The notes under the pieces were generated by a model that saw only the letters and a program-made list of their open reading frames with translations, ran no database searches and was not told the DNA's origin. Shown one piece after another: positions 1 to 64,000 of a DNA stretch of 64,000 nucleotides. The stretch comes from Phoronis australis (lineage: Eukaryota > Animalia > Phoronida): assembly GCA_002633005.1 (NCBI GenBank), contig NMRA01000049.1, positions 590,881 to 654,880 of the forward strand, given 5' to 3'. Each line of letters opens with the position of its first letter. Position 1 is the stretch's first letter. Made by a program: the position numbers and the translations under genes.

Positions 1-54
1 CTTTTCGGGCTTATATTCATTGGGTCACGTGATGTGGCCACAGGAGGTGTGCTC

Positions 55-650
55 ACCAGACTTATAATGTTTGCTATAACAGGTTATGTTTAGACTGGTG
101 CAGGATAATGCATTCAGTTGTCAGACTGTATATACTTATAATGTTTGCTATAACGTTATGTTTAGACTCGTGCAGGATAATGCATTCAGTTGTCAGACTG
201 TATATACTTATAATGTTTGCCATAACAGGTTATGTTTAGACTGGTGCAGGATAATGCATTCAGTTGTCAGACTGTACATACTTATAATGTTTGCCATAAC
301 AGGTTATGTTTAGACTGGTGCAGGATAACGCATTCAGTTGTCAGACTGTATATACTTATGTTTGCTATAACGGGGTTATGTTTAGACTCATGCAGGATAA
401 TGCATTCAGTTGTCAGACTGTACATACTTATAATGTTTGCCATAACAGGTTATGTTTAGACTGGTGCAGGATAACGCATTCAATTGTCAGACTGTATATA
501 CTTATGTTTGCTATAACGGGGTTATGTTTAGACTCATGCAGGATAATGCATTCAGTTGTCAGACTGTACATACTTATAATGTTTGCCATAACAGGTTATG
601 TTTAGACTCGTGCAGGATAATGCATTCAATTGCCAGACTGTATATACTTC
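55..650. repeat. Minisatellite, ~72-74 bp unit, ~8 copies
   Basis: Repeated ttatgtttagactggtgcaggataatgcattcagttgtcagactgtatatacttataatgtttg. Confidence 0.95.
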
Positions 651-653
651 CAG

Positions 654-829
654 TTTGGAGATCTGTGACCCGAATAACAAGTTCTATGCGGGCAACATGC
701 AGATGTGTCCTCAATGTGACGAACGTTGCGGTTACTGGAAACTGAAAACCAGTTGTCTCTATTCGCGTTTCACGTATATTTTTGACAACTACGCCACCTG
801 CGGTTTCGCCATCTTCATGTCACTTTGGG
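654..829 (+). CDS. Anoctamin gene 1 exon (LEICDP...MSLW), 176 nt
   Basis: cag acceptor at 651-653, gtaag donor at 830; Cys-rich TM1-TM2 loop. Confidence 0.92.
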
Positions 830-3800
830 GTAAGTTGGCGGTCGTTATCACAGCAAGATTTCACCATACGCGAACAGTAGTTAACCTTGTCATGACTTTG
901 GTAGGGTTGGTAACCTGTTACATCTTTTTGCACACAGTTGGTAGTTACAGGAATTTTGTTTGAGTTGTGTAATTTTGTTGGAATTGTGGTGAAAGACCTG
1001 AAGGAAATCCGAATATATTTAAGTTTAAATTGTCTGAATAGCAGTATCCGAAGTGTTTTGGACAAGTAGATACTTGTCAATTTTTTTTAACTCTAATGCA
1101 TTTTTAATTTTCATGAAATTTCTTTCAATAGTCGCTCTCATTCAGTTTCGTGTCTTGCGTTAAAAATTAAACTTCCACATGCATGCTTATCATCGGTTCA
1201 GTTAGGTGTGAAAATAATGAAATTTCTGTCATTTAATTAGTTTCAGACTGTGTTGTAATCATTAACTAACTTTAATTAATTTAAAATCATTGAATTCCGA
1301 CGTAAGTAAAAACTTTGTCAAGTGATCTCCTATCACGTCCTAGTGGGTGGTAATGTAGTCAGCAGAGAGTAGTTGACTAGAACTGCCTAGTATCAGTCTA
1401 AATGCATTCATCTGATTGGTTTTGAGTTTTTCATTTTCATCCTCATTGTCATAATCTGCCAATGGCAAGATTTGTTTCATCTCTAGATTACGCTCCCGAA
1501 AGGTTCTCCCTCACATTCACAGTGATGCACAATTCACCTGGGTTGTAGTTTTATCGAGTCGGTGACATAACAACATCATATATATTAAATAGTTATAAAG
1601 AAGATCTAAACAATAAATCTGTGAGTTGTTATACTTGTCAGAGTCACTTAAATTGCTTCCATTGTTTAGACTCGCAAAGTGTGACTAGTTTACTCGTAAC
1701 ACGTGCTTCAATCGTTTCCACGTTTACGGGTTTTTTTTGTTGTTTCAGCCACTTTCTTCATAGAATTCTGGAAGCGTCGTCAGGCGGAGTTCCAGTACGA
1801 CTGGGATGTTGCTGACTACGAAGAGGAGGAGGTAAAGAAATTTCCTGTAGATTGCACTTTGTCTCGCCATTATGTCAACAGTAAAGTGAATGGTTGTAGT
1901 GATGATAATTACTGTTTTTTCCAAATCGTAAATGGTTGTAGTAATTCTAGGGAGTTACTTTCCTGGCATATGTGACTGTGGAAGTTTTGCATAAAACACA
2001 TTGGCATAACTGTAGTCTAAATGCCGTGTACTTCCAAATGTTGTTGTGCAGAGATAGTTTGGTTGTTCGGAAAACGTGAAACATGAAGTGGTGGTTTGTT
2101 CACAAAGTGCCACAATTTCTTTTGAGGGTAGAATGTTATTTTGTTCGGAAACGCAGTAAAAGTGAGGATTTCTCAGCTGGTCTCAAATTACATTTCTTAT
2201 TATTTAGTTGACAGAGTTCGGACTTAGCAGCACAAGCCAAGTTGCAAAAAGCCTCTGTTATTGTTACTTTTTGTGGGCTTTGAAATGAGAAGTAGCAAAG
2301 TGTTGACATGAATTATTTTAAAGATTGTTTTGAAGTAGTGAGAAGCTTTTTATTCTACGATTTGGCTTCACGTTCGGAGCAAAAATTGCCAGGTTCTGTT
2401 GTTAGCTCATGCATTTTAAAGACCTCTTTTACCAAGCTCGTTCTCAGAATGTCCGAGCTCATTAGACTATTAGTTGATGAAACGAGATAAGACCTAGTGG
2501 AAAAAATGCCGCAAGTGCAGCACTCTCTGCAGGGTTCTTACTCGGTTTTTGTCATATTTTCTTATTGGGACCTACCTTGGTGACAGGCCCTTAATGTCTG
2601 GTACAGTGCATGGCCAGCAAGATCACTTTTGTGACGACTTTGTTTCAGCAAAACATTCGTCCGGAGTTCGAGGCGGCCGTACGGCACAAGAAAAAGAACC
2701 CTGTAACTCAGGAGTATGAGCCGTTCCTGCCACTTTTCTCAAAGATACCTCGCTGGGCCTCTTCATTCGTCGTCATTCTATTCATGGTAAGAAGTGATAA
2801 ATGAATCTAGGAACGGTGGAATGCTTTATTGAGGGATGTGCACCTGGTCATAGCTGGGATTGTTGTAAGGTTGTAATAGGAAATCCAGTGCTGTGATGTT
2901 TTTTTTTGATTACAAAACATTGCAAACATGAATTCGATCACAGTTGATATTCAGGCTAAAGTACCATCTTCGAATTGTGTGGTAGTAAAAATAGAAGATG
3001 CAACAATTGCATTGCAACAGGCTTTGATAAATTTGGTCTCCTGGTGGTAAGGCTACAACAGGTACCCCAAATTACTTGGGACTGGGGTTCCTCTGCTGAT
3101 AAGTGACGATTCGCGTCTTGTTTTAGTCTGAAAAATCCAACTAAATAGGGTAAATAATAATGAGATGGTGACTGGCACGAAAATCTTTTCTATCAAATCA
3201 ATGATATGTTTATTAATTCTTGCATCTAGTACCAACTACGGTACCTGGGACAGCGATGAGCACAGCAGATCGATAATGACCTTTTGACCTGCTTTTATGT
3301 GCCACAGCGTCTACAATAACTCGCTGAATTAACAAACTGACTCAAAAATAGAAAGTAGCCCAACTCATTTTGACACCTTAAAAGCAACTGCGTGTGTGGC
3401 CAGACTTATGTACCATCNNNNNNNNNNNNNNNNNNNNNNNNNNNNNNNNNNNNNNNNNNNNNNNNNNNNNNNNNNNNNNNNNNNNNNNNNNNNNNNNNNN
3501 NNNNNNNNNNNNNNNNNNNNNNNNNNNNNNNNNNNNNNNNNNNNNNNNNNNNNNNNNNNNNNNNNNNNNNNNNNNNNNNNNNNNNNNNNNNNNNNNNNNN
3601 NNNNNNNNNNNNNNNNNNNNNNNNNNNNNNNNNNNNNNNNNNNNNNNNNNNNNNNNNNNNNNNNNNNNNNNNNNNNNNNNNNNNNNNNNNNNNNNNNNNN
3701 NNNNNNNNNNNNNNNNNNNNNNNNNNNNNNNNNNNNNNNNNNNNNNNNNNNNNNNNNNNNNNNNNNNNNNNNNNNNNNNNNNNNNNNNNNNNNNNNNNNN

Positions 3801-6800
3801 NNNNNNNNNNNNNNNNNNNNNNNNNNNNNNNNNNNNCAAGATTTGTTTCATCCTCATTGTCATAATCTGCCAATGGCAAGATTTGTTTCATCCTCATTGT
3901 CATAATCTGCCAATGGCAAGATTTGTTTCATCCTCATTGTCATAATCTGCCAATGACAAGATTTGTTTCATCCTCATTGTCATAATCTGCCAATGGCAAG
4001 ATTTGTTTCATCCTCATTGTCATAATCTGCCAATGACAAGATTTGTTTCATCCTCATTGTCATAATCTGCCAATGGCAAGATTTGTTTCATTTCCAGATT
4101 ACACTCCCGATAGGTTCTCCTTCACATTCACAGTGATGCACAATTCAGCTGGGTTGTAGTTTTATTGAGTCGGTGACATAGCAACATCATATATATTAAA
4201 TAATTATAAAGAAGATCTAAACAATAAATCTGTGAGTTGTTATACTTGTCAGAGTCACTAAAATTGCTTCCATTGTTTAGACTCGCAAATTGTGACTAGT
4301 TTGCACGTAATACGTGCTTCAATTATTTCCACATTTACAGGTTATTTTTGTTGTTTCAGCCACTTTCTTCATAGAATTCTGGAAGCGTCGTCAGGCGGAG
4401 TTCCAGTACGACTGGGATGTTGCTGATTACGAAGAGGAGGAGGTAAAGAAATTGCCATTATGTCAACAGTAGAGTGAATGGTTGTAGTGATAATAATTAC
4501 TGTTTTTACTAAAAAGTAAATGGTTGTAGTAATTCCAGGGAGATACTTTCTTGGCATATGTGACGGTGGAAGTTTTGCATAAAACACATTGGCATAACTG
4601 TTGTCCAAATACCATGTACTTCCAAATGTTGTTGTGCAGAGACAGTTTGGTTGTTCAGAAAACGTGAAACATGAAGCGGTGGATTGTTCACAAAGTGCCA
4701 CAATTTCTTTTGAGTGTAGAATGTTATTTTGTTCGGAAACGCAGTAATAGTGAGGATTTCTCAGCTGGTCTCAAATTACATTTCTTATTATTTAGTTGAC
4801 AGAGTTCGGACTTAGCAGCACAAGCCAAGTTGCAAAAAGCCTCTGTTTTTGTTACTTTTTTGTGGGCTTTGAAATGAGAAGTAGCAAAGTGTTGACATGA
4901 ATTATTTTAAAGATTGTTTTGAAGTGGTGAGAAGCTTTTTATTCTACGATTTGGCTTCAAGTTCGGAGCAAAAATTGCCAGGTTCTGTTGTTAGCTCATG
5001 CATTTTAAAGACCTCTCTTACCAAGCTCATTCTCAGAATGTCCAAGCTCATTAAACTATTAGTTGAGGAAACGAGATAAGACCTAGTGGAAAAAATGCCG
5101 TAAGTGCAGCACTGTCTGCAGGGTCCTTACACGGTTTTTGTCATATTTTCTTATTGGGACCTACCATGGTGACAGGCCCTTAATGTCTAGTACAGTGCAT
5201 GGCCAGCATGATCACTTTTGCGACGACTTCGTTTCAGCAAAACATTCGTCCGGAGTTCGAGGCGGCCGTACGGCACAAGAAAAAGAACCCTGTAACTCAG
5301 GAGTATGAGCCGTTCCTGCCACTTTTCTCAAAGATACCTCGCTGGACCTCTTCATTCGTCGTCATTCTATTCATGGTAAGAAGCGATAAATGAATCTAGG
5401 CAACGGTGGAATGCTTTATTGAGGGATGTGCACCTGGTCATAGCTGGGATTGTTGTAAGGTTGTAATAGGAAATCCAGTGCTGTGATGTTTTTTTTGATT
5501 ACAAAACATTGCAAACATGAATTCGATCATAGTTGATATTCACGCTTAAGTACCATCTTCGAATTGTGTGGTAGTAAAAATAGAAGATGCAACAATTGCG
5601 TTGCAACAGGCTTTGATAAATTTGGTCTCCTGGTGGTAAGGCTGCAACAGGTACCCCAAATTACTTGGGACTGGGGTTCCTCTGCTGTTAAGTGACGATT
5701 CGCGTCTTGTTTTAGTCTGAAAAATCCAACTAAATAGGGTAAATAATAATGAGATGGTGACTGGCACGAAAATCTTTTCTATCAAATCAATGATATGTTT
5801 ATTAATTCTTGCATCTAGTAACAACTACGGTACCTGGGACAGCGATGAGCACAGCAGATCGATAATGACCTTTTGACCTGCTTTTATGTGCCACAGCGTC
5901 TACAATAACTCGCTGAATTAACAAACTGACTCAAAAATAGAAAGTAGCCCAACTCATTTTGACACCTTAAAAGCAACTGCGTGTGTGGCCAGACTTATGT
6001 ACCATCCAACAAAGACCAAAATGGACAAGACGACGAGTCAGTACAATAATGTACACATTCAGTTAGCTAAGTATAAAATATTCACCAGGAGGCACATTGG
6101 CTATGGTCAAACATTTGAGCAGAAACACTTCATTGATGTAAGTATTACAACGCCAGAACAACAAATGACTCCTGGTCCTAGCTAATCATTACTTGCCCCT
6201 CTGGCTAAGAAGTGCCTGGGCATGCCTGCTACTTTAATTGCTAGTGAACAGGTGGTTTCTAGAGGTGGTGTTACGGCCCAGAGAACAGTCATGTTATGAA
6301 CAAGTAAGCCGGCTAGTGTTTTTGAAAACCAACATGTATGGCACGTCATTGTATACTTACAACTCATTTTCAAAGAAATAACAAAAAAGTTTGGTTCCAA
6401 TAATGTTTCCACCATGAAATTAGAATGGAAAGTGTCATGAATAATTTCAAATTTTGTTTTGAGTAATAGATGAGACCCCGGACGCTGATTTCACCAGTCT
6501 GTAGCATGTTTTTTCACTTTGTTTTCTCAGTTACTCTCATTATAGAATCCACCTTGTTCTTTCCCATTTCAGATCGTGTTGGTGTTGGCAGCCATATTTG
6601 GCGTGATCCTCTATCGTATCGTCGTCGTGGTATTGCTCTATTCGACCAAAGTCGAAGTCGTCATGAAAACAGCAGGCATCGTCAAGTCTATCACGGCAGC
6701 CATAATATCCCTTGTGATCATTACTATACTGAACAAGGTAAGACATTGGATCATTGCTATACTGAACAAGGTAAAACAATGGACCATTGTCAAGACTATC

Positions 6801-9800
6801 ATGGCAGCCATAATATCCCTTGTGATCATTACTATACTGAACGAGGTAAGACATTGGATCATTGTATGCGGTGTTCAGTGGTATCAAGTTCAATCTGTGT
6901 TATTTACATTTTAATTGGCAATATTGACATATGCTTCAGTAGCGCCATGAGATGTCACTTTTTTTCTGCTGACATCACATTTGCCATCAGCAAGAGATGG
7001 CTTGCGTATCGATTACCGTTGGTCTTGAAATATTGATGATCTCCTGAAAAAAATAGTGTTGTTGTATATTATATGAATGCATGGGTCCGTCCATAAATCT
7101 ATTGCTGAATTTACTTTTTATTTGTTAAGTTTGATTCAGTAAATGAATCGAAGAGATTTGAGAATTGATGTTCCCAAATCCCCACCTTGAAGTGGTTTTT
7201 TGAAGTCAAATTTGATTTTCCATTATGCACTGAGCTTGCAGAACCAAATCAAATTTCTGTATAATTTTGATTTTTTCAGGTATACGAAAAAGTGGCCTAC
7301 TACCTTACAAACTGGGGTGAGTGATACGGCTACGTGCTCTGTGTGGCAACCTGTCTGCCATGCAACCTGTCTGCCATGCAACCTGTCTGCCATGCAACCT
7401 GTCTGCCATGGAGCCTGGCTGCCATGGAGCCTGGCTGCCATGCAACCTGGCTGCCATGGAGCCTGGCTGCCATGGAGCCTGGCTGCCATGCAACCTGTCT
7501 GCCATGCAACCTGTCTGCCATGCAACCTGTCTGCCATGCAACCTGTCTGCCATGCAACCTGTCTGCCATGGAGCCTGGCTGCGTTACTATCCTTTATGTC
7601 TTTTCAAACTTGGTATATTTGAAAACAGCACAGTGTGAAAAGTCCCATGTTAAGGGTGTTTGACACAGCTTTGATTTATCGTTCATTTTTAATTGTGCTT
7701 TGTTTCTTGGTCTTTGCATACTACAAATCTCTCCACTGCAGCCACCTAAACACAGGCACCTCTGGCAAAAATAATATTCACATGGACACCTGAAAAGCCA
7801 CTTTTTATTGAATCAAGTACTGAAGTCTTTTGGAAATGGGATAATTTCCAATGTCAGTTTTATGTTGTGATGGCTTCTGTATTTTCCGGTTTCTTTAAGG
7901 TTTTATTTTGATGCGCTACGTGTTTGCTATGAAATCAGAATAAAAATTAGAGGGTCACGGACAAGCTTAAACTGTGGGACTTAAGAAAGCCTGCCAATTT
8001 ATTTCAAGGTGACAATTACTCCGTTGCATTTCACTAGATGGCGATTATGCTAACTTATCGAGTTTGTTCGAATTAACTAAAACATAAACTGTCTTCTGTA
8101 ATAAATTCAAATTTGCCATCTTGCTACAAATATAGTCTGAAACGAGATTCTAAGTTTCAAGAGCACGAAACCATGAAAATAACGTTGGAAGCACGGTTGC
8201 AGATTTTAAATTTATTGGAACTTGGCATGAAATAGCAACATGCGTACCCTTTTGCCTGGCAGTTTTACATCCATTAATTATCAGAAGTAATATACACTGG
8301 TATTTTTAGCGCTCAAAATGGTGGAGTAGTAAATGTTTTTTAATGGAACGTAGAGTCATTTGTATGCATGAGAGTCCGATTGTTTGCACTCTTTGAATTC
8401 TTAAAATATTATTTATTGGTGTAGTAATACTAGCATACAGTAGTTTCTTAAGGGGAGACAACTCTACAATTGGATACTAAAACACAGTGACTGATAATAC
8501 TGAGCTGTGATCAGAAGAAAATGAAACTTTATTTCTCACTGCAGAAAGTCATAGAACCGAAACTGAATGGGAGGACAGCTTCACGTTTAAGATGTTCTTG
8601 TTCCAAGCTGTCAACTACTACGGCACCATATTCTACATTGCTTTCTTCAAAGGAAGGTAGGAATGTTTAATTTGTACTTCGGCCATCTTGATTTAACGAA
8701 CGAATGGTTTTGATAATTGAGCTGGCTTTTAAGATAGTCTGGCACAGTTGAACTTTGTCTTGGCATCACAACGCGGTTTTTATTATTCTTGAAATGTGTA
8801 GTATGTTATTATAATAGATTTTGTTCAGTAAAAAATCCAGTTGAAGTATTCTAAAATCTTCATTCTCATGTTGACCTCTATAAGTCGGTATAGATCAAAA
8901 TTTTCAACACAGCTTATGTAGCATCAGATTTACCAGAATTTCATAGTTTAAGTCACGATGCGTCTGCATATCAGTCGTGTTCCTCACCAGATGTCTCAGC
9001 ATTCAGTGACCTGTAGAAGACATCTGGTTTTTACCGTAGTGTCAAACGAAATGTATCAACAGGTTCAACGGGACACCGTATGACAGAGCCTACTTTCTTG
9101 GTTACCGGATGGATGAGGTATTATTATATCGTTGCAAAAATCGCTGGGATTAATGATTTCTGCAGGAGTAGGGATTGTAATCATATTATTGTAACGTCTG
9201 CTTAACCTCGCGCTGTGGCTATGACGAGGTTGTGGTATTAGTTATGGAAGCAGACATCTTTAGGCTTGGATTAGGTCAGCTGTTTATATTTTATTGTCGC
9301 TTGGCTTGTTTTTTCGTATTTGCCAGCTTACTGTGAAGGAGGTGGTGACTGAATCCAATGAAATCTAAATATGCCAAGCTCGCCGAAATTACTCTATTCT
9401 TACATTTAACATTGCGTTGCCTGCTCTGTGATGAAACGTTGTCGCTATAGAGGTGAATCGTCATTTTCTTGTCAATTACTGGGTTCCGTGTGTTGTGTGT
9501 CGTCTCTAATGGGAGAGTCGAATGAAGCCTCTGTGTAGGGTAATGTCGCTGTTGAGGTGAACATTAATGTCATTATGTTTCAGGTCATGGGTTAATGGTC
9601 ATCCGAGTAGCAGGAATTACATAGGAGGCCACTATTACCCGGAATCGGTGACATTTTTTTCGTTCATGTTTCTAGGTTTGCATGGTGCGATGACGTCATA
9701 GCTTGTTGCTGGGAAAATATCTGGAGATGTTCTATGACTTTGAGTCTTAATTTGGTTTTTGCAATTCCCAAAGCACTGTAGACAAAGCTGCACCAGTGTC

Positions 9801-12800
9801 TTTCCGATTTTCTGTTTGGAATTTCCATCATGAATTAAGTAAGGCAGGTTAGGCTAAGCCGCAGTGGGTCTCGTACTTTTCAGTTCATTTCCAGTCTTCT
9901 CCCTTGGTACTTAAAGTTCGCGTCATGCGAAGTGCATAAAACTTTGTTTTTGCTAATCGCTGTAAAGATATTGACAAGTTTATCTTTTGTTTTGGAAACT
10001 TGTCCTGTTATTCACTATATTAATTCTGTTTTTGAGTTTAGGAATTGTCAGTTGTTTGAAAGGAAACGTTAGTGATCACAGAAAAATGAAAGGTTGTTTG
10101 CTGAATCACATCTTTACTGCATTTACCTATATCACCCAAGATCCAACGATGGACTGAACCGAAATTATTAATCCATACCCGCGGATCCAGGTATTTTTGG
10201 GTACCCTCTATTTTTTTTGCCCTAAAGAAATGCAATGTACACATCGAATTATCCCAGCAACTTTGCTATGGTGTCTCGAAAACTTGAATTCCCCTTCATA
10301 CTTCCTCCCATCATTTCGCCGATTGCTTTCAGGTTGTTTCAATCCATGCTTGTCGCAGTGGCTGTCCCAACAACGCTTGATCCTGCAGAGTTGTTTGGCC
10401 AACTTTTTCAGTTCTAGGAAAGTAGCTTGCATCGACTGTTTGGATAGTACGCGTCCGATTATTGGAGCCACGTAATCTTGTCTTGGGCCACAAAAGCTTA
10501 GTTGAACAAATATGAACTGGGAGTAGTGTTAAACTGAAATGCACTAATTTACATCGCTCATTGGAAGTTTTAACCTTTCCATCATCTTAGACTTTGTGCA
10601 CCAAGTACTAAAACATTGGGCTCGTGTCTTCACCAAGATGAATTGACTAAGTCATAAACATTATTCGACAGGCTGTGATTAGTTGTTCGATCGAAACACG
10701 TGTTTCTGTGTTGTACATACATTTAGTTATGCTCATGTTGGCGTCAGGATTCCTTTCTGATTTTAGATGTAAATACATCTACTTAAGCGACAAAACACAC
10801 GATTGTGGCATTCTACTTGAAAATATATACGTGACCCCAGGATTTAATCTTTGACCCAAAATTTAACCAATCATCTCGCATTATTTGATTACAGATTTGT
10901 AAGCCTACATGCAATTGATTGATTTCAAGTCAAATGTGGAGTACCGGGATTTGACCCCGCAGCCCAGATGAGCTCACCTTATTGGAACTTGAGACAGATT
11001 TCGTGTGGCCCATTAACTGACTAGTACCTTTTAGCGGATGATTCTGTATGATGGTTAAATCTCACCAATTTCAGGCTGAAATAATCGCCAAAATGTCCTT
11101 CCACCCACAAATTTTCAAAACTTTGCTTAACAGCGTAGGTATTGAACAAAACTTGTACATGGTAAAGCACTTAATTTGGTGCCGTATATCTTTCGTGGAA
11201 AAACAATGAAATGAAATTTCACTTGTCGGCCATATTGTGTCCTAAATTGGCGAGATTTCACTGTATTTGTCACGTTTTCAGGTTCGCTGACAGACAGTAG
11301 AAGTGGCTGCAAACGTAACGCTTAGTAGTTATTGTCCGGGGACCAGTTTGGTCGATTTCATCTACAGCGCTGTTGTTGTCTTGTAAGTGCACTGTGGGAC
11401 GGTTGTCGACTATCCAGTGACATCATGGATAACTTGGTGACCTGTGGATATTAATTTAATGGAAAACAACGTTTGTCTCTTAAGCATATGAGGGGTCCAC
11501 TGTAACGTGCTTCTTGGTGCAAGTATGACTAAGCAACGCTCATCATTGTAAGTGAGCCAAAATACATTGCGTAAATTCACACAATAGCAAATCTTTTGCA
11601 CAAAACGTTCTTGATCCCATGAAGTTAAGTGTTGCGGCCTAAAATGGATATTACAAATCATATCGCACATCCTCATGTTATTTGTGATGTCACCGGATTT
11701 TTCCTTGCCATCAGCCATCCCACAGTGCAATTGGAAGACAACAGCAGCATCATGGATGAAATTCTCCGAACTAATTTAGAGTTGTTATTGTTATCCAATT
11801 TTGTAATTGTGTTGTGGTATGTATTTTATTGACTTGGTACAATTAGTTGAGCTTGTCTACTAACTGTAAAAGTTATGTGTTGCATTTTTTTCTGTCACTC
11901 ACTTAGATTCAGCGGTCGTCCTGGAAACTACGACTACTCCGTGGCCAACTATCGCCTGGATGAGGTGCCTTTTTCTAAAGCAACAACATAAATAACAAAG
12001 TCCTAACATGTCGTCTTCCAAATTGCACCATGCGCCTATGAATTCGGCTTGTTGATCTTTACTCTGGAAATTACTGTCTTTCTAGTTTTTCTGCATCAAT
12101 AAGGTGTTTGGAGTTCTTTGACCAGTTGCATGAAACAGTCCCAAATAGGGACTCAAGTTCCCTAAATGTACTGCGTATTTATGTTCTTCACTCACAGATG
12201 TAATATTTTTTCTATCATTCTATTTTTATTACGAGCTCCTCCTTGACTATACTGAGCCCTTAATTAAGTCATAATAATTAGGGACTTAGTCCTTAAAATA
12301 GGAATGTTGCATGAAAAGATCGCCACTCATTTTCAGTGATATTGATAATTCTACATAGAGTTCACTCTCGATTTTATATCAAAGTCAAAAATTGACTTAA
12401 TAATGAGACTCAAACAAGAAAGGACTATCAGTGTTTTCACAAGCCCACAAATACGCAGTAGATTTAGGAAGCTTAGCCGAGTCCCAATTTGGGACTGTTT
12501 CATCCATTGGAGCAAAGGTGATGTTAGTTTTGGAACTGTACTTGTTTGGATTAATGCCTTCTGAAGGGAACTCAAGAATCGGGGAGTAGGCATTACCCTT
12601 AGTATGGGCACTTAAAACTAATTGTAGAAATAAGGGATGGGCGTTTACCGAACGGTCGATTTGGTTAAACATCAAGGGAATTGTATTAAAGTGGGATTAC
12701 ACATAGTGGGAGTCGAATAAAACTGGTATGTGAGTACAGGAATTTTACCACCCGGGTATGGTAAGGTGCTGATGAAACTGTGTTTGTTACTCATGGGTAT

Positions 12801-15800
12801 GTGAGTCGTAGTTTTGTACCTTTTGGGAGATGAAATTCACACGAGGCAGGGATTGACAAAGACATGGGCATTTTGAAGAAAGTTTCGTTCGTTTGAATTG
12901 GGAGATGACGTTGAAAAATGAAAATTTTGAAATTTCCAGCACAGGTGTTGAGTCGAACTTGGGTTTTAACCTGAATGAGTATGGTAAAAACCTGGGAACT
13001 ATAAAACCTGGGAACTATTTTTGTCAAAAGTTTGTTCTGTATTTGTGAAATCATTCTCTAATGAAAAGGTCATAAAGTATTCAAACACCTGTTGACGCAG
13101 TCATTGAAACCAAAACCACGATTTCTGGAGCTGGAGATCTCTTGTTTCGGCAGTAATGCAGGCTTGTGTGACTGGCAGTCATGGCAAAGTTCATCAGCTC
13201 TTATCATAGCAAAGGTCATCAGCTCATGTCATAGCGCATGAATTCAGTGATCCTCTGGACAGCTTTGGTACACTCATTAGATGGCAGCACTGTGTATCAC
13301 CATGGTGTAATTTTGGAGCTGTGCTTTAACATTGCCTGCACAATAATTCGAAGTTTTATGCGATCATGCAGCCTTTTTGCACCCTGAGTTTGTAACCATT
13401 GGGTGGCGTTCTTATCCTTGGTTTATGATCAGTGGCTGCTCAGAAGGACTGGTTTTGACCATCGTTTTATACTCCTCAGTCATCAAAATAATTGTATAGA
13501 TGAGTTTATATATATATATATATATATAGGAGTTTCTAAAAACGGTTTGTTCCAGTAATGCTGAAACATTTATGAGAAAATGGTCCGAGATTAGCTTGAA
13601 ATTTTTGTTGCAAAACTTTACTGATTTTTCAGCCAAATGGTATCGGTCAATTGTGTTAAACCACTGGGTTTCTGAGCAGCCGTTTTTCAGAGTTTCCGAG
13701 TAGTTTGTGTTGTTTATACTCCGGCTTGTGTGTCTTTGTTGAAGTATTTGCCTAACATTTTAATTCCTTTTTGAAATCATTGTTTTTCAGTGCATGCCGC
13801 GCCTCTGTTAAATGTTAGCTTGCCTAATATTAAGATTCTGGCTTAAATATAATTTTTTTGCACCTGTGTTGTCACTAGGACTATTGTTGGACGGCCTGGA
13901 CAGTACAACCGTATCTTAGGCTTCCGCACTGAAGAGGTTTGAGTGCATTCGGATATGATGTAGTGCCTTATTTGTCTGTCTGTCTGTCTCTGGAGGCCTT
14001 TGCGTATTAAGAAATTCTCAAAACAAGTATTTGCGGTAATGGGTAGAAAAATCTTTTTATGAAATGTACATTAATTGATCAGAATTTAGTTACTAAAACT
14101 CAACTTAAGACTTTCCAATTTTTTCAAAAAATGGTCAAAGTTTCGTGGATTTACATGCCGCGTTTACTGCAGACGTCTCCTTTTCTCAACTTCAGTACTG
14201 TTTAGTTCGAATAGGTTACTAGGCAATATCTGTTTTGTAGTAGGTTTCATCTTTACAAGTATGGAAACTGTCCTCCTGTAGATGTCACTGTTACTAACAC
14301 TCTTGCTACAGTCAGTATCCTGAGCAAGTGGCGCACTCTGTTGTTTATAGCTTTGCTCCACAACCAGTGGTGGCCAAACTGCTTACAGCATAGAGATTTT
14401 CTAAAACATTACCCCACTACAGAGGCACAACATTTGCCCTTTTGCAGTACCCTGTGTTTCCAAGTAAATGACAGAATTTCATGGTATGTTGGTCCGGTTA
14501 AGCCTGCAGCATACTGACCAATCTTTGACAGTGACAAAGATAATCACAAAGTGTGCTGCAGGCTTTATGGTGGACTATAAGGCATCCTAAGATTGAAGAC
14601 AGTGAGTAGAAATATGTACAAAAATTTTGAACTACGCAAAATCAAATTGGCCAAATAACTTTAAGCGAATTCATGACATAGAACATAACTTGTGCGTGTG
14701 AAAGTGTTCATTCTTGAATTCGATGAGATTCTGTTACCATTGAGATAACGCGTCTCTGCAGCTAGCTGTTGGTCATTGGCTATAACTGATAGACATCGTG
14801 TTGGCAGAGTGCGCTTTCACATTACTCATTCCTAGCGGTGAATTTGGTTTTCAGTTTCTGACATTCTACAGTCGTGCAAGCCCCTGTTCTTTGTTCTTTG
14901 CCTGCATGTGCGTACAGGACTTTGGAGACCATTAACAATCTTAAGCTTCCGTAACATTTCCTCTTCGTTCTAAATTTCTTCAGGATTCAAGGTAGACCCG
15001 GTGACTATGCACGTATTGCTGGCTTTAGACAGGAAGAGGTTTGCATGTTTTAGATAATTCCTTAGAGGGTGGCACAGATATACTGACGGCACTAAAAAAA
15101 TAGAATGATTTAAGTTCTGGGTGACAATGTCGTGCCGTTCTTCGCACCGTCTAAACCAGAGAAAACGTACCTAAACTAAACTAACTATAGGCCCCAGAAG
15201 TAGTCGGACAAAATGACATTCACAGATACGCCCTGGTGGATGGGGCAAGCACAAATTCTCTGTCAAATTAACTGTCTTTCTTGACCAGGAACTAAGGTTG
15301 ACCTCTCTGAAAAATGGGAGCATCGTGGGATTGCTGATATTCTTGACAGGCTGACTGTTTCATGAAAGTGAATTGAGACATGTCGTTGGCCATGGTGTTG
15401 CCAGATGACATGTAACTACAGGATAAAGTTATAATTTTTCCTTATCATTCTTTTGTTGAAATTACAGGGGGGGGGGTTCTTTTTGTAAAACTGATATCGA
15501 CTTCTGTCACTGGAGTTCCATGACATGATTTGTAATTCTCTCTGAAAATTTGTCTCTTGTGCCACCCCCTGAGATCACCTTTCTCTTCTAAAGTAGTTCT
15601 AACAATATTATTGTACATAAATTTATCGAATTAAACAAAACCAAAGATTTTTTGTACTAACCAATGATCATAAGATCAGTTGTTTAACTCACGAACAAAG
15701 CCTATTAATTCTGAATGACTGAGTCTGGATTTGAATTGGCATATTCACTGTTTTTACACTAACTGCATGCTTTTATATTAAGTTTCGCTCTGTCCTTATT

Positions 15801-18800
15801 TTAAGTTTTGCTTTGTCCTTGTTTAAGTTTCTTTGGAATGCCAGTGCGTGTTTTGTGTCATTCTAACAAATCTATTGCTCTTTTTAAGTAAGGTGAATCG
15901 GTTAATTGGTTGAAATCACTTGTAATTAAAACGCATTTATGATGAAAAAACAATCCTGAAATTAATGTAAAATGCATAGCTTAGAGGCCTTTATGCTGAG
16001 TTTTGAGTAGTAAGTTCACATCCATCAAATCAAATTACCTGCAAATCCTGTGAAGATATTCATTTTCAGTTGAATTTTTGTCCGATAACACTGAACTGTG
16101 TCTGTCAGCTCCTCCTTGTTACAAATACTATGAAAACAATCACGCAACTGTTAGTATGTCTTTCATATTGATGTTGTAGGGGGTTTTGCACCTGGCTTGA
16201 AGTAGTTTTCAAAATAAACTAGGCATACCTCTGCCACACAGCCAAACATGGACAAACTTCTTGCCAGAATTTATTACCAATTTAGTTGATTGTTTGTCTC
16301 AATAGCATGAGCATTTTTGTGGAATTATAAGATATTACGGTAGAGTGCGATGATAATGTTTATATGTAGATGGACCTGTAGGGTAACTTGTTCTGATTTC
16401 AAAAAAGTGGGTGGAGCAACACCTGTCAATATTTAACCTGAAGTAAAGCTTCTAGCTGAAAAGAAATAGATAGTTAGTACTGCTGTGGTTTTGTTCATCA
16501 AAAGTTTTTTCATTGCCATGCACATTTTATTTTGAAAACTGCTTTCAGGATATAACTGAAGTACGGTAAAAACCTTTTTACTTCGAACAAAAACATTATT
16601 TTTGCTAAAGTTGCAGTTTTTACATTTTAAGAGGTCTTCTACTATATCGCAAATACTCGATTTTTTTCCAAATGTTGTTTGGTGATATATGCAGTACAGA
16701 CGGTGAATGCTAAAGGCAAAGTAAAATTTCCTGAAAATTATTTTTGTAGAGAATTCTGAAAAAAATAAATGTCAGTTGTCTACCATATTGTTTCCCAAAC
16801 TGATTTTTTTACCTGAATTCTGCATATTGGCCTTTTTGCTGCCTTCTTCGTTATTACTGTTTCTGATCTCAAGTTTGTATTTTAGTGTGACCCGGCCGGT
16901 TGTCTGATTGACTTATGCATTCAGCTTGGAATAGTCATGCTTGGTAAACAGTGTATTAACAACTTCAAGGAATTATTTATACCGTAAGTTTGCCATTGTT
17001 ACAGTACACGCCAAAAGTATCCAGACAAAATGAACCGTAAGTTAACCTCGGTTGGATGGACAGAAGCCAAATTCATGGTCAGAGTAATATTTCCTCATGA
17101 CTGAGAGTGAAGGGGTCCAAAATGGAATGTTGGGAAGGTGGCTGACCCGTACTATTAAGAATTTTGTCGTAATTAGCTGTCATGCTGGGGAAAACTATTT
17201 TGTCTGATTACTTTTGCCTTGTACTGTATGTCTGTCTTTATTTTAAGAAACTAAATGGAGATTAATTGGAAGTTTAAATGTATATATAATTACCCGTATT
17301 GCTCAAGTCAAGAAGTATACGTACTATGTCTGACACAGAAAATATCAGTTTAAAGCCTTCGTGGGATAGTTTTTTGTTATCCTTGATTTATTGGATTTCG
17401 CAGGTGGTCATAGTGCTTCAGCAGCGCAAGACGAGATTATTCAAACACTCCGAATAGGTGTAGTAGACTTTCCATCGCAGTGAGAAAACAGGTAGCAAAG
17501 AACGTCTGCCTGCAGTATTTACTTGCAGTGGGTTCCAATGTATATTGAATAGAACGCCAATGTGGACGGTTGCTCGAAGCACGTGCAGCTGTTTGAATGA
17601 ACTGGGAACTTTGGTAGTAATGAAGACGAAAGGCGCAATAAGCCTTACCTTTCATTACATTTGACAATTGATGACTTCGTTGTCATCAGAATGGTTCTTG
17701 TATCATATTTTAGGAACTTAATTCACTTGTGTTAGTTTTTAGTAATGGAGGGTCTCTTAAACAATGGTGTGACACTGTTTAAAAACAATGGTATGGCACT
17801 GGTTGGTTTTTGGAAGGAAATCTTCTACTCTGCAAAGGCTTTAACAGTTGATGTTTTGTAGAGACTGTGCGTAATGTTTCTGTCATTTGGCAAATAATGC
17901 CATTAGGAAGGTTGGGTAGAAATTATTGCAGGTGCACAAACATCAAGCTTTCCACTCATCTACCATTCCATTGTTGCAAGGTTTCCTCGTTGACCTATTA
18001 AAGTAGTCGTCTTACATTGTAATCTTTTGTGGGAGTTTGCAAGATGCCCTGTTGACCATGGTTAAGTGGTTTCTACTTTCTCAATAGGTGGATATTGAAG
18101 TGCTTGCGCACACGCAAGTCTAAGAAGACCGAGAAAGAGAATGTGTACACTCGGTGGGAACAAGATTTTGATCTGTCGCTACAACCGAACAATGGATTAT
18201 TTGAGGAGTACTTGGAGATGGGTAAGTGGCAACATTAACCAATAGAAGGCCGAGGGACCATTCTTAATTGACCTATCGCAAGCTCCGCCCCCTTGCGAAA
18301 AGTCTACAAATAAACAATAAGTTCTACCCAACAACGCATTGTTTGCTGGGTAGAATGGCAGCTTGGAAACGATGGTTTGTCAAGAATGCTGCGTTCTGAT
18401 TGGTCAGTTAAACCGTCACTTATCACTGTTGTCATGTGTGTACAAACTGTATGCTTTCAGTGACCCTGTGCCTCCCCCCAAACGGTATGTCTATGCTTTT
18501 GTATGTGTGAGTGTGCTCAAAATTAAATGCCAATTTTGGTTTCTACAGTGATGTGGTATAAAAATAAAATATTTTTTGAACAGTTTTTGGTATTGTTTTC
18601 GGTGGGTTGGATCTCAGAAACATTTGTGCTATTTGGTATTTCGTAATGTTTTTATGATCTTAAAAAGTAACTAAAAACATTGACGTCTGTCATTTTTATG
18701 ACGTCAAAAGCGTATGCAAGCAGCAAGCCCCGACCCCGCCCCTCTAAAGCGTACCATTTGTACAATCTTGAAAGCATCGATAATTGCACGTTCTCACTTA

Positions 18801-21800
18801 ACACATGCATGGAAAAGTTCAGCTCCAGAGATATCTGCCAGCAATTATGCAAGAATATACTATCTAGTTTAACGGTTGATTTATTCAAGTTGGCAACAAA
18901 AGGGTGACCTCTTGGATACACTACTAGGCATCCTCCAAGCTGAGCACTAATCCTCTTCTTTATCAATCATCTATTGAATTTGAATAGCTGTTCTCCCTAG
19001 ACTCTCCTTTGTGGTGCATGAGAAAGGCTGATCACTGCATTTGCATACCGTCCAAGTGCAGTGACTGATATCGGCGCAAAACCTGGTGTACGTTTAGTAG
19101 ACGCATGAATTTCGCGGAAACAAAGATCACGCAAGAGCTTGCAAAATTACTCAAGCGAAAAGTTAGTGTTTCTCAATTTTGCTGAGGATGTTGCAAACTG
19201 GTGGCCACTGAAATGGTGAGGTTGTGATGTTGAGTTCATCATTTCAGTTGCGTAAACGAAGATGTCTAGCTCTGTAATGCTTCGCACTTGTGTCCAGTCT
19301 GCGTAGCACACTCTTGGCTATTGGCAGTATTGGCCAGTAGGAGATGGACGCTAAGCCTATGCCTTACAGTCTCAGCCTTGTAGGAAACTTCCTCATTACT
19401 CACAGTGTTTGCCTGGGCAGTATCAGCCAATTGGAGACTGACACAAATTCTATATGTGAGGGTAGTTTTAACCAATAGAACACTTCCACATAATATCAGT
19501 GTTGATCCAGGCTGTCTTGACAAATGGGGGGCAGCCTTAATCTCCAATTCATGTGTTATCACATAATAAGAGATTGGAAAAATAACATTTACTATATGAA
19601 ACAAATAGGGCCTGCTATAGCAAATCAGATCTTCGACATGTGTGGGTAATTAAAAGCTTTGTAGATTTAGACTTGAGTGTTACTGCACAGCACAGACTGC
19701 TGTGCAGACCGCCCCCTTTAGTCTGTTGTTAACTTCCTGTTCTGGTTTAATCAACTGTTTGCTTGCAGTCATTCAATTTGGCTTCGTCACCATTTTCGTC
19801 GCCGCCTTTCCATTGGCTCCATTGTGCGCCTTGATTAACAACTTCATTGAAATCCGATTGGACGCCTACAAGTTTGTGTGCGTGTGGCGACGACCAATGG
19901 CGGCGAGAGCTCAGGACATTGGTAAGTTCAGTTTCGCACAGAATATGCATGTATTAGTAATAAATATAGGGTGTCTTAAAAATTCGGTTCCCGCGGATTG
20001 GGCCTACTGTATGTTTACACCTTGCTATGAAAGTAGGCGTGAGTTGATACATGCTCTGTTTACACAGTAATGGCCAACAAACAACTCGGAAAATTGATCG
20101 CGCAATTCAGCTGTAAACTCAGATACGTCAAAATACATTTATTATGGTTTAAGGAATTGGTTCCTTTTTGATCACCTATTGATGAAATTAAACCAGTAAT
20201 CTTGTTCCTAAGTTAATACGCAATGCAGTTATTATCATTTGAAGTGTGGGTACTTTTTTCAAGACACCCTGTGTATCGTATTAATGTGGAAACTTTTGCT
20301 GGATATCTGAAGCTTACTGAGTCCTCTTCATTCCTACAGTGTCTTACACACTCGTCTGGGTTAACCTTCGTGTTCAACTTACACGCCCGCCCCAAATTTT
20401 AACTTTGTTGGAGTCGTGCTCAGCATGATTCCCTTCTCCTAATTTTTGAGTTTCCCAAGTCGAACACCCTGGGCATTAGTCTGGATGAGACAGGTAGTAC
20501 GTTGCGCGTCAGTGGTTGTTCACACTGCTCCATCACCTGGGACAGCCAATAACAAGGCACCGACTATGTATTGTTCTGCATGCTATGTCTTCCAAAATGG
20601 CAGGGTGGTCTAATTAGTCATTCATAAGTCACCATCTACACTCAACAATCTTTAAGATGTTGCACAGTCATTTGCTATCTAGTAACGGCGATTCTGCATG
20701 AATTTTTGAGACTCCATCTACAGGCAACTCCATGTTTGAACTTAATATTCTTAAACCGGACGATCGCCGCTCAAATAAAAAAGTTCATTTAGGACAACAA
20801 GTGCCAACATACAGCTCAGGTAACATCCATAGAGTGAAGTGAAAGATACATAGAATACTCTATGGATGTTACCTGAGCTGTATGTTGGCACTTGTTGTTT
20901 TAAATTGTTGTAAATATGATCCCGATGATGTCTATTGAAAAGACGAAACATTGAATTGAACATAAACTTTTTTACTTGTGCGGCGATCGTCCGGTTTTTG
21001 ATCTTATTGTGGCCAAAAACTGATTTAATTTATATTGTTAGTGACTGAAATATTGTGTACGCATCTTCACTGCCTATTTTCAGGTGTCTGGTTCTACATT
21101 ATAAAGACCATTGCTAGAATTGCTACTCTGACGAATGTAAGTTTTCATCCTCTTCATTTTGGAATTAGGGATTCAACAAAAATGTGTTCATTATGGTGCT
21201 GTCTCTGTCCCCCGATTATCTGTGTGCAACTACTGTCAGTCAGTTGTAAGGACTGGGGCCATTTAAAGGCAAGAAGTTCACGCTGAAAATGAGCCATCGT
21301 TGAACTGTAGTTCATCACAGTTTCATAAAGGGGACATGGGAAACTGGAAGGTTCAGCCAAAATATGGCATAGCAGTAACTTCTGGTTTTTTAAGGCGACA
21401 TTGATAAAAGTTCCATAGCTTTGGAAATCGCTGCAATTCGTAGCAGATGTAAATGATTCTTCTGTTGTTAGAAGTCATTCCTTACGCTGCCTATTTCCGA
21501 GATTTTGCCTTGCAAAATGGTCGCTGCTTTCTGAATGAGTAGCTGATTGTCAAATATTTGACCTTGAATTGACCTTGAGACTGTCTGTTGCAGGGGTTTA
21601 TTCTGGCTTTCACCTCGGACTTTGTACCCAAGCTGGTCTATAAGTACTTCTACAGTGACAATGAAACGACCGAGGGCTATGTAGCCTGGTCCTTGTCCTC
21701 CTTCAATACATCAGACTTTGAAGCTCGCAGCGTGCCGCAGGGTGTATGGAATGTCACAGAATGCAAGTACGTTCTTTGTTTTCAAAGTCCTGGATGTGTG

Positions 21801-24466
21801 AGTTCATGAGAAACCGTGAAAAGATCTGGTTTGTGAAACACTTCGACTCATTTCACCTGCAAGGGCAGGGTACAAGGTCACATGTTATCAGAGGTTATAC
21901 AACAAAATGTAGCGATTAACTCTCAACTGATACACTGTTCATTGTGGTAGATTATGATGACGGTTTCCTTGTGGGAATACTGACTAGTGTCTCAGTTCCA
22001 TTTTTATGAAAACTAGAAGTGTCATGTTAGTTTTCGCAAGCCTGTAAGCATCTTAGCTGCTACTGAGAACACGACCTCTTTAGGATCTCCTAAGCTGTAT
22101 TTAAAGTCGTGACATAACTCATTCTACTTTGGTAAGGTGTTCTGATTCCATGCATTTTTATTGTTCTTCAGTTGACATGCATTGGTATATAGATCTGTGC
22201 ACGTTTGTAAGACATGTGTTATGTTATGTGGCAAATTTGACGTTTGTTTTCAGTTTGCATAGCTTTATGTGTCCCAGTGGAAAAGAATTCAGTTGACTTT
22301 GAAAAAAACTTAAACTCCCTTACAGCACGATTTTGGTCAAATGGAAATGACAAACAACAAACTGGAATAAATCGAGTTAGCATTGATGAATGTTCCCAAT
22401 AAAGTCAATCAATAAACTCCATCTGGCCATTGTTTTAACAAACATGAACTAACAGATTTTCAAAGATGGAATTGCACGGAGCTTTTTAAAGCTCAAATCA
22501 TTAAGAGGGTTTGAGAATGTTGAACCTACCCGTTTTCGTTCACGGTTATCATGTCATCAACATGCCAATGTGTCATCACTCTTTCAGGTACCGTGATTTC
22601 CGAGAAAGTCAAGATGAAGGCTACACGTGGTCTCTGGCTTACTGGCACGTGTTGGCTGCGCGCCTGGCCTTTATTGTTGTTTTTGAGGTAAGTAGGCGCT
22701 TGTCCTCTTGAAATACCCTTTAGTCATTGTGTTTGTTTTCAGGCAGAAACTAAAGAAGCAGGACAGTTGCCCTGATGTATGTTGCTTCACTACTGTTGCA
22801 CACGTCCAGAGCCCTCATTCATCCGAGGGAAAAGGTGCTTGTCCCTTCTGAGGGAAATTTTTTGGGGTGAAGGGAAGATTCTGCCTCCCGATCGCCATCA
22901 GTAGCACCCCCTCCCACCCCGTTGCAAGCCCTCATAGGCTTTGTCTCAAGTAGCCAAAACTAACATTTTGCTCTCTTTCTAATTGTCAGTTATGTGAGTT
23001 ACAAGTGATTCGAACATCAGGGGAATTTTTCATCATTTGGGGGAATTTTTGGGCCTCATGGGATGGAACCTTTTTCAAACGGGAGTAGGGCTGATAATTG
23101 GGATTGAGGGCCCTGACGTCATTCATGACAGCGTGGGCTCAGGACCACCAAAGTTTACTCAGTCCCTTACCCAGATTTTGTAATTTCTTATGTCTTGGAG
23201 AACACCAAATATACTAAATCAATTAAAAGTACTCATTGAGCAATTTTGTTTTCCGATTAGTACTCCAGAAAGCTTGACCACCAATAATTTTAATTTTGAA
23301 TAAATGTTCATAGCTGGCACCATTACATAGTTTGGGGGATAGATTAATTATCTATAGGCGACCTGTTTGTGTTTGTGGACCTAGCTTTCGATCCCGTCGT
23401 GGGCCCTTTGTCGATGTACTGGTGGGTACTCTTTCAGCGGTTCTTCAACTCTATGTGGTGGCTGTTGCTTGCGCGTAGGTGCTGGTAATTACCTGGTAAT
23501 TCATATCCACTGTCTCTGTTTAATTTTAGTCTATTGCCCATGATTTTGACTGCTGCTCTAATTTTACGATTCCAATATTTATTTTCTGTAGATAATATTT
23601 TGACTATAAGCTTGCGAATGTTGTGCAAAATATCCATACATTGTTCTACAACCGTTGGGTTGTTGCTTTAGTGTGGTGCTTAGAGTCTTGGTAATTTATG
23701 GATATGAGTAAAGTTTGTTGGCCACGGGCCTATTTGAAATAAATAATGTTGAAATACATAAGATAACCGGTGATTTGAATTTTCATAACAAATAGTTCCT
23801 TTCAGATATTGTAGTAAGCCGATCGTACTGAGCGTCTCTGCCTTTTAGATATGATAAAGGATATTATCCCTGTGTGTCAGTGACTGAGGTACCTTTGGTA
23901 AATCAAAAGCACCATGTGGCTGTGTCTTTAATGTGCCGTAATGTGTTAGCTGTGTCGACATACTAACTTCCCCTGGCAATAGTCATTCACAGAGTCCTGC
24001 ATTCTGAGAACCAGTTTGAACCAATAGAGAAAACTGGTTCTCAAAGTGCAGGACCCCTGTAATGACTATTTATCCAGCTATCCTTGTCTACATTTATGGA
24101 ATAGGTGTCGCACATAATAGCCTCAGGGAATGCAAAAGTCAGATATAACATGCCCACATTATGATAACCAGTTTGCCGCGTGTTATTCAGTGGAAAAAAC
24201 TATTTTTCAAAATGGGGACTCCTGTAAGAGAATATTACCCAGCCTCCCCGTCCCCGGCTACATTAGTCCAATTGCCCTCTGCTTTTCAGCACTTCATCCT
24301 CTTCCTGACGTGGATCGTGGCTTACCTCGTGCCTGATATGCCGGCAGACGTCAAAGTTCTTGAGCTGCGGGAGAACTTCCTGGCCAAGAACGCCCTCTAT
24401 GACGCAGAGGTAGTCAAGGCGAATCGGGCCAAGTCTTCACACAGTGACAATTCTGATACTGTTTAG
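654..24466 (+). CDS. Anoctamin/TMEM16 family gene 1 (spliced; 5' part lies upstream of the window; TM1-TM2 loop to stop)
   Basis: Phase-consistent GT-AG exons give anoctamin motifs: [147 protein letters not shown]. The Ca2+-site residues in TM6-TM8 are retained. Confidence 0.96.
1749..1831 (+). CDS. Anoctamin gene 1 exon ([12 protein letters not shown]...YEEEE), 83 nt, copy a
   Basis: tttcag acceptor, gtaaag donor. Confidence 0.88.
2649..2786 (+). CDS. Anoctamin gene 1 exon (QNIRPEFEA...ILFM), 138 nt, copy a
   Basis: tttcag acceptor, gtaag donor. Confidence 0.88.
3837..4091. repeat. 40-bp tandem repeat, ~6 copies
   Basis: caagatttgtttcatcctcattgtcataatctgccaatgg units. Confidence 0.95.
4360..4442 (+). 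CDS. Duplicate copy b of the 83-nt anoctamin exon (probably allelic/assembly duplicate)
   Basis: Near-identical to 1749-1831 including the flanking intron. Confidence 0.75.
5238..5375 (+). CDS. Duplicate copy b of the 138-nt anoctamin exon (RWTSS vs RWASS)
   Basis: Near-identical to 2649-2786. Confidence 0.75.
6573..6737 (+). CDS. Anoctamin gene 1 exon ([15 protein letters not shown]...ITILNK), TM3-TM4, 165 nt
   Basis: ttcag acceptor, gtaag donor; same length as the paralog exon 59299-59463. Confidence 0.9.
7280..7316 (+). CDS. Anoctamin gene 1 exon ([12 protein letters not shown]), 37 nt
   Basis: ttttttcag acceptor, gtgagt donor; Y..VA..LT.W motif. Confidence 0.9.
7345..7581. repeat. 16-bp minisatellite with two unit variants
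   Basis: catgcaacctgtctgc and catggagcctggctgc interspersed. Confidence 0.95.
8545..8656 (+). CDS. Anoctamin gene 1 exon ([16 protein letters not shown]...FFKGR), TM5, 112 nt
   Basis: tgcag acceptor, gtagg donor, ends in phase 2. Confidence 0.92.
9063..9117 (+). CDS. Alternative (mutually exclusive) exon 1: (R)[18 protein letters not shown], 55 nt
   Basis: acag acceptor, gtatta donor; phase 2-0; matches the TM5-TM6 loop GxP...GxRxxE. Confidence 0.85.
9584..9647 (+). CDS. Alternative (mutually exclusive) exon 2: (R)[21 protein letters not shown], 64 nt
   Basis: tttcag acceptor, gtgaca donor; phase 2-0; NGxP..R.Y..G similarity to exon 1; the most divergent member. Confidence 0.65.
11907..11964 (+). 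CDS. Alternative (mutually exclusive) exon 3: (R)[19 protein letters not shown], 58 nt
   Basis: Polypyrimidine tract + ttag acceptor, gtgcct donor; phase 2-0. Confidence 0.88.
13879..13936 (+). CDS. Alternative (mutually exclusive) exon 4: (R)[19 protein letters not shown], 58 nt
   Basis: ctag acceptor, gtttga donor; phase 2-0. Confidence 0.88.
14984..15038 (+). CDS. Alternative (mutually exclusive) exon 5: (R)[18 protein letters not shown], 55 nt
   Basis: tttcttcag acceptor, gtttgc donor; phase 2-0. Confidence 0.88.
16886..16983 (+). CDS. Anoctamin gene 1 exon ([14 protein letters not shown]...NNFKELFIP), TM6, 98 nt
   Basis: ttttag acceptor in phase 0, gtaagt donor. Confidence 0.92.
18088..18221 (+). 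CDS. Anoctamin gene 1 exon (WILKCLR...RWEQDFDL...FEEYLEM), 134 nt
   Basis: atag acceptor, gtaagt donor. Confidence 0.92.
19769..19921 (+). CDS. Anoctamin gene 1 exon ([18 protein letters not shown]...AQDIG), TM7-TM8, 153 nt
   Basis: tgcag acceptor, gtaagt donor. Confidence 0.95.
19967..20271. mobile_element. Tc1/mariner-like MITE
   Basis: Termini tagggtgtcttaaaaa ... ttttttcaagacaccctg; TA on the left flank. Confidence 0.55.
20753..20997. mobile_element. Foldback MITE (nearly entirely inverted repeat)
   Basis: aaaccggacgatcgccgc/gcggcgatcgtccggttt termini; internal aagtgccaacatacagctcaggtaacatccatagagt is inverted. Confidence 0.75.
21084..21136 (+). CDS. Anoctamin gene 1 exon ([18 protein letters not shown]), 53 nt
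   Basis: ttttcag acceptor, gtaagt donor. Confidence 0.9.
21594..21766 (+). CDS. Anoctamin gene 1 exon ([16 protein letters not shown]...VTEC), 173 nt
   Basis: tgcag acceptor, gtacgt donor. Confidence 0.9.
22588..22687 (+). CDS. Anoctamin gene 1 exon (YRDFR...[10 protein letters not shown]), 100 nt
   Basis: ctttcag acceptor, gtaagt donor. Confidence 0.92.
23355..23700 (-). mobile_element. Penelope-like retroelement 3' fragment (GIY-YIG endonuclease C-terminus)
   Basis: [21 protein letters not shown]...[16 protein letters not shown] matches the PLE endonuclease tail IL..E.....RK..EA..I....LNRD.G..LP..Y; followed by a gatcgaaagct terminus. Confidence 0.7.
23978..24070. repeat. Short imperfect palindrome (~40 bp arms)
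   Basis: aatagtcatt...gagaaccagttt / aaactggttctc...aatgactatt. Confidence 0.7.
24290..24466 (+). CDS. Anoctamin gene 1 last coding exon ([18 protein letters not shown]...SDTV*)
   Basis: ttttcag acceptor, TM10/VPD.P motif, TAG stop. Confidence 0.88.
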   Translation, partial: HFILFLTWIVAYLVPDMPADVKVLELRENFLAKNALYDAEVVKANRAKSSHSDNSDTV

Positions 24467-25917
24467 TTGGGCAATGGTGTCGGGGGACGGAGTTGTTTCA
24501 ACAGGTGTTACGACATGTAGATGGTATCCAGAAATGATCTATCATATAACTCACAACATACAGCGCCATCTACTTGGCTACAACTTAATTGCTGTACCGA
24601 TGTATTTTAGGGAGAAATTTGCTGTCCCTATGAGGACAATGTCAATATGTGGTGTATTCCTTCTTTTGTGATGTGTTTGTGTGAGATTCTGATTAGCAGA
24701 TGCTTTGCACCGTAACCCAAGGTGTGTTCAGCTTCTTGTGAATTTGGTGAGATCACGCAAGTCTTTACGTGATATCATCAAGCATTACATGTAAAGTACG
24801 TAATCTCGCTAAGTTCCACCTACGAGAAAGAAGCGTTACTGAGCACACTCCTAATATCATTGAACACTAATTTGCTCTACTGATGGTTCAAAGTGGAAAA
24901 AGCCTATGGTGAAGGTGCTGAAATTGCGCACTTACGATAGAGTTTTACAATGATTTTAAAGTGTATCAGCTTCGTGTATGATTTTGAATGACCGAAGTAA
25001 AATTCTGGCATTCGCAATTCATTTTACCTTTGGTAATTGTCTGTGGTTTGTTGTCACTGTGTGGTGTAGTTTGTTTAATCGAGGAATTAATTAAATAATT
25101 TATAAATAATCTTCATGATTGTGTCAACAAACACGGCATCCAAATGTAGTTTCCTTGAGTAGGATGTCTCCTATTGTTGGCTTTGCTTGTTGAGCGTAGT
25201 TGTTAGAAGTGAAGCGTTGATACTGATCTTTTTTGAGGAGCCGTACTAGGATATGGAGTTGCGATTTTTATCCATTTATAATCTTCAGGTTGCTTTTAAA
25301 CTATTTTTTATTTTTAATTATTAGTAAGTCCAGAAAGCCGTAATAAATATTTCTTTTTGTGACAAATCACTCGATGTAATTAGCATGGTTAAATTAAGGT
25401 GAGAATCTTACTATGAATTATTTTTTATTGTTTTGAAGTACAAAAAGTCATAGCAATAGATTCTTTAACTCGCTATGCACTGAATGTATTTAGCTGGGTT
25501 AAATTAAGATGGAAACAAACAGTGTAGAAGTCTTGTCCTCGTTGTTTCTTAGTAAAACAATGGCTCCTCAGTTTGCCATTCTTTGACTGCGCCATGTAGA
25601 AATGCTTTAGATGCTTGCTGACTTAGTAGATTAGTAAGAGGTTTTCAAACTTGGTCCAGGTATTTAAAGGTTGACTGGGATTACTTGAATGTGCAGTATC
25701 TTGTTTCAAATGATATAAGTAGTGACTTGTGTATGTGGGTGTCTAAATCTGGATAGATTTTCTTTGGTAGTAAGTGCTGTAATGTTTAGTTATCTCAAAA
25801 TTCTAATCTGAAAGAATTCACCCTGTCGAAAAATTAGCCAGTTAATTTGTATTTTTTACAATTCGTATCTGCATGAATTTTTGTAGCATACATATGTCCG
25901 AAGTGTTTATTTGTATT

Positions 25918-26088
25918 TTATACAGGAAGCGAGTAGAATTTAAGTTTTTATCTAAAGTGCTCACCACTGGTTTCTTATACAGAAAGCGATTAGAATTTAA
26001 GTTTTTATCTAAAGTGCTCACCACTGGTTTCTTATACAGAAAGCGATTAGACTTAGTTCTTATCTAAAGTGCTCACCACTGGTTTCTT
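25918..26088. repeat. ~57-59 bp tandem repeat x3 downstream of gene 1
   Basis: ttatacagaaagcgattaga...tatctaaagtgctcaccactggtttc repeated. Confidence 0.9.
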
Positions 26089-27482
26089 GTCATTAAGCTA
26101 TTTGCTTCCTATTTTAGGAATCAGTAAAGTAGAACTCAACAAGAAACATTGCCTTATTTTTGTATCCATGTATAAAGGAATGCTGGGTAACACTCTTAAT
26201 ACTAATTCTAGTGAATTTGACTGGTTGTGGCATTCACCTATCTCGCTGATGGCCGTAGACTTCTCCTAACTGGCAGCGTCAAGATCTGGTGACATGAGCC
26301 AGGTTCTATAGGTAACCAACTTTCAATGACAGAACGGTGTCATCTTGTAATGACTAATTATTTATTTTTCTCAGGTAATTAGTGACGCTGCAGGTGGAAG
26401 TTATTATTGTTAAATGCCTTCTTCTTTTGACTTGCTTATGTCAAGAAAATTTTCTTCCAAATGCCCAATCCATTGACTGTGTAAAATGGGGATGCTAGGA
26501 GAACTTTATAGCTGTTTTGATTTTACCGGTAGTTGGCTTTTATTCATGTACCTATGTCTGGGTTATGAATTGTCCTAGAATCTGTGTGTGATTAGTATAT
26601 TTGAAATATAGCAGACATTCGCGGTTTTACGGGTTCTCAAATGTAGTGCGCAGAGAACACAAGTGGTTCCCCCTTTCATGCCTCGTGGTACTCTAGAGAC
26701 ACCTGGGCTGCTCAGTTCAAGTCATTTGAAGAGTCCATAAAATGCTCAAACGGGTCACGCAGTCTTGATCACTTTTGGATTACTGCCGTTAGTAACGCTA
26801 GTCTGTATTTTTGGTGAACTGTGTATCAAAAACTGTGTTCAGTTACTCAGGTGTCACTGGCCTGAACTTCTGTAAACATGAGTTAGAGGGTTGGGGACTC
26901 TGATAAATGACTTGATCGTATTTGTGGTAACCCTTTGAGCCCCGTTTACTAATTTGTAGTCATTTGCACTAATTCGGTATTGCCTGTGTTTTACTCGTAC
27001 ATTGGATGTATTCATTATACTGTCTGGTTGATTGATTGTAAGTTTTGTAATTTGAAAAATATACTTCGTACCTACTTGCGTGATTTCCTTGAATCCTGGT
27101 GTACCCGTAGTCTTTGGCCACTTCGTATTCCTGTAATTTTTAAACGATACGTTGTTTTGAACTATTTTTCTGTTAGCCATTGACTTTTCAGATACGGTAA
27201 GTCAAAGAACAGAAGACAAAACTGATTTGTTTTATTGCCGAATAGCCAACCGATTTCACTTTATTGTGCGTAACAAATTGCAACGTAGTTTGGTAGTACA
27301 ACAGTTCACACGCCAGCATATTAGAGAAACATGCCCTTCAGGCATCGTTTAAGAAAATTCGAGGACAGTTTTGTTTTACTGCTGTTTAGTTTTGACCTAG
27401 GCTGAAACACAAATGTTTTGAAACATGAAACAAAGGTGTGAATGCTTATTCCAAACTGATGTCCTTGTGATAACATTCAAAA

Positions 27483-27718
27483 TTAGACTCTAAACAGAAT
27501 ATTTCTATGAGCCCTGGCTTCATTTTTGCCGCGGATGAAGGTTTTGACAGCGTTCTTGAGAGCAACGTAACGTTTGAACACAATATAACGTTTCGACCTC
27601 TCATAGCTGAACTTCAATCTTCCTAACAGTTCTTTAACTTCTTGATTGTAACCATTGGTTTCTCTGATCTTCTCGTTCAGGTAGCGATTTTCATCTCCTA
27701 TTTCACTCAAACTCATGT
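27483..27718 (-). CDS. Terminal exon encoding a small helical protein/domain of unknown family (MSLSEIGDENRYL...LFRV*)
   Basis: Strong minus-strand acceptor (T-run + cag at 27721-27719), 77-aa ORF, AATAAA on the minus strand at 27236-27231; paralogous to 30761-31056. Confidence 0.6.
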
Positions 27719-27944
27719 CTGAAAAAAATGTAAATGAAGAAAACAGAATGCCGAGACCAGCTCACAAATGTGACTGAACTGACTTTTTAAAAGACAGACG
27801 AAAATTCATGGTTCCAATCCCTGTGCAGAGAATGATGGGAAGTTTTTTCTCTCATCAGCGTCACGCGACTCATCTGCTGCCACGGCAGACCAGTTCGCGA
27901 TTACCAAAACTCATTCACTTCAGCTCTTGTTAGAAACAACTTCG

Positions 27945-29143
27945 TTATTACTCTGCGCGTGCACGCGCAGAGTACTGTTGTTCCTGGGTTTTCTTCAATT
28001 TTCTTCTTATTCTTCTTCCGACCGACTTTGAGGCTTAAAAAATCCAAATTGGGTGCAACTACGTTCTTCAGATTTAAAATATAATTTTAGGCAGTATATA
28101 AATTTTGATTCATTATATATTCATATTCCATAATGCGCCGGAAGAGGTCATTTGGTGCAAAAGTCATGTAATTTTCAAAATGCTACTCCTTCTTTATTTT
28201 AAAAGCCATTCTTTTTAAATTCGGTACACAGGAATAAGTCAATAACGCAATTTAAAAAGTTACTTTTTTAAGTAATCGGGTCATTCAATCAGGCTAAATA
28301 GGTCAAAGGTCATTAGGTGCAAACTAAGATTTTGAGCTAGACACTTCAAATTCACAGTTCTGATTGGCACAGGTAATTTAATTCGGAATCCGAAGTTTCA
28401 GGTTACTTAGTGTACACATGGGGTCATTAGGTGCATTTTTCGTCTGAAGGTTTGACCTTTTCATTCACCAAGTATTCTGATTTGTCAACTGTAAGACAAC
28501 TGTGATTCTCAGCATTAAACACATTTTTCATGGGCTTTGCAATAATTCTCCTAAAGACGCTTATAATGCACCGGATAGGGTCAATTAGTGCAAAGGTCAT
28601 CTAACGTTCAAAATGTTATATCTTACGTTTTTCAAGGAATTCTTTTCAATTTCAGCACACTGGTGTAAGTCAACATGCCAATTGAACACCCTACTTTACT
28701 ACGCAATAGGCGTAACCAATAAGAAAAAAATAGGTCAAAGGCCATTGAAAGCAAACTAAAAATTTGAGCTAGAGACTTCAATATTACATACCGGTATCTG
28801 TTTCCTAAATGAGATTGAGCTTGAATTCTAAATTTTCAGGTCATTTGGTACACCCATGGTGTCATTAGGTGTATTTTTCTTCTGAAAGTTTGACCAATTC
28901 ATTCATCTTGTATTCTGAAGTGCTTCACGTAAAACATCTGTGATTGTTAGCATTAACCACACTTTAAATCGAGTTTACAATTATTCCCTGATCGGGGTTC
29001 ATAATGCACCGGAAGAGGTCAATTAGTGGAAAGGTCATCAAAATATTAACATGTAATTTCTCCTACAATTTTAAAAAATTCCTGGTTGCTGTCAGTAACT
29101 TCCCAAAACAATTCCAGTAATGCGCACGCGCAGAGTTCTAGTT
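27945..29143 (+). mobile_element. Helentron/HINE (DINE-1)-like non-autonomous element with internal ~435-bp tandem repeats
   Basis: 5' ttattactctgcgcgtgcacgcgcagagta palindrome, (ttc)n tract, 3' gcgcacgcgcagagttctagtt; internal units start at 28129, 28562 and 29000. Confidence 0.65.
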
Positions 29144-29329
29144 TGGAAAATCTTGTTTTAAGCCGAGATGCTCGTTCTCATGCATCAGTATATTATTAAA
29201 ATCGCTCTTAAAGAGAGGTCCAAGGATAAGCATATTTAAATTGATTTGAGAAATCACATAAATCGTAGCCAAACCTCAGACAAACGCGGCAGCTCACCAG
29301 TCACTGACACTTGTTGCCTTCTGCTCCCC

Positions 29330-29553
29330 CAGTGGCGGATTTAGGGGGGGCAAGGGGCCCATGACCCCCTACCAGATACCATTTGGGAGTTCGGGTGCGA
29401 ATTGCTGACTAGCACACGCGCGCAACCAGGGGTTGAATAAACAATGCAAACAATGCATAGGCTCTGGACAAACCCTGTTTACCGTTTTTTAGTCAAATTC
29501 TGGTTATTTCTGTGCCCTGGCCCCACTAACTCAAAATCCTGGATCCGCCCCTG
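29330..29553. mobile_element. GC-rich-end MITE family member (also 48818-48985, 57636-57888; partial at ~37975-38007 and ~46032-46055)
   Basis: Termini cagtggcggatttagggggg / cctggatccgcccctg shared among the copies. Confidence 0.75.
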
Positions 29554-29632
29554 TCAACCCCCTCCCGCCCCAATAAACAAGCACCAGTGGCCTGTTTCTT
29601 GAAGAGACCATTGAGATTTATCTTCACCTTAA

Positions 29633-30451
29633 AGTGTACGCAACATGACTCTAGTACCTCAAAATAAATTTTATTATTATATCTTACTTGATTTCAGTGC
29701 CTTTAGTGCACAGCTCATAAAGAAACACGTAAAAATTGAAAAAAAATAATAATTATGTACAACGTCATGGGTTGAACCCNCGAAATGGGGTTGCACAAAA
29801 GCGAGAACGAGTTTGATATGTTTTCAGCTGCGTACTTTTATACTTTGAGGCCTTACGAACTGGATCCTCCCGCTAGAGAAGCGGCCTCGGGCTCGGCCAG
29901 TCAACCCAGTCATCCAACAGACGATCCTGAATAAAGAGCCGATGTTTCTGAGTAGTAAATATTGTCCTTTATTGAACCAGGCCTTCATCGTAACATTACA
30001 TCTCCTCGGATTGGAGTCGAAACACGACTCCTCAAAGTGGGCAGAACACAGAGTGGCTCCGGACAGAATCGCTTGGTCCACGCTGAGGTCCCACACTCTC
30101 GTTCGGCGCACGAAGCGATGCCACTACTGCGCAACTTTGGCGTCCTTCGGAACACCGAGACGTTCTCCGTCTGACTGCTGTTGCTGCAGCCTCCGCAAAC
30201 CCATCTTTTCATCCCTCTACGAACCTTCTCGACGCTAAATATACTTTACTTTCACTTCACTCTATGCACTTAGTTGCTGATCCGAACAGTGTGCAGAACG
30301 ACTTGGGTTCAACCCATGACGTTGTACATAATTATTATTTTTTTTCAATTTTTACGTGTTTCTTTATGAGCTGTGCACTAAAGGCACTGAAATCAAGTAA
30401 GATATAATAATAAAATTTATTTTGAGGCACTAGAGTCATGTTGCGTACACT
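29633..30451 (-). mobile_element. Kolobok-like DNA transposon relic: 147-bp TIRs, TTAA TSD, frameshifted THAP domain
   Basis: TIRs at 29633-29779 and 30305-30451, TTAA on both sides, AG..CT termini; the minus strand encodes WVCGGCSN..VSVFR then FVRRTR..LCSAHFEESCF. Confidence 0.8.
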
Positions 30452-30760
30452 TTAAAGTCATAATCTGACTGCGAATAGCCAAAAGTTGACTTTTGCCTTT
30501 TGGGTTTCTCGAAACGTTTTATCGTCTGTCTAGTAGAGACGTTCTAATTTGTATCTGCACAGAGGCATCTGTAAGCACGCGCTTGACACTAAGGGTAGCA
30601 AAAACGACTATATACTGTCATGGGAAACAGGAAATAATTATGTTTGTTAGAAAAATTGCAGTACACGAAAAACGAACTGAAAAATGAATCATGAAAAACG
30701 ATCATTTTTAGTGAGGACAGCAGTGCGTTTCGCGGAAGAGGAAAATAAGTAGAATTGGTA

Positions 30761-31056
30761 TTACAACAAACCTGCGAATCTATCCGTTTTACTTCCAATG
30801 CTCTGAGTAGATGCGAACCTCAGCGCAGGGCTTGCTTCCTTAGCAACTTCCAACTGAAGTAATGCTTTCTTAACCATCCACTTCAATTTGCCGTGGCGAT
30901 GAATCATGTGATAAGACTTCGAGTTGTCGTATTCGGTCATCATTTGCTCTATTGTAGATTGAAAATTCTTTTTTATCAGAAGCACGTGATCGTATTTGTT
31001 CGAGAGCCTTCCGTTTTCCTTGACAAGATCCAGTTTAGACTTGGACGTAGGTTCAG
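30761..31056 (-). CDS. Terminal exon encoding a paralogous unknown helical domain (EPTSKSKLDLVKEN...FAGLL*)
   Basis: Minus-strand tttcag acceptor ending at 31057, phase 1; ungapped similarity to 27483-27718 (EN..L..K; Y..SK.Y....R...LK..VK). Confidence 0.55.
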
Positions 31057-32407
31057 CTGAAATAGGCCGTTGGATAAACAGTTGTCATTCCTACTGTAAG
31101 GGACATTGTCTGGCGTCGATAACGATCCATGATATAAGAATTCCTTGCCCGTCAGAAAAGCCGGGAAGCCTGGAGTCCCTGACCTAGGAATTGAAATATT
31201 TTTTCTTCCAGAAATTTAAACCTTTAATGCGGCTATAAGCCCGCTCTCCATCACAAAAACAAATTTTTGTTTAGACCACTTACCATTATAAAATCTCCAA
31301 AACTTCCTTCTTTATGCCCTAGGCGACCACTTACAAAAACTGCAACTGGAATTCCCAAAGTCAAAGCGTTAGTAGCGCTTGTCGATTTTGTAAACTGTGC
31401 ATTGGGCTTAATTGTCAAACTTGGTTCAAGCTTTTTGGGGTTGTCGAGGCCCTCAGCGTATTGTTTGTTTTCAAAGAGTAAACCAAAGTGATGTAGGAGC
31501 AGTTAATTTCAGTTGCTTTTAACGGACTTCAGGCGTACAGTCGCAACGTATGGAATCGCAGTTCAAACGTTCGAGACAAAAATGATGACTTTACCTTCTG
31601 GCGGTTTATTTGGTTCTTGTGCGACTTCCTCTCTTGACATCCATTCTTTTAAACTGTGCGCTCGCATCAGTTTTTTAGTCCGACTTTCTGAAACATATGA
31701 GCGCTCTCTGACAAATAGCCTTACACTAGATTAACGACTGGTCATTGGACTAGAATTATGATGTACAAAGGCGTCTGCTGAATAACAGTCTCCGACTTCA
31801 GGGACATGCCCATGAAAGACGCAGCCTCTGACAGTACTGACCACTGTTGTATTCTTTTTCCACAGGCAAGAGGCAATGAATCCTATGAATTTTCGTGAAT
31901 TGGAAATTTCACCTGTTATGGTTGAATTTTAAATGTTTCGATAAGTTCTGAATCGTATTCGATTGTGTAATGTGTATTGTTACTTCATTCCAGGTTCCAG
32001 TGAATTCAAAACTTGGAGTTATGTTCTGGGACACCATTTTCATGGTTTTGTATTCTTCAAACCTGCAACTTGAAACTTCGAATCTTAAACCTCGAAGCTG
32101 GTCCCGGGTTCAAGTGATTTCAATATTTCTCAAGGTCTCCCGTTTAACAATTTTCAGACAACCCTTCATCTTTGAAAATTTCATTACTAACTGTGTTTTA
32201 CCACTTGTCCATCCATTTTTCTAATTTGTCAATACTTGCGACATAGCTCCAAAAGCAATCCTTGGGATCGAGACCTGTTAGGGTTCACCAGTACCCAGAT
32301 TCAAGATAATTGTTCTAGAAGAATATTCTCTTTACTAACAAACGTTGCTTGTGTCGACTTCGCTGTGAATTGTCCAGAGTACTAAACGCAAATATCTCTT
32401 TTCTACG

Positions 32408-32802
32408 GTGGCCCGAAAGTATCATCGCTATTTTAGTTTATTAATTATTTTATTTTTCCTTTTCCACCTAGGTTGAAATAATTTCCACCCGGGTGAAAAT
32501 AATTTCCACCTAGGTTGAAATAGTTTCCACCCGGGTGAAAATAATTTCCACCCAGGTTGAAATAGTTTCCACCCGGGTGAAAATAATTTCCACCTAGGTT
32601 GAAATAATTTCCACCTAGGTTGAAATAATTTCCACCTAGGTTGAAATAATTTCCACCCGGGGGAAACAATTTCCACCTAGGTTGAAATAATTTCCACCCG
32701 GGTGAAAATAGTTTCCACCTAGGTTGAATTATTTCCACCTAGGTGGAAAATGAAAAATGAAAAAATATTTAAACAAAAGTAGCGATGATACTTTCGGGCC
32801 AC
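32408..32802. mobile_element. MITE with 23-bp TIRs enclosing a 21-bp minisatellite
   Basis: gtggcccgaaagtatcatcgcta / tagcgatgatactttcgggccac; internal tttccacctaggttgaaataa units. Confidence 0.85.
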
Positions 32803-33759
32803 ATTCACCCATACGAACACGGTGTAAATGTAAATTTACATTTACACCCGGGTGTAGATTTATGTATGGTGTATATTTACGCACGGGTGTAAAGTGCTGC
32901 ATATAAAGGGGGCTAAGAATTCGAATGAACTGAAACTTGGAACCTAGAACTATGTCCGAGGTTCTAGGTTCCTAGGTTAAGAAAAATGAACCGCAGAAAT
33001 AACAATAACAACATGGTTCCAGGCGCTGAAGCCGCAGGTATCTGGCGGTGGACATGACTGTTCATCCATGAACAACCCTGCCCATGTGGCACATACTGAG
33101 CCACAACACCACGTTCCTTACAATATCTCTTTTTATCATTCCGGTTGGTCTGCTTACTCAGTTTGTCCGGAACCGGCTTTGCAGGTTGTTATAGCCCAGT
33201 TGGCTGTTTGGTGTACCCACTTGGTACTTTATATGATATTTGCCTATTTGGCAGTTTGTACCCACTTGGTACTTGTTATTGAATTTGCCGTTTTGCTCAA
33301 CCCAGTTGGTAGGCTGATTTTGATTCTCGCAATACGCCAGCCGTCTGGAATTGGTGGCAAAAATTTAAACAGCAAAGAATTGTGGACTAGATCACGAACT
33401 TAGCTTGTTTTTATTTGTAACTGATCATTATTATCATGCCTTTGGGTGTATTTTTTAACTTATACGGCAGTTCGTGAACCATCTATTTCGGAACTGATCC
33501 TTGTCTCCCGTGTAAGTACACTTAATACAGCGTCACAAATATTCAATGAGTCTTCGAGAATCTGAAAGTTTATCAATTCATGACAATTCCTGGATTTTGT
33601 GGTCGTACAGGACGCAGGCCATAAGGTTACATACAGTAACACGGTTAGCAGAAAGTCCCTGGCTCGAGCCCCGGACGAGACAAAGAACTTTTCGGACTTA
33701 ACTATAGGTCACGTGATGTGACCAATATATGGAGTACTTCAAGAAGACTTATAATTTGT

Positions 33760-34645
33760 ACTTTTATCCCATACGCGTTGAATCTGTTGAGGGAAATACG
33801 GCCATGTAATAAAGTTTTCCGTATTCACCTCCCGCACTACTTCAACAGTGACCCTGACATTGAAAGTTCAAAAGGTAGGTCAATGTCGACTCGACGTCTT
33901 CAGCCGGTTCGATCATCAAACTTTCCGAATATAGTTTAAAGTAATACAGTTGCAGCAGTATAAATAACACTCGACATGCAACCAGGCCCTAAACGTAAAA
34001 TCTGAAACAAAACTGTTAATTATATGACACTTATGTCTCAAATTTCAATTACTGAATACTATATCGTCTGCAACACAGACGCCGATTCCTAGGAAACTAC
34101 AATATCAAATATTGTTGTTTTTTAACTGTTTCCAGGAGATGTTACAAGTTCACTGCCCAGTTGCCGTTGTTTTCATCTTTGTTACCTCTTTTCAAGAAAT
34201 AAATCGTTAATTTTAAAACCATTTTTTATAAGAGAAAACTTGCAACCTAACGCGCAAGTACATACATACATGTATAGGATGTGATCCGCCATGTGAAGAG
34301 TCTGGCTGAAGCATTTAAAAAATCTGCCGAAAAAATGTAAGAAACTTAGAAATTCGAAGCGTATGGAATGAATACACAAAAGGTACCTCGACTGGCGTGC
34401 ATGAAGTAATATCGCACTCGTGCGATATTACTTCATGTACGCCACTCTCGGTACGTTTCGTGTATTTATCCCATACGCGTTGAATCTGTCGAGGGAAATA
34501 CGGCCATGAAATAATGTTTTCTGTATTCACCTCCCGCACTACTTCAACAGTGACCTCTGACATTGAAGGTTCAAAAGGTAGGACAATGTCGACTCGACGT
34601 CGTATAGCCGGTTAGATCATCAAACTTTCGAAAAATAGCTTAAAG
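33760..34645. repeat. Dispersed ~700-bp repeat with a palindromic end (other copies 47320-48050, 59873-60502 inverted, end only 39085-39250)
   Basis: Shared tttatcccatacgcgttgaatctg...attcacctcccgcactacttcaacagtgacc and tggcgtacatgaagtaatat/atattacttcatgtacgcca. Confidence 0.85.
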
Positions 34646-34649
34646 TATA

Positions 34650-35755
34650 CTCGGGAACCCAATGGTCGTCCGCCTAAGCATAAAAAACAACTCAGGGATT
34701 GTTTATGCAATGCATCTATTTGTCCCAGGCACTAACCGACACCCGTTAGGCCAAAGGAAAAACGCAGCAAACAAATGGAACACACTGGGTGCTTAACAGT
34801 TTCGGCCCAACGCCTTGGTCATCAAAATATTGTCCACTTGTTTTTTATTGCAAAACAAAGTACCGAGCTCAACATTTATGTTGAGAATTTAGGTTAAAGC
34901 ATTTTGAATTTATTTGAAGAAAATTAAAATACTTGAATTGATAGAGAATGGCCACCAATAAAGTAAAACATTGACTTTATTTCACTATATTGCATTGTTA
35001 CATGCAACACAGACATAATCAAAAATAAAAGAAGAGATTGAGCAATAAAATTCAAATGCAACTTGTGTATTTATTTATTTATTTATGATTGCAGAAGCCT
35101 GTTAAAGATGAGATAAAATCAAACAATACGATTATGGGTAATTTATTAGAACAATTGCATCGAGGTTCAATGATCAACTTGCGCCAACAAAGTCTCAAAG
35201 GGTTACAGTTCTCTTTTGGCTGACAAGGTGTTAACAGAGAATGAAGAAAAACTGAAAAGAAAAAGAAAGACAGAAGAGATAAGTTGTGTTAAGAACAACA
35301 AGAGCACAAAATCAAATAAAGAGGAAACAAATAGAAAATAAGTAAGGTCTATCTGGAATAAAACAATTGCGATTTATTTTCCAGAACTGAAATTCTAAAT
35401 CAATCGTCTAAATCAATTTTAATCGATTTAAAAATCGATATCATACTAGAAAAACAGTTGTGGTTGAAGTAGAATTGCTGTAAACCCCTTTGCACTTTTT
35501 TGGCCTTTTTCTGTGTGGTTTTCTGTTCTTTCAAAAGGCGGCGGCATACGGCGACCATAGGAGTCATGATTATAAAGCAATGCACATTTGAACAACTCGG
35601 CATAAGTAAAAGAAAACGTTTGAATCAACGAATAGTATATATTTGTGAGAGTTAAATCAAATCCTATTCAGAGCATAACTTTAAAGTGGAATAATTGGGT
35701 GAGTACTACAACAAGCCGGTTTTATGCTTAGGCGGACGACCATTGGGTTCCCAAG
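34650..35755. mobile_element. Non-autonomous TIR element with TA flanks, inserted into the preceding repeat
   Basis: ctcgggaacccaatggtcgtccgcctaagcataaaa / ttttatgcttaggcggacgaccattgggttcccaag. Confidence 0.8.
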
Positions 35756-35763
35756 TATATAAT

Positions 35764-36832
35764 ACTACATGGTATGACACTCCCGACTAGAAATTCCACG
35801 GGTGCTTCACTTCAGCCGTCCACAGTGTTACTGCAGACTGCCATGTTATGTTATTCTGATTTAGGCGTACGAATACGCTTGTTTCCCGCCATGTAAGAAG
35901 ACTTGCTACTGCGTAGTTCTTGTTCCAGATGTCGCTCTCTCTGACTATTTATTCTCGTACCGCCCTTTTTGAACGCCATTCCACAAACGTTTTTATGGTG
36001 GATAAACGTCAATGTACATAATTATTTTCTTCGGATTTTGGTTGGACTTGGGGCGATATTGGCGTAATGAGTACTCATGTTTCTTACAATCCAGTTTATT
36101 TGCTTTCATTAGTATATTAGTTTTCCATGATCTCTCAGGTGTACTTAATGTTTTGAACGCTTGCTATTAATGTATACCCTTTGCCAGTTATCATTTTTCT
36201 TGGGCGTTGTCCTCCTAATTGTTACTATATATAAATGGTAGAGCGCTATGCAACGTGTAAACTTGAACATAGTTTTTTTTTGTTATTTCAGTTTACCTAC
36301 TACTACTACTCTACTATCATGCCTTCTACTACCGCTACATACTCTGTCAATAAAGAGTAAAGCCCCCTGAGCCTGTTTGTTTTGCTCCAACACATAGCAA
36401 ACGCAAATCTCAATAAAGTTACACAAAACAGAGGTTCAACAAACCATAAGGAATAGTTCTTTTCTCCCAATACCATTTACGGTGTCCTGCTTCACCCAGT
36501 TCGCACGGAAAGTTACGAAATCGTGACAATCGGCAATTGCCGTTCATCCGTAACTCATCGGATAATTCCGCAGTAATCGTCCTTGACCTTCGATTTACAA
36601 AGGAGTTCCTCCGGACGTATTTTTTGGCAAGATTTTTGTGCTTTGACCTCGAACTTCTTGCGAACTGGGTGAAGCAGGTCAGGACATCGTAAATGGCATT
36701 GGGAGAAAGAACAATTCCTCATGGTTTGTTGAACCTCTGTTTTGTGTAAATTTATTGAGTTTTGTGTTTGCTGTGGACGGCTGAAGTGAATCACCCGTGG
36801 AATTTCTAGTCGGGAGTGTCATACCTTGTAGT
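35764..36832. mobile_element. Non-autonomous TIR element (~60-bp TIRs, internal inverted repeat)
   Basis: actacatggtatgacactcccgactagaaattccacgggtg...gtccacag is inverted at 36771-36832; 36390-36505 is inverted at 36660-36770. Confidence 0.8.
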
Positions 36833-39800
36833 CATGATAGTGTATTGTGGACGATCAGAAGCTGAGAACGCCTGTGGGTAGCTGTATGAACAGACTGTCG
36901 TATATTTGGTATACAGCTTTGTTCCAAGGCTACAGAATCCATAGAAATGCGACCAAACGTACCTGCAACAACGCTACAACAGGCATATTCGCCGGAGCTG
37001 TCATCAACGGTGGCACTTTAAGTTTTAACCTCTTCGTGAAAACAGACGACGTGTAGGCATAGACTACAGATAGGGACTGCCAACTCCCGTTAGAGCGCGT
37101 TGCGCATGTCGCGGGCCACGGGACATAAGCACTAACGATGAGAGGGCGCTGCACACGCAGGATAGAAAACTTCCGGTTTTATGGAGCGGTCGTTCCCTCG
37201 GTTCAAGATTTGGTAAAGTAATGAGTCGAATTGCTTGATTTTTTGGAGTGTTTAAGACTTGTAAAAATAAAATGCGTCATGTCATTTAAAACATTCACAA
37301 GATAATTCAGACATGTTATGAGTTATTAACGCCAGAAACGTCTTCAGCTGATTTTCCGGTGTTTATCATTTACACTTACACAGTCGCATCAGCTGATTTT
37401 TTGTTGCAATTAGTATTGATGTTTGTTTAAATTGAGTACCGTACAAATCAGCTCATAATCATAAGCACAAGTATTAACCAACAAAAATGAATTTGTAACA
37501 ATGTTACACAACAAATATTTGTAATTCACACACAGTTTGTTCCAGGGGGAAGGCCAAAGGCTAACTGACATTGACATATCGTTTGCAAAACTTGAGTGTC
37601 AAAAACTTGTGTGTCAAAACTTGCTGTCACTACTATCATAGGCCAAAAGTACATTGTAAGGCAACTTCTAAACATAGCTACGATTATGCAAAATTGGTTC
37701 GATACATGACACTTGTTGCTGTTAACAATCTTTATTCCATTCCATTCGTATCGTCAGAACATTGGTAAAGAAACTGACCAAGAGACGACAAACGATATTT
37801 CGAAAATACTTGTTTCATCAAGTTGAAATAAAATGACAGTAATACCACCACAAAGTAAAAGCTAATCAAATGTGCAATGGTACTCAGCAGGTGTGAAATA
37901 CTGCAAAGACTGACAAATGGAGGGGGTAACAAGAATGTCTGAATGACAAAATCCTGGCTAATACTCTGCTCTGGTCCCCCTAACACAAAATCCTGGATCC
38001 GCCCCTGGATATACATATCATTAAAATCGGTTCAGTAACGGCCATTTAGCAACTGAAAATTTATCCCCTTCTCAAGTGTTGCGGTACTTCGATTTTTAAA
38101 AGTATTCATGAATGCCCCCATTAGTTGAAACGGATATCAATATAAAGAAGAAAGTTTAAATATTTCGATGGCATACTTTTCACTTTCCACCACTTTTCAT
38201 CATGCTAATATATATGAGCTTCTGAAAATCATGCCGATGAAAAATGGCAAAATTTCGCTCTTGCTGAATTTCGGGTAAACCATGGCTTATGTATTGTAAA
38301 CATAGTGACGAATGAGAAACTGCATTTAGGTCGATCCAAAATTCATACAAAATCACAAAATTCAAACTAAATTTCATCGTAAATGACTGAGAATTCAACT
38401 GGTGAAAAGAATTATCCATTTAGCTCAAACTTTTCATTGGGCCAAACTCCTCGATTCGTGTGTTGAACTGAGCCAGCAAGCGGGCCGATCAACAACTTTT
38501 CAAGTTAATTCCGACACGTTTCGTACCAATAATCCGACTTGAATGGCTCGCACACGCGATTTAGTTTGCATTAAACACAACAAATTAATTTTAAACTCAA
38601 AAATTTGCTTGACGTGCGTGAAATAAAAACGAAAGTTCACCTTCGTTACTATGCTTAGCCATGAGACCGGAAGTTTTGAATCCTGCTCACGTACTTTTGC
38701 GTTAGGCCGCGAGACTTCACGGAGTCGCGAATCTCTTTACTAATATCTATGGTGTAGTCTACGCGCTCCGGTCAATGACCTAGTTTCATGAATGAGTGCA
38801 GCTACTCGATGAGGATTTTACAATGTTATAAACATTCTTGTTATTCATTTATTTTCGAAATGTGATACAAGTTCAATGCACAATAACAGTCGTTTTCACA
38901 CTTTCTTTTTATCAATTTCAAGTGATAAACCGTTGCATTTAAAACTGTTTTCTTTTACTATAGTAAGTTAGAAACATGACGCGCACGTACATACACAACA
39001 GGTTGTGATTCGCCACGTAAACAGTCAAGGTGAAGTATTTATAAAATGCCGTAAGAAAACAAAAGAAACTCAACGAACTCGATGCGTATGGGATAAATAC
39101 AAAACGTACCTCGAGTGGCGTACATGAAATAATATGCCACTCGACCTTATTCCGCGTATCGACCGAGACCGAAGTTCGAGGTCGATACGCGGAATAATGT
39201 CTCGTGGTATATTACTTCATGTACGCCACTCTCGGTACGCTTTGTGTATATATAGCTATACAGTAACATTTTCCTATAGATTGGAATATGCTAAATTCGA
39301 TTAGATTTTAAGCATCATGTCTCTGGTAGATTGCATTCAATTGAAACTTTTTGTAAGTTATGCACTCTTCTCTAAAAGCTATTATGAATTATTTTTGATT
39401 TCTTCTTTTTTTGCACTAAGAGCTAGTTTGTAAAAAAATTAAAATCATTTTTTCGGATGAAATTCTTAAGTCGGGTGAAGGGCGAAGGACAGATCAGACG
39501 TATGACGAGCGTTCACATGTGATTTGTTTTCAGAGAGCAGACAATCGATGTGCCTTGTAATCGGAAAGCATGTGAACGCTGTGTATTTCACTGCATTTTT
39601 AAGTTTCGAAGATCGCCAATTTCGAGTTCCAAAACTACAACCATATTATTGTTCATCTTTAGGTCCGTTCATGCAGAACATGAACGCAAACTTGTGCACT
39701 TTTCCATCTCTCAAATTTTGAAGAATATATCCCCGGAAAAAAACTCAAGCGCGTAAAAAATGAAGACACAGCGCACAAACGCATTTTCGATTGACCTTTA

Positions 39801-41554
39801 GCGGTTAGATAATGTAGTAGAACATACGTCTGCGTCGCCATCTGCTGCACGAAAATGCTGAGGTTCGGGTCTCATGGTTTGGTTTCATCTTATTTGAAAG
39901 ACCTGTGTTCCACAATACATTGAGGATATACATCAATTCGCCAACTACAAGAAGAGCAATCAAACTGGCCATCATCAGTTGTTTCCTTTCAATCAAAACC
40001 CCCAAAGCAAATGACTGGGTCATTGGTTCCACTTCGGACGCCCTGTAAGTTCACCGTTTGACACGTGGCGTGTGGACATGATCTATTTAGCAAAGTGTAA
40101 TAGATTAAAAACCGTTATCTCCTTGTACCTTTTCGACATTTTTCAGACAAAGCGTGCCTCATATTCTAAATTGATGTTCATCTTGTCCCCGCTAAAAATT
40201 AAGTGCACTGTATTTTTTGAATTCGTTTTTAATAAAAGCAATGTCGAAAAAGTCGGTATCTCAACACAAAAATAGCAAGCAATGTCTCAAATATTCAAAA
40301 GTACAAAAATAACACTGACATTCATATTCGGTTGACGCACACTCTGCTCACACTTGCGATATTTTTCAATTTTGTTTATAGAACCTGATCATTTTTGCGG
40401 AATTGATAGTATGAACGTTCTTTAATATCCGGATTTTTTTGTTAAAAAATGGCAAACGTTTGGTCACATGAGATGACCTGGCTAGATATGGCTCTTAATA
40501 TTTTTTACTCACCGACAATATGGCGAAATGTCCTCTTACTGTCCGGGAGATTAGGTGATGCATCTGTTCCCGTTTCACAGTTATCACCTGAAGCAAAACT
40601 TCGCACCCGAGTCAGAGGTGCGGTTGCCACTATTAACGTTTTCGATAACGAAGCATTGAGCATTTCCGCAATCGATGGCGGAGAGGACCCGTCGTCATGA
40701 TTAAACATACCTTCTGCTGGAGTGTCACTTTATGCCGACCGATGATAGGGGGGAAATTGTTTGACTATGGAAGTGTACAAACAAGTTTTGAATAAACTCC
40801 AGTGGCTATATATACACAACCCTAGTCGTTGTCGCGATTCGCATTCGTCCGAGATATATCTGTCGAATATTTTAATCTTATTAAAGAGCGCAGTTGTTTC
40901 GTTTCTCAGAAAACACGTCAGATCAAATCGTTGGGAATTGTCAAATCTCCTTTTGACTGAAAAAGTTGGTGAATCCTTTACATACAGAAATTAATTACAA
41001 AAACGTGTCGGCACTTTTCGTCTCACCAGAGAACTGTTTGCTATTATGGCGTGCATATCAGCACTTGATTCGCTCCTCTTGTTCAGTTGGTCCGGCCAAT
41101 ATATCTGGTTCCCGATGACGACTCCAGACTTACAATTCAATAAGGGATGCGTTCTGCAGGCGCGAGAAATCAGCGAAAAAGCAAGTTCACACAAGACCAC
41201 GTAAAATCACGTGAGTCAAAGGCCGCGGCATTGGCCAGTATGATAGGGAAGTTGCTACCGTGCCCTAGCAAAATGACAGCACCTGAATTATGGAATAAAA
41301 TTCATTGTTTCCGTTCCACGAAAGAAGATGTATCGCCACAGGTGCCTCGCGAGTGCCTGATGTCTTTGGCGGTCGATCATGCTTGAACTGGGAAATTGAT
41401 TTTTTGTCAAAACTATGTGTACAGACGTCACTCTATTAAAAACCATATTGTTTAGATATAATATAACTGATCAAAGCTGGCTCGTATAGTGGGAAGAAAA
41501 TTTTAGAGGGAATCAAATAGTTCAGTTATTCATGGTTGGAGGAGAAGTAGAGAA

Positions 41555-41880
41555 GACTGTGGATTAGTGGTTTGAACTCCGAACTCCCTCTTGGGAGACG
41601 TGGGTTCGAATCCATGTGTTACTGGCAGACAGTGGAGCATCGCACAAAGGTGACGGTTGCAAAGGAGACTGTGAGGCTCAGTGGTTTGAACTCCGGAGTC
41701 CCGTTCGGGAGACCCGGGTTCGAATCCTGGTCTTGCTGGCAGACAATCGAGCATTGCACAAAGGTGATGGTTGCAGAGGAGACTGTGAGGCTCAGTGGTT
41801 TGAACTCCGGACTCCCGTTCGGGAGGCCGGGGGTTCGAATTGTGGCCTTACTGGCAGACAATAGAGCGTTGCACCAAGGT
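41555..41880 (+). repeat. Three tandem tRNA-derived (SINE-head-like) units of ~113 bp
   Basis: Each unit has an A-box-like ggctcagtggt and a B-box ggttcgaatcc; units start at 41555, 41667 and 41781. Confidence 0.75.
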
Positions 41881-42009
41881 GTCTCCTACTGCTGCGAGCT
41901 CGGTCTTAATAGCGAATGTATGCAAGGGAATGAATGAGAACCTGGATATTATGTGAAGGCGATTTCTGGTGCTGTGCTTAAAAAAAGAAGCAGCTTGAGT
42001 CACTGCATT

Positions 42010-43340
42010 TTTGTAATATCTTGAAAGTTCTTAAGGTGTTTGTCTTATCTAGAACCAAAGAGGGTTATTTTGTTTCCACTGAAGATTCTAGGAATGTGAA
42101 AACGAAAACAGTGAGTCGCCGTGATTGTTTTGTAAACTAGAGTGTTTGCTAAGAGATGTGTGTAAACGATAATTTCTAACTGGTCTGTTGTTTGAGTTTG
42201 ATTGCAAATGAAATTGTTTTGAAAGTAATGTGGAAATTGTTTGTGTAAAAACATGCAATATATGATCGAGCAGCATATATTAAAAGTGCCTTCAAGTATT
42301 TTAAAAATTTCGCGTTGGATTTGTATGGGCAAAGTTGCGTGAGATTATTCTTAAAGCTCGTTTCTGAAAGAGTTGGAATATGCTGACATTTTTAAGTCTC
42401 CATATTGTGATAACAATATTAAATGAGTGTCGATCAAGGAGTAGTAAATCGTTGTCAGCATCCATAAAGCTAAATATTTCCTGAGTGTGCTGAGTACGGC
42501 ACAGGTTTTTGTTATTTTTGTTCCGACCAGGTGCATATGCTCTGACCAGGAGAAAACGGAGTCGTCAAATATTATTCCTAAAAACTGTAAAATGTTTCAA
42601 CGAAAGTTAGGTTTTTACTGTTTAAAGAAGGCTTAGGTACTCATGGAAGTGGAATACCGTGTCGTTGTTGGTTGGTTTTGTAGACGAAGTTGTGTATGCA
42701 AGTAAGGTGTTGTCAGCGTACATGAGGCTCTCAAGAGAAGCGGATTTGTGAGGTTGTTAAATGAGGGGACTAAGAATAGATCCTTGGGGTATACCTGTGA
42801 TGATAACTGATTTCTTAGGAAGGTGTGTTGTCACATGAACCATATTGCTGTCGATTGGTTAACTACACTTTGACGAATAAAAGCTTGACTCTAGTTTTAC
42901 CGTAAAATGAAAATTTGTCTTCGGATACTGTTGCAACTTATGTAGATCTTAATTTTTGAAAACCAAAGTTGTGTTCATAGAAGAGATTGTTTTTAGTGAC
43001 GTCATCATAAACCTGTCGTATGCATTTTCTCAAATAAAATTGAGAAGGCCGGAAGTAGAGTGATAGGCCTCCAGTTCTTTTTACTGACCTCATCTAAGTC
43101 ATTTAATTTGTGTATAAGCACAAGTTTGTTAATTTTCAAGTCAGTTGGAAAATTACCTCTGTTAAAACGTTGATTGATGATGGTAGTGAGAGGGTTTATG
43201 ATGACCTCAGTAATCAATTTCATAAGTGTGGTGGAAATGTTGTCAAATCCTGTGATAGGTTTCGATTTGATCTTGCCCAGGGCCATTGAAACATTGTTTG
43301 GATTTACAGCTTGAAATCTGAAATTTGGTTTGCGTTGAAT
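42010..43340 (-). mobile_element. Degenerate non-LTR retrotransposon (CR1/L2/Jockey-type) reverse transcriptase fragment
   Basis: GFDNISTTLMK..PLTTIINQ..FPTDLK..NWRPITLLPAFSILFEK, GIPQGSILSPL (~42765-42800), MYADNT (~42705-42725); broken by stops and frameshifts. Confidence 0.88.
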
Positions 43341-46300
43341 TGGATACGATTTTATTCAACGAGGTGTTCAATTATTTAGTCTCACAATCATGACGCCAGA
43401 AACAATGTTTTGTCACAGACGCCATTTATTGGGAGAATATTAAATCCCCTGAACGCCCTCTCACTGGCATAGGCTCGCATACAAATCGTTTGCCATATGT
43501 GTCGATTTCCAGTCTAGAGCTGACACACCGTTCTAAAAATCTCTACTCTGAGATGGGCATGCCTTCTTTTCGGAGACCGCAAAAAACAAAACCTTTAAAA
43601 AGGTTCGAATCAATAAACTGATACATTTTACACATCATTAGATACACGAAAAACGGGAACACAAATGCATACATATCAATTCTAGGAACTCTAGAGATGA
43701 TCTCACAATCTTCAATGCAAAATAGTGAAAAAAAGTTTCCATCAGATATTAGTAATTACATTTTACTAACTAATTCACTGCCGCCTAATAAAAACAAGCT
43801 ACAGAAATGAATTGTTTAATGAATGCTACACCTGGGAAATCAACAAAGCATCTGCACGCCAGGTCTTTGTGATATCATTAATGTACTGTATTTTTATTAC
43901 AAATGAGCGCATTTACATAACACGGAACGCCAACATGTTCTTTTGAGAACGCCTGGATTGCTTTCGTTCAATTCGAGTGCAATCCAATCGTCGCTGTAGT
44001 CCCTCGTCTGTCTGAGGAGAGCCTGTGCACGCCTGTAGTCTCCGCAGACTATGTATTGGCTATCATTGCTGTAGAGTGCATGCGTGAATCCGGAGCTCGC
44101 TGATAGAATACCCTGAGATTATAGACCAATGAATGCTTTCACACCAATCGAGGGTGTTCTTTTTTATGTGAAAATCAAACGGCTAAAAATAGCACCTCCA
44201 AATCAAAAATAGCAAGAAACCGATTTCTCGAAATCAGTCATGTAATTCCAAATAAACCAAAAAGGGATTACTTCACTTTCACTCAATTTCAAGTCTTAAA
44301 TGACCATCTGGTTCGCAAGTAATCCGTTACCTATTGTCTTAGATCATTCGCGTTATGGTAGCTTCAATAGCAGGATTATGCAATTATTCTTTTTAATTGC
44401 CTGCCGTCACTCAGTTTGGTGCCATGCATTGAGACGTAATTTAGTTCACAGGATAGTTCCGACAAGTGCAGTTGCCGTTTTGCCGCGTCATCAGGTCCAT
44501 GGGCGTCTGTGCAGAGCTACACTTGATTTGATAATCTTAGGTGCATGCGTCAATATGCGAACCACTTGGGTGAAAAGGTCGCGAAAACAGGCATTATTTC
44601 GGATGTACTCTTAGCCTAAAAATGAAGTGGACCACAATGCACCAGCTTGACCCACTTCATATGTTGGCTCCGCCCGTAACCTGGTTGCACTCCTTTGTGG
44701 AAATTGCCTTGATTAATTAAACGTTTTTATGATAATTAAGTTAATTACGCACTGCAAATTCAAATGACATTGCGCATCAATGTTGAAATAATGAACGCGG
44801 CTAAGGGGTGTATAGTTTATATTGACCAAAAACTAATTTTCATCGAACAATTAACCGAAGACCTTGAGACTTTCACCTCCCACTTCTTACTCGGCTTTGT
44901 CTCGGCTTCCACAAATCGACTTAAATTTGAAACGAGTTTTCTAAAACTGCTGGATGGATTTCGCTGAAACTTTTAAAACTTTTAAGATATTAAAATATCT
45001 ATTCATCAAACGCTCTTAGGATTTTATATAAAGGCCCAGTTTTTGCGTAATATAACAAAGACAAAAACAACTCGTGTTTTTTTACAAAAATACCTTACGT
45101 TTCGGGAGTTGATTTGTCATTGAAACCAAACGAAAAGACTGATCGAAAATTTCTATCAGCGTTTTTGAGGTAACTGGTGAAAGTTTCATGAAAATTGATC
45201 GAGGGGTTATTTTGATATGAATGTACCTTTCTTAAAATGAAATGTTGACTTGAAAAGATATTAACGCAAAGGTAACAGCGGTACGTCAATATGAAACATA
45301 TTTTGATATTTTTTAATCTTTTTCTTTCAGCAAATACAAACTTTTACTAGTTGACAAAGCCTAGTTTTTTGATACACGTGTTAGAATAGAGGTCACTAAA
45401 TAAGGTTTGAGATAACCTTAACACGACCTCTAAGAGCAGAGTTTACATTATCCAACCAGTACACGGCTTTCCACAAATGTTCAGTTCGTACCTGCAACAG
45501 TCTAGTAAACGACAGGTGACGCGCACCATATTGGATCGCCTGGAGAGACCGAAGTCTACGCTTCTGTGATTGAACAGCTGTGAATGATAATGGTTCAAAA
45601 ACAAAACAAAAATACTCTAGCTAAGTTGCTAAATTCAATGTTTGGGTCCTTGTAGCCTGATAGAACATGAAGGTCTTTAGTGCTGTTCGGATGGCAACCC
45701 TACAATCTCCATGAGAACCACACAGGCAGGATCCTGTCTAGACCTTCCGAAACGGACGCCAAACCATTCGAGTCATTGCTCTTAATGGTTAAAAAGCAAA
45801 CATATTTTGGTTATTAAAACGCGCATTTTTATGTTACGTGAGTAACACAACGTGCACTCATTTAACAAGTTATACACTGCAGATGTGTATTCTATTGCTT
45901 TGAAAATACGTGCATGCGCGTGTTAAACATACGTTCTGGCTTAAACGTCAAGTGGAATCTTTGCAAAATAAACCGAGGTAACGAAATGAAAACAACAAAT
46001 GTTGAATCGGGTANNNNNNNNNNNNNNNNNNCCCCCCCCCCCCTAAATCCCCCTATGTCTAGAGAGCCATAAATGGTCTTACTGGTTATATTTCACCTTT
46101 TTTCTTTAGCTATCAACGACGAATCAAATCGAGTGCCATCTTGTAATCTCAGGTTTTGACCTTATGACGTCATGTAGTGACCCGAATGCTATCCAATCTG
46201 CCAACTGAACGCTTCATTTCACGAGTTCACAAAAATGCAAATGGCGGAGTGACAAGCGAAATAGTAAGTAAGAAGCCTAATCTTCGAGTGAATAAGTTCT

Positions 46301-46856
46301 TTCGAAGGGCTTTATTTCCTTTCAGTTATATTCATAGAGGGGACACACTAAGATCCATTGGTGATTCAGTAACAGGTTCGTTAGGAACCTGCAACAGGTT
46401 CCTAACGAACCTGTTGCAGACCGGTAGCGTTGTAAGCAAGTCCACGAAGCTTAAGTCACAGTTTGCGTCCGAATCCATCTCCATCTTGGCTGTAGTTTCC
46501 GCAACCCCAAGCTCTTATCTGCGTTTTTGAGTTCCAGTTCACCAGTTCTTGGGATTCAGCTACTGTCTCTTTAGGGAGAAGTTGGACTTTTTTGATAAGG
46601 GTAGCTTGTTCTGCAAACTGGTGAATTGGTGTATGCGTAGATTAGTTCCACATCATACGCTGGAGTCTGGAAAGCACAGCTTCCCGTTTTGCCCGCAGAT
46701 GGATGTGTGACCGCGTGACACGTGAACGCCAGACTGAATACCCAGGGAATGGAACAGTTGACAATGATCAGGACAGGTGAGTCAAACCTTAAGGCCCCTT
46801 AATTATAATATCGTGCCTCCCCGTTGCAATAGTAGTTATGATCGTCTGTTTTACAG

Positions 46857-46961
46857 ATGTCTCAAGATGGGGAGACGACATTTATCAAAGTGCACGCGCC
46901 CTGGAATGTGCTCACGCGTTATGCTGAAAATCTGAAGCTGAAAATGCCCATTAAATACGAG
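46857..46961 (+). CDS. Anoctamin gene 2 exon ([35 protein letters not shown]), 105 nt
   Basis: tttacag acceptor, gtatct donor; anoctamin dimerisation-domain motif. Confidence 0.88.
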
Positions 46962-49900
46962 GTATCTGTAATTATAACGAAATGTTAATGATAGACTAAA
47001 ATCTTAAAATTATTTGGACAGTGCCTAGATGGATTGTTTGAACGACGTCAGTGCTGTAGTGGGGCGTAGGCACAAGGCGCAGCCAACCACCTTTTGGGAT
47101 TTGAACGTAGCGCCTACGCACCGTAAGTTACGTTCTGCAGTGCTCAAGGCGATACGGTGAGCTTTGGGCGCCTACTTACCTCTAATTTTACCACTACAGC
47201 ACTGGATGCGAGTCATTATCGCCCATTTGTAGAATGCTTTAGTGGCTAACCGTCACGTTGGCTTTAGTAGAAGTGTGTATCTCCACATGTATTCATATGT
47301 GACACGTTGAAATCGTTTTATTTATCTCATGCGCGTTGAATCTGTCGAGGGAAATACGATCATGTAATTAAGTTTTCCGTATTCACCTCCCGCACTACAT
47401 GTACTTCAACAGCGACCCCTGACATTGAAAATTCAAAAGATAGGTCAATGTCGACTCGACGTCTTCAGCAGGTTCGATCATCAAACTTTCCGAATATAGT
47501 TTAAAGTAATACAGTTGCAGCAGTGTAACTAACACTCGACATGCAACCAGGCCCTAAACGTAAAATCTGGAACAAAACTGTTAATTATGACACCTTTGTC
47601 TCAGTTTTCAATTGCTGAATACTATATCGTCTGCAACTCAGGCGCCGACTCCTAGGGAAATAAGATATCAAACATTGTTGTTTTTTAACTATTTCCAGGA
47701 GATGTTACAAGTTCACTGCATTGTTGCCGTTGTTTTTATCTTTGCTATCTCTTTTCAAGAAATAAATCGTTACTTTTAAAACTGTTTCTTTTACAAAAGA
47801 AAACTTGCAACCTAACGCGCAAGTATATACATATAGAATGTGATTCGCCATATGAACAGTCTTTGTGAAGTATTTGAAAAATCTGCCGACAAAATTTAAG
47901 AAACTTGGGGATTCGAAGCGCATGGGATAAATACAAAACGTACCTCGATTGGCGTACATGAAGTAATATCCCACTCGACCTTATTCCGCGGAATAATGTC
48001 TCGTGGTATATTACTTCATGTACGCCACCCTTGGTACGTCTTGTGTGTTTATTGCAGACTACAAAACATACACTGCATATACACTATGTACAAACCCTGA
48101 AATCGTAGAGCATTATATCCGGTCCAAGTTAAACAATTTTTTAATATTTAACCTGTGTGCGGCCTTTAAATGAGGCCGGTCATGTCACATGTGTGATTTA
48201 CTTAACGGAAGCATCCAGGCATCAGATATTGACCTTACCTAGATTCTATAACTCTGACTTTAGTGAACACGCGTTCTCCAAGTACACGGTTTTCTCCGCT
48301 AGTATGTTGAACATCTAATTAGCTAAGGTAAACAAACTAATTTGCCTGCTAGGCCATAGTCTGTTCAGCTTTAGGAGGTCTAGAAAATCACTTCCGTGGC
48401 TAATTGTGGGAGGCAAAATAATCTTGGTGATTTCAGTATCATTGAGTGATATACTTTAAGAATGTAAAAACTTCTCAAGGCTTGGGTTGCACGTTTTCGT
48501 GAATTTTGACCTAAAATTTGACAGAAATGCTTGATGCATAGGCCAAACCCAAAACCATCACATCTGTGTCTGGGCGTTTGAAGATAACTGAGGAGTGACT
48601 GCCTACAGCGTAATGAGCGTGCACTAATAAATGTGTGTCCGCCTCTTCATGATGAAATGTGAGTTTCGGAACACTCTGCACATTTATCTCTCCACTATCG
48701 CTTACAGTATGTCATGACACAGATTTCTGTGGGTGGCATATATATATATATACCTTTGTACCCAAGTGCTTTAGCATTGACACTTGCCCATTGCTTATAG
48801 AAACAATCAACAGGGACCAGGGACGGATCCAGGATTTTGATTTGGGGGGACAGGGCAGAGTATTAGCCGAGATGTTGCCCGTCAGACATTCCCACCCCTG
48901 AATTGCCAAATGGAATCCGGGAGAATATTAGTGGGGAGGGCATGGCCCCTTTGGCCCCCTTGGCCCCCCTCTAAATCCGCCACCGAAGATCTCCTTGTTT
49001 TTGCCACAAAACAAAACCTTGAACTGCATTAGAATTTGTTTAATCAGGCTAGGTAAATTTATTTTGTCAAATGTCTTAGCAAAAGCAAACCTTAAAAATG
49101 AGTATCCCTACGACCACTGTACAATTGTCATCAAACAACTCGTGTTAAACTTGAGAGCATCTTTAACACTGTAGTTCAACTAAAAGAATGTCATTTTGGA
49201 AATAACTTTTGTGTGAAAATTAAAAACCTTTACCGTACCACAGGAGCTTGTTCCGACGCGGTTTTAGAGGGTGAGTAAATGAAAGAATAATTTTTCCAGT
49301 CTACTCTAGAAATTCTCCAGTTTGGGACAGTCTCCAAAATTTGGGACACCAAAATCTGAGCTAAAATTGAATTTTCTGGATTGTGAAATTTGGAACACGG
49401 ACGATTCTTGCGTATTTGACATGTCTCAAATTTCAAATGTTTCATTTTTTATAACTTAGTCTGAAAATAGACTTGGAAGTTCATAAAAAGCATTACTGAT
49501 CACCTACACGTTAGTAAAAACTACCGCCAGTGTCTTTGAGTTTGGGAAGGCCAAATGAGTGCAGATTTCTAAAATTAGGGATAAGCTCGAACCGCAAGCA
49601 AAAAAATAAATTTTTCTATGTCCCGAAAAACGGTTTTAAGCGTTGTTCTTATTTTTTAACTAGGGTACTTATCAGGTACTGTTTAAAAGTTGGAAAAGCT
49701 TTTATTTTCCCTTTTGTTTGTGTGCCTGTCTGAAAGTTGTAACCCATATCGTTTTCTGGCAAATGATGCATTCTGGAGGCAGCACGTGTCTCGTTCTCTG
49801 AGCACTGTTAAACGGAACTGACAACTTCCTTGGCTTTCTACTACAAGTACAAAAAGTCGTAATTATGCCCTTTCCATCAAATTCAATATTGTCACAATTT

Positions 49901-52900
49901 CCCTTTTCTTCCGTCTATGTCCACTTACAGAGCAAAGTACATCCCAGAAACAGTATTTACATTGTTATTTAGCCATCGATACAAAGAAATTTTTTCATTT
50001 AAAATCTTGATGACATAACAACCTCAAGCTATTACAGTCAGCGATCACCCCAGCATCGGTTGGCTAGCAAAACTAGTAATTTCAGAAAATAATAGTTTCT
50101 ATGCCTAAAAAGTCAATAACATTCGCGTACAGATGGTATAAATGTATTCACAAGGACTGTTTTTGCTATTTACTAGCTATTTGAAGAGAAATGGCGTCTC
50201 CATAAAGCGCAATGTAAGCACCGACTTGTTTACTTAAACAAGTTCTCTACTCCGCCAGTGCGCATGCGCTGCACACGCTTAACTTGAAAACGTGGACTCG
50301 TGCATGAGATATTGTGACTTAATTCAGGAAGCACCGTTGGGACTGATCACCTGGGACCGGATATTTGTGGCCTGTAGTGGCAATTTAATTTTGTTTGTAA
50401 TGCATTATATCTTTTCGCGAGGTCAACATGTTTCCCTATGCCACCCTAAGCGAAGAACGAGTACCATTAAACTGTTGAGAAGTCTACAAGCGATGTTGAT
50501 TTTCGAGTGAGCTCGGCTACTCTGGCGCCACCTGTAGCCTTGAAGGATTTTATGAAAAATTTCAAGTGTTTTATTGTGAATATGGCAACAAATGGCGGCG
50601 ACTTATCGCTGTTCCCCTAGTGACAATTTTATTTTTTAACGTTTACCTCTCTTTCTTAAGACTTTCTTGACAGATTGTTATGAAATTTGGCTACTAGGTT
50701 GCTGTTAAAGATAAAATGACAAGTGACGCTGAATTTTGGACTGTTTTGAATCCACAGCAATATCTCCTAAGCCCCTTGCAATATCTATTGTTTAATATGA
50801 GAAGTGTATTCATATGAATGAGGCAATTTAACAGATGAAAACTTCTTTCGGACGGAACTGTCTACCGATGTGTCTCATTGTGGCAATTCTATTTTTACGT
50901 TGACTTAGTGTATTTTCCGAGTTCCTGGACGGATTATTACGAAATTTGGAAAATAGGTTTCTGTTAAGAAGACAAAAAGGGTGACCCATTTTTGGACAGG
51001 CTCAACATATTCTATGCCACCTGTTGTCTATTTGTGACACTGATAAACACCTCCAGAAACATACAGTTTGCGATATAGCCGTGACCGAATTTCAAAGCTT
51101 TGTGTTGTTCTTGTTGATTATTGTATAGTTATGTATGATTTTGATCTTATTGAATTTGGCTAATGTGTTGCTGTTCTCAAAATTCAAAATTCCAAGTTGT
51201 CCAGTTAGCTTAAAATCCGCGTTAGTAAACATCCCCAGTACGGCATTGGTGAACAACTTAGACTCACTCCTTTGATCTAGGCTGGACACGAGGACGAGAC
51301 AGGACGCTTCAACGCGGTGTTCTCGCGTAGCCGGCTCGATCAGTAAGTATCTGTAGGTCCAACCTTTGGTATGTAGCACAACTTGCTAGGGTGTCAGGTT
51401 CATTTGTTTTTTAAAAAGTATTTATCATGCTATTTGTGCCATATATCAGTTTTCCAACGTATGTCCAATGTATGAATAGCTTAAAATAACCACCTTTTCA
51501 TATTTTCTACTGCTTAGCCTACTTGTATTGTATTTTCTCACATGGAATGTGTTACGATACGACTGATTAAAATAACACCGAGTACTTATTTTTTGATATT
51601 ACATGGGCGAATCAAAAGTAGTGCAAAGTAGAAATCCACACGTCTTACGTTTTATCGTCTGCAAAACACTAAAACAACTAAACGCGCTCCAACCAAACAA
51701 TGCCGGAATTCCGAGTAGGTGACAAGGTTATGATTGGCAGACAGGGTGTCGCAACTATACGTACTCTCAGTCCGAAAGACATGCAAACATTTTCTTAAAT
51801 AGACCCATCTTCGGCGGCGAATTCCATATCCACGTTCATTCAAACGGAAGCGGGCCCCAACTCAAGAAACACGATGAGACTGTCTGGCAGTGCTGTCTCA
51901 CTGTCAATTCAGTGCTCACGCGCGGGGAAGCCTTGCTGACTGTTATTTAAAGATATTTTTTATTACTACAACTTCAAAGCTTATTTATTAGATTCTAACT
52001 TGAATATTTGCTACGAAAGCTGAATGGAATTTACAATTGTCAAGCTTAAAACAAACCTATTAACAAAAAGTAACTGAACTACATGTACTTTACATTGCGA
52101 AACGTGTTTTTACAAAAGTTGTGTCGTGTGCTTGAAAGTTTTAGACACGTGAAGTTTTTTTAGCAAAATAGATCGTTTTTACAGTTCATGTGAGAAAACA
52201 AATCCTACACTCGTCTCAGATTAATGACATTGGCAAACAATCTTGGAAATTTCGTCAAAAGTCGTCTGCAAGCCTCAGGATTTTGACAAAATTTCCAAGA
52301 GGTTTTGCCCATGTCACATAAACCTGAGACTAGTGTAGAATTCTCTATGTATTGTATTGCATAGTGAACATCAGTCTAGCTGTATTTTTACTGCATTATA
52401 CTAATTGTCTCAAAAATTAATAAACGTATTATCTCACTCTCTTAACCCGTGAACCTGTCAAAGGGGTCAATTTCATGTTTCTTGTGTGGCCAAATGTAGT
52501 TTTAGGCATTTAATATTAGACAATTTCCTGTATTTTAAGTTGCACGTTGTTTTCTAACAATCAGATTCTTATGATCACCTAATATGATATTATTAATTAA
52601 ACGTTACATTGTGTGCTGCCTGTGTTACTCGGGAGATCTTCAGCTCTCCAACTCTCCTGATATCCACTCCAAATAATGGAAGCACCAGTGACGTCATATC
52701 CCCTGGCGCCGATTTCGGCAACTGAACGAAGGACGGTCTATTCGAAAAAAAATGATTGCGGGTTGATTTGTTAGAGCTGGAAAGATTTAAAGACATCACA
52801 GGCCTCTAAAAGTGTCCCTCTATGCACAAAAGGAAACTGTAGCAACAAGACTTTGATGGTTTAATCAGTGCGAGGCATAATTCGCCGAAAAACGTCGGCG

Positions 52901-55900
52901 TGTGGACGACGGCCTATGGGGTGGCTACCGTCTATACTGGAGCCAGTTGAGACGGTGGTACTGTCTGCCACTCTATCAGTCGCAGCATCGAATTTTTCTT
53001 CGCTGTGGGAAATGTATGGATATTTAAGAGGGTTGCCTTTTTCCGTTAGCCACACCACACCTCTGTGAAAAGTTGTCGGTATTATGATAACAGAAAAGGT
53101 GTTAGAACGCTGTTTGTACAAAGGAGTTGAAACATCCCGTCCACATTACATGGGATGTGTAGGTGAGCGCTGAACTCCTCAGACCACAAAAGACCTCGTC
53201 GCCTTCAGGTGACACTGAATTTCCACATGGCGCGGCTATTTAAAAAATCAGCTAGTGTAGTTCTATTCCATTCCCAATGTGCAGAATTTGATTTTGATTA
53301 AGTTTCATGGAAATATGCAAGTTAAAAAATACGGACTGGAGAATGTGAACAACGTTAACCATAAAATCCCGCAAGTGAATTGGCCAAGCATGCGAACCCC
53401 AACTAAAATACAAAAGTTGTATCACCCGAGGATGCACGAGCGTGAACAAGAAGTTTTCAAGGATTATGATTGCGACTTTTTATGTGTAACCATCAGGCGA
53501 CCTTTTCGCCCGCTAATATATTTATTCTCTGCATTTTCAGACTCGTTTTTTGCTCTCTTTTTTGTGTTTAGGATGGATGTTTTGTCGTAGTTACATAAAA
53601 AGTGTTGCAGTGGACCGTGCTTTCCATTCTGGTGTACACAAGTGACAAGTGTTGTTTTCCGTTATGTCGTTTACACGTCACTAGGGTTGATGAATTTCCC
53701 CGAATTACACACAAAGCATCGTAGATTGAAAGATATTCACGTAAATAGGAAGATTCGCAGCTGCTAACCTGATTATTCTAGCTTGACTTTTGTGATTTCG
53801 ACTTTGATTATTCAGCTTTGTGCTAGATCTTATTAAAATATCTTTTTACAGCTACCTGATTCCAGAGGACAAGTCAAAGTTCTTCTCTAATGGTCAGAGA
53901 AGTCGAATTGTGTATGAGGTGTTGGCCAGAGCATATTATAAAAAACCTAACGGTAATGCATAAACATTTTCTTTCTTTCATTTGTAACTGCGGATATGTC
54001 TACATGGCGGTCTTTACCCGACGTTATTATATTTGGGCTCGTCCTGAACACATCGGATAGCCTCAAATTTTCCTCTGAGCATTCGGAATACCTCAAGTGT
54101 TTCCTTATCCACAATTTTACTCCCAGAGGTGTTTCTTGACTGTACATGTTTGTTTCTCAGTCACGTAAATTTCAGAATGGAAAACGACCAGTTTTATCTG
54201 CAGTGAGGTAAGGCAACCGTTTAGAACAAAAGAAAAAAACAACAACAAGGAAATAAGAAGAACTTTTACTCAGTGCTGCGTTCCGTGGAAGACTCAGCTT
54301 GTCAAGATCACGTAGAAATGATCACGTGAATGAAACGCGAGTGTTTCGCAAGTGATCTCTTGACCTTATTCGCGCACACTAAAACAATGGTAATCTTCTG
54401 AAGTGAATTTTCTCGCTGCAAGTGCCTCTCGAGTGTCTTACGCTTACAGAACGCCAAATGATGTTAGAGAGGTGATAAAACCTTAGCTAAGTAGGACTAA
54501 CGTGTACTTTATGATATTATTATTTCTCGACCAAGTTCCAACGATTAGAAGTGTTGAGGCTACGAAAATACCCGAGGTGTTACCACTGAGTTAATTCTTA
54601 AATTTGGTTTTTATTTCCGCTTTGACATCTTATTGTGTTTGACTTTCTGGTGTTTTATTTCAGGATTAGAAGACGATGGAAAAATTGGTAATTATTATCT
54701 GAACGTATCTTGCACACATGTACTGTGGCCAGAAAGCGTGATGTCAATAGTTTCAATTCAGTGTAGTGGAAATGTGGATAATTTTATTAAAAGCGGAGTG
54801 CGCGTTAGTTAATTCACCATAATATCCCAACCAGGGCTACGTTCCTGTTGTTGGTTTTGCGAGCTAGGTGGCATCACGCAAGTCTTCGCGAGACATGGCA
54901 ACATATATTTCAAGCCAGTCGTGTGATCACGCTAGCCTGCACTCGTGTTAGTCTTGCTGACCATTGATGGATTTGAATAAGAGAAATTTGTGACGATCAA
55001 CACATGAATCAATGAATTACACCCATGCGAGCTTGTCTCCAAAGAGTTTCATTAGATGCATTTTAACCAGAACTAGCTTTATTTCTGCTGATGTGATGTC
55101 TAGTATTACTTTGTTCTTAAGGAATCACGAGGTTACTCAAGAACCAAACGTACACAGCAGCGTTTCCCCTTCACGACGGGCCGTATCACACCACAGGCAA
55201 AGGTTTAGAGAACAACGAAAGATATGTAAGTTATATTGCCTTTTTCAAGTTCAGATATTTTGCATACATTTGATTCTTTTGTCAAGTTAAGATCTTCCAA
55301 ATTAAACGGTGCTATAATGTCGCGTTCCATAAAAGAATTAAACTATTGAGCTTAGATCACTTACCGCTTAAAACTGGTCGCAACTTATTCATTGCTAGAA
55401 TGAAATGGCTTTGGGGTTTAGAAAGAACTACGAATTCTTCATGTCTTGAGACCATGCTTGGTGAGTAAAACAACTCGACGCAACATGGCAAATTTTTGGG
55501 TTTCGTCTCAAGCCATATCCAAATGTCCAGTCTCTTAAAGCCCAGAATTCATCTAACCATCTAGTAAAGAACACGTTGAGAGCAATTTCAGAAGTTTAAT
55601 TGGTCGAAATAAAAAAGTCTAGGCTACCTTTTTGAGGGAAAAGGGTTTATAGCCACTTTAAATGAAACCTGTCTTTTAAATTCCAGACTTTATACACAAA
55701 TTGGGTGCTATTGAAAAATGTAGCCAAGCCTCAGCCTCTGCACCTTGTGAGGTGAGCTTCCATATTAATTTTAATTGTATTAGATAAAAAACAATACACG
55801 CGCATTTCAGTGTTCGGATGTCAAATCATAAATGAACACGACCTACGCGAATGCACGCGAATGTCTACACAACAACCAGGCCTGCGTTCCGCAGCTACAA

Positions 55901-58900
55901 GACGTCCCTGACCACGTGCTTTTCTGACGACTTCGTACAAGAACTTTGTCATGAAATATGTATTAGAGTACTAGAAATTATTAACACCAATTGTACTTGG
56001 CACGCGCACCAGTTTATGCAAATCCATACGCAACCACAAAGAATTTGCGCTAGTAAGCAAACATAGGGGACTATGTCGTCAATCGAAATTCGTATTTGCA
56101 AGTACGATCAGTGAAATCTTCATGAGTAATAAGTCGACCACTGAACATATGCCAACGCTTCTATCTATTTTGAGCAATATAATATCACGTCTTAGGTGTA
56201 AAATTTTACAGATTTTTGCTCACGACGACTTCGTACTACTAATGGCGAATTCAAATGCGCAATGCAGGTCCCCACACCGTGAACATGTCAGAGCCGAACT
56301 GATAAGCAAAAGAACTTGACCCAAGCATTGTCTCAGTCGCTTCTGTGGCTCGAAAACAATTGCTCCACAAAGGCAGCGAAATCCAAGCCTTCTGCATTGT
56401 CGAGTGATAATCTATAAGTATGCACAAAGTTAAAGGGATTAAACTTTTAATCATATTTTTGTTTCAGGAGATACTTTGGTGAAAAAGTGGGCATCTATTT
56501 CGCGTGGGCAGAGTATTACACAATGGCCCTCGTGCCAGCATCCTTCGCTGGTATAATGACTTTTATGATTGGTGTCGTGTTGGTATTCTTCGATGAATCA
56601 GTGTAGGTATAAATCCATTGCTGTCTGATCGAGGGATGTGTGTTAGACTAGCTCTGCATCAAAAACGTATGAAGATTTGCTTTGTATCAAAAAATGTAAG
56701 CGCAAGGCCAGTACACACCATGGTAACGCTGCAGAGCCTTCATGGGGGGAGGGGGGAGAGTACTCCCCCTGCAACCGTTTCAAATCCCTATACTGTGCGA
56801 GTTCGTGCAATCAATACAGAATGACAGCTCATGTATTGAGTTGGAGGATTTTCAGCTTCATGCAAACGTTTAGTGCTCACCGCAAGTGTTTTGCGTGTAA
56901 CTTGCATTGCGGAACACTGTGCAGACTTTTCCAGTTGACTGACAACCACATGGCTGTGGGTGCATAAAATGTTTACCTCCTTATCAATTCTAATCAAACC
57001 AATGTAAAATGTAAGAAACCTTGCATAGCACCAAGTGATCTGATTGAAAGCTTAGGGAATGTCCCGTCGATGACGTTTCAGCAACTCCGTCTGCCAGCCG
57101 GAAAGGAAGACCTACATCGGTAGCTTGGTGATGTGTCCATCATGTGACGTCAGCTGTGACTTTTGGCATCTTGGCGAGAGCTGCATGTACAGCCAGTTGA
57201 CGTTTCTCTGCGACAATTTCTCAACATGCTTCTTTGCTATCTTCATGAGCCTCTGGGGTGAGTTGAAGTTGACGCAGACTTTGATTAAGGTAGAATGACA
57301 CCTGCATTTCCATTCAGTCTAAGTAATCCGACTAAGGTAGAGGAAACGTCGTCCACAATCGAGTAATAGATCTAAATATCGCAAACCAGTATTTGCTGAT
57401 CTTTCACAGAAACAACGTTCTTTGCCATCCTATTCACTGCAAAACTAAACAAAGAATGAAATACCCTTCAGCATACAAAAGTGTCACACTTACCTTACGT
57501 TACCACCGACTGTTTATTCCCAGTTTCGAAGCACTGTTTAAATTTCAACTAATACATTTTCATGGATCAAATTACAAGTCGGTGTGCCAGTGATATAAAG
57601 ACCGCGAAGCTGCTGCATTGTATGCAACTCTAGTTCAAGGGCGGATCCAGGATTTTGAATGGGGGGGCTGGGCACAGGAATAATCACACTTGCGCCACAT
57701 GCGTGCGCCCAGCCTAAATTTTAGTTATGCAGGAGTCTTGAATACTTGGGTTTGTGGACCTTATTACTAAAAAAGGGTAAACGGGGTTTGTTCAAGGCCT
57801 ATGCATTGTGCAGTCGCTCCCCCAAATGGTATCTGGGAGAATTTTAGGGGGAGGGGCATGGCCCCCTTCCCCCCTAAATCTGCCACTGTAGTTTACAAAA
57901 ACATTTATACCAGCTGAATGAGACGTTTTACACTTTTCATCTCTTCAACTTGGGGCCTCGCTAACCCAATACATTCAAATAGGCAATTTTGAGAGCTGCA
58001 ATAAAATCAGTGCAGTTACAAGTAGTATTAGGTTAATGATTAAAACAACGCATCGAGCTGGTGACGAGGGTAGTAATCCACGCACTCGTTACCACATTTC
58101 TGTATTTCAGCCACGTTCTTTCTTGAGCTTTGGAAACGGAAACAGGCGACGGTAGACTACCAGTGGGATATCGCTGACTTCGAGGCAGAAGAGGTCAGTT
58201 AGTGTCTATTTGCATAGCCGCCACCAGAATGTGCCGCCGCCGCCGCCGCCATGACGAGAGCGACGACGCCAACGACGACGACGGCCACCAACACCACCAA
58301 GACACCAACGACCTTCACTACCAAGACCACAACCTTCACCACCAACACGACCACGACCTTAACTATCACGACGACCATCACGGTGACGACGACCACGACT
58401 ACTAATACAACGACGACGACGACCGCCACAACAACCAAATGCACCACTCTTTTTAAACGCTTTTTAAAACCTTTAAAGGCAGAGTACGTAAATTTGGTTC
58501 CTAATGAATGTTCTGAGCATCATCTGAGCACACTAATGCCATAAATCGCAGAAGTAAGGGAAAGGCTAGACTTAAGTCTTGTCTACCACTTTGCATGCTT
58601 CTTTTCGTCACTGCCTTGGTTGCGTGATCAGCAATTATAATTGCACGAGAGAAAATGGTTTAACATTCAATTTCTCTGTCCTCATTCTCCGTTTTGTTAG
58701 AGTACATGTAGTTACTCAACAACTGTCGTGTTTTCTAAGGAGAGCTTCAGGCCTGAATTCGAGGCCATTGTCCGCCACAGAAGAATAAACATGGTCACGA
58801 GAGAGTTGGAGCCATTCGTTCCCCTGTCCGAAAAAGTCCCCAAGTTTGTGACCTCCTGCATAACGGTGTTTCTTTTGGTAAGTATCTTTGGTGTATGTCG

Positions 58901-59463
58901 CAGAATGGGGTGATTTGAAGCCCTGGACTTATCTGTGCTTTAAAATGACGTTGAACGGCTTCCAGGATATAGTTTGCATTATTGTTTCAATCTGCTCAGA
59001 TATTGATACAGGAGCTAAGCACGTTTTCAAATCGTTGGATCGTGTTCTTCGTTTGGAAGTTTATGGGTAACTTCATACCACTAACTTGAGAGGTTTTCTT
59101 TCACATTTCCGAAGCAACAAAAACCTAACTCAGCTTTAAACAAGAATCGAAGAGATCCAAATCCAATCTTAAGCACTCAGAACATTCTTTTTACATGACC
59201 ATAAATCTGACAAGACGTGAATCACATTTGTTGCGATGTGTAAACATTGCAGTGCTTTGGTCGTCTCCTTTACATACCACCACCTCAATCCATTCCAGGT
59301 GGTTATCGTGATCGGAACCATTATGGGAGTGATTGTCTATCGGGCGATTATCTCAATGCTATTGAACTCGAGCAAGGAAAACGAAGTCGTTCGCATGGCA
59401 GGACTCATTAACTCTGTCACAGCAGGCATTTTATCCCTCCTGGCCATCAGTATCTTGAACGTG
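46857..59463 (+). CDS. Anoctamin/TMEM16 family gene 2 (tandem paralog; N-terminal domain to TM4; 3' part not seen)
   Basis: Phase-consistent exons: [107 protein letters not shown]. Confidence 0.93.
51281..51342 (+). CDS. Anoctamin gene 2 exon ([20 protein letters not shown]), 62 nt
   Basis: ctag acceptor, gtaagt donor; phase 0-2 bridges the neighbouring exons; F.A.F.R motif. Confidence 0.7.
53852..53952 (+). CDS. Anoctamin gene 2 exon ([33 protein letters not shown]), 101 nt
   Basis: tttttacag acceptor, gtaatg donor. Confidence 0.88.
54664..54687 (+). CDS. Anoctamin gene 2 candidate microexon (GLEDDGKI), 24 nt
   Basis: Long pyrimidine tract + cag, gtaatt donor, phase 1-1. Confidence 0.6.
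55122..55225 (+). CDS. Anoctamin gene 2 exon ([22 protein letters not shown]...NERY), 104 nt
   Basis: taag acceptor, gtaagt donor. Confidence 0.9.
55687..55751 (+). CDS. Anoctamin gene 2 exon ([22 protein letters not shown]), 65 nt
   Basis: ttccag acceptor, gtgagc donor. Confidence 0.88.
56468..56602 (+). CDS. Anoctamin gene 2 exon ([18 protein letters not shown]...FDESV), TM1, 135 nt
   Basis: tttcag acceptor, gtaggt donor. Confidence 0.9.
57082..57257 (+). CDS. Anoctamin gene 2 exon (NSVCQP...MCPSCDVSC...MSLW), 176 nt
   Basis: tttcag acceptor, gtgagt donor; same length as 654-829. Confidence 0.92.
58111..58193 (+). CDS. Anoctamin gene 2 exon ([28 protein letters not shown]), 83 nt
   Basis: tttcag acceptor, gtcagt donor. 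Confidence 0.92.
58235..58445. repeat. Imperfect (GCC)/(ACG)/(ACC) trinucleotide microsatellite in an intron of gene 2
   Basis: Direct observation. Confidence 0.9.
58740..58877 (+). CDS. Anoctamin gene 2 exon ([15 protein letters not shown]...TVFLL), 138 nt
   Basis: ctaag acceptor, gtaagt donor. Confidence 0.92.
59299..59463 (+). CDS. Anoctamin gene 2 exon ([15 protein letters not shown]...SILNV), 165 nt
   Basis: ttccag acceptor, gtgaga donor. Confidence 0.9.
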
Positions 59464-62400
59464 GTGAGAGGTTCGGTGCTGCTTTAGTTCAGTGCTCAAT
59501 TTAAAGTCCGTTACGCACGAATCAATTTTTAACGCTGACAGTTTTGTCATCGACGCATCCCAGAGCAAAGACTTGTTCAATATTAGTCACATAGTCCAGA
59601 ATCCAGAAAGACGGCCGTCATCAACTAGTTACGTTGGTATATAATTGATTTTGTGCCCTGAGCTGATAACGTAAATTTTCGCCTTCTCGAGTACAACTAA
59701 ATAAAACAAAATGCGGATTCAGTAAATAAAGCAAGTTCGTCAGATTAATTTTGAACCGACCAGCATACCATTTCTTAAAGATACCTTTCAATTCCGGTAC
59801 TTTTAAAAGTTACTCCACGAGAACGTCAAGCAAAAATTGGCAGCATGACGTAACAAAGATATTTGACATTTAATACACAAAACGTATCAACAGTGGCGTA
59901 GATGAAGTAATTTCTCACTAGACAACATTCCGCGTATCGACCGAGACTGAATCCCATAGGCTTTGAATGCTTACGTTTCTTTCATTTTTCGGCAGATTTT
60001 TTAAATACTTCACCCAGACTGTTCACATGGCTGATCACACCCTATATATGTACTTGTGCGTTATGTCACAAGTTTTCTCTAGTAAAAGAAACAAATTTAA
60101 ATGTAATGATTTATTGCTTGAAAAGAGATTAAGACGAAAAAAAAAACAGCAGTGATTGTACATTGAACTTGTATTATTTCCTGATTCTGAAAATAATTAA
60201 ATATCAATATTTCACAGGAATCGAGGAATTCGGCACCTGAGTTGCAGACGATATACTACTCAATAATTAAAACTGAGGCAGAAGTGTCGTATAATTAACT
60301 GTTTTCCACCAGATGTTATTTTCGATCTGAACTGCATGTTGAGTGCTTGATGATCAAACGGGCTAACGACGTTGAGTCGATATTAACCTACCTTCTGAAC
60401 TTTCCATTTCAGAGGGCACTGTTAAAGTAGTCCCGGGAGTACAATATGGAAAACAGTATCACATGGCCGTATTGTACTCGACTTATACAACGCGTATGGG
60501 ATGAAGCTTATTTGAACACCTGGGTGGAATTATTAACAACTGAAATGTTTTTAGTTTAAAAAGCTAGCACATTCTGTAAAATTGGCCCTCTTTCATTATG
60601 ATCGTTGATGACGACAATTTTAGTAAACTTTAGACAACTATCGCGAAATACCAGTAGAAGAAAATTACTCAACATTTCTACTAATAATGCGACACCAATT
60701 TCAAAATTCGTGAAAAGTCATGTTCCCAGGTTACTTCGTTTACCTGACTGATACATGTAGGTACTCTAGACGGTTGAAATCGGGAATATTTCCACGGTCA
60801 TACTCCATGTTTTCTGAAATGACCTCTGAAAGTATGTCTGCCATTCTAAAACGAGGCCAATGAAGACCACGCGCTTTCTCACCTCCGGGACAAAGGAATG
60901 TTCAATTGTTATGTAATCTCTCATCTGGGTTGGGTTTATTGCGGTGGCCGCCATTTAATTGAACGACTTCCGCAGTGTCGCTTCCGTACGAAAGCGACAC
61001 TAAGGAAGTTGTTCAATCTATTCATTAACGATAATTACGTGGCGGCCGCCAGATAATTATGTGGCGGCTGCCAGATGACAAAATATTTTTATTCACTTCA
61101 AAATGGCCCTATTGGGCTTCCGTAGTTATCGGATGGTGCGTGCCTCGACAATCTTTCGTGCAAAAGATTTGCTAGTCTATGTATAATTTATTCGATGCAT
61201 TTGAGGTTCGCTTTCAAACTCATTTATTTTTGTATAGATGTATTAAAAATGTTGCAGTGTACCCGTGCTTTCTAAACTGTTGCGCTGAAGTGAATAGTGT
61301 TGTTTTCCGGCACCTTAATTACACGTCAACAAGCTTGTAATGTTACCGGATGTTAACAAGTCGTATACCGTCCCACAATGCATTTGAAACACGACAGAAT
61401 CGCTGTAGACAAAACCCACCGATTGGGGATTGTATTAAAAATGGCAGTGTTTTGTGTATAAAACATCTATTTAGCCCTGTTGTTGCAACAGCCAAAAATC
61501 ACAAAAGCGTTTCTTAAGGTAGGTGGATACACAAAAAAAAATTAATTTTGACTGTTTTTTACATTTTTGTGTCATCCTAATCTTTAATTCTTGATGCACA
61601 GTATACTGAAGAAAAATAAAATCATTCTGAAAATCCAAAGTTGTTTTTTTAGCTATATTTGACCAAGCCTCAGTAAGTCATATGGCTTGAGTGCTCACCA
61701 GCTCAGTGATTGACAACTGGGGCGGAGCTTAATATACAAGGACACTGGCTCTACTCTAACCCTGTCAACAAGCATTGCGTAACCGGGCAATCGAGAGTGA
61801 TGTACCAGCTGATATTGGTGTTGTAGCAAGACCAAAAAGAAAACAATTCTATTTTTGACCATGTGAAAGTTGGTAGTGAAATGGTGAACTAGCTCCAGTT
61901 CCGAGCCTGAGCCTGTTTGTCTATCTGCACAANNNNNNNNNNNNNNNNNNNNNNNNNNNNNNNNNNNNNNNNNNNNNNNNNNNNNNNNNNNNNNNNNNNN
62001 NNNNNNNNNNNNNNNNNNNNNNNNNNNNNNNNNNNNNNNNNNNNNNNNNNNNNNNNNNNNNNNNNNNNNNNNNNNNNNNNNNNNNNNNNNNNNNNNNNNN
62101 NNNNNNNNNNNNNNNNNNNNNNNNNNNNNNNNNNNNNNNNNNNNNNNNNNNNNNNNNNNNNNNNNNNNNNNNNNNNNNNNNNNNNNNNNNNNNNNNNNNN
62201 NNNNNNNNNNNNNNNNNNNNNNNNNNNNNNNNNNNNNNNNNNNNNNNNNNNNNNNNNNNNNNNNNNNNNNNNNNNNNNNNNNNNNNNNNNNNNNNNNNNN
62301 NNNNNNNNNNNNNNNNNNNNNNNNNNNNNNNNNNNNNNNNNNNNNNNNNNNNNNNNNNNNNNNNNNNNNNNNNNNNNNNNNNNNNNNNNNNNNNNNNNNN

Positions 62401-64000
62401 NNNNNNNNNNNNNNNNNNNNNNNNNNNNNNNNNNNNNNNNNNNNNNNNNNNNNNNNNNNNNNNNNNNNNNNNNNNNNNNNNNNNNNNNNNNNNNNNNNNN
62501 NNNNNNNNNNTCTCAAACATATTGAAATATCACGCGAAATTCCCCCCACGAGGCATAAAAATTCCCCTAGTGAAAAATCTCTCTGAGTTCACATCACCTG
62601 TAACCACACAGGTGACAATTTTTAAGAGCACAAAAGGCTACTTTAAATTGAGGCAGAGCCTATGAGAGCTTGCAACAGGGCGGGGGTGCTATTGATGGTG
62701 ATCGGGAGGTAGATTGTTCCCGCCCTCACTCGGCGAAAAAATCGCCTCTCAGTAGGCACTGGCACCGGGCCCTCGGATGAAAGAGGCTTCTGCAGAAACA
62801 TGACAAGTATGATTGCATTGTCCAGTTAACTGAAATTGAGTTCTAAAACGATGTTATGTTTTGGAGGAACGAATTAGGTGTTTTAATTTTAAAATTCAAC
62901 TTGATTGATATTTGAAATCTAACACATGAAATAGACGTAAGAATTGTTACAACCAAGAAAGCATTGATGGTCAAATAATTTAATTTTATTTTCAATTACG
63001 AGCCCGTTTTTTTATTTTAATAAAAATATATTTAATAACATCAATTATTCTTTCAGACCAATGACAAATCAACTGTTAGTCCCAGTGAGTGCATAGGATC
63101 AGGCTATGCTTGATGTTAATATTCTTGATCAACAAACCAGATGTGACTAATTACACATGACAGACACCACTGTCGAATATGTCTTCAACTCTTCAACAAT
63201 ACAAGCAGATGACCTGGTCCGCGTAGAAAGTATTTTGATCAACAATTTACAAGAAAAAACGTAACCCTGCATTCAGCATAATACCTAATCTGTAACACTG
63301 CGATCGCCGCAATTTGGTCATATTTACTTTTCATGTTTCGAACCTAGTTTTCCGAAAAAAAATAAACCCTTTCTTCAGACAACTCTTTGGCGCCTTAACT
63401 TGTTCTCTAATGTAATTTTTTACGTCTCTGTGGTTAATTGTCGACACATCATTAAAATTTAATGTCCAGGCTGGACTCGAAAGACTGGCTATTTAACTCA
63501 CGCAATATCTACTTTAACTTTTTTATCGCAGTGAGCCTCGCTTTGGATCTTAATGGCCGCCGCGTGAATAGGGTCTATGGACAACTACATGCCGTCAGAG
63601 TAGAGTCTTCGCAGAAACCGTGCTTCTGTGCTGGGAACGCGCCGTGGAGAAACTAGGCTGTCAAACCCAGAGGATTTTTAACTTGCCACTGGCCGTAACC
63701 CAAAGAATTAGAGAAATGACCCAGTGTTCAATATAACAAGAATTTTTCTAGTGCATAGATTCAAACGTAACAATGAATTAAAACTCATGATATTATACGA
63801 TTTTAGAGGAAAGCAATATAAGAAACTTTAGTAACTTGAGAATCTCACCCAAGCGGCGCTATTTGCGCAGAATGTGATATTTTCTTATCCCAAAGTCCAT
63901 TCGGTACAGGCACGTAAAAATGTTGAACCATTACTATGAAAGTAGTTCTTTATCCTCGTCGCCAACATTGTTATGTAGGCAGTAACGCGGCGATTTGATA

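Follow-up and report, generated by a model that had tools for sequence, protein, structure and literature searches.

A set of five duplicated, apparently mutually exclusive exons for the extracellular TM5–TM6 loop in an anoctamin gene of Phoronis australis

The host gene and its cassette

The window (the whole stretch of 64,000 nucleotides of Phoronis australis DNA that was analysed) carries part of a gene that, judged from its encoded protein, is an anoctamin (TMEM16), by family a calcium-activated ion channel or lipid scramblase (Table 1). Three of 11 host fragments scored above the cut-off of the Pfam anoctamin domain (PF04547) and a fourth reached E 1e-5, while matches in the PDB were to ANO1, ANO6 and ANO10; a protein search with exon 655-828 alone gave no match. 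At the pore position of TMEM16A/B K588 the host has Gln, as does mTMEM16F at Q559 (available portions of PMC6690719), and not the Lys that marks a TMEM16A/B-type chloride channel. In a 39-row tree, built without vertebrate ANO1/2/7 and without a true root, the host groups with lophotrochozoan proteins that bear the database name “anoctamin-4-like”, with 57-59% identity to most of them, and a Capitella relative (153854) was placed in TMEM16A/B in the accessible part of bioRxiv 10.1101/2022.04.22.489151.

Table 1. Exons of the host gene and of the cassette, in window coordinates
Feature	Position	Strand	Remarks
Host anoctamin gene, part inside window	654..24466	+	5′ part outside window; stop in 24290-24466
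Further host exons	654-829, 1749-1831, 2649-2786, 6573-6737, 7280-7316, 18088-18221, 19769-19921, 21084-21136, 21594-21766, 22588-22687, 24290-24466	+	
Constitutive upstream exon	8545..8656	+	TM5, ends in phase 2; reaches mTMEM16A G604 / mTMEM16F G575; Gln at mTMEM16F Q559 position; junction reads
Cassette exon c1	9063..9117	+	55 nt; Arg at -4, Asp at -2; N-glycosylation sequon; 25 upstream + 16 downstream junction reads, plus contig in X1
Cassette exon c2	9584..9647	+	64 nt, most divergent; Tyr at -4 replacing conserved Arg, Ser at -1; 6 upstream + 6 downstream junction reads
Cassette exon c3	11907..11964	+	58 nt; Arg at -4, Asp at -2; 12 upstream + 8 downstream junction reads
Cassette exon c4	13879..13936	+	58 nt, intact; no joint listed; pS 0.88 vs pN 0.31 against c5; single listed SNP synonymous
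Cassette exon c5	14984..15038	+	55 nt, family-consensus type; 28 upstream + 25 downstream junction reads
Constitutive downstream exon	16886..16983	+	TM6; phase 0 start; first residue Cys = mTMEM16A C625 / mTMEM16F C596

Between the TM5 and TM6 exons lie five short exons, c1 to c5, all 3n+1 nucleotides long and stop-free in one common frame; they and the two flanking exons have AG/GT ends. Coordinates, lengths and translation thereby bear out the first-pass annotation, which had proposed five paralogous exons of this description and their peptides. The five are adjacent, similar in length and sequence, and share frame and splice phase, as expected of a mutually exclusive cluster in the consulted part of Hatje et al. 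2017 (PMC5740500). When all AG..GT-bounded, stop-free candidates of 3n+1 length and 40-85 nt in the window (1273 on the plus strand, 1155 on the minus strand) were ranked by mutual similarity, c1-c5 and their own truncated variants took the top seven ranks, with scores of 10.5-35 versus 3.6 for the best unrelated candidate. A rescan of the window with a wider loop reference yielded no sixth exon; the weakest of the five, c2, scored 31 in it, versus a maximum of 22.7 among 767 reverse-strand candidates.

Splicing of the cassette exons

The splicing of the cassette was followed in three raw RNA-seq runs (X2-X4, chosen by their species label), 18-19% of each being read and a joint being listed only if it had at least three reads per run. 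The complete junction table has eight joints, all GT..AG and all between a flank and a cassette exon, with 71 upstream and 55 downstream reads: c1, c2, c3 and c5 are each joined to both flanking exons, and their junction reads bridge the other cassette exons on both sides, as mutually exclusive use of these four would have it. A contig running from the upstream exon through c1 to the downstream exon is present in a second study (X1), a contig set taken to be RNA by guess; for X1-X4 alike the weight lies on the alignments themselves. Skip and exon-to-exon joints were absent at three or more reads per run in the portions read, and since joints below that count are unlisted and the runs were read in part, rare skipped or tandem products may still exist. 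For c4, neither the three runs at this threshold nor the contig set yielded a joint, and this exon is therefore unconfirmed. The expectation of junctions from 8656 to each exon and on to 16886, one exon per transcript, thus holds for four exons and was not seen for c4, and the same is true of the claim of mutually exclusive use; neither of the contrary outcomes foreseen, that only one exon would ever be spliced or that tandem inclusion would be routine, was found. Tissue-biased use had also been expected, and here a 3x4 test of exon use by sample on read starts is suggestive only (p=0.13 upstream, 0.012 downstream).

Any single cassette exon gives the host an open frame of 550-553 aa, and among the 32 possible exon combinations only these five single-exon forms remain open. 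It had been stated that one exon restores the frame and that zero, two, three or five shift it, which is correct; four exons, however, also restore it by length, yet these forms are closed by stops, so that all 27 non-single combinations, including every form with an exon-to-exon joint, end early, at a stop 692 nt or more upstream of the last junction.

The loop and its key residues

The position of the swapped segment was mapped on the PDB from the flanking exons and via an Owenia segment, single cassette exons being too short for a match. The flanks end at Pfam positions 227 and 246 and at the TMEM16A and TMEM16F residues given in Table 1, leaving room for exactly one exon, and any one of c1-c5 fills the 20-residue gap between TM5 and TM6 of TMEM16A/F. 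The assignment to the extracellular TM5–TM6 loop of TMEM16A, made at first from the letters alone, is confirmed by this mapping, and the location of the loop is known from solved TMEM16 structures.

The role of the TMEM16 outer vestibule in anion selectivity, proton gating, drug binding and the distinction of channel from scramblase has been studied mostly with point mutants. The cassette exons cover the positions of two TMEM16A residues: R621, which changes anion selectivity and blocker sensitivity (PMC4751199), and E623, a sensor of outside protons in the TM5–TM6 loop (PMC8835819; both papers as far as available). In a set of 111 distinct loops, counted from the loop's end, 103 have Arg at position -4 and 109 an acidic residue at -2. 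Within the cassette all five exons have the acid and all but c2 the Arg, and the terminal motif persists in four of them. A swap of the loop would, by the position of R621 and E623, tune anion preference, blocker binding and proton sensing at the outer vestibule, and c2 would have the most altered vestibule because it is without the R621 equivalent.

Similar cassettes and the age of the duplicates

Two annelid-like contigs, L005 and L006, each have three loop exons in the same order, which are under purifying selection (pN 0.07-0.10, pS 0.51-0.83); no intron sequence could be aligned between the two cassettes. Among automatically annotated proteins, the nemertean Lineus has two isoforms that differ in the TM5–TM6 loop only (XP_064628634.1 vs XP_064628633.1), and the annelid Owenia has two that differ in this loop and at the N-terminus (CAH1799994.1 vs CAH1799995.1). 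All mollusc groups scored, with the Mercenaria isoforms left out, have one loop type. The middle exon of L005/L006 has its match in c3 and the last in c4/c5, so that the order is kept; c2 reaches scores of just 13 and 10 with their long exons, and c1 is identical to the Styela loop at 12 of 18 residues. Order and selection in relatives, which the first-pass annotation had put forward as a check, accordingly hold for L005/L006, while the exon-to-exon orthology between phyla is weak. Old duplication under selection, also claimed there, agrees with the purifying selection in these contigs and with the comparison of c4 and c5, in which synonymous sites are saturated. Exon c4 itself, whose best score to the family consensus is 62 (99th percentile of shuffled sequences, 31), looks to be under selection though its splicing is unconfirmed, and it may be used in an unsampled tissue or stage.

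A far-reaching version of this history, doubtful to us, is that the multi-exon cassette is ancient, predating the split of the annelid, nemertean and Phoronis lineages and perhaps bilaterian. It would switch the vestibule of one TMEM16 tissue-wise between functionally distinct states (c2 losing anion steering with the R621 equivalent, c1 being glycosylated), the single-loop genes of molluscs, cephalopods and tunicates being survivors of differential exon loss.

How exclusivity may be enforced, and alternative readings

Of four U1-consensus positions, the splice donors of the cassette match 1-2 and the 12 constitutive donors 2-4 (p=0.001). In L005, L006 and L017 all eight cassette donors score 0-2, while eight of nine single-exon loci score 3-4. 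Such weak donors would likely compete so that one exon enters, and frame-shifted transcripts with no exon or several would be removed by nonsense-mediated decay; together these two steps are the likely means of enforcing exclusivity. The U12-type donor consensus was found in none of the cassette donors, and steric exclusion by short introns was rejected on the 5′-to-3′ splice-site distance (introns of 466-2259 nt). TGCATG motifs lie near c2, c4 and c5, at a density (0.85 per kb) about equal to that elsewhere in the gene (0.67 per kb).

In Dscam1, exclusive choice is made by pairing of a docking site with selectors. A competing RNA pairing of this type, with one docking site and a selector per exon, could set exclusivity before decay, which we regard as rather unlikely. 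The one candidate dock, a weak one of 20 nt (8761-8780), has partners upstream of c2-c5 with pairing energies of -15 to -17 kcal/mol (p=0.023, uncorrected, against real intron tiles), and no tandem joints were listed despite much pre-mRNA in the libraries; but equally good pairing with it is reached by 21% of random intron tiles (n=84), the summed-energy p is 0.13 and the partner registers differ, the null test covering the upstream-dock design only. Moreover, four or more cassette flanks share no 10-12-mer, no intronic block is conserved between L005 and L006, and inverted repeats considered as pairing elements resemble transposon ends or chance. The description of the cassette as “Dscam-like” is consequently restricted to its layout.

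Other readings concern the exons themselves. That the repeats are uncollapsed haplotypes in the assembly is a negligible prospect: a likely artefact of this kind does occur elsewhere in the window (1435-6006), but the cassette exons share only 4-13 identical residues with saturated synonymous sites, have no DNA self-match of at least 40 nt in the blastn listing, and are ruled out as haplotypes by RNA joints of each confirmed exon to the same two flanks. It is improbable, too, that only four exons are live, c4 being a silent, recently abandoned duplicate and the isoform diversity largely neutral redundancy. The missing c4 joint and the single loop that suffices in every mollusc group scored would fit this, but c4 retains its frame, splice sites and family consensus at saturated synonymous distance from c5, and all three L005/L006 exons are under purifying selection. 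The strongest rival, which we hold possible though less than even, accepts the cassette and assigns the swapped loop to extracellular interactions, glycosylation or trafficking and not to permeation. The loop varies chiefly over its first two thirds, clear of the R621/E623 end; the N-glycosylation sequon is peculiar to c1; the terminal motif survives in four exons; and, with Arg and acid kept as counted above, the known key residues are mostly unchanged, which argues against vestibule tuning. Against this, c2 is without the Arg and without the last acid, and inhibitor potency in TMEM16A is influenced by E623/E624 and by R621 (accessible portions of PMC10245117). The reading considered probable is that the five duplicated exons are mutually exclusive, four of them being spliced in one at a time between the exons for TM5 and TM6, that they swap the extracellular loop and likely tune the outer vestibule, and that exclusivity is likely kept by weak-donor competition and frame-shift decay; the loop isoforms would then differ in function.

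Comparison with known systems

The literature searched contained no description of a duplicated-exon swap of the TM5–TM6 loop in TMEM16, in keeping with the first-pass remark that no such cassette of this size was known to it for the family, and the splice event is mostly hidden in present annotations. The known variants of TMEM16A/B/F (segments a-d, exon 0, exon 4/14, V1-V4; PMC8835819) likewise derive isoforms from one gene; they are, in the part of that source available, alternative ends or included and skipped cytoplasmic segments, none being a duplicated loop set. Among the “anoctamin-4-like” proteins with which the host groups, mollusc members have one loop and the Lineus and Owenia isoforms two. 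The Dscam1 variable exon clusters (PMC5740500, as available) are also tandem paralogous exons used one per transcript, but the Phoronis cluster is far smaller, has no supported docking/selector pairing, and its frame incompatibility alone could clear wrong products.

Closer precedents than Dscam are NALCN and Cav3. In NALCN, the duplicated mutually exclusive exons 15a/15b and 31a/31b of a lophotrochozoan channel gene likewise swap residues of the permeation pathway (available parts of Senatore et al. 2013, PMC3557258, and PMC4436565); there, two exons exchange the selectivity-filter residue itself in an unrelated fold, whereas here five exons exchange a whole extracellular loop. The closest functional model is exon 12a/12b of the protostome T-type channel Cav3, again an alternative extracellular loop beside the pore, which changes ion selectivity without a change of the filter (PMC4436565, in part). 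Cav3 has two exons with different cysteine patterns in a voltage-gated channel, while the Phoronis exons, up to five in number, lack cysteine and belong to a TMEM16, the set being known from sequence and splicing. The cassette would extend pore tuning by duplicated exons, as in NALCN and Cav3, to another fold and a larger cluster, and a single backbone bearing four or five natural versions of the loop, with the parallel worm sets, offers a testable panel spanning R621, E623 and E624.

The cassette exons and their host gene

The exons that flank the cassette (TM5 exon 8545-8656 and TM6 exon 16886-16983) match positions 193-227 and 246-277 of Pfam Anoctamin and align to residues 571-604 and 625-650 of mouse TMEM16A and to 542-575 and 596-626 of mouse TMEM16F. 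The gap between these flanks is 20 residues in both mouse proteins and one cassette exon with its junction codon supplies 19-22, i.e., the match to the TMEM16A loop claimed by the first-pass annotation fits a single exon. The seven exons it had proposed, five cassette and two flanking, are all present at the proposed positions with AG/GT ends, and the five supposedly stop-free ones, c1-c5, are each open in one common frame. When candidates with the same formal properties on both strands (1273 plus, 1155 minus) were ranked for mutual similarity, the top seven ranks were taken by c1-c5 and their own truncated variants. A rescan using 111 homologous loops and the new genomic exons as reference revealed no sixth cassette exon; c2 scored 31 in it, against a maximum of 22.7 among 767 reverse-strand candidates.

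Cassette exons (AG/GT ends, open frame) and reads joining them to the upstream and downstream exons in runs X2+X3+X4
Exon	Position	Strand	Length (nt)	Upstream joint	Downstream joint
c1	9063-9117	+	55	4+4+17	2+0+14
c2	9584-9647	+	64	1+1+4	1+0+5
c3	11907-11964	+	58	4+4+4	3+3+2
c4	13879-13936	+	58		
c5	14984-15038	+	55	17+6+5	5+13+7

Joined to any one cassette exon, the 13 constitutive exons (654-24466) read through as an open frame of 550-553 residues. One exon had been said to restore the frame, and zero, two, three or five to shift it; of the 32 possible combinations, the 27 without exactly one exon (none, or two to five) all run into a premature stop, which lies 692 nt or more before the last junction. 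In a tree of 39 rows, from which the loop was removed (except in 2 rows) and which lacks vertebrate ANO1, 2 and 7 and a true root, the host gene is placed among 21 lophotrochozoan “anoctamin-4-like” rows (support 92/97) and weakly adjoins molluscs (82/91); a Capitella relative has been filed under TMEM16A/B (10.1101/2022.04.22.489151). Where TMEM16A has K588 and TMEM16F has Q559, the host protein carries Gln (PMC6690719). The source animal itself is probably a lophotrochozoan.

Several further features of the locus were observed. A 2-kb block at 1435-3417 is duplicated at 4046-6006 with 95% identity, across an N gap (3418-3836), and repeats the anoctamin exons 1749-1831 and 2649-2786, with copies near 4360-4442 and 5238-5375 and one residue differing; this is probably an uncollapsed haplotype, a genuine duplicated exon pair being possible. 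At 6677-6864, the end of exon 6573-6737 and its donor are copied just downstream in the intron (80 nt, 95% identical). In c3, a second in-frame AG at 11913, 6 nt in, could yield an exon two residues shorter; the reads use 11907. MITE-like elements with long terminal inverted repeats lie within the cassette introns (11345-11772, 12116-12517 and 16200-16544), one of which draws many reads from other loci. A second anoctamin gene follows in tandem about 22 kb downstream (46860-59466, + strand), with its TM5-TM6 region outside the window; tandem pairs are also reported in Capitella (10.1101/2022.04.22.489151), and adjacent accessions suggest them in bivalves.

Splicing and selection

The RNA data comprised a contig set, X1, presumed to be RNA, plus three raw RNA-seq runs (X2-X4) dated 2026, which belong to one study and were chosen by species label. 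Reads were placed at 95% likeness, and a joint needed 3 reads with 2 starts within a single run to pass the threshold; the resulting joint table is complete with eight rows, every one GT..AG. The predicted path from 8656 through one exon to 16886 was thus seen on both sides for c1, c2, c3 and c5, and for c4 no joint is listed; a single X1 contig joins the upstream exon, c1 and the downstream exon. At this threshold, in the 18-19% of each run that was read, there were no skip joints, no cassette-to-cassette joints and no c4 joints, and therefore rare events of these kinds could escape. At 90% likeness only c1 and c5 joints are among those listed, because repeat rows crowded the table.

The share of c1 and c2 in upstream read starts was 25%, 38% and 70% across the three runs. 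A 3x4 permutation test of sample-dependence gave p=0.13 upstream and p=0.012 downstream; a two-group test gave smaller p values, but was post hoc. Cassette exon use may differ between samples. Stranded sense intronic reads (pre-mRNA) were observed across the whole cassette interval, climbing in X4 just upstream of c5 (14500-15000) and of the downstream exon (16500-16900), and 5 molecules end at 14896; this rise could reflect slow splicing or retention of the introns before these two exons.

Between pairs of cassette exons pS is 0.52-1.11, at or near saturation, against a pN of 0.31-0.61, which upholds the view that they are old duplicates under selection. The c4 exon shares 13 of 18 residues with c5 (pS 0.88, pN 0.31), and 4 of 4 exonic SNPs checked among the SNP rows listed are synonymous, one of them in c4. 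Because of this low pN at near-saturated pS and the synonymous SNP, c4 looks, on sequence grounds, to be maintained by selection. The cassette is an expressed cluster of mutually exclusive exons under selection, of which four out of five are confirmed; that the cluster is real is in our judgement close to certain.

How exclusivity is kept

The introns of the cassette region are 406-2259 nt long. Over the four positions +3 to +6, cassette donors agree with the consensus at 1-2, and 12 constitutive donors at 2-4 (p=0.001). Among metagenome anoctamin loci, all 8 cassette donors of the multi-exon loci L005, L006 and L017 score 0-2, and single-exon loci score 3-4 in 8 of 9. Weak cassette donors would compete for splicing, and wrong products, their frame broken, would be removed by decay; since the donors are weak and all non-single forms meet a premature stop, this combination is favoured, with modest confidence, as what enforces exclusivity. 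Such competition with decay is a route accepted for many clusters (PMC5740500). The cassette had also been called Dscam-like, which found no support as regards docking/selector pairing: the sole docking candidate, 8761-8780 (p=0.023 uncorrected), was not accepted, as equally good pairing was seen for 21% of 84 random intron tiles, the summed test gave p=0.13, and the search detected no selector motif common to the cassette flanks.

Loops in other animals

Among named proteins, two loop types at one gene occur in 2 of 16 species groups, Lineus longissimus and Owenia fusiformis; 13 mollusc groups have one loop type and 1 was unparsed. In Lineus, 14 of 15 isoforms listed of a 22-member cluster have a long loop, and the short-looped XP_064628634.1 differs from XP_064628633.1 in the loop only; in Owenia, the loop of CAH1799994.1 differs from that of three other isoforms. 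No full loop swap within a gene was found in a second set of 13 groups (tunicate, amphioxus, cephalopods, oysters, limpet, turtles, salmonids, beetle and flatworm; 1 unparsed), in annotation that can miss rare exons.

The metagenome contig scan kept 80 of 213 confirmed loci (8 lacked the anchor motif, many were redundant or too short). In twelve the interval is complete and the loop has an exon to itself: there is one such exon in 10, and three (64, 55 and 55 nt) in L005 and L006; the incomplete interval of L017 contains two. The best matches of these three loci are annelid proteins or an unnamed Capitella-like protein. The conserved order and low dN/dS expected in relatives were found between L005 and L006, whose exons stand in the same order with pN of 0.07-0.10 against pS of 0.51-0.83, and whose introns showed nothing alignable beyond splice signals. 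Two or more further lineages of worms have parallels to this cassette.

Against L005 and L006, c3 scores highest with the middle exon (56, 62 vs 50, 60) and c4 and c5 with the last (67, 54 and 54, 53), an exon order that hints at a common origin with the window cassette. Repeated duplication is nevertheless a possible origin, because c2 scores just 13 and 10 against their long first exon. The nearest relative of c1 is a Styela clava anoctamin-4-like loop (score 66, next 43; 12/18 identical), and its G-S/T-P motif occurs in only 4 of 111 loops, in Styela and three cephalopod-like ones. At many loci (L020-L022, L024, L026, L028-L031 and others) TM5 and the loop share one exon, with no intron upstream of the loop, an arrangement in which such exon duplication would be blocked; elsewhere the loop has a phase-2/phase-0 exon of its own. 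A single long-type exon of 61 nt with weak donors was seen at L001 (1713-1773), L018 (2559-2619), L023 (5380-5440) and L048 (1319-1379), annelid-like paralogs resembling Paralvinella and Dimorphilus proteins.

Likely role and known systems

Counted back from the downstream Cys (TMEM16A C625), the last four cassette residues correspond to TMEM16A 621-624, a mapping that rests on numbering and the TMEM16F alignment. R621 belongs to a set of four basic residues that affect anion selectivity as well as sensitivity to NTTP and 1PBC (PMC4751199). Protons on the outside activate the protein through E623 of the TM5-TM6 loop (PMC8835819), and E623 and E624 influence inhibitor potency (PMC10245117). Of 111 distinct loops, 103 keep Arg at -4 and 109 keep an acid at -2. 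In c2, Tyr occupies -4 and Ser occupies -1; the residue at -2 is Asp in both c1 and c3, and c1 carries a glycosylation sequon. From these residues, isoforms differing in vestibule function are somewhat the likelier outcome, and such tuning may reasonably be supposed, most strongly for c2. The key residues are, however, unchanged in four exons, and the swapped loop might possibly act in trafficking or partner binding.

A full-text literature search (subscription journals outside its scope) found no description of such a cassette in TMEM16, and the supplement files examined, possibly incomplete, hold no entry for ANO1, 4, 5 and 6 (PMC5740500) or for ANO1, 2, 4, 6 and 7 (PMC8373072). The Lineus and Owenia loop isoforms are already in databases as automatic annotation. 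The TMEM16 variants named in passages of a review are cytoplasmic or terminal (PMC8835819), whereas here the extracellular TM5-TM6 loop is exchanged. The same design is found in NALCN exon 15a/b (PMC3557258) and in Cav3 exon 12a/b, where the alternative extracellular loop changes selectivity (PMC4436565).
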